64,000 nt of DNA from Octopus vulgaris (Eukaryota). The notes below the pieces were generated by a model. It was not told the DNA's origin. It saw only the letters and a program-made list of their open reading frames with translations, and ran no database searches. Positions 1-64,000 of the stretch are shown here, piece after piece (position 1 is the stretch's first letter; each line of letters opens with the position of its first letter). The position numbers and the translations under genes are program-made. The stretch is from positions 89,342,001 to 89,406,000 of the forward strand of contig OX597825.1 of the NCBI GenBank assembly GCA_951406725.2, in the 5' to 3' direction.

Positions 1-246
1 ATACTGGCGTGATAGTTTGTTATTATTATTAGTTATTGTCAGCAGTATAATTTATGGCGTTTACCGCCACACCACCAACACTAAGTTGCATTTATGTACA
101 ATGATATGTTAGATTCCCCTTTCTCGTTATGATCGAACTTCTCTCATTGTGTTTCAGTCTTATGGTGATCTCATCGCCTTTCTTAAAACATATGACAGGG
201 ACCAGTTGAAACGACGCTTTCAAACCCATAAACAATTAACACAGTT

Positions 247-277
<31 letters not shown>

Positions 278-599
278 TACATTTGTATAAATATACATCT
301 CACATAAACATGTATATATGCATGTGTAGTGATGTAGTGAACTATGCATCAATTTCTTTTAAATAATTCATTATATAATTGTAGACGTGGGTTTGTGTGG
401 ATGGAGGACAGCAATATCAGGACAATTGAATGACAGATACGAAAATGTATTTACCAGAGTGTCACAAGAAATTCTTTATTTCAATATCATAACTTAATCC
501 CGATATACTCCTACATCCATCGATGACTCACAGAGATATTCGATAAATCACATGGCGTCACTTTCCATCGAACTCACACTGTAGCTATATTGCGGACAT

Positions 600-1250
600 G
601 AAATGTTTGTTTCATGTTCATGTTTGGTGTAGAGAAATATTTAGGCCAATCTTGTTTGAGTATCGTTTTTGGAATTTATTTCCAGTTTGCTTTATGAAAA
701 TTTAGTCAGGTGAGATTCCATGTGTTTCTAATAGGCTGAATATTTGTGGTTGTTTTTGGTACACAAGTGGCCACCTCTTTTATACTGCGATTCGAAACAA
801 GTGTTAGTGACGCTTTCTCATTTTGGATAATATCAATAATTTGTGAAGTAGATGCCTAGTATACTATTTACCCTGACTGACCAGAGCCCAATTTGCTCCA
901 TTGACAAGTTTGAGCTGGGACTCCACTTGAACTTGTTTGTGGCGTGTTAGTACATACAACAATATCGATTTGTCTTAGTTGTGTCACCTTGGGTGTGAGG
1001 TCTTCACAGATGTATACTGTAATTCCACTGTGGCTCTTTTCTCTTGTTTGTTCGTAATACAACATACTGCAGTATGTGTATTTCTGCGTCCGTATATATC
1101 AGGTATAAGATGCGATTCTAAGCTTGCTATGCATATGTTCGTCTCTAGCAAATTGTCGCAACAGCTTTCTATATTTCTGTATGTGTTGATTTGAGGACCA
1201 ACTCCTTCAACGTAACCTTCGGATGCTTTCCTCACAACATATCATCATTA
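600..1250 (-). pseudogene. Highly decayed CR1-group LINE ORF2 endonuclease (APE) fragment
   Basis: Minus-strand motifs IASLESHL (cf. VLTETYL), REKSHSGITVYI (cf. RRKGGTAIYV) and LNFHKANW at ~680-710, matching the better-preserved LINEs at 25619 and ~18630. Confidence 0.55.
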
Positions 1251-3707
1251 TAATAAAACCTTCCACATGCAATTCTCTCCTACTTTAATATCGTGACTCG
1301 TCTTTTTATTTCATGACCTTTGATTACTTATACTCAACATTCATTTTAAGTTATAAATGTAAATGTACAAAAAGACTTTTACCTTTCATACTTTCAGTTA
1401 ATCTTGCTCAATGAAGTTAGAGGTGATGATCAGAAGAGCACTATATGAGGAAGTGGACTCTGTAGGAAAGTGTGAGGAAAACTGCTTCTTGTTCTTTACC
1501 GCAGATCTAATTCGACTGAGCAAATCTGGTATAAATGCTGTTACCAGATCACCTATCTTTCTTTAGGATGAACGGAAAACGATATAGCGATTAGTTCTTG
1601 TTAGAAGAGCAACCCATATAATGCCTCATTCGTTAGCGCGCTAATCAACAACTTCGAATGTTACAAATATCAAAATAGGAATTTGCACCAAGTACTATAT
1701 ATTCTTCCGCGGAATTTCGATTCCTAGTCGAAGCAATTTTACTTGTATGAACGTGACTTTATCGAGTTTTTTTCCCAACCAATGCAGTCAATAATGACAC
1801 TCGGAAGCCGTTTCATTGGCATTTGTTTATCAAGCAATGTATCAATTTATGTCGATATTTTCTTTTATAATTTCGTTCTACTTCACAACTCAACCGTCAA
1901 TTCCATGTATGTACGAACTTCGTTTCAGCCTTCGATAAATTGAATGGACGTATTTCATCTATTTATCTTATTACGGCTCTGTATAAAAAGAAAAATGTTT
2001 TCCTATACAAAGAATAGGAAAAAAATGTAACTTACAGTAATCTTACTACTAGGCTGCTTGCTTTATAGCAACAGCTAAATAAAGAAGAAAGTCATTGTCG
2101 GATTCGATTCGTTAACAATTCAGCATACTGCAATATTTGATGAGTATTGACTAATCAAATCCAGTGGGATTTTGCTTGTCGTTACGAATCTCAACAGAGA
2201 GTCTTTTGGGATTTGAAATATTCTGTCCATTTTTTTTTTCCCTGTCTGTTTTGCATATTTAGTACCCCCAACGTTTTTCTTGTTTTAATCAAAGTGCTAT
2301 TCTCGCGGCCACACCTTTTGAGGGAAAATAGTCAATCGTACTGTACCTAGTACTTAACATGTTTTTATTTTATAAACCGCGTGAAACACACCAAGATTTG
2401 AATTTTAAGCTTACAGAGCCCAACTAAAATATACTCGTGGCCTACACACGTGACTCACAACATCCACTGAGTTGCAGTAAGTGATTAAGAAAACTGCTAG
2501 CTTCATTGTATAGTGTGTGATAGTTTCCTTAACGTGTAGATATGAATGAAGTGTTCCAGTGGGAATAGCTGAAATATTCTGAGATACACCTATCAGAGTT
2601 ACCCGCAAACAATCTCATTCTTTCAAGAAGAATCCCTCATTAATGCTGTGTTCTTACATGCTCATTAGCTAGTGAGCTCTATTATAGGTATAAGATTATA
2701 TAATTAAAACTAGGTGGTACAACAAGACTGTATTGTCTTATTATAAGCATACGCCAGTGCCAGTAGCAAGACACGATCTCTATCTGGAATTACAACGCGC
2801 ATTATCTCATTAACATTATCTCATACGTTTATTCTGATGTTGAACTGAACTGAACTATTTATTCCTGTGAGAATTACAGTGTTCTATGGTTTCAAGGTAT
2901 TTTCGCGTCAGCAGGATTATACAAGTAATTCTGTGCAGTTGGATAACATAGCGCTCTCTAATCACACATCTCTAATTAAGTCGGATTTCATCCTTACTGC
3001 TTTTAAAGAGAAACAAATTAAACGTAGTTCTTTGATGATTTTATGCATAACTGTGATTTCAATCCAATATAGTATGGACATAAAGATTAAAACCAAAATA
3101 TACGATGAAACAAAGAATAAAGAAAATATTTGCTGAAACCAAAACTACAGCAAATATAAAGTAAAATAACAAACTATGATCGACAATTTGTAAAGACTGA
3201 ATACATGAAATGCAATAAAATTAAATGTAAAAAATACTTCGAAAAACAAGGAAAAAGCAGAAACTTAAATTTTACAAAGAAAAATAGCACATTCAATGTC
3301 TTTGTATCTCTAACGCACCTCCCGTTGTCGAAATCTTTTTAGAACTTTCTATCTTCCAACCTTTGACTAAATAATCTGTAAAATATCTTCTAACAAGAAC
3401 CATGGTTGGGTACCGCATTCTTTTAATCAACAATCATTGTGCTACTCTCAGAATCATGATTTCCCTAAGGGAATATTCAGAGTATGGAAAATAAACAAGG
3501 TAGCTAGTTAGAAAGGAGCACATCTCTTGAAATGCGAAAGAATTTATTAAGCAAGAAATTATAACTGGCAGGTCAATTATTTTTAACTTTTGATCGGTAA
3601 ACCGTAGTTAGGATTTGCAAACACTTCAGCACCCATGAGCGAAATAATAGCCAAAAAAACATGCTTTCATAAGAACATAGATACAAATGAACACGCATGC
3701 GCACGCA

Positions 3708-3745
<38 letters not shown>

Positions 3746-3938
3746 TATTTATATTTAATTCCTTAACAGTTTGACTTGGCCCTATGCAACATCAAGCCAT
3801 GCAAGTTCGTTCTACGAGCCTGCGAATACGAACATGTGGTCCGTATCAATCTTCTTTAGAATATTTTTACCATACTGCTTGTCGTTTTATATAATTCTTA
3901 TTCCTCAGAAAAATATGTAAACATAAGCTATATTCAAT

Positions 3939-4067
3939 AGACAGCCCTGAAGAGATCCGGTCCAATTAGGTTATTTTTAAAATCTACAAATTGTAACATG
4001 GTTCGAATCTTGCAGATGAGATGTACTGTTATACCTATCGACTAGATTGAAACATGTGTAGGCCTCT
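3939..4067 (+). ncRNA. Type I hammerhead-ribozyme-like motif with long stem II (PLE terminal-repeat type)
   Basis: GCC-CTGAAGA(3947-3953), stem II GATCCGGTC/GACTAGATT, GAAA(4049-4052)-C-ATGT-GTA-GGC; palindromic stem III; G10.1-U11.1 wobble. Confidence 0.6.
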
Positions 4068-4306
4068 TAATGCTTACTTTATAATTAAAATTATATGTTC
4101 CTTTAAATTTTATTTGTATTCACTTATTTGCTATATTTGCTATGTTTCATGGTGCTTAACATGATGCAAATAATATAAGCATCCACAATTAACTCTGTTT
4201 TCTTATGTTAAAATAAAATGTAAATTAAAGTGCTTATACGCATATATTGAAGAAATTCTCCCAGTATATCAGTTATAATACCAGTGGATCTCTGGAATTT
4301 GTAATC

Positions 4307-4790
4307 CCTTAAAGCCTTGTAACTCTACTCTCTTCAGCGCCGCCGTGAGCGGTACATCATTTGTACGATGTGGTGAATATACCGCCAACTTTGACCAAAT
4401 TACCTGAACATTAGCTTCAAGGTTCATCCAAGACTGGGACAACGGGCCATACATCCCCTGCCCAAATCAGGATCACAGCATATATGTACACTGCAACATA
4501 ATTTCTTTTCCTCAACAGGCCCTGCCCTATTTAATATTGTCTCGAAAGAGATCAAAGAGGAAAAGGATCCCATCAACTTTAAACGGAGTCTGGATAGATT
4601 CCTTCAAAGAATACCAGATAAGCCACCCATAATTGGATACAACTCACCCAACAAAAACTCACTACTTGAATGGACCACAAACAAAATTTGACTTAAACAG
4701 GATTTAGATGATCCTATCAGGTGGTGCTATTAAGTTAGACATGGCCTGGACCAATCTTTGGTCGAAACATATCTATGTTTATCTAAGTTT
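4307..4790 (+). mobile_element. 5'-truncated 3' end of CR1-group LINE (same family as 22145-24480)
   Basis: Near-identical to ~24008-24480 (LYSLQRRRERYII motif; 3' UTR ggtggtgctattaagttagacatggcctgg; tail ctaagttt running into TA). Confidence 0.9.
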
Positions 4791-4797
4791 ATATATA

Positions 4798-4835
<38 letters not shown>

Positions 4836-4913
4836 CATATATATATGTATGTATATATATATATGTATGTATATATATATGTATGTATATATATATGTAT
4901 GTATATATATATG

Positions 4914-4945
<32 letters not shown>

Positions 4946-5132
4946 TATGTATGTATATATATATCTATGTATATATATGTACGTATATATATATATATAT
5001 ATGTATATATATGTACGCATATATATATATTTATGTATATATATGTACGCATATATATATATATATATATATATTTTATGTATATATATGTACGCATATA
5101 TATATATATATATATTTATGTGTATATATGTA

Positions 5133-5187
<55 letters not shown>

Positions 5188-5190
5188 GTA

Positions 5191-5225
<35 letters not shown>

Positions 5226-5288
5226 ACATGTATATGTATATATATATGTATGTATATATATGTGTATGTATATATATATATATATATA
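4790..5288. repeat. Compound (TA)n/(TATG)n microsatellite
   Basis: Seen directly; recurring subunit tatgtatatatatgtacgcatata. Confidence 0.97.
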
Positions 5289-5492
5289 CTTCGTTTTGAG
5301 ATTTGGTTTGCAAGATTCTTTATTTGAGTTAGTGTGTTGAAGCATATTCTGTTGCGTCTGGGGAGAGTCATTTTCTTTTTGTGCCTTATAATTTAACACA
5401 CTCACCGGTAAAATGTCCACTTATTTCTTATTTTTATTTTCCTAAAATTTTCGTTGCGTCTTGCAACCTTTTCAATAGTCTTGTATTTACAC
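5289..5492 (-). mobile_element. Probable PLE terminal-repeat fragment with hammerhead-like core at 5441-5480
   Basis: Minus strand CTA-TTGAAAA-G-GTTGC-AAGAC-GCAAC-GAAAATTTTAG: U3-A8 core, 5-bp stem II, palindromic AAAATTTT; stem I weak. Confidence 0.4.
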
Positions 5493-6301
5493 TTCGTTCC
5501 TTTTTGTTTGTTTGTGCGCATGTGAAGGTCAATTTGTGTGTGTGTGTGTGTGTGCGCGCCTATGCATGCATGTATGTATGTATGTATGTAGGCATATGTA
5601 TATATGTATGTGTGCATCTGTATGTATGTATCCTGCATATTCATGTGCTTGCGTATTTTCTATGTATGTGTGTTTGTATATGTATGCACCTCTGTCTCCT
5701 TGTGAGTGCATATCTATGTGTGTGTTATGCAACTATGTATCATGTTTGTATGTATGGATATGCATCTCTATATGTGTGGATCCGTGTCTCCATATGTGTC
5801 CTTGTGTGTGTATATATGGTCATGTGTTTCAGTCTCCATTTGCGCATGTGTGCTTGTCTGTTCATATAACCTATCTACCTACCCGTCTCTATGTTGTTCT
5901 ACTTATTTTTATATCCATATGCTTACATACAAAAAATAAATAAATATATAAATGAAAAAATACAAAATATTTTTTAAAATGAAATGAAATGAAATTTTTT
6001 TTTTAATTTAATTTTTTTTAAAATTTCTTTTTATTTATTTATTTCTCTTCCATCGGGCAATTTTCGAGCCCTGTTGATGTAAGAAAGACTATGCATATTG
6101 AAGCTAACAACATTGGCTGCCCCGTCTCTGTTAGTTTGTGTCAGGTAAGCCATGTAATATTTAGTCAGAATAAAAAAAATAAACTAATCATACTCCATGA
6201 AGGGAATATCTTACAACCCAGAAACAAGCTGTCTGAAATGGCTCATACAACATTAAATCTGGGTGTCGAAACAGTTACACAACCACCCAAACGCGAAAGT
6301 G

Positions 6302-6605
6302 ACTTATCTCGACTTTGCCCACTCCTTCGATAAATTCACTCAAAGAATGATATATTACAACTGCTTGATCTCGCATAGTCGGAATTCCATGAGTGCGGCT
6401 GCGTGGTTTTCTAAAAAATAAAAGGCAGGCAGTAGTGGTCAATAGGGCCAGGTCTAAAGAGACACAAATAATGGGTGGTGTCCTGTAGGGCACTGTTTTG
6501 GAGTCACCTTTGTCCATGGTGGATCTCTGAGGTATATCCTCAACCACATAAGCTGTTACCCTTACAAACTATGCAGACAATACCAGGAGTTCACAGGAGC
6601 CACAG
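6302..6605 (+). pseudogene. Decayed LINE reverse-transcriptase fragment
   Basis: YLDFA..FDK at ~6304-6335, GVL*GTVL (cf. GVPQGTVL) at ~6477-6500, TLTNYADNT at ~6557-6583. Confidence 0.6.
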
Positions 6606-7514
6606 AATCCCTGGGATTTTTGTAACCGCGACCAATTCAGTCTCAATACTTGGCCCTTCTTTCCACTTGTTGTGGTTATTCTTCTATCCTTGTTCATGCC
6701 GCTCCAACACGTGTCCGCCAAACTGACCATAACTCTTCCCTCTTTCCTTATCCTCACCCGAATCCTAAACGCATCCCTTTTCCCCTGCTTTTGTACCCCT
6801 CTAACCTACCCATTCACTGGAAAATCCTACGGGTTTTCTGACTCTTCCAGTCCGATCTTACCACCCTTCTCTCCCCTAATTCATATGCACCTGAAACCAA
6901 CACAGCTTACTGGCCCGTAACTGCCTTCCCTTCCCTGAATCACGTTCGATAATATTATTCACAAGGAAAAACTAATTGTATGTTGTTTTTTTTAATATAA
7001 CTAGGAAAGGTTGCTTAAACTTGTGTGATAAGATGTACATTGATCAGGTGAAATAGGCTGTAATCTATATATTTATTCTTAAGAATATTCATAAAAATAT
7101 ATCAACCAACTATTGCTGAAATGCTCATAAAGAAGAAATATAAGTATTACCCCGAATAGCTTTCTTTGATTTAATATATTTTATTGTGCGTCCAAGTTTT
7201 TTCCTTGGAGTTTCAGGTTGTATGAACTCATTTCCTTTAAGGAAAAATATTCACTTACATATATGAAAAAAACATATATACAGGTGTAATAGAAAAAATA
7301 AAAAACAAGCACAATGTGTATAAAAAACCCATTAAATATAGAATTAAATATTTTTGTCTCTCTCCCACTCGCTTTTCCGTTCTATCTATCTATCTCTATA
7401 TAAATAGTTGTGTGTAAGTATCTATAAAAATATCAATAATGCATACACAAACAAACCTAATTATGTATATGTGTGTGTGTGTTTTTCCGAATTTGTGTAA
7501 ATATGTATAGAATA

Positions 7515-8492
7515 ATATATCAGTTGAATAAAGTTTCAACATGGTCCGGTTTTAATTTTTTTTTATTATTGTATTTTTAAAACATTACAATGTTGAAGTG
7601 TGTTAAACATTAAAAAAAAAAAATTTGTAATGTTCGTCAAGTTCAATTGTCGCTTTCATACGTTCGTAGTAATCATCCGATTTCAAAATGTACTTAACTG
7701 ACAGTTGATTTCTTGACAACGGTAGTAAAATAACTGACCTCTTTGTTTTTTATACATTTTAGAAAACTCCAGCAAGGTGAATTTTTCGGGTAAGGCTTTG
7801 ACCAATCAGCATATTTTGCCGGGTGCACCAATATTACTGGCATTGATCCTGCCTTTATTTTAACTAATTAGCTTAATGGTTTCTATGAGTGAACAAACTT
7901 AGTTGGTTTCGATCGTTTTTATTTCAATAGGTGGAGTCTTCTGTAATTTGTTTATATTCATAGCTGGTGTTATTTCCATTCCAGAGCTGGTTTGAACATT
8001 TTAATAAAACGTTTTTCTTTTATCTCTTTCAAACTCACTTGTTTCATGTAGTTTGTGGAATGGAAAATTTAGAAACATTTTCTGACCACATGTTTCTTGG
8101 TTCGCTCAAAGGAATTTGGCAAACATTTGTGTTCCGGATTTGCTGTCTGTGGACTCTTGAGCGTTCCGATAATGTATTCCCAGTCTCAGCAATATATAGT
8201 TCCTCGCAATTATGGTATTTAATTAGAGCATCAAGTCAAAACTCTATTCGAAAATTGCAGTTTGATGGAGCTTTCTAAAAAAGGGAAATAGTCAGTCATT
8301 CTACATTTGTCAAGAATTCAACTGTCAAATTCTTTTTGAAATCTGATGATTACTACGAACGTATGAAAACGCTGATTGAACTTAAAGAATATTTATTTAA
8401 TGTTTAATACACTTCAATGTTGTAAAAGAAATTGATGCAATAATAAACAACGTTAAAACCAGACCATGTCGTAACTTTATTTAACTGATATA
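7515..8492. mobile_element. Penelope-like remnant: GIY-YIG fragment (minus, ~8060-8230) between inverted ~200-bp terminal repeats carrying degenerate hammerheads
   Basis: Minus translation CEELYIAETGNTLSERSRVHRQQIR..PLSE; 7515-7725 is the diverged reverse complement of 8300-8492; CTGATGA-TTAC-TACGAAC-GTAT-GAAA at 8343-8368. Confidence 0.7.
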
Positions 8493-8494
8493 TA

Positions 8495-8985
8495 TGCGCA
8501 GGCGTGGCCGTGCGGTAAGAAGCTTGCTTCCCAACCACATGGTTTCGGGTTCAGTCCGCTGCTTTCAACTATGGTCTCGGGCAAACCAAAGCCGTGTGAG
8601 TGGATTTGGTGGACGGAAACTGAAAGAAGCCCGTCTAATATTCTTGTTTGCTGTTGTTTTTTGTTCCTTCTCGAGCCATACCTGGCTCATTAGAGCCGGT
8701 TTCCTGGGTTTCGTTGGTGTATAGGTACCCCACCTGGACGAGATTTGTATATATCTACGTGTGTGTGTCATTGTGTCTGCGTTTGTCACCCCTATCAGCT
8801 ATTGACAACTTGTGTTGGTGTGTTTACATCCTCGTAACTTAGCGGTTCAGTATAAGGAGCCGACAATAAGTACTAGGTTTCAGAAATAAGTCCTGGGGTT
8901 GATTTGATCGACTAAAATCCATTCAAGGTGGTGTTCCAGCATGGCCGCAGTCAAATGACTGAAACAAGTAAAGAAATAAAAGAAT
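8495..8985 (+). mobile_element. tRNA-derived SINE with LINE-type 3' tail; unrelated insert at ~8640-8745
   Basis: A-box-like tggccgtgcgg, B-box-like ggttcagtcc; body shared with copies at 62070-63110; tail ggtggtgttccagcatggccgcagtcaaatgactgaaacaagtaaa. Confidence 0.8.
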
Positions 8986-9484
8986 ATGTTAATATATAAA
9001 AATTTGTGCGTGTGTGTGCGTGTGTGCGTGTGTGTAAAGTGCATAGCAAAAATGCTTGTTCATACATAATTATTTTCATTGTCTTACACGTATTTCGTCA
9101 AGAATGAATAATAAAATATCTGTTATATTACGGAAACCTTAAGTGTAATTAGTATCAAATCAGTGATTGCATTTTTCTAAGAAGTACCTTTCAGATCTGT
9201 AGACGAAAATATAGGCTCTGTCACGGTATCGACTCTAGTGTTTTGGTCAAATTTGGTATTTGCGGATAGTACAGAGAAGTTAAATGTATATTACATTAGA
9301 AATGAAATCTTTGTGTCTCTATAAAAGAATGAGATATACATCAATAGTTATCAGCTTTCAAATATCTCAGCATGATATCCTTATATTCTATGGTATACGT
9401 GGGCATCCAGCCTGCTAATTAGCATACTTCTTCATGGCTACTTGCCAGTACACATGCACCCGTATATAAATAGATACTTAGATA

Positions 9485-11450
9485 CTTATCAAAGGCCTTG
9501 ATGAAGTCAAGATATATGACATCAGCATTGGATCCCTCATCCAAGGCCTTTAGGATATCGTCAAAATGATGCAGGAGCTGTGTAAGGCAGCCCTTGCCAT
9601 TGCGGAGACCATGCTGGTTGGGAACCAGCAGGTTGTTGCTTTCCAGGAAGTGAGTCACTCTAGATCGCACCACTCTCTCAAATAGTTTGATGAAATGAGA
9701 AGTAAGGGAGATAGGTCGGTAATTCGCTATCTGGGACTTGCAGATTTTTGGAAACTGGGACGATCGACTGAGAAAGGAAACCATCAGAAATGTAGCCAGC
9801 GTCTAGTGATTTCCTCCAGAGAATGGCTAAGGGGAATGTGAGGTGGTGACAGCATTCGTTCAGGACTTTAGCGGGGAATCTGTCAGGACCTGCAGCTGAG
9901 TTGTTTGTAATTATAGCTGTTATGATATCTGGGACACCAAATGATATATCACACAGGGTGTGCTCAGGTTTTGATTCGTCAATGCTATTCAGATTAATCA
10001 AATCTGGATTGCTAAAAGCGGAGCAGTATTGCTTCTGCAGAATCTTCACCATGTCCTCTTTGCCACTTTGCAGTGCGCTGTTTTCATCAATGAGAAGTCC
10101 ATTGGATGAGACTACAACCTTGTGCTTTTTAGCTTTCGGGTTGGCTTTAATTTTATCAATGGCCCATTTCTCCTCTGCTTTTCTTTGATCGTCAATAACA
10201 TTTTTCAAACAGTTTTGGAGATGGTGTTTCCTTGATTCTAGCTAGTCTATATCCGCCATGTGGGAGTATTGAAGCTGGCAATATTTTCGACGGTTGATTT
10301 TTTGATTCGTTCTCTTTATCTTTCGTATGAGTGATTTCCTGAGACGTGTTAGTCCGTATTTTATTTTGTTCATGGACTGTGGAGGTGTGTTGTGTAGACA
10401 TATGTTTATGACAATGTCCATAAATAGCTGCCATGATAAATCAATGCTTCTTGGAGTGAAAGAGTCTGCGAAAGAGCAGTCAATGAGTGAGAGCTTATGG
10501 TTGAGGCAGGCCAGTTAGCATTGTGAAGACCCATGCGATCGAAGGGCTGTGAGGGATTGAGATCACTCGGATACGCAATTGGCTGCCAAAATCTTAGGCG
10601 ACAGAGAACTATATCGTGGTCGGAAAGAAGAGTTTTTTTTTTCCACTGTAATATCGTGGATAGTGTTTGTGTGGTTGCTTAGCACTAAGTCCAGAATGTT
10701 CTTGTTGAATCTTGTTGGCACGAGCACGAGTTGGGACAGGTAAATTTCATCCATAAATTGAAATAGCGATTCCACTGCGGCTTTGTCTGAAGTGGAAATG
10801 CACGCACCAGTTTTCAGGGTATGAGTAGACCAGTTAACACAGGGGAAATTGAAGTCACCCACCATTATCAGGATGATATTGTTGGATGAAACACTTGATA
10901 TTTGTGAGGCAGTCCTTGAAGCACAATAGCATGAGTTGGTCTGAAGAGCCCAATTATTGCTAAATCATTCGCTTTGTTGTAGACAGATACTGATTCACAA
11001 TGGTCATTTGAAAATGAGACATTTGTTTCTGCAGTAAATTAGCCATGCAGGAAAATGGTGACTACCAGCTTTCTTCTACCGATGCGGTCTGCTCGAATTT
11101 TGGTGAAATTCCTTACTTTTATTTCAGCTTCCAAGTGGGAGTTGTCAAGGTGGATTTCAGTAAGGATGAAGAAGGGAATGTAATAAGTATGGTCGGTAAC
11201 CTAGTCCTCGGTGAATTAGAACCTTCCATCTTTTTGCATGGAAGGGGGTGAAGATGCCTTGTACATTGAGTAAGAATGTTGAGATTGGAGTAGTGGCCTG
11301 GTTAGACGTTTTTGGAGGCCCCGGAAGAGATTTATGGGTTAATGATATTGAGGAGGATAGGTTTTTGCACTGAGGAAGCGGCAGGGTTTGGTTCCGTGTG
11401 ATAGCCAAGATGCTCTTCTGGATCTCTTTCGTTAGGTTCCGCATGGCTCA
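9485..11450 (-). mobile_element. CR1-group LINE, APE plus N-terminal RT, frameshifted and 3'-truncated
   Basis: ORF pieces STFLLNVQGI, MVGDFNFPCVNW, NKNILDLVLSN, AAGPDRFP, NYRPISLTSH, YLDFIKAFDK; colinear with 25619-27500. Confidence 0.9.
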
Positions 11451-11574
11451 AAAAAAAGAATTAACCTGGTTAAGGAGAACTTCGTCGCTGGAGTTGTGCT
11501 TACATTCACAGTTATGTTGGTTGCGTATATATCCGTATGCATTCTATACATATGTACAAACCAAACATATATGC

Positions 11575-11722
11575 ACACATACATACATACATACATACAT
11601 ACATACATACATACACAGTCTCCTATGTATATGCAGACAGACAGACAGACAGACAGACAGGAAAAAAGGAAGATAGAAAGATAGATAGATAGATGGCTGG
11701 ATGGACAAGCAAGCAGGCAGGC
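11575..11722. repeat. Mixed tetranucleotide repeats (CATA, GACA, GATA, GGCA)
   Basis: Seen directly. Confidence 0.9.
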
Positions 11723-12134
11723 ACGTATTGTCCAGGGTATGGTGAGACTGTGGCAACAACACTTCATTGTTGTTTAAATTCAGTATCCATTACTCATATT
11801 GTTTTGCTTAAATTTATAGTTATTGACTGTTTTGTTAAGTATAGTATTGTGGCACTTGGAGGGTTTCGTGCAGAATTGATATAAAATCTAATTTCAGTTT
11901 CTGTTATGACGCTATATTTTAACTTCGAAGCACTTACCTTTAAGTGCAGTCATTCGTTGTTCTACAGTAATAGGCAGAGGGATTACTCGCAAAGTGTTCT
12001 AGGGATCCCAATAAATTTTGTATTATTCCCCTTGTTAAGCGGGTTATTATTTTCCTTCGTAATATTTTTTCTGTATAAATACTACTTAATTTAAATGTTA
12101 AGCTGGTGGTATTACTTATATGATCCTTTAGGGA

Positions 12135-12851
12135 CTTTTCTCATTCGAGGAAACCAAAAAGAGGTCTCAGGGGGCAAGATCGGATAAATAGGGAAGGTGG
12201 GTAAGCGGGGTTATGCCATTTTTGGTCCAAAAATGTCCCACACTCAAGGCAGCGTGTGGAGGAACATTGTCGTGACGAAACCACTACTCTCCACTTTGCC
12301 ACAGGTTGGCCGTTTTCGTTTCACCAAGTCTCGCAAACGCTTCAAACCTGCCAAGTAAATTGTCTGGTTAACAGTTTAACCAGGAGGGAAAAATTATGTG
12401 TCCTCTAAAATCAGTGCATGAATATTCGAGATGTTTTTCCTCCGTTCGGGAGGTCGGCGATCACTCTAAACGGGGTTGGTTTTCAAGCGACAAGCGGTCA
12501 TTCCTAAATCCTGAAAACTATTCGTAATTATGTGTTTCGCTCATAGCAGCGTCCTTGAAAATTGTTTGAAGCATGACAACTGTTTTAGTCGCCGTTTTTC
12601 CCAGCAGAAAGTAGAATTTCACGGAAGCACGTTGTTCCTTTGTTTCAGCAATCGCAAAAGTCGACGAACAGGAGAGAAGCACTAGAAAACAAAGACATAC
12701 CATATGGCAGTCCGGCTGAAATTGACGACGCCTGTCGACAGACCAATCCATATGGGTCGCATCAATTGGCTTCTGGTGGCGGAAGCCTCAACTACAACGG
12801 GCTTGTCCCACAGATAACATTTCCGGTTAGTTTTGGGTACCCCCTCTTGTA
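12135..12851 (-). mobile_element. Internally deleted mariner/Tc1 transposon remnant
   Basis: EQRASVKFYFLLGKTATKTVVML (mariner N-terminal HTH), HDNVPPH and LPYLSDLAP (cf. YSPDLAP); TIR-like tacaagagggggtacccaaaactaaccggaa ending in TA at ~12851; second TIR not found. Confidence 0.8.
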
Positions 12852-12865
12852 TGTATGTATGTATG

Positions 12866-12937
<72 letters not shown>

Positions 12938-13189
12938 CAGACAGACAGACAGACAGAGCAATAGATAGATAGATTGAGAGAGAGAGATATTATGCCTGTA
13001 TCTGCACTTAAAAGTTCTCATATTCAAAAACTCCTAAGGTCACAACCATTACTGTTAGAAGTTATTATAGAGCGATCCCGTTATTCGATAATCTAGTTTC
13101 TCATAGTGCTGTAGCTAAATCTATAATTCCGGGAATTACAATTGCAAACAATGAACAGAAAACCGTAGCTTCAAAAGAAGCAGAACATA

Positions 13190-13700
13190 TTTCCATTAGT
13201 ATGGTTTCTTATGGCTACTTGGATACTATGAACTCTTGCACTAAATCAATAAATTAATGGAACGATCTATTAGTTTGTGAATACCACAATTATATGGCAA
13301 AAGTTGAAGGATTTCTAAAAGAAACTAAATAGAGATATTGGTACGAAGAATAAGTGCAGTTGTAGTTTTAGGAAAACTTGTGCCTTCGATGGTAGCTGTA
13401 TCTATAAGAATGTAATATTTAAGTGTATGGTTAAAAATAATACCCGTTTTTACATTGTAGCTACATCTAAACCGGTGTAAACAACACAAAAAAACATTCT
13501 CGTTCATAAGCTTCCCTTTATGAACGAAAAGTTAATTCTTTTTATCTACTTTTAAATCTAAGAATGTAAAGTTTCGCATTAAATGGTCAGCTGAAATTTA
13601 GCAAGGTGACAGACGCACTTGCAGACTCTGTTTACGTAGGGCTCCAGGCATTTTATTCGCTTAACAAACACAATGGATTAAATGCAAATTGTTAACATAA
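13190..13700 (+). pseudogene. Decayed PLE GIY-YIG endonuclease fragment
   Basis: KTCAFDGSCIYKNVIFKCMVKNNTRFYIVATS at ~13373-13468 resembles the CPLDGxCLxxNVIYKAxV..YIGxT pattern. Confidence 0.5.
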
Positions 13701-15102
13701 ATTAAAAATAACGTGCACATATTACTTCAAAGAAAATGGCCAATGTTACCTGATCACAAAGTTGCAATTTTCCTCCCATTCTCACCTAAGTTTCTCCCCG
13801 ACCTCTCGTTTGAATTCCTATTTAGTATACCCATTTTCTTACTCATTTCTGTGTGGTACCGCGTTTTAGATCTTACTAATTTGCAGGTATCATAGAGACT
13901 AATCTTATATTATTGTCGTGTAACTACCTCTTTGTGGAACTACTATTGCAATTGTCCATTTTTAATGTGTTGCACTCATAATGGCACATCGCCATGGTTC
14001 CATTTCTTATAATTTTAAAACTCCCGATGAATTCCTGTATTTACAATATCTCTACAAACCGTGTATGTTGAACCGTTTTGTATTTCGCACTATCATTGAT
14101 CCACTAGTGACAAAGACATTTGGTTTGATCTCACTTATACGAACATTGTTCTGATATAACTACTTCTTGGTCTTACACTTCCTCATGAATTCAAACTTAT
14201 ATCAACTTCATCGATAGACCAATCGCTTTTGTGTCACTTAATGTAATTAGAATTATTGTGAAAATATTTTGCAAGTTGGCATGGAATTGGAAGGCTTAAT
14301 ATAAGTAAACAAGACAGAGTATATCTGTGATGCTCGAACTGACGTAATTCTTGTAAGGATCAAAATCTCAATAATTGTTTTGCTGAAAAAATATTGTTGT
14401 AATTAAAGCTTTTTGTTTGGGTGTCTCTTTGGGTCGTTAATTAAAATACTTCCCCTATCCTTTCTCCGACTAAAACTTATAGGCGTATCCCACTATTACT
14501 TTTGGCTTTTAAATTTCTTTATATTAATCCACTAATCGCTATTTTGTTTTAGTCTTTTACTTAACGCCCCAAGGAGACACACAAGCAAAATGGAATGATC
14601 ACAATCGTATTCAACTTTTCCCTTTCTCTTCTCTATGCTGTTCTTTATTATTTATTCTGGTGAAGCTCCTTGTTTCAGACCGGATTTCTGCCAAACTAGA
14701 ATTAATATTTTTACATATTTTTGCATATCAAGGGCAATGCTATACAACATTGGAAGCAGAAACAGCTGTTAAATGGGATGCAATCTATTTGCATTGAATT
14801 AAATAACAATTGACGTAAGTGAGTTGTTGTTCATCAGTACTTCTCAATTTTCTGTGTTCTGATATATATATATATAGCAACTGTATATAATACATATCAC
14901 GATGATATTTATTCTCCGATTTGAAGCGTCAATTTTTAAATATGTATGAGAAGTATTGGTATCCAGAAGACGCAAGACGGCAGGTATGGCTATATAAGTG
15001 CCACGGGTGGGTCGTGGTTAGACTCTCAGTTCGATAATTATACGAGCAAGGAGCCTAATGCGGGTCTTGTGTGAACATGTATATGTTACATGAAATGAAA
15101 CA

Positions 15103-15617
15103 ATAAAACCAAGGCTGTGTGGAATTTAAAGGAGATTTGTAAAGAGAAAGGCAATCTTACGGTGTTTCTGGGATATTACAGATGTCCCTTCATCAGAGAA
15201 AATATGAGTAAGTTGACTAGAGGTAAATAGAAGAATTCAATATAAGTTATTTTGGGAAAGGGTGGATATAGGAAATATAAAGGAATAAAATTAAAAGTAA
15301 AAATATATGTAGGATGTTGCAGTACCATTAGCCAAGAAAAGAGCTGTGTAGAATTGATAGAAAGGCTTCTTGTCTATGGTATGTAACAATATATCATACA
15401 TATATTTTAAATTGTATTTTTCTTTTCTTATTCCCATGTATACATCCTATATCCATCCTTTTCCAAATAAGTCCTTATTTTGAACACATCTATTTCTCTC
15501 TAGTTAGCTCTCTCATATCCTCTCTGATGAAAGGATACCCCTAATATTCCAGGAAAAGCTATAAGAATACATTTATTTTCATAAATGTCCAATGAATTCC
15601 ACACAACCTTGGTTTGG
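15103..15617. mobile_element. Diverged tail-out inverted repeat of PLE-type terminal repeats, each arm with a hammerhead-like core
   Basis: 15103-15300 is approximately the reverse complement of 15420-15617; minus 15155-15199 TCT-CTGATGA-AGGGA..TCCCA-GAAAC-ACC-GTA-AGA; more decayed plus copy at 15521-15566. Confidence 0.7.
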
Positions 15618-15629
15618 TGGTATCAGTTT

Positions 15630-15703
15630 CACACACACATACATGTATGTATGTATGTATGTATGTATGTATGTATGTATGTATGTATGTATGTATATAT
15701 GTG

Positions 15704-15752
<49 letters not shown>

Positions 15753-15801
15753 GTATATATATATATATGTATATATGTATATATATATATGTATATATAT
15801 G

Positions 15802-15854
<53 letters not shown>

Positions 15855-16366
15855 GTATATGTAAATATATATGCATATATATATGTATATGTATATGTAT
15901 ATATGTATATATGTATATATGTATATATATGTATATATGTATATATATGTATATATGTATGTATATATGTATATATATGTATATATGTATATATATATGT
16001 ATATATGTATATATATATGTATATATGTATGTATATATGTATATATGTATATATATGTATATATATGTATATAAATGTATATATATATATGTATATATAT
16101 GTATATATGTATATATATGTATATATGTATCTATAGGTATATATGTATATATATATGTATATATGTATATATATGTATATATATATATATCTGTATATAA
16201 ATGTATATATATGTAAATATATATGTGTATATATATGTATATATATGTGTGTATATAAACGTATATATATGTATATATATATGTGTATATAATTGTATAT
16301 ATATATATGTATATATATGTATATATATGTATGTATATATATATGTATATATAAGTATGTATATAT
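15630..16366. repeat. Compound (TATG)n/(TA)n microsatellite
   Basis: Seen directly. Confidence 0.97.
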
Positions 16367-18821
16367 CTCTTTTACTCTTTTACTTGTTTCAGCCATCCGG
16401 CTGAGGCCATGCTGGGGCACCGCCCTTGTTGCTACCCTCTCTAAGTCCAGTTTGCCGTGGCTGGCCACTGATCGAAGAGAGAGTTTGTAGCTGCTGCCCT
16501 TAGGTTACCTTCGTACCTTGCAGTGGGTTCATCTGGGATCCCGGAAAGCAGCTTGTCTAGATGTTTTTTGAAAATGTCCACATCCGCATCATGTAGATCT
16601 CTTAGTTTTCTTGGCAGTTTGTTGAACAGCTGAGGGCCCCTGAACCCCAGGCTATTACAGTATCTGCTCCTTACCCTGGATGTGGAAGACGGGACCTTTG
16701 GCACCACACAGTGACGTCCTGTACGGGGATTGGAACAGCTCTCAATTCCAAAATTTGGTGCTAGTCACTCCAGGATTTTCCATATGTATATCACTGCATA
16801 TCTCTCTCGTCTTCGTTCCAAGGAGTACAAATTGAGTTCCCTAAGCCTCTCCCAATAGTTCTTTTCTTTCATGGTGGAGATCCTCTTGGTGAAATGTCTT
16901 TGGATTGTCTCAAGCTCTGTGGTTAGTTTGACACTATGCGGTGACCACAGTTGGGAGCAGTAGTCCAGGCGGCTTAGGACAAATGTCCTCCATAGTGTCA
17001 ACATGGTCTCGCAGTCTCTTGTCCGGAATGTCCTCAGGATCCAGCCAGTGAGTCGTCTGCACATTGTCGCCACCTTCGCGATGTGTGAAGAAAAAGATGC
17101 ATCGTCACTCATGTCTATCCCCAGGTCCCGTATTGATTTCGATACTGGGATTTCGATCCCTCCTGGACCAGTATAGTTGTGTTGTAATGTATATGTGTTT
17201 ACAGCTTGATATTGTAAGGCTTGAAATTTACCAGCATTAAATTGCATGTTGTTGTCTTCAGCCCATTTGTATATGGCATCCAGATCTTGTTGTAAAAGGT
17301 CAGCATCAGCTGGGGTTTTGATTGCCTGTGCTACCTTTGTGTCATCAGCATAGCTAGTGAGGGATGTTGTTTGTGCTACCAAGGGCATGTCAGAGAGCGC
17401 CACCAAAAACAGCAAGGGTCCCAAGACTGTGCCCTGTGGCACCCCGCTTGCTATTGGTGTCTTTCCCGAGAGGGCTCCATTGGCTGCAACCATCTGGCTT
17501 CTGTCCTTCAGGAAGTCATGTATCCACTCACCTACTTTTCCTGTTATGCCGAGTCTGAGTAATTTGTGACATATCACTCCGTGGTCGACTTTGTCAAAGG
17601 CCTTCGCAAAGTCGAGATATACCACATCCACCTGTGAGCGATCCAGTAGTTGTTTCAGTACCCAGTCGTAGTGTTGTAACAGCTGCGTAAGGCAGCTTCT
17701 TCCTGGGCGAAAGCCATGCTGTGTGTCAGTGAGACGGTTAGTTTCTTCGAGGAACGTGATCAGTTTTTTTCTGATGATTCGTTCCATGACCTTACTTATG
17801 TGTGACGTCAGGGAGACTGGCCTGTAGTTTTTGGCCTCTGCTCTACTCCATCCTTTGTGGATAGGGCATATGGTGCCTTCTTTTAGCGCCCTGGGCAGTT
17901 TACTGTTAGCCAAGGAACCACTGAAGAGCTTCTTCAGTGGTCCCGCTAGGGCATGCCTGCATGTTTTCAGGAGGACTGCTGGGAATCCATCTGGTCCAGC
18001 AGCTGAGTTTATTCTCATTTCTTCTATGGCAGATATTACATCCCTCTCTGTTATGTCTATGTGGTCGATGGTTGTTGTTTGGTTTTGGAGTGTTGTGGCA
18101 TCAAAGAAAACTTCTGGGTTTGTGATTTGCATGTGCCCCAGAGGGGATGTGAACACACTTTTATACTGTTCCTTTAGTATTTCACTTATCCCTTGGGGGT
18201 CCTCAGTTAGAGAGCCCTTTTATCAAAGAGTGGGCCAATCTTGCAGTGTACCGAGGTGGTTTCTTTCGCAAATTTAAAGAAGGCTTTAGGGTTTGTTTTA
18301 ATATTCTCTATGGCCCTGGCTTTCTCTCTGCCCTCTCCTTATCATAGGAAAGTTTGAGTGCAGTTTCCGTTTCAAAAAGTTTCAGGTGGAGTCCCTCATT
18401 GTTTATCTGCCGTGCATTCAGTTGCTTCGAGAGCTTAGCTCTTCGCCTCATAAGTATTTTCCTGTCTCTCGGAATAACGTTCCTATGCCCGCTGGCTTTT
18501 TCTCCGGGACAAACTTATGGCATATGTTCTGTATTGTTGTCATGAAATGTTGGAAATGTGTGTTGGTGTCTTGTGTGGTGATGAAGTCACTCCAGTCATG
18601 TTTTCGGATCTCTTCGTTGATCTTCTTCCAGTTTGCCTTATGGAAGTTTAGACTGGATAGGCCTGTGGTATTTTCTAATGGCTGCGTCTCAACTAACTCT
18701 CTCATACCATATATCATTACCTCTACTAAGTTGTGATCTGAGAGAATTGTTGGTGTTACCATTATGTTGTGGATGAGCATCGGGTTGCTTGTGAAACAGA
18801 GGTCCAAGACATTCTCACCTC
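16367..18821 (-). mobile_element. 5'-truncated CR1-group LINE with 3' tail shared by SINEs
   Basis: [14 protein letters not shown] (end of APE), RT ORF, C-terminal FKKHLDKLLSGIPDEP..AATNSL; tail ggcggtgccccagcatggcctcagccggatggctgaaacaa then (GTAAAAGA)2. Confidence 0.95.
16765..18156 (-). CDS. Non-LTR retrotransposon reverse transcriptase (463-aa open segment of a disrupted ORF2)
   Basis: [60 protein letters not shown]. Confidence 0.85.
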   Translation of the reverse strand: MFTSPLGHMQITNPEVFFDATTLQNQTTTIDHIDITERDVISAIEEMRINSAAGPDGFPAVLLKTCRHALAGPLKKLFSGSLANSKLPRALKEGTICPIHKGWSRAEAKNYRPVSLTSHISKVMERIIRKKLITFLEETNRLTDTQHGFRPGRSCLTQLLQHYDWVLKQLLDRSQVDVVYLDFAKAFDKVDHGVICHKLLRLGITGKVGEWIHDFLKDRSQMVAANGALSGKTPIASGVPQGTVLGPLLFLVALSDMPLVAQTTSLTSYADDTKVAQAIKTPADADLLQQDLDAIYKWAEDNNMQFNAGKFQALQYQAVNTYTLQHNYTGPGGIEIPVSKSIRDLGIDMSDDASFSSHIAKVATMCRRLTGWILRTFRTRDCETMLTLWRTFVLSRLDYCSQLWSPHSVKLTTELETIQRHFTKRISTMKEKNYWERLRELNLYSLERRRERYAVIYIWKILE

Positions 18822-18880
18822 TTATATATGTATATATATATATGTATATATGTATATATATGTATATATGTATATATATG

Positions 18881-18911
<31 letters not shown>

Positions 18912-19620
18912 GTATATATATGTATATATATATGTATATATGTATATATATGTATATATATGTATGTATAAATATATATGTATATATATGTATATATATA
19001 AATATATATGTATATATATGTATATATATAAATATATATATGTATATATATGTATATATATAAATATATATGTATATATATGTATATATATAAATATATA
19101 TGTATATATATATATATAAATATATATGTATATATATGTATATATATAAATATATATGTATATATATATGTATATATATAAATATGTATGTATATATATA
19201 TGTACATATATGCATATATATGTATATATTTATACGTATATATATGTATATATATGTATATATATGCATATATATGTATTTATATGTATATGTATATATA
19301 TGTATATGTATATATATGTGTATACATATATATATGTATATACATATATATATGTATATACATATATATATGTATATACATATATATATGTATATTCATA
19401 TATATATGTACATACATATATATATGTACATATATATATGTATGTATACATACATATATATATGTATACATATATATATATATGTATATATATGTATACA
19501 TATATATATATATGTATATATATGTATACATATATTTATATATATATATGTATATATATGTATACATATATATATATAAATATATATGTATATATATGCA
19601 TATATATGTATATATATAGA
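18822..19620. repeat. Compound (TA)n microsatellite with higher-order ~30-bp and 18-bp units
   Basis: aaatatatatgtatatatatgtatatatat repeats at ~18970-19190; tatacatatatatatgta repeats at ~19320-19400. Confidence 0.95.
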
Positions 19621-19851
19621 TAAAAGAAATCATTTAAACCCACCATTCTTTTGACCTGCACTCTCTCACCTTACTAATCTTATGCCTCTCTCCTCCTACT
19701 TCGTTTGAACCCTTGAACCTTTAGAACCTTCTAGATTCTTCTGCATTCAGCCACTCTGACGTCACTCCTTATAAAGAGACACTCATTATCGCCATGGGCT
19801 CCTTCAGAGCGGTCAGCTAAAGGTTTTTGTGCATTTTGATGTCGACATATG

Positions 19852-19950
19852 TTCCTTGATTTTCCTGATGAGAAATATGCATAATGTACTCCTTATTCCT
19901 TCGGAATTAGGAATATGCAGCCTTCGAAACATGTGTCGAGAATAAAGGAT
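19852..19950 (+). ncRNA. Type I hammerhead ribozyme with intact core, in a solo PLE-type terminal repeat (~19625-20140)
   Basis: Stem I TCCTTGATTTTC/GAGAATAAAGGA; CTGATGA 19865-19871; extended stem II (GAA/TTC, TGCATA/TATGCA, ATTCC/GGAAT); GAAA 19926-19929; C-ATGT-G; GTC triplet, predicted cleavage after 19937. Confidence 0.75.
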
Positions 19951-20174
19951 ATTTGTTATCTAGTCGTTCAACTCAATTCTTTCATATACTTATAATTTTA
20001 AAATAAACATACAAATTTCGGCATAAAGACACGTATTCTATGCCCTAGGGACGTAGCTTCAACCGTGTTCTTTCTGATGTGAATTTGCTACCCAGGTATC
20101 GGTTATCTTTCGAATTATCCTTAATAAGATAATTCATTCAACTACTCAAATATATATACATATATATATATTTT

Positions 20175-21393
20175 TTTTATTTTATCTAGTTTCAGCTCAC
20201 GAGCTGTGACCATGCTGGGGCACCGCCATTTGGTGTTGCTACACGATTTTACTGCACGAAAGCATTTTAGCAATTGCCATTTGGTGCATGAGAGAGTTCG
20301 ATGCAGCTGCCCTAATCTGCACCTCCTGCCATGAAGTTGATTCATCTGGGACACCTGACAAGAAGAGAACCAGTTTTATTTTAAAGACATCTTCATCCAC
20401 CCCATGCAAGTCTCTCAGGTCCTCTCGGGATGATATTGAAGAGCTGTGGGCCTCTGAAGCCCAAGCTATCACAGTATCTTGTCCTACATCTTGATGGAAA
20501 TTTGGAGTCCTTGGCACTATGCAGTGGCACCCACACCTATTTCTCGATGCCAAAGTTTGGGACAAGTCCTTCTAGGGTCTTCCAGATGTATATTACGGCA
20601 TATCTTTCTCGCCTACGCCCTAAGGAATAGAATTTTAATATCTTGAGTCTTTCCCAGTAGCTTATATGATGCACAGAGGCTATCTTCTTCGTGTAGCTTC
20701 GTTGGATCGCCTCAAGTTCTGTGATTAACTTGACACTGGATGGTGACCATAGCTGAGAGCAACAGTCAAAGTGGCTTAGGACAAGTGTCTTCTAGAGGAC
20801 CATCATGGTTTCCTGGTCTATTGTTCTAAAGGTTCTAAGAATCCATCCAGTCAGCCGCCTACACTTCATTGCCAATTTAGCAACATACACATGAAAGGTT
20901 GCATCATTACTAATGTAAATACCCAGGTCTCACACTGATTGCGCCTCTGGGATCGCAATCCCTCCTGGTCCAGTGTATTTATTGGGTATTACATTTAGTT
21001 TGGCATGCTGATAGCATAAAGCTTGAAACTTTTCAGCATTGAACTGCATGCTATTCTTTTCAGCCCACTTGTATATTTTGTCCAGCACACATTGCAGGGT
21101 CATAGTGTCTTCAGCATTCTGTATTGCCTGTGAAACTTTTGTATCATCTGCATAACTTGTGATCGTAGCACTCTGCATGGCTGAGGGCATGTCTGAGAGG
21201 GCCCTTATGAACAGTAGTTGTCGCAAAACAGTGCCTTGCGGAACACCACTCACTATTTGCGTCTATCCTTCAGAAAGTCATGAAGCCATTCTCCCAATTT
21301 TCCAACTATGCCAAGATCACGCAGTTTGTGACATATCATTCCATGATCGACTTTATCAAAGGCTTTTGCAAAGTCGAGATATGATTTCCACAT
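20175..21393 (-). mobile_element. 5'-truncated CR1-group LINE (second half of RT to 3' end), frameshifted
   Basis: [41 protein letters not shown]; tail ggcggtgccccagcatggtcacagctcgtgagctgaaac. Confidence 0.92.
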
Positions 21394-21404
21394 ATACATA
21401 TATG

Positions 21405-21435
<31 letters not shown>

Positions 21436-21684
21436 GTATGTATGTATGTATTTATGTATGTATGTATGTATGTATTTATGTAAGGTATGCATATATATAT
21501 ATGTATGTATATATATATATATTTATGTAATGTATACATATATATATATATGTATGTATATATATATTTATGTTATGTATGCATATATATATATATATGT
21601 ATAAGGGTGAAAAGGAACACACGAGTTGATATATATGAAAAAACAAGTCAAAAATAGAAAATGCTAAAATAATTTTATAGTGAA

Positions 21685-21733
21685 CATTTCAGTACCGGTT
21701 TCGGTCATTTTGAGACCTTTTTCAACTGTAACG
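21685..21733 (-). ncRNA. Minimal type I hammerhead ribozyme, U3-A8 variant (left arm of palindrome)
   Basis: Reverse complement of 21987-22034 with one extra A after the core (TTGAAAAA-GGTC). Confidence 0.68.
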
Positions 21734-21986
21734 ATTAAATAATTAAATTTAGAAAAATTAGAAGAAAAGTTTTTTAAAGGAATATTTCTATAGTAGTGTT
21801 CAGATATAAGTGGCATTCTGCCTTTCTCTGACTCCCTTGTTTGCACTTGTGTGTTCGAGGTCGAACACACAAGTGCAAACAAGGGAGTCAGAGAAAGGCA
21901 GAATGCCACTTATATCTGAACACTACTATAGAAATATTCCTTTAAAAAAACTTTTCTTCTAATTTTTCTAAATTTAATTATTTAAT

Positions 21987-22034
21987 CGTTACAGTTGAAA
22001 AGGTCTCAAAATGACCGAAACCGGTACTGAAATG
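21987..22034 (+). ncRNA. Minimal type I hammerhead ribozyme, U3-A8 variant (right arm of palindrome)
   Basis: Stem I CGTTACAG/CTGAAATG; TTGAAAA 21995-22001; stem II GGTC/GACC; GAAA 22017-22020; palindromic ACCGGT stem III; GTA triplet, predicted cleavage after 22026. Confidence 0.7.
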
Positions 22035-22078
22035 TTCACTATAAAATTATTTTAGCATTTTCTATTTTTGACTTGTTT

Positions 22079-22140
<62 letters not shown>

Positions 22141-22144
22141 GTAT

Positions 22145-24480
22145 AGTACTCTGCAATTTTAATTCCCGACATATAAAAACCAAACCAGTCAATACCACTC
22201 CATGGCATTCATTTGACAACATAAACTTCCACAAAGTGGACTGGGGAGCAATCAGAAAGGATCTGTCTTTCATCGATTGGTCTTTTACTCTCAATTCCAC
22301 CCATATTGAGACCGCATGGTAGCAATTTCAGAACATTGTCACCCATACATGCTCTAAACACGCTCCTATGAAATCTACTAACACAAACAGAAACCGGCTC
22401 CCTAAAAAGAAAAAAAACACTCATCAGGCACATCAAAAGATTCAATAAAAAAATCAACAAATTAAAATATTCCCACATACAACATCCACATTCAACAACA
22501 ATGAAAAGGCTAGAGCTGGAAAAACTTCATCTGCAGACTGGCATGAAAACCTCCATTGAAAATCAAAGAGCTGTGGAGGAACAGTGGGTAATCAAAAACA
22601 TCAAACAGAACCCAAAAGTGTTCTATTCTTATGCAAATAAGCATAGAACCGCTGCCTCACCCATTGGGCCATTGATTGATGATAACGGCATTCCCTAACA
22701 CGATGCTAAAGAAATAATACTGCTCTGTCTTTAGTGTTCCCACTGATATTGACGTAAGAGAAGCGAACGAAGTTGATGCCCAAACATAAAATCTCAGACA
22801 TAACCTTCACTGCCTCTAACATCATTGCAGCAATAAATGAGGTCAAATACTACTCTGTAGTAGGCCCTGATAGATTCCCCGCTAGTCTCCTGAAGGAATG
22901 TAGACACCAACTTGCAATCCATCTGACCAACCTCTGGAGAAATTCGTTAGACGCAGGTTATATAACGAAACAGCTTCTATCACAGTCTGTTATCCCGGTT
23001 TTCAAACAGGGAAACAGATCCCTTGCAGTCAACTACCGCCCAATCTCACTCACCTCCCACATCATTAAAGTGTTTGAAAGAGTGTTAAGAACAAGGATAG
23101 CTGACTTCCTGGAGAACCCACAAACTCCAAAGTGCAAATCAGCATGGCTTTCGCTGTGGCAGGGACCGTCTAACACAGCTCTTACACCACATTGAAGATA
23201 TACTTAAAGCCTTGGGAACAGGTTAGAACTCTGATGTAATATATCTTGACTTCAGTAAAGCGTTCGACAGGGTTGACCATAATATCCTACTCTCAAAATT
23301 GGCAACTGTTGGAATCCGTGGAAAGCTTCTACACTGGATTAAGTATTTCCTGGCGAATAGAACACAACATGTTGTAGTTGATGGATTCCACAAAAGGCCA
23401 GCAAAAGTCACCAGCGGTGTCCCTCAGGGGACTGTCTTGGGCTCTCTTCTGTTTATAATTTATATAAATGACCTTTCCAGTGTCGTACATTACTGCAAAG
23501 TGAAAATATTTGCTTATGACACTAAGGTCCAGCAAATCATCAATGAAGAAGCACACCGAACTCAACTCAGTCTGATCCATATGCTGTGAGTCAATGAGCA
23601 GACAGAAACAAAATGCAACTGAACGAGGGAAAATTTGAGCTGATGCATTTTGGAAGAAATTCCACTCTAAAACAGCCATACTCTCTTCCTTCAAGGGAAC
23701 CGCTCACAGCCTCTAACAATATCAGAGACCTGGGCGTAATTGTTGATGACAATCTCAGTTGGGGTGCCCACATCAACAATAGGGTCGATATAGCTCGTAG
23801 GATGAGTTCCTGGATCTTAAGAACCTTCCGGTCCAGAGAACAATGTGTCATCATACCACTTTTCTCCTCCTTTGTGCGGCCACACCTCGAATACTGCTGC
23901 CCACTGTGGTCTCCCCATACAAGACAAAACATCTCGGGAATTAAATCACCAGAGAAGGCACTCACTAAACGAATTGAAGGCATGGCTGCTCTCGATTATT
24001 GGGACCTCCTTAAAGCCTTGAAACTCTACTCTCTCCAGCGCTGTCGTGAGCGGTACATCATTTGTACGATGTGGAGAATATACTGCCAACTTTGACCAAA
24101 TTACCTGAACATTAGCTTCAAGGTTCATCCAAGACTGGGACAACGGGCCATACATCCCCTGCCCAAATCAGGATCACAGCATATATGTACACTGCAACAT
24201 AATTTCTTTTCCTCAACAGGCCCTGTCCTATTTAACATTGTCTCGAAAGAGATCAAAGAGGAAAAGTATCTCATCAACTTTAAACGGAGTCTGGATAGAT
24301 TCCTTCAAAGAATACCAGATAAGCCACCCAAAATTGGATACAACTCACCCAACAAAAACTCACTACTTGAATGGACCACAAACAAAACTTGACTTAAACA
24401 GGATTTAGATAATCCTATCATGTGGTGCTATTAAGTTAGACATGGCCTGGACCAATCCTTGGTCAAAATATATCTAAGTT
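22145..24480 (+). mobile_element. 5'-truncated CR1-group LINE with several frameshifts and stops
   Basis: NFHKVDW, NPKVFYSY, NYRPISLTSH, SGVPQGTVLGSLLF, FAYDTK, LEYCCPLWSP, LYSLQRCRERY; 3' UTR as at 4710-4790. Confidence 0.95.
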
Positions 24481-24497
24481 TATATATGTATCTATAT

Positions 24498-24533
<36 letters not shown>

Positions 24534-24632
24534 CTCTATATGTATGTATATATACATATATATATATATGTATATATATATACATATATATCTATATATA
24601 TATATATATACATATATACCTATATGTATGCA

Positions 24633-24668
<36 letters not shown>

Positions 24669-24786
24669 CATCTATATGTATATATATATATATGCATGTA
24701 TAAATATATATTTATGTATATATATATATGTATATATATATACATGTATGTATTTATATATATATATATATGTATATGTATGTATT

Positions 24787-24830
<44 letters not shown>

Positions 24831-24914
24831 TATGTATGTATTTATATATATATATATGTATATATGTATGTATATATATGTATATGTATGTATATATATG
24901 TATATGTATGTATT

Positions 24915-24993
<79 letters not shown>

Positions 24994-25212
24994 GTATGTA
25001 TATATATATGTATGTATATATATATATGTATGTGTATATATATATGTATATATATGTATATGTATGTATATATATATATGTGTATATATATATATATATG
25101 TATATGTATGTATATATATATATATATATAAATGTATATATATATATGTATATATGTATGTATATATATACGTAGTGTTGTATATATATGTATGTATATA
25201 TGTATGTATTTA
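24481..25212. repeat. Compound (TA)n/(TATG)n microsatellite
   Basis: Seen directly. Confidence 0.97.
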
Positions 25213-25215
25213 TAT

Positions 25216-25698
25216 TTACCCACTCGAAACCCCATCATTTGCCGATATTCTCTTCGCCATATACTGTGCACTGATAGAGACTGCAAATTCACCCATTTAC
25301 CTGGAACAAAACGCTCTGTCCCCACAAACTACAACAGCAACCACTATAATACAACACCACCACAACCACCAATATCTCAAACAAGGAATCCCCAAATCTT
25401 CCGCTATTCCCAGCGAGACAGATTGTGTTTGCACAGGGATTGCCCCTTTAACCATCTCCCGGGGACTCGTCGGACATTTAAAGATAACCACTCACATAAA
25501 AATAGCCGCGGCCACAGTCACCTGCGGTTCCCTAGACAGGAAACTACCTCTTCTTCCTCTTTTTTAGCTATAATGAATCTATCACCCACCACCATCCACC
25601 ACTATTACCCCACTGCACATGCCATTAAAAAGCAATCAAATAAACAAATCACCAAAACAATTAAATTCATCCACTCTCGCCTCAACATTTCTGCTTAA
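25216..25698 (+). CDS. LINE ORF1 C-terminal portion with two CCCH-like motifs
   Basis: [23 protein letters not shown] and [23 protein letters not shown]; overlaps the ORF2 start in another frame; the ORF track's N-terminus (25132) is microsatellite. Confidence 0.6.
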
Positions 25699-28633
25699 TG
25701 CCCAAGGCATCAGCCCTTCCACCAATACACAAAAATGGAAGATAAGATTCCTGGAGGACTGGGTCGAGGCCCATCCAAACAACATCCCTTTCTTCGTCCT
25801 CACTGAAACATATCTTAGTGATCTCCACTTGGAAGCCGAGGTGAAAGTTAAAAATTTCAAAACCATTCGTGCTGATCGTGCTGGCAGAAGAAAGGGTGGG
25901 ACTGCCATTTATGTCCATGATTCATTCTCAACAGAAGCCACGAACATATTTTCCAATGGATACTGCGAAGCAGTCGCTGTATTCAGTCAAACCAACAACT
26001 TAACAGTAGTTGGGCTCTACAGACCATCCCAAACGCCCCTACCATGCTTCAAGGAATGCCTCAACAGCATAAAGTGTTTCATTCAGCAGTGTCAACCTGA
26101 CAACATTTTAATGATGGGAGACTTCAACCTTCCCGGGGTTGACTGGTTTACGAACAGTCTGCCGCCAGGTTCTTCTCTCTCAACCCCTGACAGGGAGGCA
26201 GTGGAATCGCTTCTTGACTTCATGGATGACTTCTTCTTGTCCCAACTGGTACTCGAACCAACGAGATGTCACAAAAACGTCTTAGACTTAATTTTCAGCA
26301 ATCACACTGATACTATCCACAATATTGCAGTGGAGAAAACCCTACTCTCCGACCATGACATGGTTCTCTGTGATCTGAGATTTCACTGGCCAAAATGCAA
26401 AACAAATGTCATCCCTCCTGTTCATCCATTTGACACTATGGATTTCCACAATGCAAACTGGGAAGCGATCAATAATGATCTTGCACAAGTCGATTGGTCC
26501 TTCACGCACACATACACACCCACTAATATCAAAAAGTCCTGGCAGTCACTTGTAGACACCATCACGAACATATGTGCAAGACACACCCCATTAAGATCTG
26601 CAAACAAATCTAAGTGTCGAATCCCTAGAAATAGAAAATCTCTCATAAGGAAAATTAAAAGAATCAACAAAAAGATCAACATGCTGAAATACTGTCAACA
26701 GCAACACACCAACCTGACTGCCATCTCGTCGCTAGAGATTAAAAAACATAAACTCCAAAACAACATGATGTCTATCATCAATAGTCAGCGAAGAGCTGAA
26801 GAGGCCTGGGCCATTGAGAAGATCAAATTCAATCCCAAAGTGTTCTTTTCATTTGCAAAAAAACACAGAGTCACTGGTTCTACTGTTGGCCCTCTGATTG
26901 ATGAAAATGGTACTCTTCAAGACAATGCCAAAACCATGGGAGAGATATTGCAGAAACAATATTGCTGTTTTCAGCAATCCTGATATGACTGATCTGGGCT
27001 GTATCAGTGATGTTACTCCCCAATACACTTTATCGGACGTAATCTTTAGCGCTCCTGATGTCTTAGCAGCAATAAAGGAAATGAAGCATAGTTCAGCAGT
27101 AGGTCCCGATAGGTTCCCTGCTTGTGTCTTGAAGATGTGTCAAAACCAACTTGCACCCCCTCTAGCCAATCTGTGGCAGGACTCACTGGATGCTGGATAT
27201 ATACCAGAAGACCTTCTATCACAGTCTGTTGTCCCAATTTTCAAAAAGGAAACAAATCGCTTGCCGTGAATTACCGTCCAATCTCACTCACCTCTCATAT
27301 CATCAAGGTATTTGAGAGGGTGCTGAGATCGCGTATGACTCACTTCCTTGAGAGTCATAATATGCTGAACCCCAACCAGCATGGATTCCGTAATGGGAGA
27401 GATTGCCTGACGCAGCTACTGCATCATTTTGATGACATTTTGAGAGCCTTGGGAGAAGGTTCCAACACTGATGTCATCTACCTTGATTTCAGCAAGGCCT
27501 TTGACAGGGTTGATCATAAGATCCTTCTGAGAAAGCTGTCCAATATTGGTGTCACTGGAAAGCTGCTGCAGTGGATCAAGTGCTTCCTGTCTAACAGAAC
27601 CCAACATGTTGTAGTCGAAGGAGTCAAATCCAGCCCAGCCAAAGTCTGTAGTGGTGTCCCACAAGGCACTGTGTTTGGCCCACTTCTCTTCATCATCTAC
27701 ATAAATGATATTACTGACACCATCAAACACAGTAACATCAGAACCTTCGCTGATGATTCCAAGCTCCAGAAGGTCATCAATGGCGTGGATGACCGAATAA
27801 ACCTTCAGTCAGACCTACTGGCTGTTGTCCAATGGGCGGAAAAGTATAACATGTTGCTAAATGAAGACAAATTCGAACTGATCCACTTTGGAAGGGAGGA
27901 CGCTCTGAAACTCCCATACTCTCTTCCTTCTGGAGAAATTCTCATGGCATCCAACAACATCAGAGACCTGGGAGTAACAGTGGACAACAACATAAGCTGG
28001 GCTACACATATAAGCAGCAAAGTTGACATGGCCCGCAGAATGTGTTCCTGGATTCTCAGAACCTTCCAGTCGAGAGATTCCCACGCTATTATCCTTCTCT
28101 TCTCCACTTTTGCCCGACCCCACCTTGAATACTGCTGTCCACTGTGGTCTCCCTACACAAAGCAAAATATTATGAGAATTGAAGCTCCCCAAAGGTCAAT
28201 CACAAAAAAGATAGATGGCATGTCAGACCTTGACTACTGGGGTAGATTAGAGAAGCTGAAATTGTATTCACTCCAACGACGCCGTGAACGCTACATTATC
28301 TGTATGATGTGGAAAATATTCCATCAGCACTGTCCGAATGATGTTGGCATCACCTTCAAAATGCATCCAAGGCTTGGACCACGTGCCATCCGTCCACAAC
28401 AAAAATCTAAATCGCATCACATAACGACAATACGGCACAACTATTTCACCTCAATAGGACCCGCTCTCTTCAACATTACACCAGGACACGTCAAAAAAGA
28501 AACTGACCACACAAAATTCAAGAAGTCTTTGGACAAATTCCTTCAAAGAGTACCGGACAAACCACCCACACCCGGATATGTCTCCGCAAACAATAACTCT
28601 CTGCTCGAATGGGCCTTGGTGCCCAAATCCTGA
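25619..28633 (+). CDS. LINE ORF2 (APE endonuclease + reverse transcriptase) split by two frameshifts (~26965, ~27245)
   Basis: ORFs 25619-26983 (LLNAQG, LTETYL, MGDFNLP, LDLIFS, SDHD), 26898-27269 and 27122-28633 (YLDFSKAFD, GVPQGT, FADD) join into one protein. Confidence 0.85.
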
Positions 28634-28717
28634 ACTGAAAGACTTCGCCAGGTAGTGCTATTAAGTTAGACATGGCCTGGGCCAATACTGGCCAAAACCT
28701 TTCTAATTTATTCTAAG

Positions 28718-28762
<45 letters not shown>

Positions 28763-28920
28763 TATGTACAAAGTAAAACCATTTGAAATACAAAGAAGGG
28801 AAAAACAGAAAATATATACACAGACGTATACAGCGCATGGTATCACTTTAACTTGAAAAGAAGTTCAAAGTCTTCCACTGCCTTGGAAATACCCATCTCT
28901 TTAGAAAAACTATATAAGTA

Positions 28921-28966
<46 letters not shown>

Positions 28967-29274
28967 CCTTGGATATTGGAACAGTACCTTTAATGATTCT
29001 ACAAAAAGAAAATAACTTGTCGTAAATCTGTGTTACCATGTGTAGCAACTACGATCGAAAACACGCCATTCTACTTCGTAAAGATATCTGTAAGTACTTC
29101 CCGAATTCTAGAAAAATCATACACAGTTTTTTCTCGAAAACCATACACACAGTTTTATAAATCAGAACGCACCGCACACAAATATATACATGAAGCGAAT
29201 TTAAATCTTACTTTCTTCTTCACCAACCATTGTATCCTTACATCTTTTGCTTGTACATATAACTGTATTTTTTT

Positions 29275-31661
29275 GTATGGCAGGTCACTTTCGAGTGCTA
29301 CTGGTAACATGTAACCCAGAACAACCTGTTGCATGGTCTGATCATCGACGACTAAACCGGTAACGGTGAGGAGGATATTTATTGGATACCCTGCGGGATG
29401 AAAAACAAAACCCGTCAAAGGGCGGAGTAACTCTTGAGAGTCAACTGCCATTCAATAAATGTGTTTGTTTTTTTCTTCTTAAGGCTTAAGGCTGTCTCAT
29501 GCGCGGGGACATAGAAATAATCGGACTGAATACCCGATCGCGCGGTTAAACCGTTGGGAGTGAAGGCCTCCTAGCCTTTGTTAGGGCATCCTTCTAGGAG
29601 AAGGTAACTCAGGTAACTGGGATAACTCCGACATAAAACCTGCGGCTCATTGGTTACCGATGATGTTGTCTTGTTCTTTTCGGATTATGGCTGCTGTTGC
29701 TTAGTGAGTGGGATTGACTCAGTGCACAGCCTTTCCTTACTTTAAAAAAAATATTTTTGCACAGGTATTGCACGATAACTACATTGAATTGATTAAAATG
29801 ATTAACTAATTCATGATTGTTGATAGTGCTGTGAGTCTCAACTGAATGGCTTACTGTAGCCTTTAAAAGCAAAAGTCAATGATGTACCAAAACAGTATAA
29901 AAATAAATGGCAGTAAGGACTCTGCAACCACATCGGCTGAAAGAGTCTGGCCCGGCAGGGGCTCCAGAGCATCACAGTCTGAACCCGGCTGTCATCATGC
30001 TACTGTTATAGAACCAAAGAAAATAATGAATATTGGCTGTTGGAATGTACGGACACTGCTTGAACACAAGTCCTCTGAATGTCCTGAAAGAGGGACTGCG
30101 CTTGTTGCGAAGGAGCTTCAACGCTATGATCTTGACATCGTTGCTTCATCTGAGACGAGATTACCTGGAGATGGTCATCTTACAGAATCTTTTGGAAAAT
30201 ATACATTCTTTTGGAAAGGGAGAGATGAAGAGCTTAGAGGAGAAGCTGGAGTGACATTTGCTGTTAAGACTACTCTTGTGGACAAGTTGGAAGAATTCCC
30301 AATCGGAATTAACGAGCGTCTTATGTCCATGAGAATTCCTTTGGCTAAAGGAAATTATGTGACCTTGGTGAGTATGTATGCTCCAACTATGTGCTATACT
30401 GATGACGAAAAACTTTCTTTCTACCATGCTTTGAAGGGCGTTATAAGAAATATCCCTCGGGCAGACAAAGTCATTGTACTGGGTGACTTTAATGCTAGAG
30501 TGGGTAGGGATTTTAACACATGGTCTGTAATTGGAAAGCACGGGGTGGGGAAGTGTAATAGTAATGACATGCTTTTGCTGCGGATGTGTGAGGAGCTGCG
30601 TCTGTGTGTTATCAATACCATGTTTCAACAAAAGAATATGTTTAAGACTACATGGATGCACCCTGCATCTAAAGAATGGCATATTCTGGATTACATCCTA
30701 GTTAGGGTGCGTGACAGACAGGATGTGCAGTGTGTTCGTGTTCTTCGGGGAGCTGAGTGTTGGACTGACCACCGCCTAGTACGTGCAAAAGTGAAATTAG
30801 TCACAAAACATAAAATCCGTGCTGCAGGGATGACCCTGCCTAAAAGACTGAATGTTGATCGTCTTAGGTATAATTGTGTGAAGAGAACTTTTCGAGAGGA
30901 AATGAATGCGGCAGATATAGGGGAGGATTGGCCGACCCTTAAAAAGTCAGTTTATGATATAGGCAAGAAAGTTCAGGGATTGATACAAAGAAAGCATCAA
31001 GATTGGTTCAAAGAAAATGATGAACATATAGATGATTTATTGGCTGATAAAAGACGTACTTTGTCACGCTATTTGTCAGCAAAGTCACAGGAAAGGGAGG
31101 TGTTGCATAGGGAATTCAAGGACGTAAAGGCTCTCTGTGAGGCAAAGGCTCTCTCAGATGAGGGATACGTGGTGGAGTAAGAAGGTTGACGAGATACAGG
31201 CGGCATCAGATTCCAATAACTCAAAGCTGTTGTATGATCTCTTGCGAGAAGTTTATGGAACGACGTCTTCCCTGATGACACCAATTCGAAGCAGGGATTG
31301 TAAAGAACTTCTTCGTGATTCACAAGGAATTCTGCGAAGGTGGCAAGAACACTTTGATGAACTTTTGAATCAGCAGTCTGTAGTTAGTGAGGATGTTTTC
31401 AATCTCATCCCTGGATTGCCTGTGAAGGCAGCACTCGCAGAACCACCAAAGTTCGAAGAAGTTGCAATGGCTGTCTCAAGTTTGAATAATGGGAAGACTC
31501 CGGGTATGGATGGCAGACATGCGGAGTTATTACAGCATGGTGGTGAGAAAATCAGCAGAAACTTCACTCTTTGTTTGGTAAGGTATGGACTAGTGAATCT
31601 GTACCTGAGGACTGGAGAGATGCAGTAATGGTGGTCCTGTATAAGGGAAAGGGCAACAGGA
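29275..31661 (+). mobile_element. RTE-clade LINE: probable 5' UTR, APE and linker, cut off before the RT core
   Basis: IGCWNVRTLL..TALVAKELQRYDLDIVASSETRL, LGDFNARVG, TWMHP, DHRLV, GKTPGMDG, WRDAVMVVLYKGKGNR then microsatellite; assignment of 29275-29660 to the same element is tentative. Confidence 0.88.
29879..31180 (+). CDS. RTE-type AP endonuclease domain ORF (433 aa, frameshifts downstream)
   Basis: Complete APE motif set in one open frame. Confidence 0.8.
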   Translation: MMYQNSIKINGSKDSATTSAERVWPGRGSRASQSEPGCHHATVIEPKKIMNIGCWNVRTLLEHKSSECPERGTALVAKELQRYDLDIVASSETRLPGDGHLTESFGKYTFFWKGRDEELRGEAGVTFAVKTTLVDKLEEFPIGINERLMSMRIPLAKGNYVTLVSMYAPTMCYTDDEKLSFYHALKGVIRNIPRADKVIVLGDFNARVGRDFNTWSVIGKHGVGKCNSNDMLLLRMCEELRLCVINTMFQQKNMFKTTWMHPASKEWHILDYILVRVRDRQDVQCVRVLRGAECWTDHRLVRAKVKLVTKHKIRAAGMTLPKRLNVDRLRYNCVKRTFREEMNAADIGEDWPTLKKSVYDIGKKVQGLIQRKHQDWFKENDEHIDDLLADKRRTLSRYLSAKSQEREVLHREFKDVKALCEAKALSDEGYVVE

Positions 31662-31728
31662 ATGTATATGTATATATATGTATATATATATATGCCTTTG
31701 AAAATTTGAAACGTTTGTTGTTATCATT

Positions 31729-31950
31729 AAGGCGCTCAGCTGATAGAACCGTTAGAACTCTGCACAAGATTCTTAGCGTTATTTCTTCTACCGCTACGTT
31801 CTGAGTTCAAACTCCACCGAGGTCGACTTTGCCTTTCAATCCATTTAGAGTCGATAAAATAAGTACCAGTTGAACACTGAGGACGAAGTATTCGATTTAG
31901 CTCCTCTCCCAATATTGCTGGCCTTGTGCCAAAATTTGAAACCATTATTA
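31729..31950 (+). mobile_element. tRNA-derived SINE, second family (copies at ~36924-37148 and ~42099-42323)
   Basis: gagttcaaactcc B-box; conserved core ccgaggtcgactttgcctttca..tcgataaaataagtaccagt; (ATT)n tail. Confidence 0.8.
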
Positions 31951-31986
31951 TTATTTAGTAGGTGTAGTAGTAGTAGCAGCAGCAGC

Positions 31987-32074
<88 letters not shown>

Positions 32075-32569
32075 TACCGTCAACTTTGACTTTCATCTAT
32101 TCAAGGTCGGTAAATATAAGTATTAGTGCTTAGGGTATTCGGTTCACGAAAATGGCTTTGCGCTAAAATTTAAAACTATTATTATTACTGTTATTGTTGC
32201 CACTACTACTACTGCAACTATTAATACTAATAATGATGATAATATCAATTGTCCAGGCAATGGCTCTCATGACTTCTCATCTTAACTGATTGGAAGGGTT
32301 ATCATCTATATGTTTTGCTTTGGTGTAAAAGATGGGCTACAGTAGACATTCTGCTCTAAACCTCTGGAAACATACTCGTTTAGTTTATCATCGTTAAACA
32401 ATTCTTATTCAGAGAATTTTTTAGCGGGATGTGCTACTCGACCTGAAGAAAACACTAACTGTGCTGCTAACTTTGGTGTGAGTTCACCATGTCTGGCACA
32501 ATTGGGTTGATGCATGTGTCTAATAAGATGTACCCTTATCTTCACAGTTTGTCCTGATGTGTATATTCT

Positions 32570-32800
32570 CAGAGCACATCCTTCAGTGCTTTTATCAATG
32601 TGATATTTGGAGGGGTTTGTTCTGAGAGCTTTTCTTAAAGCACTGCACACTAATACCGCAGTGGGCCATTTTAAGTCTCTTTTCTGCAGCTAATGCCAGG
32701 TTCTATTCCAATCAATCTCATCTTTAGTCTTGAAGAACTGGCTGTGCATTTTCTTGTCCTGCAAAATTTTCTTCATCTAATCTCTCTGGTATTTCGTTCA
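32570..32800 (-). pseudogene. R4/Dong-type non-LTR retrotransposon fragment (also ~37790-38016 and ~42975-43200)
   Basis: QDKKMHSQFFKTKDEIDWNRTWH*LQKRDLK..VCSALRKALRTN..YHIDKS resembles the R4/Dong region before the zinc knuckle; abuts (TAA)n. Confidence 0.6.
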
Positions 32801-32803
32801 CTT

Positions 32804-32915
<112 letters not shown>

Positions 32916-33328
32916 TAAAATATTATTATTATTATTGAGAGAGTGCGTGCCATCAAGTGACACTGGGGTAAAATATACGAAGCCCAGTATACCCATCATG
33001 ACTACCCGTCTGATAAGGGTACACCAGGACATGCATCACAACCATATGTGCACAACATGGTCATCTCATATCAAGATAAACAGCGCATGACCTTGCAGGT
33101 GGGGCTCAGTTAGAATTTTCTTCAGGTCGAGTAGCCCATCCCGCTCAAAAGGTCCCTGAATAAGGATTGTTTAAGGATGTTGAACGAACCACCCATGTTT
33201 CCAAAGGTGAATTATCCAAACCTCCAAGAATTCCTTTTAACACACGGCTATGATGCTCCCCCACTAATTTTGCTCGTGGTCAGAGATTCACATATCATTA
33301 GCCACTAACGTATTTATGTATATGTATG

Positions 33329-33368
<40 letters not shown>

Positions 33369-33623
33369 CATCTATCTATATATATATGTCTGTACGTATA
33401 TAATTTAGGATAATGAGAAACAACACCTACAAGCTAGAGATAGACGTCAAAATATTCTGAAAACCACTTCAAATTCAACGTGGTTGTTCTCAATGTGGTA
33501 TATCTCGAGCATATATGTGCTGTTACTCAGTGCCCTTAATTGTATCTATATAAGTATATATTCATCGTAATGCTTATAGATACATATATATCTATACATA
33601 CATATATACATGTGTACACACAC

Positions 33624-33716
<93 letters not shown>

Positions 33717-33807
33717 ACTCCAAATGTCGGTGCCCGAGCATGGTCACAGCTTGTGAGCTGAAACCAAATAAATAAATAAATAAAAAAATAAAATATAAAA
33801 ATGTCAA

Positions 33808-33891
<84 letters not shown>

Positions 33892-36344
33892 ATAATTGTC
33901 TATTTACAGCTTAGTGCCAAAGGAAGGCGTTTTTAATACAAGCATTAGAGATGAACCGTAGGACACGAGTAACAATGCTAAGATATTAAGATGGTAAATT
34001 TGACAGATCGATTGAAAAGAAAAAAAAGAAAGAAAGGAAGAAATAGTTTCAGCGTCCGCGTCTTTTAATGACCGTGTGATGTTAACTGATGTTTTACGTC
34101 TCAGTCTGATAGTCTATTTCAAATTTAATTTTGAACATCTTTCTTTGTGTGTGACTGCAATAGATGTGTAAGTAGTATTCTAATGTAGGCTGAGCCTGTG
34201 CCCTATCGTGGATCAATAGTTCAATGATTCAGCTTACAATAATTCTGTTACCAGAAAAGACAAAAAGAAGAATATAGCCTTTCAAAAACAATTTTAAAAT
34301 GTTTTTGATGATATGCTGCAGGTGTTTTATTGAATGCGATTTAGTAAAATGTGAATACACTTCTGCAGGAATTTAATTCTTTAACAAGGGTTCACTTAAA
34401 GGAAAGCATATATGACACTTAACGTAAGTCTTAGTAGAATCTGGATTGCTACACTTCATTTCTTCTTCAAAATACATTATATATCTTTATTATCCCAGAA
34501 CAAAATTCACCGCAGTGTTGACCTTTATTATGTTCATAAAGCAGCTTTTCCCAAAAGCTCTGTGCTCTAGAGTCAAATGGAGAATGGATTTTGGATACTT
34601 CGGTCGATTTTTCTCTCGTGAAACAGTGAATGCAAGTGTGAAAGCGTTAGATTATAAGATTTAAACTTCTCTGGAGGTAAAATAAATTTGGTTCAACTAA
34701 GTTTCAAGATCACATCAATCATTAAGTTATTTACTTAGATCACTACAGTTCATGTGAGCTTTTAAGTTCAAAAAAAGACTGGTGTGGAGCAAATTCTCAA
34801 CTGGTCACGTGGACGAAACGTTCTTTGGAAAAGATGCGAGGAGGCAAAATTGCAGACGCGTATCCTGTGTTATATTTTGGGTCAGTTTATATTGTTTAAA
34901 ACAAGCAACTCTATGGTGGGTGATAAAACTGTAAGGCCAAATAGGACTTGAAAATTATTTGAGTCAAAGTTTTAAAAAACGTTTACAAATATGAAATGAA
35001 ATTTTAAAGAAATGCAGTTTGAATAAAAGGCGAAAAAAATTTCAATTAAATTATTTTCTAAAAAAGACACTTTATCCCGATAGCTATTGAGCCCTGCGCC
35101 ATATTTAAAAGGAAAAGCACACTAAGTTTTCATCGAATATCGTCACGTTCATAATTGCTTAAATTTAATTAACAAGCTGGTAATACCAATTTGGGATATT
35201 ATTGAGCATTTTAGTGGAAAAAAGGACAAATACTAACGACGGATGTTGTTAAGGATGAATACTTGGTAACAATTTCATACATGAAGAAGATTTGGTAAAG
35301 TTTATATAAAGAAATGTTCTATATCAATTGACATGTCAGTTTATCCGACGAAGTCCATTAGGCAAATATAGGACGAAACAAGTATGTTAAGGTACAGTAA
35401 GAAAAATCACTGATAAAGAGAAGTAGAGAAGTATTACAGCCTACATGTGAAAAGATTACGAGCATTTGGAGAATGTGACATGTGACAGCTTGTGTGACAC
35501 ACGGAAAACAATGAAAAGAACACAACTATTGGAGCAGGAGATTGAAGGAACGCACACAGATATGTGACAAAATAAAGAAAACTGCTCGAGATCTAGCTGT
35601 GTGAATGTGAGAATCCGATTCAAGAAGCGATAAACACTCAAAGGCTAGTAAAAAGTTTTAAATTCAAGTACATCGTTTCGATAGAATGATCTTTTTACTT
35701 TTATTTTTGTGAATGGCAATTTTAAAATCACGTGTAAACTGACGATATAACAAACGAATGGGTAGAAGTTATAATAGTGAAAATATGAAAGAATATTAAT
35801 ATTCTTTGGCAATATGAATGAAGAGCGGAAGGAATTAGAGAAGAAAGATTGAGGAAATGGGTTGCGAAGATATTTAGACTTGCAAGTCAAAATCATTCCT
35901 GTTGCCATAGCAATGCTAACAATCACATATGTTCAACATATTGTGACATTAGATGTGACTGTCATATAACATAGTTACAGAAAAATGCCAGCCTCTTTTC
36001 TGTAAGTAGTGTTTGCAAACTGAATGACCGGCCATATTATCCTTAAATTTCAAACTATTAATGCTTTTGGCGTAGTCTAAGTGAATAGTCGTAGTCTTTA
36101 TTCGCCTGAAGCGCTGGTGGCGATACAAAGAATTATCAATTTTTAATCGGGGTTACAAAGAATGAAATAACAATGTGGAAAAAATACATTTGAGAGTTGG
36201 AGACGTTATATGATATGTAGAAGAACGTACTAAGAAATATTTTAATGCTGGCTGGAAACAGAGGTACCCATGCATGAGCACGTACACATACGCATACTGA
36301 CACCAACGTGCGTGAGCATGCCAGGCATAATGCTTAGCAGCATT

Positions 36345-36826
36345 TCATCCAAAGTTCTGGTCATCAAATCTAAGTAGAGATTTCAAACTTAAAATCTTCA
36401 AAGCCACAGTCAAACCAGTTCTACTATATGACTCAGAAACCTGGACGTTATCAAAGAAGCTTGAGAGGCGGTTGGATGGAACTTACACTCGCCTTCTTAT
36501 GAGAGCTCAAAATCTCTCGTGGAAGCGTCATCCAAACAAAGTACAAATCTATGGGAAATTACCACACGTATCATCTCTTGTGAAAGGTAGAAGAGTCCAG
36601 TTTGCTGGACATTGTTGTATTGCTGAAAACGAGGTAATTTCTACTCTTCTCTGGAAGCCATTTGCTTGCGATACCGGAGGGCGCACACTCTCCTACCCTG
36701 ATGTATTCTCCAGAGATACAGGCATCCAGCAACAGGACCTCCGTAATTCTATGATGGACCGTGAAGTCTGACGAAAGATAGTAAATTCCATTGTCTCGAC
36801 CACGGTCGAACAATGAGGATGATGAT
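36345..36826 (+). mobile_element. 3' end of an RTE-group LINE nested inside a SINE (copy at ~41520-42001)
   Basis: KLKIFKATVKPVLLYDSETWTL..LDGTYTRLLMRA..VQFAGHC; (GAT)n-like tail; SINE halves on either side. Confidence 0.8.
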
Positions 36827-37150
36827 TGCCTTTCATTCTTTCGGGGTCGATAATGTAATGTTTCACAATGGAGTCGATATAATCAGCTTTGTATGAAAAT
36901 TTGAAACGTTTGTTGTTATCATTAAGGCGCTCAGCTGAGAGAACCGTTAGAACTCTGCACAAGATTCTTAGCGTTATTTCTTCTACCGCTACGTTCTGAG
37001 TTCAAACTCCACCGAGGTCGACTTTGCCTTTCAATCCATTTAGAGTCGATAAAATAAGTACCAGTTGAACACTGAGGACGAAGTATTCGATTTAGCTCCT
37101 CTCCCAATATTGCTGGCCTTGTGCCAAAATTTGAAACCATTATTATTATT

Positions 37151-37183
<33 letters not shown>

Positions 37184-37190
37184 CAGCAGC

Positions 37191-37282
<92 letters not shown>

Positions 37283-38018
37283 CAGCAGCAGCAGTATACC
37301 GTCAACTTTGACTTTCATCTTTTCAAGGTCGGTAAATATAAGTATTAGTGCTTAGGGTATTCGGTTCACGAAAATGGCTTTGCGCTAAAATTATTATTAT
37401 TACTGTTATTGTTGCCACTACTACTACTGCAACTATTAATACTAATAATGATGATAATATCAATTGTCCAGGCAATGGCTCTCATGACTTCTCATCTTAA
37501 CTGATTGGAAGGGTTATCATCTATATGTTTTGCTTTGGTGTAAAAGATGGGCTACAGTAGACATTCTGCTCTAAACCTCTGGAAACATACTCGTTTAGTT
37601 TATCATCGTTAAACAATTCTTATTCAGAGAATTTTTTAGCGGGATGTGCTACTCGACCTGAAGAAAACACTAACTGTGCTGCTAACTTTGGTGTGAGTTC
37701 GCCATGTCTGGCACAATTGGGTTGATGCATGTGTCTAATAAGATGTACCCTTATCTTCACAGTTTGTCCTGATGTGTATATTCTCAGAGCACATCCTTCA
37801 GTGCTTTTATCAATGTGATATTTGGAGGGGTTTGTTCTGAGAGCTTTTCTTAAAGCACTGCACACTAATACCGCAGTGGGCCATTTTAAGTCTCTTTTCT
37901 GCAGCTAATGCCAGGTTCTATTCCAATCAATCTCATCTTTAGTCTTGAAGAACTGGCTGTGCATTTTCTTGTCCTGCAAAATTTTCTTCATCTAATCTCT
38001 CTGGTATTTCGTTCACTT

Positions 38019-38090
<72 letters not shown>

Positions 38091-38502
38091 TATTATTATT
38101 ATTATTGAGAGAGTGCGTGCCATCAAGTGACACTGGGGTAAAATATACGAAGCCCAGTATACCCATCATGACTACCCGTCTGATAAGGGTACACCAGGAC
38201 ATGCATCACAACCATATGTGCACAACATGGTCATCTCATATCAAGATAAACAGCGCATGACCTTGCAGGTGGGGCTCAGTTAGAATTTTCTTCAGGTCGA
38301 GTAGCCCATCCCGCTCAAAAGGTCCCTGAATAAGGATTGTTTAAGGATGTTGAACGAACCACCCATGTTTCCAAAGGTGAATTATCCAAACCTCCAAGAA
38401 TTCCTTTTAACACACGGCTATGATGCTCCCCCACTAATTTTGCTCGTGGTCAGAGATTCACATATCATTAGCCACTAACGTATTTATGTATATGTATGTA
38501 TG

Positions 38503-38537
<35 letters not shown>

Positions 38538-38791
38538 ATATATATGCATCTATATATATATATATGTCTGTACGTATATAATTTAGGATAATGAGAAACA
38601 ACACCTACAAGCTAGAGATAGACGTCAAAATATTCTGAAAACCACTTCAAATTCAACGTGGTTGTTCTCAATGTGGTATATCTCGAGCATATATGTGCTG
38701 TTACTCAGTGCCCTTAATTGTATCTATATAAGTATATATTCATCGTAATGCTTATAGATACATATATATCTATACATACATATATACATGT

Positions 38792-38896
<105 letters not shown>

Positions 38897-39012
38897 CTCC
38901 AAATGTCGGTGCCCGAGCATGGTCACAGCTTGTGAGCTGAAACCAAATAAATAAATAAATAAAAAAATAAAATATAAAGATGTCAAATATATATATATAT
39001 ATATACACACAC

Positions 39013-39061
<49 letters not shown>

Positions 39062-42000
39062 TTGTATAATTGTCTATTTACAGCTTAGTGCCAAAGGAAG
39101 GCGTTTTTAATACAAGCATTAGAGATGAACCGTAGGACACGAGTAACAATGCTAAGATATTAAGATGGTAAATTTGACAGATCGATTGAAAAGAAAAAAA
39201 AGAAAGAAAGGAAGAAATAGTTTCAGCGTCCGCGTCTTTTAATGACCGTGTGATGTTAACTGATGTTTTACGTCTCAGTCTGATAGTCTATTTCAAATTT
39301 AATTTTGAACATCTTTCTTTGTGTGTGACTGCAATAGATGTGTAAGTAGTATTCTAATGTAGGCTGAGCCTGTGCCCTATCGTGGATCAATAGTTCAATG
39401 ATTCAGCTTACAATAATTCTGTTACCAGAAAAGACAAAAAGAAGAATATAGCCTTTCAAAAACAATTTTAAAATGTTTTTGATGATATGCTGCAGGTGTT
39501 TTATTGAATGCGATTTAGTAAAATGTGAATACACTTCTGCAGGAATTTAATTCTTTAACAAGGGTTCACTTAAAGGAAAGCATATATGACACTTAACGTA
39601 AGTCTTAGTAGAATCTGGATTGCTACACTTCATTTCTTCTTCAAAATACATTATATATCTTTATTATCCCAGAACAAAATTCACCGCAGTGTTGACCTTT
39701 ATTATGTTCATAAAGCAGCTTTCCCAAAAGCTCTGTGCTCTAGAGTCAAATGGAGAATGGATTTTGGATACTTCGGTCGATTTTTCTCTCGTGAAACAGT
39801 GAATGCAAGTGTGAAAGCGTTAGATTATAAGATTTAAACTTCTCTGGAGGTAAAATAAATTTGGTTCAACTAAGTTTCAAGATCACATCAATCATTAAGT
39901 TATTTACTTAGATCACTACAGTTCATGTGAGCTTTTAAGTTCAAAAAAAGACTGGTGTGGAGCAAATTCTCAACTGGTCACGTGGACGAAACGTTCTTTG
40001 GAAAAGATGCGAGGAGGCAAAATTGCAGACGCGTATCCTGTGTTATATTTTGGGTCAGTTTATATTGTTTAAAACAAGCAACTCTATGGTGGGTGATAAA
40101 ACTGTAAGGCCAAATAGGACTTGAAAATTATTTGAGTCAAAGTTTTAAAAAACGTTTACAAATATGAAATGAAATTTTAAAGAAATGCAGTTTGAATAAA
40201 AGGCGAAAAAAATTTCAATTAAATTATTTTCTAAAAAAGACACTTTATCCCGATAGCTATTGAGCCCTGCGCCATATTTAAAAGGAAAAGCACACTAAGT
40301 TTTCATCGAATATCGTCACGTTCATAATTGCTTAAATTTAATTAACAAGCTGGTAATACCAATTTGGGATATTATTGAGCATTTTAGTGGAAAAAAGGAC
40401 AAATACTAACGACGGATGTTGTTAAGGATGAATACTTGGTAACAATTTCATACATGAAGAAGATTTGGTAAAGTTTATATAAAGAAATGTTCTATATCAA
40501 TTGACATGTCAGTTTATCCGACGAAGTCCATTAGGCAAATATAGGACGAAACAAGTATGTTAAGGTACAGTAAGAAAAATCACTGATAAAGAGAAGTAGA
40601 GAAGTATTACAGCCTACATGTGAAAAGATTACGAGCATTTGGAGAATGTGACATGTGACAGCTTGTGTGACACACGGAAAACAATGAAAAGAACACAACT
40701 ATTGGAGCAGGAGATTGAAGGAACGCACACAGATATGTGACAAAATAAAGAAAACTGCTCGAGATCTAGCTGTGTGAATGTGAGAATCCGATTCAAGAAG
40801 CGATAAACACTCAAAGGCTAGTAAAAAGTTTTTTAAATTCAAGTACATCGTTTCGATAGAATGATCTTTTTACTTTTATTTTTGTGAATGGCAATTTTAA
40901 AATCACGTGTAAACTGACGATATAACAAACGAATGGGTAGAAGTTATAATAGTGAAAATATGAAAGAATATTAATATTCTTTGGCAATATGAATGAAGAG
41001 CGGAAGGAATTAGAGAAGAAAGATTGAGGAAATGGGTTGCGAAGATATTTAGACTTGCAAGTCAAAATCATTCCTGTTGCCATAGCAATGCTAACAATCA
41101 CATATGTTCAACATATTGTGACATTAGATGTGACTGTCATATAACATAGTTACAGAAAAATGCCAGCCTCTTTTCTGTAAGTAGTGTTTGCAAACTGAAT
41201 GACCGGCCATATTATCCTTAAATTTCAAACTATTAATGCTTTTGGCGTAGTCTAAGTGAATAGTCGTAGTCTTTATTCGCCTGAAGCGCTGGTGGCGATA
41301 CAAAGAATTATCAATTTTTAATCGGGGTTACAAAGAATGAAATAACAATGTGGAAAAAATACATTTGAGAGTTGGAGACGTTATATGATATGTAGAAGAA
41401 CGTACTAAGAAATATTTTAATGCTGGCTGGAAACAGAGGTACCCATGCATGAGCACGTACACATACGCATACTGACACCAACGTGCGTGAGCATGCCAGG
41501 CATAATGCTTAGCAGCATTTCATCCAAAGTTCTGGTCATCAAATCTAAGTAGAGATTTCAAACTTAAAATCTTCAAAGCCACAGTCAAACCAGTTCTACT
41601 ATATGACTCAGAAACCTGGACGTTATCAAAGAAGCTTGAGAGGCGGTTGGATGGAACTTACACTCGCCTTCTTATGAGAGCTCAAAATCTCTCGTGGAAG
41701 CGTCATCCAAACAAAGTACAAATCTATGGGAAATTACCACACGTATCATCTCTTGTGAAAGGTAGAAGAGTCCAGTTTGCTGGACATTGTTGTATTGCTG
41801 AAAACGAGGTAATTTCTACTCTTCTCTGGAAGCCATTTGCTTGCGATACCGGAGGGCGCACACTCTCCTACCCTGATGTATTCTCCAGAGATACAGGCAT
41901 CCAGCAACAGGACCTCCGTAATTCTATGATGGACCGTGAAGTCTGACGAAAGATAGTAAATTCCATTGTCTCGACCACGGTCGAACAATGAGGATGATGA

Positions 42001-42325
42001 TTGCCTTTCATTCTTTCGGGGTCGATAATGTAATGTTTCACAATGGAGTCGATATAATCAGCTTTGTATGAAAATTTGAAACGTTTGTTGTTATCATTAA
42101 GGCGCTCAGCTGAGAGAACCGTTAGAACTCTGCACAAGATTCTTAGCGTTATTTCTTCTACCGCTACGTTCTGAGTTCAAACTCCACCGAGGTCGACTTT
42201 GCCTTTCAATCCATTTAGAGTCGATAAAATAAGTACCAGTTGAACACTCAGGACGAAGTATCCGATTTAGCTCCTCTCCCAATATTGCTGGCCTTGTGCC
42301 AAAATTTGAAACCATTATTATTATT

Positions 42326-42358
<33 letters not shown>

Positions 42359-42397
42359 CAGCAGCAGTAGTAGTAGTAGTAGTAGTAGTATTATTAT

Positions 42398-42466
<69 letters not shown>

Positions 42467-43202
42467 CAGCAGCAGCAGTATACCGTCAACTTTGACTTTC
42501 ATCTTTTCAAGGTCGGTAAATATAAGTATTAGTGCTTAGGGTATTCGGTTCACGAAAATGGCTTTGCGCTAAAATTATTATTATTACTGTTATTGTTGCC
42601 ACTACTACTACTGCAACTATTAATACTAATAATGATGATAATATCAATTGTCCAGGCAATGGCTCTCATGACTTCTCATCTTAACTGATTGGAAGGGTTA
42701 TCATCTATATGTTTTGCTTTGGTGTAAAAGATGGGCTACAGTAGACATTCTGCTCTAAACCTCTGGAAACATACTCGTTTTGTTTATCATCGTTAAACAA
42801 TTCTTATTCAGAGAATTTTTTAGCGGGATGTGCTACTCGACTCGAAGAAAACACTAACTGTGCTGCTAACTTTGGTGTGAGTTCGCCATGTCTGGAACAA
42901 TTGGGTTGATGCATGTGTCTAATAAGATGTACCCTTATCTTCACAGTTTGTCCTGATGTGTATATTCTCAGAGCACATCCTTCAGTGCTTTTATCAATGT
43001 GATATTTGGAGGGGTTTGTTCTGAGAGCTTTTCTTAAAGCACTGCACACTAATACCGCAGTGGGCCATTTTAAGTCTCTTTTCTGCAGCTAATGCCAGGT
43101 TCTATTCCAATCAATCTCATCTTTAGTCTTGAAGAACTGGCTGTGCATTTTCTTGTCCTGCAAAATTTTCTTCATCTAATCTCTCTGGTATTTCGTTCAC
43201 TT

Positions 43203-43259
<57 letters not shown>

Positions 43260-43278
43260 TATTATTATTATTATTATT

Positions 43279-43825
43279 GAGAGAGTGCGTGCCATCAAGT
43301 GACACTGGGGTAAAATATACGAAGCCCAGTATACCCATCATGACTACCCGTCTGATAAGGGTACACCAGGAACATGCATCACAACCATATGTGCACAACA
43401 TGGTCATCTCATATCAAGATAAACAGCGCATGACCTTGCAGGTGGGGCTCAGTTAGAATTTTCTTCAGGTCGAGTAGCCCATCCCGCTCAAAAGGTCCCT
43501 GAATAAGGATTGTTTAAGGATGTTGAACGAACCACCCATGTTTCCAAAGGTGAATTATCCAAACCTCCAAGAATTCCTTTTAACACACGGCTATGATGCT
43601 CCCCCACTAATTTTGCTCGTGGTCAGAGATTCACATATCATTAGCCACTAAGGGACATGCTCAACTGATTAAGGTCAAACAACTGACAGGCAAATCCTTC
43701 GTATTGAGCAGAATATTTGCTGTAGCCCATCTTTTATACCAAGACAAAACAACGTACATGATAACACTTCCAATCAGTTAAGATCAGAAGCCACGAGAGC
43801 CACTGTCTGGTACTGCATCAGGGCA
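43279..43825 (-). mobile_element. Unclassified ~540-bp interspersed repeat flanked by (TAA)n; complete here, truncated at 32937-33308 and 38107-38478
   Basis: Homologous opposite-orientation copies at 44558-45086 and 32250-32540; strand assigned from the apparent (TAA)n tail. Confidence 0.7.
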
Positions 43826-43860
43826 TTTATTTTTATTATTATTATTAGTAGTAGTAGTAA

Positions 43861-43984
<124 letters not shown>

Positions 43985-44021
43985 TGTAGTAGTAGCAGTA
44001 GCAGCAGTAGTAGTAGTATTA

Positions 44022-44335
44022 CTATTCTGTTTGACTTTTGCTTTGTATTTGTACAAGTTGACTCCAAGTCTCACCCAGAGACATCAAAAAAAAAGTTAGA
44101 AGTTGATGCTGATGTTATGTCTAGGGTATCATACAGTATTGTTCTAAAAAACGTTTAATAAAATATAAGAAAATTATGAGTTTGTTTTAAAATTTGAGAT
44201 TACATATACAGTATTTTACGTACGATATGGGCAGTTGCCATGAGAACTATCTTTTGAATTTCTGCCATTTGGGGATTTCCTAGTACCTGAGCTCGGTAGG
44301 AATCAGCCAATTTTGCTATCATTCGTAACCACTAA
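44022..44335 (-). mobile_element. 3' end of R4/Dong-type non-LTR retrotransposon
   Basis: MIAK...EIQKIVLMATAHIVRKIL C-terminal motif, short 3' UTR, then (TAC/TAA)n. Confidence 0.7.
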
Positions 44336-44557
44336 GCCATGCACCCTCATAATAATAATAATAATAATAATACTTTCTACTAAAATCACAACGCTTGAAG
44401 TTTTGGGTGAAGGATTAAGTCGATTACATCGACCCCAGTACTCAAGTGATAATTAATTTATCGACTCAAAAGGATGAAAGGCAAAATCAACCTCGGCGGA
44501 ATTATTATTATTATTAATATTAATAATGATAATAATAATAACAATAAATAATAATTT

Positions 44558-45086
44558 ATGCCCTGATGCAATAGCAGGCTCTCGTGGATTTTGAACTTAA
44601 TTTATTGGAAGTGTTACCGCGTACAGGTATTATCTTGTTGTACAAGATGATCTACAGTAAATATTTTGCTCCATACCACATACTTGCTTGTCAGTTACTT
44701 GACCTTAAGCAGTTGAGCATGTTCCTTAATAGTGGAAGATATGTGCATCTCTGATCACGAGCAGAAGTAGTGGGGGAGCATCATAGCCACGTGTTGAGAG
44801 GAATTCTTTGGGATTTGTATAATTCACCTCTGGAAACATGGCTATTTCATTCAACATACTCAAACAAACCTTATTCAGGGAACTTTTGCGCGGGATGAAA
44901 ATTTTAACTGGGCCCCACCTGCAAGGTCATGCACTGCTATCTTGCTATGAGATCCCCATATTGCGCACATGTGGTTGCGATGCATGTGTCTTGTGCTCCC
45001 TTATCAGATGGATAGTCATGATGTGTATATTGGACTTCGTTTATTTGCACCCCAGCGTCACTTTGATGGCATACGCTGCTCTCACA
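44558..45086 (+). mobile_element. Diverged copy of the ~540-bp (TAA)-flanked repeat
   Basis: Aligns by eye with the reverse complement of 43279-43825. Confidence 0.75.
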
Positions 45087-45134
45087 TAAAAGTAGTGGTG
45101 GTGGTGGTGGTGGTGGTGGTAGTATTAGTAGTAT

Positions 45135-45178
<44 letters not shown>

Positions 45179-45279
45179 AAGAAGAAGAATCCTTTTGATT
45201 ATGGCAAATGGATTAATATGTTGAAATCTAGAGATAAAAAGCCTGTTCAACTCTCACACACTACTTGCAGAAAAGAGTC

Positions 45280-46080
45280 TGGCATTTTTCTGTCACCCTG
45301 TTATACGACTTCCACTTCTTACGTTACAATTTGCTGAACAAAATGAGTTTCGTGTTATCAATGGCGTTTCTATGACAACAGGAATGGTGTTTTGATTTTC
45401 ATATTTAAGTATCTTAGCCCATTTGCCTGGCTCAGATATTTGACAATCTTTTCTCTCTAATTCTTTTTATGCTTATATATGCACATACTCATATATCTGC
45501 ACGAAAGTAAAGGAAAACTTGTACCCATACAATTATTTAGTAGATATCATTTAAAGAAATACATGAAGTATTTTCTTGCTATTCTGAGTTATATAGACCA
45601 CATCTCAGTTCACTTACGGTTTTTCATCTTATGTCCAAGTGCAACCGAGTGTACCAGTAAGTATTTTGAGACATTTGTTATTAAATTACACCAACATGTT
45701 GCAGTGTTTTTTTTTTCTTTTTCACAGTTCGGTATAATATCCCAATATTACTATTTGGTTATCTTTTGCATGTTTCATTTTAAACTTAACCCTATTGTGA
45801 ATTTCAAACTTCCTCGCAGAGTCTGTTGCAGCACAGATGTATATTTCCGCTTCTTACCTCTTTGAGTTTCAAAAACCAATGACTTTTATTTCATCTTCAT
45901 TCTCTGCATTTCTTTCGTTACTTTTCTCAAGAGATATCTCGCTGACGTTTAGAAAAATGGTTCCTCTTTACCAAGTTCGTTGTTTAATGCTATGTATTTT
46001 GTTTTCACTATTTTTTCCTCTTCTTCCCTTCGTATTTATTATTCTTCGTCGATGAAGATGTGCACAACAGGCTGGCACTG
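45280..46080 (-). pseudogene. Very decayed R4/Dong-type ORF remnant
   Basis: REKIVKYL..MKIKT/IPVVIE at ~45365-45457 and EAEIYICAA at ~45820-45853. Confidence 0.4.
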
Positions 46081-47369
46081 TTATGAGACTTTGTAATTGA
46101 ACCTCTATTTGTGATACAGAGTCTTAAGATACTTTCTAGACCATCCCAACTGCTTCGACTGTAGGTACTCGGGAAATTAGATTTTGTTGTTTTTTGTTAT
46201 TGCTGTTTACTTTCATTATATTCTTTTCATTCTTTTTGCTTAATATTCCCACAATTCCTCGGAGCTTTAAGACCCATGTCTTTTATCGCAATATATATAA
46301 TTAGGCTATCAGCAGTTTCTTACCCATTGTTTTCTACCAAATAGAATGCACAGAGACATTTCCGATCTGGTTTTGGTGACCTTCGGGGGTCATGAAGACG
46401 TGCAAGTCCGTTTTTTTACACTCCTACCCCCATATCACTTTTTGCTAAAACTGATTTGTACATCATTCCTTACTGCAATATAAATCCACCACTTGTTATG
46501 CACCTACGTCATGCCCAATTACTCTTATTGTGGTTTTTGTGTTTCTTCATCTCCTGTACTGTAGTACAAATATACAGTCGAAGGTATGTCTGACAGTTTC
46601 AACCTCAGCGTTTTCACTAATAAAGTACATCAGTTAGGGTAGTGGTTGTTGGCTCTTTGAATTGTGGTAGCTTTTGATGTCCTGCAATGCTTATTGTACT
46701 ACTTGACGTGAGGGGAATTTTCATTCGGTTCCCACTTTTCGTAAAGATAACTAATCTTTTTCTTCATCTTCTTCTGGGTTAGCTCCTGTGGCAGCAAAGT
46801 ACTGCTTGATTTTACAAAAATTTACCCATCTACATTTCTTTCATTTATAATTATAATAGGTCCAAACATTGTTTGTTCATTTTATGTTTGCGGAAGGTTT
46901 GTTTGCAGAGAGCAGCTATATGAACGGGCCGCAATATCAGGTAATAGATGCTATTAATGTGGTCACTACTGCTCCTATCTTTTACATTACATACTTCAGG
47001 TTCGATACATTTATTTTATCCATTCCTAGATATACAATTCATTTTATTCTTCCTCTTCTACATTTTTTTAGTGTTTTGCCTTGTGCTGTTTTACAGCCAT
47101 CGTGTAGCTTTGTAGTGGGAAACTAATTAAGTGTAGGAGTTGGATGTGAAAATGTAATATGGCCAAATAAAATTGTAAAACTTAGTCGAACAAACCCCTT
47201 TTCTTTTTGCTGCGCACCACCGAATATCGAGTGCAGCCCACTGCCCGTTTTCAACAATTACATTTATTTATGTAAGCTAACATAAATTTCATTCGGTAGA
47301 GGGGTTTTGAAAAGAAAATCAGTCATCTTGACACTACGATGATGATGGTGATGATAACAATAATAAAAA

Positions 47370-47588
47370 TAATACTAATTTCAAATTTTGGTACAAGACA
47401 GGAAAATTCGAGGAGGGGGCTAAGTTGATTACATTAACCCAATGCCTTAACTGGTGCTTATTTAATCGAACCCGAAAGGATGAAAGACATAGCCAACCTC
47501 GGCAGGATTTCAACTCAGAACATAAAGACGGACGAAATGTCACTAAGAAATCCGCCCAGCGTAATAACAATTTTGCTTACTACCCGCC

Positions 47589-47590
<2 letters not shown>
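47370..47590 (-). mobile_element. SINE (same family as 31729)
   Basis: cgaaaggatgaaagacatagccaacctcggcaggatttcaactcagaac. Confidence 0.75.
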
Positions 47591-47651
<61 letters not shown>

Positions 47652-47696
47652 GTATAGGAGAGTATTGTAGTTCGCTTGAAGCATTGTGCATTGTTT

Positions 47697-47920
47697 GTAA
47701 AGAATAAAAGTTTTGAATGGTACAACAATGCATTATGATACAAACAATGGGCTATATACCTGTTGTAATTTAGCTATCCATAGTCTGATATTATTTCTGA
47801 AAAAGGAATTTTATTCAGAAATATTATCAGAGTATGGATGACTAAATTACAACAAGCATATAGCCCATTGCTTGTATTATAGTGCATTGTTGTACCATTC
47901 AAAACGTTTTATTTTCTATA
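47697..47920. repeat. Imperfect fold-back with ~105-bp arms, MITE-like
   Basis: gttttgaatggtacaacaatgca...tgcattgttgtaccattcaaaac; centre ~47808. Confidence 0.85.
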
Positions 47921-47960
47921 ATAATAGTATTGTTGTTATTATTATTATTATGATGATGAT

Positions 47961-48370
47961 TAAGGCGGCGAACTGGCAGAACTGTTAGCACGCCGGGCGA
48001 AGTGGTATTTCGTCCGTCTTTACATTCTTAGTTCAGATTTCGCTGTGGTCGGTTTTGCTCTTCATCCTTTCGGGGTCGACAAATTAAGTACCTGTGAAAT
48101 ACTGGTATCAATGTAATCTACTGGACCCCACCCCCAAAATATCAGGTCTTATGCCTTTAGTAGAAAGGATTATTATTATTATTATTCACGTGGTGGGTCA
48201 GTAGAATCGCTACAAGCTTCGAAGTAATGTATTGCGGTATTTCTCCCGATACTTTACAAGCTTTGAACCTTTCAACCTTTTGTGGGTGATAAAATAATGT
48301 ACCAGTAATACGTTGGGGTTCAGTGAACCGACTCATTCTTCCCCACTAAAATTGCTAGTCTTCTGCTAAC
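47961..48370 (+). mobile_element. Two adjacent SINE copies
   Basis: ggcggcgaactggcagaa..catcctttcggggtcgac; second, more diverged copy from ~48190. Confidence 0.7.
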
Positions 48371-50321
48371 ATATTAAAATGATGATTGTTTATAGAACAC
48401 AGAAGACTTTTCAAATGCACAAATATAAATGTATAAACAGGGTTAATAATAAACGTGGCAGCGGGATGAATAAAAATTGTCATATAAAAAACGTGGTGTT
48501 AAAAGCTTTTTACAATATATTTAAGAATAAGCTAAAAATTTGATGTAAATTAAAAACAGTGAATTAAAAAATTATGTCAAATCTTACTCCCAAAATATCA
48601 TTTTCATGAAATAAACACGAAGAAAGTCTTCAGTAACCCACCCATACATTAGTCCAAAAGCAGCAATTGTTTTAGTTGGAAGCACTCCACTTGTCACATA
48701 TGTTGAAAAGAGATGTAAACCAAGACGCGCCTTTAAAGACTTTTAGCTTTGAAATAGTAACAATACTTTTCTCTAAGTTACTTTGTTTCACATTATGAAG
48801 AATCATAATGCCCTATCAAATGCCGACTTATAAATAAGTTGTAAAACTTCAATTTTGTACAGTACAACCTCAATATTTTAAACTTTCTAAAGACCCAGCT
48901 TGAATCAATCGCAAACACATGAACGTCATTTTATCTTTCAGGGAAAAACATTCTTCTGTTTTACGTTCAATTCTTTACTTGCTTTTTCTCCCACACCAAC
49001 CACCATTTTGACCTCTTCTCCGTCCTAAACAGAATACGAGGCAATCAGGTGCACAGTTTCTGGGATTTAGACCGGTTGCGCTAATCGCTGCTTCGATTAC
49101 TGCTTATTTTGATGTTGCTTCTGCTACTATGTTTTTCGCCTAACTTTCTAGTTTCGCATGGCATAAACTCTACATATGTAACAGCTGATATTTCTCATTT
49201 GGAGGGAGTTTCACGGCTCTAGGTTTATTGTATTTAGGTTTCATAGCTAATTATTCTTAGAGAAGTTACCTGACCTTCCACCGACGGTCACCACTTACCC
49301 ATATTGCGTCACAAAATAGCGTTCATATGTCGGCATTGATAGCAATATCTTTTGCTGTAACTTTTACGTTACTCTGCACCATGTATTGTGGTAAATGTTT
49401 CTGGGAACATTTTAACATTCTCAATATTATGCAAATAACTTCAATTACCTTGCTAGGCCGATCGAGTGAATGTTCCAAAAGTTAGGTAGGTTCATTGGCA
49501 AATGCTCTTTTGAATTATAATAGTTATTACTGTTCGATGACGGAATTAAGTAGAGCTGTACTTCCACTAGTCTTGACCTATGCATATGATTACAGGTATG
49601 CTTATAAAGGTATACATGCATCTAGTTGTTATCTATGCTTGGCTGTATGCAAATAAGCATGTATGTAAATAAAATTTTATACAGGCATACGCGTTTATGC
49701 ATGCATATATCCAAGTATGTATGCAAGTGACAATCTACATCATATTCCAACATTCTTTCACTATTTCATTCTATCTCTACTCCACGCATATGTGAGATAA
49801 TCTTGATGGGTTGTCAAATATCAACAAAACTAAATAGAAACGACTATATCGCCGTCATATTTATCTATTCGTAGCCCACGAGTACATGCTTGCGTATATA
49901 TGTGTGTAAATTTTGTTATGTATCTTTCTTTATGAGAACGAGCAGTGGAGAAAATAATTTAAAGTGTTGTAGAGACAGAACTAGAGACACTTAGGAGGAG
50001 AGAGAGAGAGAGAGAGGGGAGAAAGGCAGACAGACAGACAGATATATGACTTACTGGCTGGTCAAGATAATTTCATTAGCATATAAGTTGTTCTGGAATC
50101 AACAATACATTGAAAATTGCTAATTAAAATCTTTTAATTACAAAGTTCTATGAAATTTCTAATGATAACATCTCATTTTGATAGACCCTAGAGGTTTGGG
50201 AGACAACGTAAGTTATATTGCGGGCATGTCAATTAAACTCCCCAATAGAGATAATTTTGACAAACTGTTGATCCAATTCTTGCTTCTCTAATTATTTTAA
50301 ACACTACCACCACAAACAATA

Positions 50322-51337
50322 ATCCTTTCTACTATTGGCGCAAGGCCTGAATTTTGAGAAAAAGAAACTCGTCGATTTATCGACCCAACTCAACATGCTC
50401 AAATGGTACTCATTTTATCGACCCCGAGGGAACTGCAGGCAAAGTCGACCCTGAGAGAATTTGAATTCAGAACATAATGAATCGGAAGAAATGCCGCTAA
50501 GCATTTTGTTCGGCGTGTTAACGATCTGCCAGCTCGCCGGCTCAATAATAAAAATAATAATGGTTTTAAATTTTGCCACAGAGGCAGAAATTTTGGAGAA
50601 GACGATAAGTCGATTACATCAACTCTAGTGGTTCTTATTTATTGACCCAGAAAGGATTAAATGCAAAGTCGACCTCTGCGCAATTTGAACACGGAACGTA
50701 GAACGGTATTAATGATAATCCTTTCTACTAAAGGCACAAGGCCTTAAATTTGGGGGGAGGGCTAAGTCGATTTGATCGACCCTAATACTCAGGTGGCATT
50801 TAATTCATCGACCCCGAAAGGATGAAAAGCAAAGTCGTCCTCGGGGGAATTTGAACTCGTAACGGAGCAACAGACGAAATACCGCTAAGCATTTCGCCCA
50901 ACATACTAACGATTCTGCCAGTTCTCCGCCTGAATAATAATCCTTTCTATTGGAATCAAGGCATCAAATTTGGAGAAAGGGACGAAGTAGATTACATCAA
51001 CCCCAGTACGCAACTGTTACTTATTTAATCGACCCTGAAAGGATAAAAGGCAAAGACGAACTCGGCGAAATTTGAACTCAGAACGTAGCGGCAGAAGAAA
51101 TACCTATTTCTTTACCACCCACAAGGGGCTAAACACAGAGAGGACAAACAAGGAGAGACAAGCGGATAAGTCAATTACATCGACCCCAGTGCGTAACTGG
51201 TACTTATTTAATCGACCCCGAAAGGATGAAAGGCAAAGTTGACCTCGGCGGAATTTGAACTCAGAACGTAACGACAGAAGAAATACTGCTAACCATTTTT
51301 CCCGGCGTGCTAACGATTCTGCCAGCTCGCCGCCTCA
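50322..51337 (-). mobile_element. Head-to-tail cluster of five or six SINE copies
   Basis: Core cgaccccgaaaggatgaaaggcaaagtcgacctcgg..atttgaactcagaac recurs at ~50419, 50643, 50808, 51030 and 51213. Confidence 0.88.
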
Positions 51338-51354
51338 TAAATAATAATAATATT

Positions 51355-51461
<107 letters not shown>

Positions 51462-51892
51462 TGATGATGAAAATAAGTTTGATAATTATAAACAAGAGGG
51501 AAACGGTTAGACGGCAACAATTTCTGTTCATTAAACTGTCCAAACACACAAACGTTACATAAGCTATGACAATAGCCTACACATTCACACACTCACGCAC
51601 ATACACACATCTTTATGTGTTTGTATGCAGTACATATAATCATATATATGCATATTCAAAGGTGTGTGTGTGTGTATACAGAGGCGCGCGTGCATGCGAT
51701 TAACGTGTTCATTTCATGACACTGCTGGTTTGAGTTCGATACGATTATACGGCACCTTCTGCAATTGTCTTCTGCTATAACTTTGGTGTCTCATTATAAT
51801 TATCACATTATTTAACTATAATGCGAATGGGATTTCGTAGTTTGAAACTATGCAAAACACTACGCGTGTACGCTGACATACATACATGCATG

Positions 51893-51924
<32 letters not shown>

Positions 51925-51943
51925 AGTATATATATATATATAT

Positions 51944-52028
<85 letters not shown>

Positions 52029-52309
52029 TATATACATATATCTGAGAACATAATCTTTTGTGGTGAATGACGATTTGACGCCTATATCTAGCATGTTGAC
52101 TGTCCACTTTTCGTGTTCAGTCCTTAATTGGTATATATAAATATTTTAATCTTCGGATTCTTTTTTAATATGCTAGACCACTGGTCTTAATTGATAAATA
52201 TCAATTTCTACCCTTAATTAATTTTACATATATATATATATATATACCTATATATATATACCTATATATATACCTATATATATATAGATATATACATATA
52301 TATATATAC

Positions 52310-52379
<70 letters not shown>

Positions 52380-52720
52380 GCACTCACATGAATACGTGCG
52401 TTTAGATTACATTAAAAAATAGAAATAACATAATTAAAGATGGGAATGTTTTGGGGTCTTTTTTTTTTGAAATCTCTCTCGAATTGTGATTTTCTTTCTG
52501 AAGTAGGAATAGGAATAATATAGCGCCAGCGTTGACCAAGTCGCAATCGTACAGCTGTATGCAGAAAGTTGAGTGTATATGTGGATGTAGATCACTATAT
52601 ATAAATTTGTGTGTTCATTTTTATATGTATATCGTATACGCATGCATTCTGTCGAGTGTATCCATATATGTATGTTTGTACGCATATGTGTGTGTGTAAA
52701 ACATATAAGTGTGCATGCAC

Positions 52721-52800
<80 letters not shown>

Positions 52801-52858
52801 ATATATATATTTATATATATATATATATGTATGTATACGTATATATGAAACCACTTAC

Positions 52859-52976
52859 CTAGACCTAAAAGGTCAACAACGTTAAGTGACCGTTTAAGGT
52901 GTGTTTCGTAAATCGTAGAAGTGTCCACAGTTTTTGATCGTGTGATTCCATTCCAAAGATAGCGCCACAGCCTCAT
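52859..52976 (-). CDS. First coding exon of a cationic amino-acid transporter (SLC7/CAT family, APC superfamily)
   Basis: MRLWRYLWNGITRSKTVDTSTIYETHLKRSLNVVDLLGL(G) fits the CAT N-terminal pattern R.K......T.L.R.L...DL..LG; ends at a consensus AG|GTAAGT donor (phase 1); paralog not determinable. Confidence 0.78.
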
Positions 52977-53336
52977 CCTAAAAGTCAATGTGCCCGATTT
53001 ACTCCTTCCTTCTATCACTTAATCGTTGTTGTTGTTCTTGTTTTATTGTTATCTTCGAGTCGGCGCGAATGCCTTTGAATGTTTTGCCGTACTTTTGTCG
53101 TTAGTGTTGATGTTATTATTATTATTATTAGGTTTGTATTTATTGCCTTGATAACTGATAATATTCAATTCAATTACCACGCACGGCGCTGTGGTTACTG
53201 CTGCACTCTTGTTGTTATTGCTCATCTAGCCGTTTCGGTTCGTGTTGATGTTGCTGGTTTCGCTACTTTTCATCTTGTGCTTATTCATATATTGTTATAG
53301 CTATTGTTGTTGTTATTGCTGCTGCAGGAAGCTGCT

Positions 53337-53375
<39 letters not shown>

Positions 53376-53725
53376 AGAAAGTGGAAGTGGTAGTAGCAGT
53401 GGTGGTTTTGGATTTTGTTCGTATTTTCGATGCTTTCACATCTATTAAATCTCTCGAAATACTTTCTTATGATATTGTAATAAAATATTATTTTTTCTAT
53501 ACATAATAAGCTCTCAAGTGTAGTAGCAATTATTGTTGTTAGTAGAAATCATGTTTTTTATGAAGTGTTGTTGTTGTTGTTTAATCACTAAATCTATAAT
53601 TTATCACTCGTCAATTTTAGATTTTTGTTGTTTTTGTTGCTATTGCCGCTGCTCCTGCGCTCTCCGTCCGTGCATACTGTCTCTCATTTCGATTTATGCA
53701 TTTTTGCTGGCCTTCTGTTCACAAT

Positions 53726-53770
<45 letters not shown>

Positions 53771-54960
53771 TAAATTTTTATCTTGCTGATGTTTTTTTAA
53801 TCCACCAGCATTCCAGATACTTACAAAAACCGGAGAGAATGAAAGAAAGAAGAGAGAGAGAGCGAGCTGGAGAGTAAGATGTGTATGTATGCTCGCGTGT
53901 GTGTGTGTATGTATGTGTGTGTTTGTGCGCGCGCGTGTTGCAGGGGAAGCAGAGATGAACCAATGTGAAAGAGAGAAAAATATGCTGCAACCCTCGCTGT
54001 TTCCGCTACTTTAATCTTTAAGCATTTTCTATGATTAACATTTATAAGATAAACATGTGTGGAAGAAGACTGACATAGCGACAGACAACTAGACGCGGAC
54101 AGACAGGCAGACAGAAAGAAATAGGGGGTGGATTAGGTGAGGGTTGTTGTGTAGATGGATGGGTGGGGCTGCTGCTGCTGCTGATGATGATAGAGAGAGA
54201 AAGAGATGAGTGAAAGCATGAATGAATTGTAGAAGTAAATGTACTGCGGTGCAGAAAGAAAAAAATAGAAGCAAGGAATGAAAACAAAACAAACAAAAAA
54301 AAAAAGACAAGTAAGAAAGAAAGAAAGAAAGAGGAAAAGGCAGGAAAAGGTAAGAGAAAGATGGAAAGAAGAAAGGAGAAGAGAGAAAAGGCGGCTGAAT
54401 GAACAAGTGGTTATGAAGAGATAGATTGATTAATAGATAGAATATACAGACAGGATTGATGTTAAATGTATCAGCTGTAGAGAGTGGTGTGAGGCGAAGT
54501 GGGTGTGTGTGTGTGTGTGATATTGATGTATATAGAATTGGAGAGATAGTGTTAGATATATAGATGGATAGAGAGGTAGGTATTACTGGATGGTGAGTAA
54601 GAAGGGAGGGAGTGTGTGAGGGTTGTTGGAAAAAATAAATAGTTGTTGCCTGAAGTGCGAGATAGTTATATAAAGGGATTGCTGGCTGGCTGGCTGGCCG
54701 GCTGTCTGGTTGGATGGGTGTTGGATGGATCGATGGTTAGATGTTTCGAAACAGACAGAAAACTCGATTGTTACTTGTTTGGATAGGAATAGAGAAAATG
54801 GATCGATACGCACGCGCGCGCAAGCGTGTGTGTAATTAGTTCGGAAAATTGACAGGTACGTTTGATATCAGACTGAAAGAGTGTGATGATGACTGCCAGA
54901 ATAGGTAGAAGATAAACAGTGAGATAAATTAGTTACATACAGCTATATAGATAAACAGTG

Positions 54961-55065
<105 letters not shown>

Positions 55066-55494
55066 TGAATACTTCTGCTTAATTAATGTTACGGGATGGA
55101 AAATACATAACGAATAAGAAAGAAATAAGACGAACTGTATGTGTTTCATATGATAGGTATATGCGAAATCTGAAGTGTTTAAGATACGCGGAAGGGAGAA
55201 AAAAAAACGTCAGATTCTAAAGTATCAAATGAGATAAAGATGCGAGTACGAGTTATGTAGTTAAGAATTATATAACAAGTGGAAAGTCCATGTGGAAGCC
55301 ACGATTTTCATCAAGTGCAACAGACTATTTGTAGTCTTCGAGTAACTAATACAAAGCGTGTGTACACATTCACATTATATATATATATAGGCACGTTTCA
55401 CACGTATAGACACGAATCTCACTATCTCCCTATTTATCAATCTACTATCTATCTACACACAAACAATCATATATATATATGCACGTTTGTGTGT

Positions 55495-55660
55495 AGATAC
55501 ATATATATATATGTATATATATATGTATGCATATATATATATATATGTATATATATACATATATGTATATATATATATGTGTGTATATATATACATATAT
55601 GTATATATATATATATGTATATATATATATGTATATATATAAATGTGTATATATATATGT

Positions 55661-55729
<69 letters not shown>

Positions 55730-56206
55730 TATATGTATGTATATATATATATATACGTATATATATATATGTGTGTGTGTGTGTGTATATATATGTATAT
55801 ATATATATATGTATATATATATATGTATATATGTATATATATGTATATATGTATATATATGTATATATATATATAGATATGTATATATATAGATATGTAT
55901 ATATATATAGATATGTATATATATAGATATGTATATATATAGATATGTATATATCTATATATATGTATGTATATATATGTACATATGTATATGTGTATGT
56001 ATATATATGTATATATATATATATGTATGTATATATATATGTATATGTATATATATGTATATATATATATATATGTATATATATATGTATTTAATTATAT
56101 ATGTGAATATATATATATGTGTGTGTGTGTATATATATATGTATATATATATGTATGTATATATATATGTATGTATATATATGTATATATATATATGTAT
56201 GTATAT

Positions 56207-56261
<55 letters not shown>

Positions 56262-56302
56262 TATGTACATATATCTATATATATATATGTATGTATATAT
56301 AT

Positions 56303-56338
<36 letters not shown>

Positions 56339-56557
56339 TTATATATGTACATATATCTATCTATATATATATATGTATGTATATATATATATGTATGTAT
56401 ATATATATGTATGTATATATATATGTACATACATATATGTATATATATATGTGTATATATATATATGTGTATATATATATATGTGTGTATATATATGTGT
56501 GTGTGTGTATATATATATATATATGTGTGTATATATATATATGTGTATATATATATG

Positions 56558-56612
<55 letters not shown>

Positions 56613-56807
56613 TTATATGTACATATATCTATCTATCTATATATATATATGTATGTATATATATATATATGTATATATATATGTATGTATATATATATAT
56701 GTACATATATATATATGTATATATATATATGTGTATATATATATATGTGTATATATATATATGTGTGTATATGTGTGTGTGTATATATATATATGTGTGT
56801 ATATATA

Positions 56808-56870
<63 letters not shown>
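55495..56870. repeat. ~1.4-kb compound (TA)n/(TG)n microsatellite
   Basis: Seen directly. Confidence 0.97.
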
Positions 56871-56876
<6 letters not shown>

Positions 56877-58244
56877 ACCACTTCATGTTTGACAATACAT
56901 TTTACCGTAAAAAATCCGGAATTGCTATGGGTACAAGGGCAGCACCAGTCATTGCGAACCTAACAATGGGATACCTGGAAATAATCATTTACCAGGAATC
57001 TTTATCAATCTTTGGAAACCCCCTCTCTCAATACATAAAAGAGAATTGGAAACAATTCCTGGACGATTGTTTTATACTCTGGAACGAAAACACAGATAAA
57101 CTCCTAAAATTTAAAAACCTATTGAACAGCATAAACCCAAATATAAAGGAGCTCCCATTCTTGGATATACTAATTTAAAAAATTAACCTTAAAATAGAAA
57201 CAGACATTTTTTACAAAGCCACAGACGCCAAACAGTACCTTCTTTTTAATTCATGCCACCCAAGACACACTAAAACAAACATCCCCTTCAACCTTGCAAG
57301 AAGGATATGCACAATAGTGTCAGAACAAAATACCAGGAACTTTAGACTGCAAGAACTCAAAAACACCTTTTTGACAGACATTACCCAGCTCAACTCATAG
57401 AGGATGGGATCAGACGTGCAACAGAAATCAACATAGAAACTTTAAGAAAAGTTCAACACAACAACACACCTTCCCAGAAAATACTACCTTACATAAACAC
57501 ATACAACCCCAGAAACAAAGAAGCCTTCACCATCATCACCCAGAATTTACCAATACTTCATAAGGACCCAAAATTAAAGGAAATTCTAAACATACACCAA
57601 ATCATTAAAAGCTACAAACAACCTAAATCACTTAAAAAGATTCTCACAAAGGCAAAATTGATTTCTGAAATTACGGATGCAAAAGTAAAAAATGTGGTAG
57701 ACCGAACTGTGCAACATGTCCAAACCTGCTAGAAGGATCAGAATTCCTCTTCAAAGAGGGACAGAAATTCAAGATCAAATCTAATTTTACTTATGCCTCT
57801 GAAAACATAATTTATGTCATAAAATGCTCCGGCTGCCACCAAGACTACGTGGGATCCACGGGACTTTCACTCAGACGTAGAGGCACATTGCATCGATAAC
57901 AGATTGCATTCCCAGAATACAGAATGATACCTTTTAGTGAGCACATTGAGAAATGCGCAAAGCGACTACTACCACAATTTTTAATCTTTCCATTTTACCA
58001 ATGTGCTATCGGAACACCAACACAAATTAGACTAAACAAGGAAACATATTTCATTGAAAAGTACAAGCCCAGACTTAACCATTCCAACATACTTATACAG
58101 AGAAATTCACCCCAAAGGAAAGGCAAAAAATTTTAAGCGATTATCTCCCTTACACCGGAAAAAATCACTTATTACCTCCCCTTATCTAGAACTCTCTTCA
58201 AAATAAACATAACGACAACTCTTCTCAACATAAACATAACGACG
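56871..58244 (+). mobile_element. 5'-truncated Penelope-like element (RT C-terminal half + GIY-YIG), frameshifted, running into the gap
   Basis: [77 protein letters not shown]. Confidence 0.92.
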
Positions 58245-58344
58245 NNNNNNNNNNNNNNNNNNNNNNNNNNNNNNNNNNNNNNNNNNNNNNNNNNNNNNNN
58301 NNNNNNNNNNNNNNNNNNNNNNNNNNNNNNNNNNNNNNNNNNNN
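58245..58344. other. Assembly gap (100 N)
   Basis: Seen directly. Confidence 1.
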
Positions 58345-58517
58345 ACATTTCTACAAGAGTTTACTGGCTGTCGGAGGTCCTGTTTATATTGACTGTTGTT
58401 TTCACCAAGTCATTTATTTATTAAAAAAAAAATATATATATATATAAACTATGAGCTATGGTTAGATGTGTGTATTTCCATTTCTGTGTGTGCGACTACG
58501 TGCTTTTATATACATGT

Positions 58518-58593
<76 letters not shown>

Positions 58594-58594
58594 G

Positions 58595-58756
58595 TCTACA
58601 TCCCCGTAACTTAGAGGTTCAGCGAAAGAGACTGTTAGAATAAGTACTAGACCTACAAAGAATAAGTCCTGGGGTCGATATGCTCGACTGAAGGTATTGT
58701 TCCAGCATGGCCACAGTTAAATGACTGAAACAAGTAAATGAGAGTAAAAGAGTAAA
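58595..58756 (+). mobile_element. SINE 3' half with LINE-type tail (similar copy at ~63745-63885)
   Basis: ccagcatggccacagttaaatgactgaaacaagtaaatgagagtaaaagag. Confidence 0.8.
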
Positions 58757-59109
58757 TAGCGACAAAAGTCTATAACCTGTTCACTAGGGAGATAGCTGAA
58801 AATATCTCCTAATCGTCATATAATACCTTTCATGTTGTAATTTCTGTAATAGGTGTGTTCGTTTTACGACTACGAAAGATGACACGACCATGCGCACACC
58901 AACAGAGACACATACACATCCAAGTAATCTGCTGGTACCTTTAACAAATAAACATTGACTAGCTGATCATTTACATTTCACTACACCCCACAAATATATA
59001 AAGTAATAATGTTATCTAGTACTACCCTTCGGACATAATCAAGTTTATTTTTTGCTTTAGATAGTATATATGCGTGTGTGGGTATATACATGTATATCTG
59101 TATGTATAC

Positions 59110-59141
<32 letters not shown>

Positions 59142-59169
59142 CTTATTATAAATACTGGAGCGCCGCCTT

Positions 59170-60960
59170 TACTCGAGCACATCGTTCGCAGCACTTATTC
59201 TTTGTAAGCCTAGTATTTATTCTAACTTATTCTCTTTTGCCGAACCGCTAAAATACAAGGAATAAAACACACCAGCATCGGTTAAAAACATCAACAACTA
59301 CAGTCAATCGAAGATAATGACCAAACTGTCTACTCTTATCCACCAGTTCCAACACGATTTAACAAAAAAGGAGACAAATTGCTTGACTATATTTGACTGC
59401 AAAGCCAGTAACATCTGTGGACTTCCCAAAATCTAAATAAGTTAAGCCATAAACAAAACCTGTAACAAGTTAACTTCTATAGTCATAAATATTCCACACC
59501 CGAGAGATCTCCGAATGAGGCCAATTATGGCCGATCCAGGTATGTAGCTACAGGGAGCATTGGGTGCTTAACAATCGCAAATCTGAAGTCGCAATAAATT
59601 GAACTTCTTTTCATTTAGCAGCTAGTGATTTGAAAATGTGGGTATCTTGGAAATGCTTAAACTGTTTGTTGTAGCTGTAATTGTCGCACACACACAAACG
59701 AATAAAAACACAGTCGCTCACACACACGTACACACAGAGATAAAAACAATCACACAAACAGAAACACTGAAATGAAAATACCGACACACACAAATAAAAA
59801 CAGTTCCACGTACACAAACACTGATACATGTAGGGAAGTAACTCTGGAAGATTTTGTAATTATCTCCCTTTCAAGAGTTCCTTCCCTTGCCTTGTATATT
59901 TAACAATTATTAGTATGTGTGAGGGAAGTAACACTGGAAGATATTGGAGTTATCTTCCTTAGTAGAGTTACTTACCTTGCATATTATAATTTAATAGCTA
60001 ATTTACGCGAGGGGAGTAACTCTAGAAAGGAAGATAACTACAAAAATCTACCAGAGTTACTTCCCTTACATTAACTTTAAATCTTTTCCTGGTTTAGTTA
60101 TTTCACTGTGCCCATGCTGGAGCACAGCCTTTTCTAGAGCAAATCGACAATGGGACTTTTATCAACTTCAGTCTAGTATTTATTCTGTTGGTCTTCTTTT
60201 CCCGAAGGGATAAGTTAATGGAGTGTAAACATCACCGGCATCGGTTTTGGGGACATCGAATAATACACACATATACATATAAATATCTATATGTATATAC
60301 ATGTTTCTCTATATATATATATATATATACCAATCTATCTTCTTCGAGCACATCGTCAGCAGCACTTATTCTTTTCTGCCGAGCCTCTGAAATACAGGGA
60401 GTAAAACACACCTGTATCGGTAAAAACATCAACAGTTACAGTTGTTCGAAGGTAATGGCCAAACTGTCTACTCTTATCCACCAGTTCCAACACGATTTAA
60501 CCAAAAAGGAGACAAATTGCTTGACTAGATTTCACTGCAAAGCCAGTAACATCTATGAACTTCCCAAAATCTAAATAAGTTAAGCCATAAACAAAACCTG
60601 TAAAAGTTAACTTCTATAGTTATAAATATTCCACACCCGAGAGGTCTCCGAATGAGACCAATTATGGCCGATCCAGGTATGTAGATACGGGGTGCTTAAC
60701 ACTCGCAAATCTGAAGTCGCTAAAGGTGCAATGAATTGAACTTCTTTTCATTTAGAACTTAGGGATCTGCAAATGTGGGTATCTTGGAGATGCTTAAAGT
60801 GTTTGTTGTAGCTGTAATTGTCGCACACACACAAACGAATAAAAACACAGTCGCTCACGTACACACAGAAATAAAAACATTCACACAAACACAAACACTG
60901 AAATGAAAATACCAACACACACAAACATATAAAAACAGTCCCACGCACACAAACACTGAA
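59170..60960 (+). repeat. Two diverged copies (59170-59825, 60343-60960) of a module: SINE piece + PLE RT N-terminal fragment + CA-rich repeat
   Basis: Both encode KLSTLIHQFQHDLTKKE..(G/E)LPKI and LRMRPIMADP (cf. PLE GLPKIHK..LRPI); the CA-rich part recurs at ~61410-61615 and ~63405-63635. Confidence 0.8.
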
Positions 60961-61997
60961 AAAAAAATTCTCACAAAAACACTCACATACGCACAAAGAC
61001 AAACACACAAATGAAAATACACAGCTACATATTCAAACACTCAAACACGCGGACAAACACAGAAATGAAGACAGTTACATAACTACACATGCACAAACAC
61101 AGACACACACAAATAGAAATGAAAAATACAGTTACACATCCAAACTCTCACACACTCACATACGCACAAACACACACTCACACACACAAACATACGCACC
61201 CACACACAGAAATGAAAACGCAGTTACACACTCACACATAAAACCCTAACACTAAATAGCACAAACATACAATTTATTCAGAATGTAAAGGGGCATTGGG
61301 TGCATTGAACTCGCAGTTAGAATATCAGCCCCCTCCACGCCAGTATGAGAATTTCTTTTATCCACTTGTGAAATTAATACACTGTCGACACATGGGAAAA
61401 ATATGAGCAGCATCTGAAGTCACTAAAGGTGCAATAAATTGAACTTGTTTTGATTTAGTACTTAGTGATCTCAAATGTGGGTATCTTAGAAATGGTCAAA
61501 GTGCTTGTTGCATTTGTGTCGCACACACACAAACAAATAGAAACACTCAGTCGCTCACACACTCGCGCACACAGAAATAAAAACACTCTCACACACACAC
61601 ACACAAACACTGAAAGTGTATATTACGAACTACATACTTAAGGGAGATAACTACAAAGTATCTTCTACAGTTACTTCCCTTGAATATTATATTTTAACAA
61701 TAATGAAATAATATGCAAGAGAAATTAACTCTCGGAAGGGAGACAACTAGATAACATCTTCCAGAGTTACTTTCCTTACATATAATTATATTACTTTGAT
61801 TAAATTATAATGTACAGAGGGAAATAACTCTCGAAAATATTATTCAGACATGACACACTTTTACGATTTTTTGGAGTTTAACTGCTCTCTCTAGTGAGTC
61901 TGATATCCCATTATGGCCATCCCTTATATGTTTAAATATCTATATGTATATACATATATCTGTCAATATATACCTGTCTCTCTCTCTCTCTCTCTCT

Positions 61998-62059
<62 letters not shown>

Positions 62060-62069
62060 CTATCTATAT

Positions 62070-63112
62070 ACGACGGGCTACTTTCTGTTTCCGTGTACCA
62101 AATCTACTCAGAAATGTTGGTCTGTCCGAGGCTATATTGGAAGACACTTGCCCATGGGGCCACGTAGTTGGACTGAACCAGAATCACCGTGTTTGGAAAG
62201 GAAGCTACATACCACAGCCACTCTTACTGCTACATACATATGTATATATATATATATATACGACAGTCTTCTTTTAGTTTCCGTCTCTCAAATCCACTCA
62301 CAAGGCTTGGGTCAGCCCGAGACTATAGTAGAAGACATTTGCCCAACATGCCACCCAGTGGGACTGAACTCGAAACATTTGTTAGGTAAGCAATCTAATT
62401 CCCATTCAGACACTACTGTGTATGTTAACCGGACAAGTTCAAGGTGAGCCCTACTTGTTTGTATGTAAATGAGTTCATTAATGAGGTCCGGAACTTTCAC
62501 AGCTGGTTCCCATAAGACAATGCAACCACCTTGGGTATAGGTGGACTGTGCTCACACACGCACAAACACCCACAAGTCCGCACCCACGAATATAGATACA
62601 TGCAAAGACGCAATCTCGTACCTATTTATGTTTTAAATATGTTGACCTTAAAACTGCGACATTCTGGAAACACACGTTTGCACTCATGCACATAGAGACA
62701 TGCATATACGCAAACTCGTAGCTATTTGTGTTTTAAACATGTTGACCTTTAAACCGTGACATTCTGTGTCTGGTTGTGCGCGCATTTCTGTGAGAATGAT
62801 TGCTCACGAACCGCAATGCGATGAGTTCAAACCAACAGCGTTGCACCCTGGTAAGTGTATTCAACTATAGCCTTGGGCCGACCAAAGTATGCTGAGTGGA
62901 GTTAGTAGAGGGAAACTAAAAGAATCCCGTTGTATATATGAATATCGGCGTAGCAATGGCTATGTTGTAAGTAGTTCGCTTACGAACCACATGGTTTGGT
63001 GTTCACTCCCACTGCCTGTCATCTTATGCCATTGTCTACTACTGTACCCCAAGGCCGAACTAATCCTTGTGATTGGATTTAGTGGAAGGAAACTGAAAAA
63101 ATACCATCGTAT
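62070..63112. mobile_element. Four SINE 5' halves (two minus at 62070-62420, two plus at 62770-63112)
   Basis: Homology to 8495-8635; gggcaagtgtctt-type segment and gtggatttggt..cggaaactgaaagaagcccgt. Confidence 0.7.
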
Positions 63113-63123
63113 ATATGTTTAAA

Positions 63124-63155
<32 letters not shown>

Positions 63156-63311
63156 TTCGCACTCGAAGGGCACACGAGAATGCACGCACGTACTATCACA
63201 CATACAGATGCAAGTTTTCTTAATAAAACGGAAAGAACTCCCATTCCATCCCTTACAGTTTCTTTTTTGTTTTAGATACTACATATACGTGTGTTGGTAT
63301 ATTCACGTATA

Positions 63312-63354
<43 letters not shown>

Positions 63355-64000
63355 GACATATAAATACACAAACACATACATGTGTGTGTGTGTATATATA
63401 TAAATGTGCAATAAATTGAACTTATTTTGATTTAGTATTTAGTGATCTCAAATGTGGGTATCTTACAAATGGTCAAAGTGTTTGTTGTAGTTGTAAGTGT
63501 CGCACACACACAAACAAATAGAAACACTCAGTCGCCCACACACTCGCGCACACAGAAATATACACACTCTCACACACAAACACTGAAATGAAAATACCCA
63601 CACTCACATAAATAAAAACAGTCCCACACACACAAGGAGCCCCAATAGGTCTATCAAAGAAGTTTCTAGTATTTTTCCTAGCCCATAATTTATGATAATT
63701 GAAATTATTACAATAAATAAATACCTACTACATCAGTATATCGAACATTACGTCCCTGTAACTTATCGGTTCTGCAAAAGAGACCTATACATGAAGTAAT
63801 AGGCATACAAAGAATAATTCCTGGGGTTGATTTGCTTCACTAAAGGCGGTGCTCCACCATGGTCACAGTGAAATAACTGAAAGAGTCTAACAGCGACAAA
63901 GTGTATATTACGATAACTACATACTTAAGGGTGATAAGTACAAAGTATCTTCTACAGTTACTTCCCTTGAATATTATAATTTAACAATAAAAAATATGCA

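Follow-up and report, generated by a model that had tools for sequence, protein, structure and literature searches.

Three head-to-head hammerhead-bearing cassettes in Octopus vulgaris as probable products of ordinary PLE insertion

Insertions of endonuclease-positive (EN+) Penelope-like elements (PLEs) have been described as carrying an inverted, 5'-truncated copy adjoining the 5' end, together with a one-sided tail of 30-40 bp, and as occupying (TA)n targets; the same account calls the mechanism which makes the inverted copies unresolved (PMC8557442). In the Penelope of Adineta vaga, head-to-head is the most frequent arrangement and palindromes occur at the junction (Arkhipova et al. 2013, PMC3846280). 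Dual minimal hammerheads (min-HHRs), located on opposite strands and 100-700 bp apart, were reported in metazoan PLEs, and a U3-A8 variant of the core has been described among them (Cervera and De la Pena 2014, PMC4209133). The PLE RT-endonuclease cuts and extends both target strands, at AT-rich targets, and two RT start sites correspond to the tail ends (PMC11167929). Neptune-type PLEs possess a CxxC Zn-finger-like linker before GIY-YIG (PMC8557442), and hammerheads repeated in tandem have been suggested to be non-autonomous derivatives of PLEs (bioRxiv 10.64898/2026.07.22.740005). Head-to-head inverted pLTRs, junction palindromes, one-sided tails and opposite-strand hammerhead pairs are all already known for PLEs.

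We showed by arm-versus-arm alignment that three inverted repeats (R1, R2 and R3) are present where the original prediction had placed them in the window (the whole 64-kb stretch of O. vulgaris DNA analysed). The arms of R1 span 7515-7802 (minus strand) and 8235-8493 (plus), with 214 of 256 aligned positions identical; those of R2 span approximately 15091-15338 (minus) and 15367-15631 (plus), with 208/259 identical in a local alignment (15075-15646) which extends into the flanking microsatellite; those of R3 span 21629-21858 (minus) and 21861-22090 (plus), with 229/229 identical and, additionally, two 1-nt homopolymer length differences. The respective scores were 199, 167 and 432, against shuffle maxima of 29, 31 and 30 (100 shuffles each). 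All 12 between-cassette arm pairs scored 18-28, under their own shuffle maxima of 26-35 (100 shuffles each); the three families are therefore unrelated at the DNA level, in agreement with the predicted lack of similarity among the cassettes. The predicted layout (left arm minus, right arm plus, hammerhead cores pointing outward) was likewise found in 3/3 cassettes. The cores are located at 7679(-)/8343(+) in R1, 15196(-)/15524(+) in R2 and 21725(-)/21995(+) in R3, i.e. 664, 328 and 270 nt apart, and each cassette has an inverted 5'-truncated copy joined head to head at the 5' end, arm polarity following the ORF in R1 and, in the other two, the hammerhead. The arms are inverted and have no directly repeated copies within the 64-kb window, so the cassettes lack the head-to-tail tandem order of retrozymes. 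By eye, no target-site duplication (TSD) was readable at the cassette flanks, which consist of microsatellites or a SINE-like repeat, the microsatellites obscuring any such signal. In an inverted-repeat search of the whole window, (TA)n dominated the output.

R1 is demonstrably a cut-down PLE tail end in head-to-head shape: its arms are retroelement ends. The long arm (7515..8235, minus) is a 5'-truncated PLE copy comprising the endonuclease C-terminus, the 3' UTR and the pLTR. The GIY-YIG remnant which had been predicted in the spacer was confirmed at 7979..8226 (minus), split among three reading frames and cut off at the first GIY motif, beside the inversion junction (HMM matches 8226-8071, 32.3 bits, and 8164-7979; 44.3 bits for the endonuclease versus a shuffle maximum of 6.9, with 0/200 shuffles reaching this score). 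The spacer thus consists of the endonuclease end and 3' UTR of the long arm, and R1 alone among the three cassettes has C-terminal GIY-YIG sequence preceding the terminal repeat in the same orientation. The remnant is detectable only with profile HMMs, built from relatives of the window's own PLE element at 57.7 kb, to whose endonuclease it is 38% identical; with the 63-aa R1 piece, a Pfam search gave no match and a word-based homologue search 0/25 candidates. Behind the short inverted arm (8235..8493, plus), a pLTR copy, come a short run of TA and a SINE-like repeat. A possible one-sided tail of about 33 nt (7482..7514, minus), recognised by eye, seems to lie between the end of the long arm and a (CA)/(TA) microsatellite. 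The left hammerhead motif (7640..7685, minus) is degenerate, with a CGGATGA core and C where U16.1 is expected. The right one (8337..8382, plus) retains an intact CTGATGA core, shares the T...T flanks of stem II with related PLEs, and is predicted from its sequence to be inactive, having G at the cleavage position.

The cassettes are truncated downstream of RT, and an RT+EN remnant unrelated to them lies at 56873-58085. The 57.7-kb element has a C-x4-C-x2-C motif before the endonuclease, comparable to the linker of Neptune elements (PMC8557442), and the R1 remnant matches the HMM from relatives of this element. The truncation point of R1 lies beyond the linker, on its downstream side, so that a Neptune affiliation of R1 is only putative. 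In 7/17 related PLE loci (5 distinct families; 3/17 loci end with the ORF) the stop codon is followed 155-190 nt later by a sense hammerhead, and 5 of these 7 combine the T...T stem II flanks of R1 with the GAAA-CCGG-T stem III of R3. The R1 long arm has this order too, its sense-strand core following the endonuclease end at a greater distance, about 300 nt. None of the 17 loci matched the three cassettes at the DNA level, and none contained inverted repeats, although as short element-body contigs they are uninformative on orientation. For P0003, no relative was found in viral contigs.

R2 and R3 are likely also cut-down PLE tail ends in head-to-head shape. The left arm of R2 (15091..15338, minus; likely a pLTR) carries an intact CTGATGA...GAAA...TA core at 15196 with stem I TCT/AGA, while stems II and III of the core at 15524 are decayed in the right arm (15367..15631, plus), which ends in a (CA)/(TA) microsatellite. 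The unpaired centre (15339..15366) has no coding signal, and no one-sided tail was seen. Neither R2 nor R3 yielded a coding remnant, their HMM scores being at shuffle level (reached by 198/200 and 186/200 shuffles, respectively). As this analysis linked neither of them to a PLE reading frame, their assignment to PLEs rests on motif, tail and architecture. Two signals were rejected: a PFYQF-like by-eye reading of the R2 centre, and a weak match of the HMM to the R3 arms (E 2-3) that disappeared with 155 sequences.

R3 was compared with contigs of four public runs (X1, X3 and X4, genomic; X9, guessed to be RNA), its left half plus centre serving as the query. The family is abundant (3334, 956, 1744 and 43 matching contigs in 4/4 runs), with no letter other than U3 and A8 listed at these core positions at a threshold of 3%; the R3 hammerhead pattern gave 0 matches in metagenome contigs. 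The long arm (21629..21863, minus; U3-A8 minimal hammerhead at 21725) is preceded by a one-sided tail (21600..21628, minus), which is family sequence in the contigs and measures 25-37 nt, depending on the placing of the short end within the TA run. Contigs from 4/4 runs cover 21606-21629, and 32 (X1) and 24 (X4) contigs exit into (TA)n at 21629; the family therefore has two 3' ends, with and without the tail, and R3 has the tail on its left copy only. The family sequence of the long arm continues through the 2-nt centre to 21863. The fold point is the family's own 8-nt mini-palindrome (21856..21863; 3-bp stem, 2-nt loop), 140 nt upstream of the ribozyme, at which the arms overlap by 3 nt. The short arm (21861..22090, plus) contains a U3-A8 minimal hammerhead at 21995 (stem II GGTC/GACC, palindromic stem III, UA cleavage site, stem I CAG/CTG) and ends in (TA)n. 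The best-supported loose ends lie at the fold point: behind 21863, 14, 7 and 11 contigs of X1, X3 and X4 enter one shared continuation, i.e. family copies continue upstream in 3/4 runs. Both arms carry minority alleles at 21761 and 21779, where the other letter makes up 60-77% of the depth in the three genomic runs, which fits one template. R3 is a very young insertion of this abundant family.

In one X3 contig (depth 8.4), antisense and sense sequence meet at different breakpoints (21759 to 21877); this single-contig joint might alternatively stem from an allele of R3 itself that carries a deletion. Another joint, 21774-21863 (one X4 contig, opposite strands), was left uncounted, as it is readable as either a head-to-head or a tandem join. 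No contig bridging the R3 centre was present among the 32 of 6094 pieces listed, and a junction contig would be short. In all three genomic runs the summed depth is reduced over 21858-21869; depth, however, does not measure copy number, and a reduction there would be expected from edge effects. Coverage in X9 does not extend past 21869, an observation without evidential weight.

The spacer is the unpaired part of the longer arm, as seen in R1 through the endonuclease remnant and in R3 through the contigs, in which its 2 nt are present as family sequence. Lengths of about 570, about 120 and 2 nt had been predicted. Only the last was accurate, the true values for R1 and R2 being 432 nt and 28 nt (about 20 nt if one 3-nt gap, placed by eye, is allowed). 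Arm divergence (K2P, SE about 0.025) is 0.187 in R1, 0.235 in R2 and 0 in R3, the arms of which show 0 substitutions. R1 and R2 are thus of similar age, and the intermediate spacer belongs to R2, whose arms differ most; among these n=3 cassettes, spacer length tracks neither arm divergence nor age. The proposal of a graded series, with spacers shrinking with age, was consequently not borne out.

In summary of likeness, R1-R3 resemble the EN+ PLE insertion unit in their 5' truncation, inverted copy and outward 3' ends (Craig et al. 2021, PMC8557442), and further in the tail at one end (R3), the microsatellite flanks and the hammerhead within the pLTR; unlike that unit, they lack the direct upstream pLTR, and the ORF is gone in R2 and R3 and nearly gone in R1 (PMC8557442). 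The arms, 230-290 nt long, compare with pLTRs of 181-218 bp in Adineta vaga Penelope, where the tail is 31-bp long, the junction overlap 15 bp (3 nt in R3) and TSDs of 8-10 bp are readable, which they are not in R1-R3 (PMC3846280). The motifs share with min-HHRs the type I layout, the short palindromic stem III and the unpaired base before stem II, R3 also the U3-A8 covariation, and all pairs fall within 100-700 bp on opposite strands; R1 has T opposite T where min-HHRs usually have G10.1-C11.1, a feature common to the related loci (PMC4209133). Non-LTR retrozymes are similarly short, non-coding and hammerhead-bearing, but head-to-tail, whereas the cassettes are inverted (bioRxiv 10.64898/2026.07.22.740005). 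It is very probable that the cassettes are ordinary PLE insertion products. The recurrent PLE integration mechanism that had been suggested for them holds in that these are, in R2 and R3 probably, PLE ends from recurrent integration; the architecture is the published standard.

We regard it as fairly probable that two-strand priming, followed by a microhomology join of two truncated pLTR copies, explains the cassettes. In each, a terminal repeat with a hammerhead would be present twice, both copies being 5'-truncated and joined head to head, likely in one insertion event. The RT-endonuclease would nick an AT-rich or (TA)n target on both strands, and reverse transcription would start at two sites within the terminal repeat, leaving one end with a tail and the other without; both cDNAs would probably stop early and join via a short inverted microhomology (in R3, the 3-bp mini-palindrome). 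The spacer would be the part of the longer copy beyond the reach of the shorter one and, being fixed at insertion, its lengths of 432, about 28 and 2 nt would represent draws from a truncation distribution and not stages of decay. No junction microhomology is readable in R1 and R2, due to their arm divergence of 16-20%. Within ordinary PLE insertion, this mechanism is only slightly ahead of fold-back self-priming, a possible though less probable course in which a truncated cDNA or antisense template snaps back on an inverted microhomology and copies itself, the copy being cut proximally. Self-priming has been proposed from junction palindromes (PMC3846280), and it would suit R3, which turns exactly on the family's mini-palindrome and whose arms end no more than 5 nt apart and have the same minority alleles; however, in R1 it would need a 432-nt loop, and the one-sided tail would require an extra step, whereas two RT start sites explain it directly (PMC11167929).

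MITEs are uniform multi-copy inverted-repeat units moved by a DNA transposase. The cassettes resemble them as inverted-repeat derivatives; nothing in this analysis demonstrates an amplified palindrome of that kind, and the arms of R1 are retroelement ends. Under the original prediction, cassettes would become shorter with time, and R3, as a perfect palindrome, would be a non-autonomous unit of MITE-like kind which spreads whole. The youth and perfect palindromy of R3, the great abundance of its arm sequence and the tandem-repeat derivatives proposed in bioRxiv 10.64898/2026.07.22.740005 would fit this, but we find it highly unlikely: besides the lack of ranking between spacer and age, family copies read on past the R3 fold point, which leaves a series ending in ribozyme palindromes unsupported, the other joints seen have different breakpoints, and for three hammerhead-like loci of the window no partner lies within 3 kb. 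Moreover, deletion between arms cannot explain R3, because its centre is native sequence of the long arm. It is very unlikely, too, that the palindrome is a non-autonomous PLE-mobilised unit, with the mini-palindrome as a programmed turn point and the hairpin remade repeatedly or recopied whole; if true, this would define a retro-MITE class of elements. No PLE family of MITE-like or palindromic type turned up in the literature search, which most subscription papers lay outside. If a single pLTR copy had been folded back on itself in the library or the assembly, the arms could differ only in homopolymer length, as those of R3 do, and the window contains a 100-N gap and near-identical 5-kb duplications. 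We consider such an artefact the most improbable reading, since R3 loses its symmetry precisely at the short 3' end of the family, the tail is one-sided, the flanks are two different unique LINE remnants and both homopolymer variants occur in the family.

As ordinary retroelement debris, such cassettes are open to mislabelling as MITEs or miRNA hairpins by repeat annotators; the extracts of the O. vulgaris repeat annotation (PMC13282606) contain no mention of "hammerhead" or "palindrom-". With its youth, its abundant family and its fold point on a native 3-bp mini-palindrome, R3 is the one useful handle, and the junctions of its family would bear on fold-back versus two-strand priming, i.e. 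on the question of PLE inverted copies (PMC8557442).

The ribozymes themselves would be passengers: they lie on opposite strands, are partly decayed in R1 and R2, and folding predicts that the two motifs are buried in a long hairpin of any read-through RNA. The pairing probability of stem II was 0.000 in 5/5 whole-cassette folds and 0.00-0.32 (weak folding) in isolated arms, and folding z-scores ranged from -1.3 to +1.2 in 6/6 cassette motifs. A strict minimal-hammerhead scan of the 64-kb window gave 4 sites (15196, 21725, 21995 and the unpaired 5475) versus 0.05 per shuffled window (20 block shuffles). It passed 3/6 cassette motifs, namely R2 left, whose loop III is non-palindromic, and both of R3, and missed the three degenerate cores (both of R1, and R2 right). 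Rfam detected no hammerhead in R2, nor any (clan CL00010) among the best 150 of 254 rows for the whole window; on the R3 right arm it reported only Hammerhead_HH9 (19.7 bits versus a gathering threshold of 52, E 0.011). The whole-window Rfam scan was dominated by miRNA hairpin models, and R3 matched a plant miRNA model with E 6e-11, below gathering.

Local alignment confirmed that the window holds three inverted repeats: R1 (7515-7802 and 8235-8493; 214/256 positions identical), R2 (about 15091-15338 and 15367-15631; 208/259 with flanks) and R3 (21629-21858 and 21861-22090; 229/229, plus two 1-nt homopolymer differences). They are real, with arm-versus-arm scores (199, 167 and 432, respectively) far above shuffle maxima near 30. 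The expected lack of similarity among the cassettes was also borne out, all 12 cross-cassette arm pairs scoring 18-28, inside the shuffle range, as was the outward direction of the six hammerhead-type cores (7679/8343 in R1, 15196/15524 in R2 and 21725/21995 in R3). The spacers measure 432 nt in R1, 28 nt in R2 (roughly 20 if one gap is allowed) and 2 nt in R3. The original prediction gave the last of these correctly and overestimated the other two (~570 and ~120 bp), because inner stretches of their arms had been overlooked. Arm length is 230-290 nt in all cassettes, close to the 181-218 bp published for the terminal repeats (pLTRs) of Penelope-like elements (PLEs; PMC3846280), and the short arms start 108-157 nt upstream of the core.

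The proposed PLE origin proved right for R1 and is likely for R2 and R3. On the minus strand of R1, positions 8226 to 7979 code for the C-terminal portion of a PLE GIY-YIG endonuclease, spread over three frames (44.3 bits with a 155-sequence profile; 0/200 shuffles as high), which bears out the remnant suspected in this spacer. The endonuclease frame breaks off at its first GIY motif, immediately next to the start of the inverted arm (8235); the “spacer” is therefore the portion of the long (left) copy that is absent from the short copy. Among 17 loci of related PLEs, three of which stop before any 3' UTR, seven (five distinct families) carry a sense-strand minimal hammerhead (min-HHR) 155-190 nt past the stop codon, and five of these seven have the unusual T...T stem II flanks of R1 and the GAAA-CCGG-T of R3. 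For R2, a profile search gave no coding signal, and its likely assignment is drawn from motif and architecture.

Four of the related loci (L003, L005, L007 and L009) have in common an 8-bp inverted repeat about 70-120 nt 3' of the hammerhead core, possibly a stem-loop at the reverse transcriptase (RT) start or tail. The contig ends of L003, L007 and L016 directly repeat each other over 47-160 bp, as expected for assembled tandem PLE units. The window also contains a 5'-truncated PLE remnant at 56873-58085 (+), with RT, thumb, Cys-rich linker and GIY-YIG, which begins at a (TA)n run and shares about 90% identity with P0002; because its 3' end enters the single 100-N gap (58245-58344), no pLTR can be seen. 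Further PLE RT N-terminal fragments, in direct repeat (88% identity), lie at 59188-59541 and 60434-60678 (+).

A strict hammerhead scan passed three of the six cassette cores and one unpaired site (0.05 in a shuffled window). The sole Rfam result on the cassettes scanned was a sub-threshold Hammerhead_HH9 match on R3, and R2 gave no hammerhead match. In R1, damage at core or cleavage positions affects both motifs; in R2 the left motif retains core, UA site and stem I, and the right one is decayed. The predicted stem II pairing probability was 0.000 in all five whole-cassette read-through RNA folds and 0.00-0.32 in isolated arms. Min-HHRs are thought to require a tandem dimer (PMC4209133), which the two motifs of a cassette, lying on opposite strands, are unable to form.

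Paired outward orientation is not universal among the hammerhead-like motifs of the window: for those at 3947(+), 5475(-) and 35345/40518(+, duplicated), no partner in direct or inverted orientation exceeded shuffle level within 3 kb. In the first (3944-4063), the CTGAAGA core is intact, stem I is GCC/GGC, the sequence GAAA-CATGTG-TA is present, and stem II contains an insert of 95 nt. The second belongs to a pLTR-like stub (5290-5530) with a U3-A8 core and a folding z of -2.59, which leads into (TA)n and is not related to R3. The third is decayed (stem II GTCC/GGAC) and lacks an endonuclease signal.

Contigs from four of 24 listed runs, mapped onto 21570-21905, revealed the R3 arm to be an abundant repeat (3334, 956, 1744 and 43 contigs, counted for the arm). 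The 3' end of the family comes in two forms: at 21629, 32 and 24 contigs exit into (TA)n, and others cover 21606-21629, a stretch found on the left copy only. Together these features are a PLE tail signature. At the two core positions where R3 deviates from the canonical core, no alternative letter was listed among the contigs; U3-A8, a variant published for PLEs (PMC4209133), is therefore native to the family and not a product of decay. Contigs that match across the 2-nt centre as far as 21863, and from there pass into one common upstream sequence, number 14, 7 and 11 in three of the runs. Hence the centre is native to the long arm, the arms share a 3-nt overlap, and the fold lies on an 8-nt mini-palindrome (21856-21863) belonging to the family itself. 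In one contig, antisense is joined to sense at different breakpoints (21759-21877), which could be either a separate insertion or a deletion allele; another joint can be read in more than one way.

These data do not support the supposed series of cassettes ageing as their spacers shrink. K2P distances between arms are 0.187, 0.235 and 0 for spacers of 432, 28 and 2 nt, so that R1 and R2 are similar in age despite a 15-fold difference in spacer. The MITE-like end point likewise finds no support in R3, whose centre is family sequence that other copies continue upstream.

The architecture itself is already known. Arkhipova et al. 2013 (PMC3846280) describe head-to-head as the commonest arrangement and report palindromes where the copies meet, and inverted pLTRs and 3' extensions appear as routine PLE features in a curation guide (PMC8969392). 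The core-to-core distances of 664 (R1), 328 (R2) and 270 nt (R3) fall within the 100-700 bp reported for dual min-HHRs on opposite strands (Cervera and De la Pena 2014, PMC4209133). At AT-rich sites, a purified PLE protein cut both strands and extended them, and it started reverse transcription at two positions that match the tail ends (PMC11167929). Given the structure, polarity, R3 tail and R3 junction microhomology observed here, both target strands may prime, both cDNAs would abort early, and the aborted cDNAs could then join via inverted microhomology. Both R3 arms carry family-minority alleles at 21761 and 21779, which fits one template. The main rival is fold-back self-priming (PMC3846280), in which the cDNA makes the inverted arm itself, and the R3 junction fits it as well as it fits two-strand priming.

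The window as a whole is animal-type DNA (35% GC), rich in (TA)n runs, short repeats and LINE remnants, and its repeat features resemble those of an octopus genome. Those with long RT or endonuclease frames lie at 4307-4788, 9489-11283, 16370-18219, 20172-21382, 22150-24489 and 25577-28719 (for example 27113-28633, 506 aa). A dispersed repeat of ~530 bp, with trinucleotide runs at its bounds, occurs as an inverted pair (79%) at 43290-43824 and 44560-45071; no hammerhead was found in this pair, and the copies are probably independent insertions. The duplicated motif at 35345/40518 lies inside a ~5.2-kb block present in two to three tandem copies (31699-43651; 98-100% identity), the duplication being either recent or a product of the assembly.
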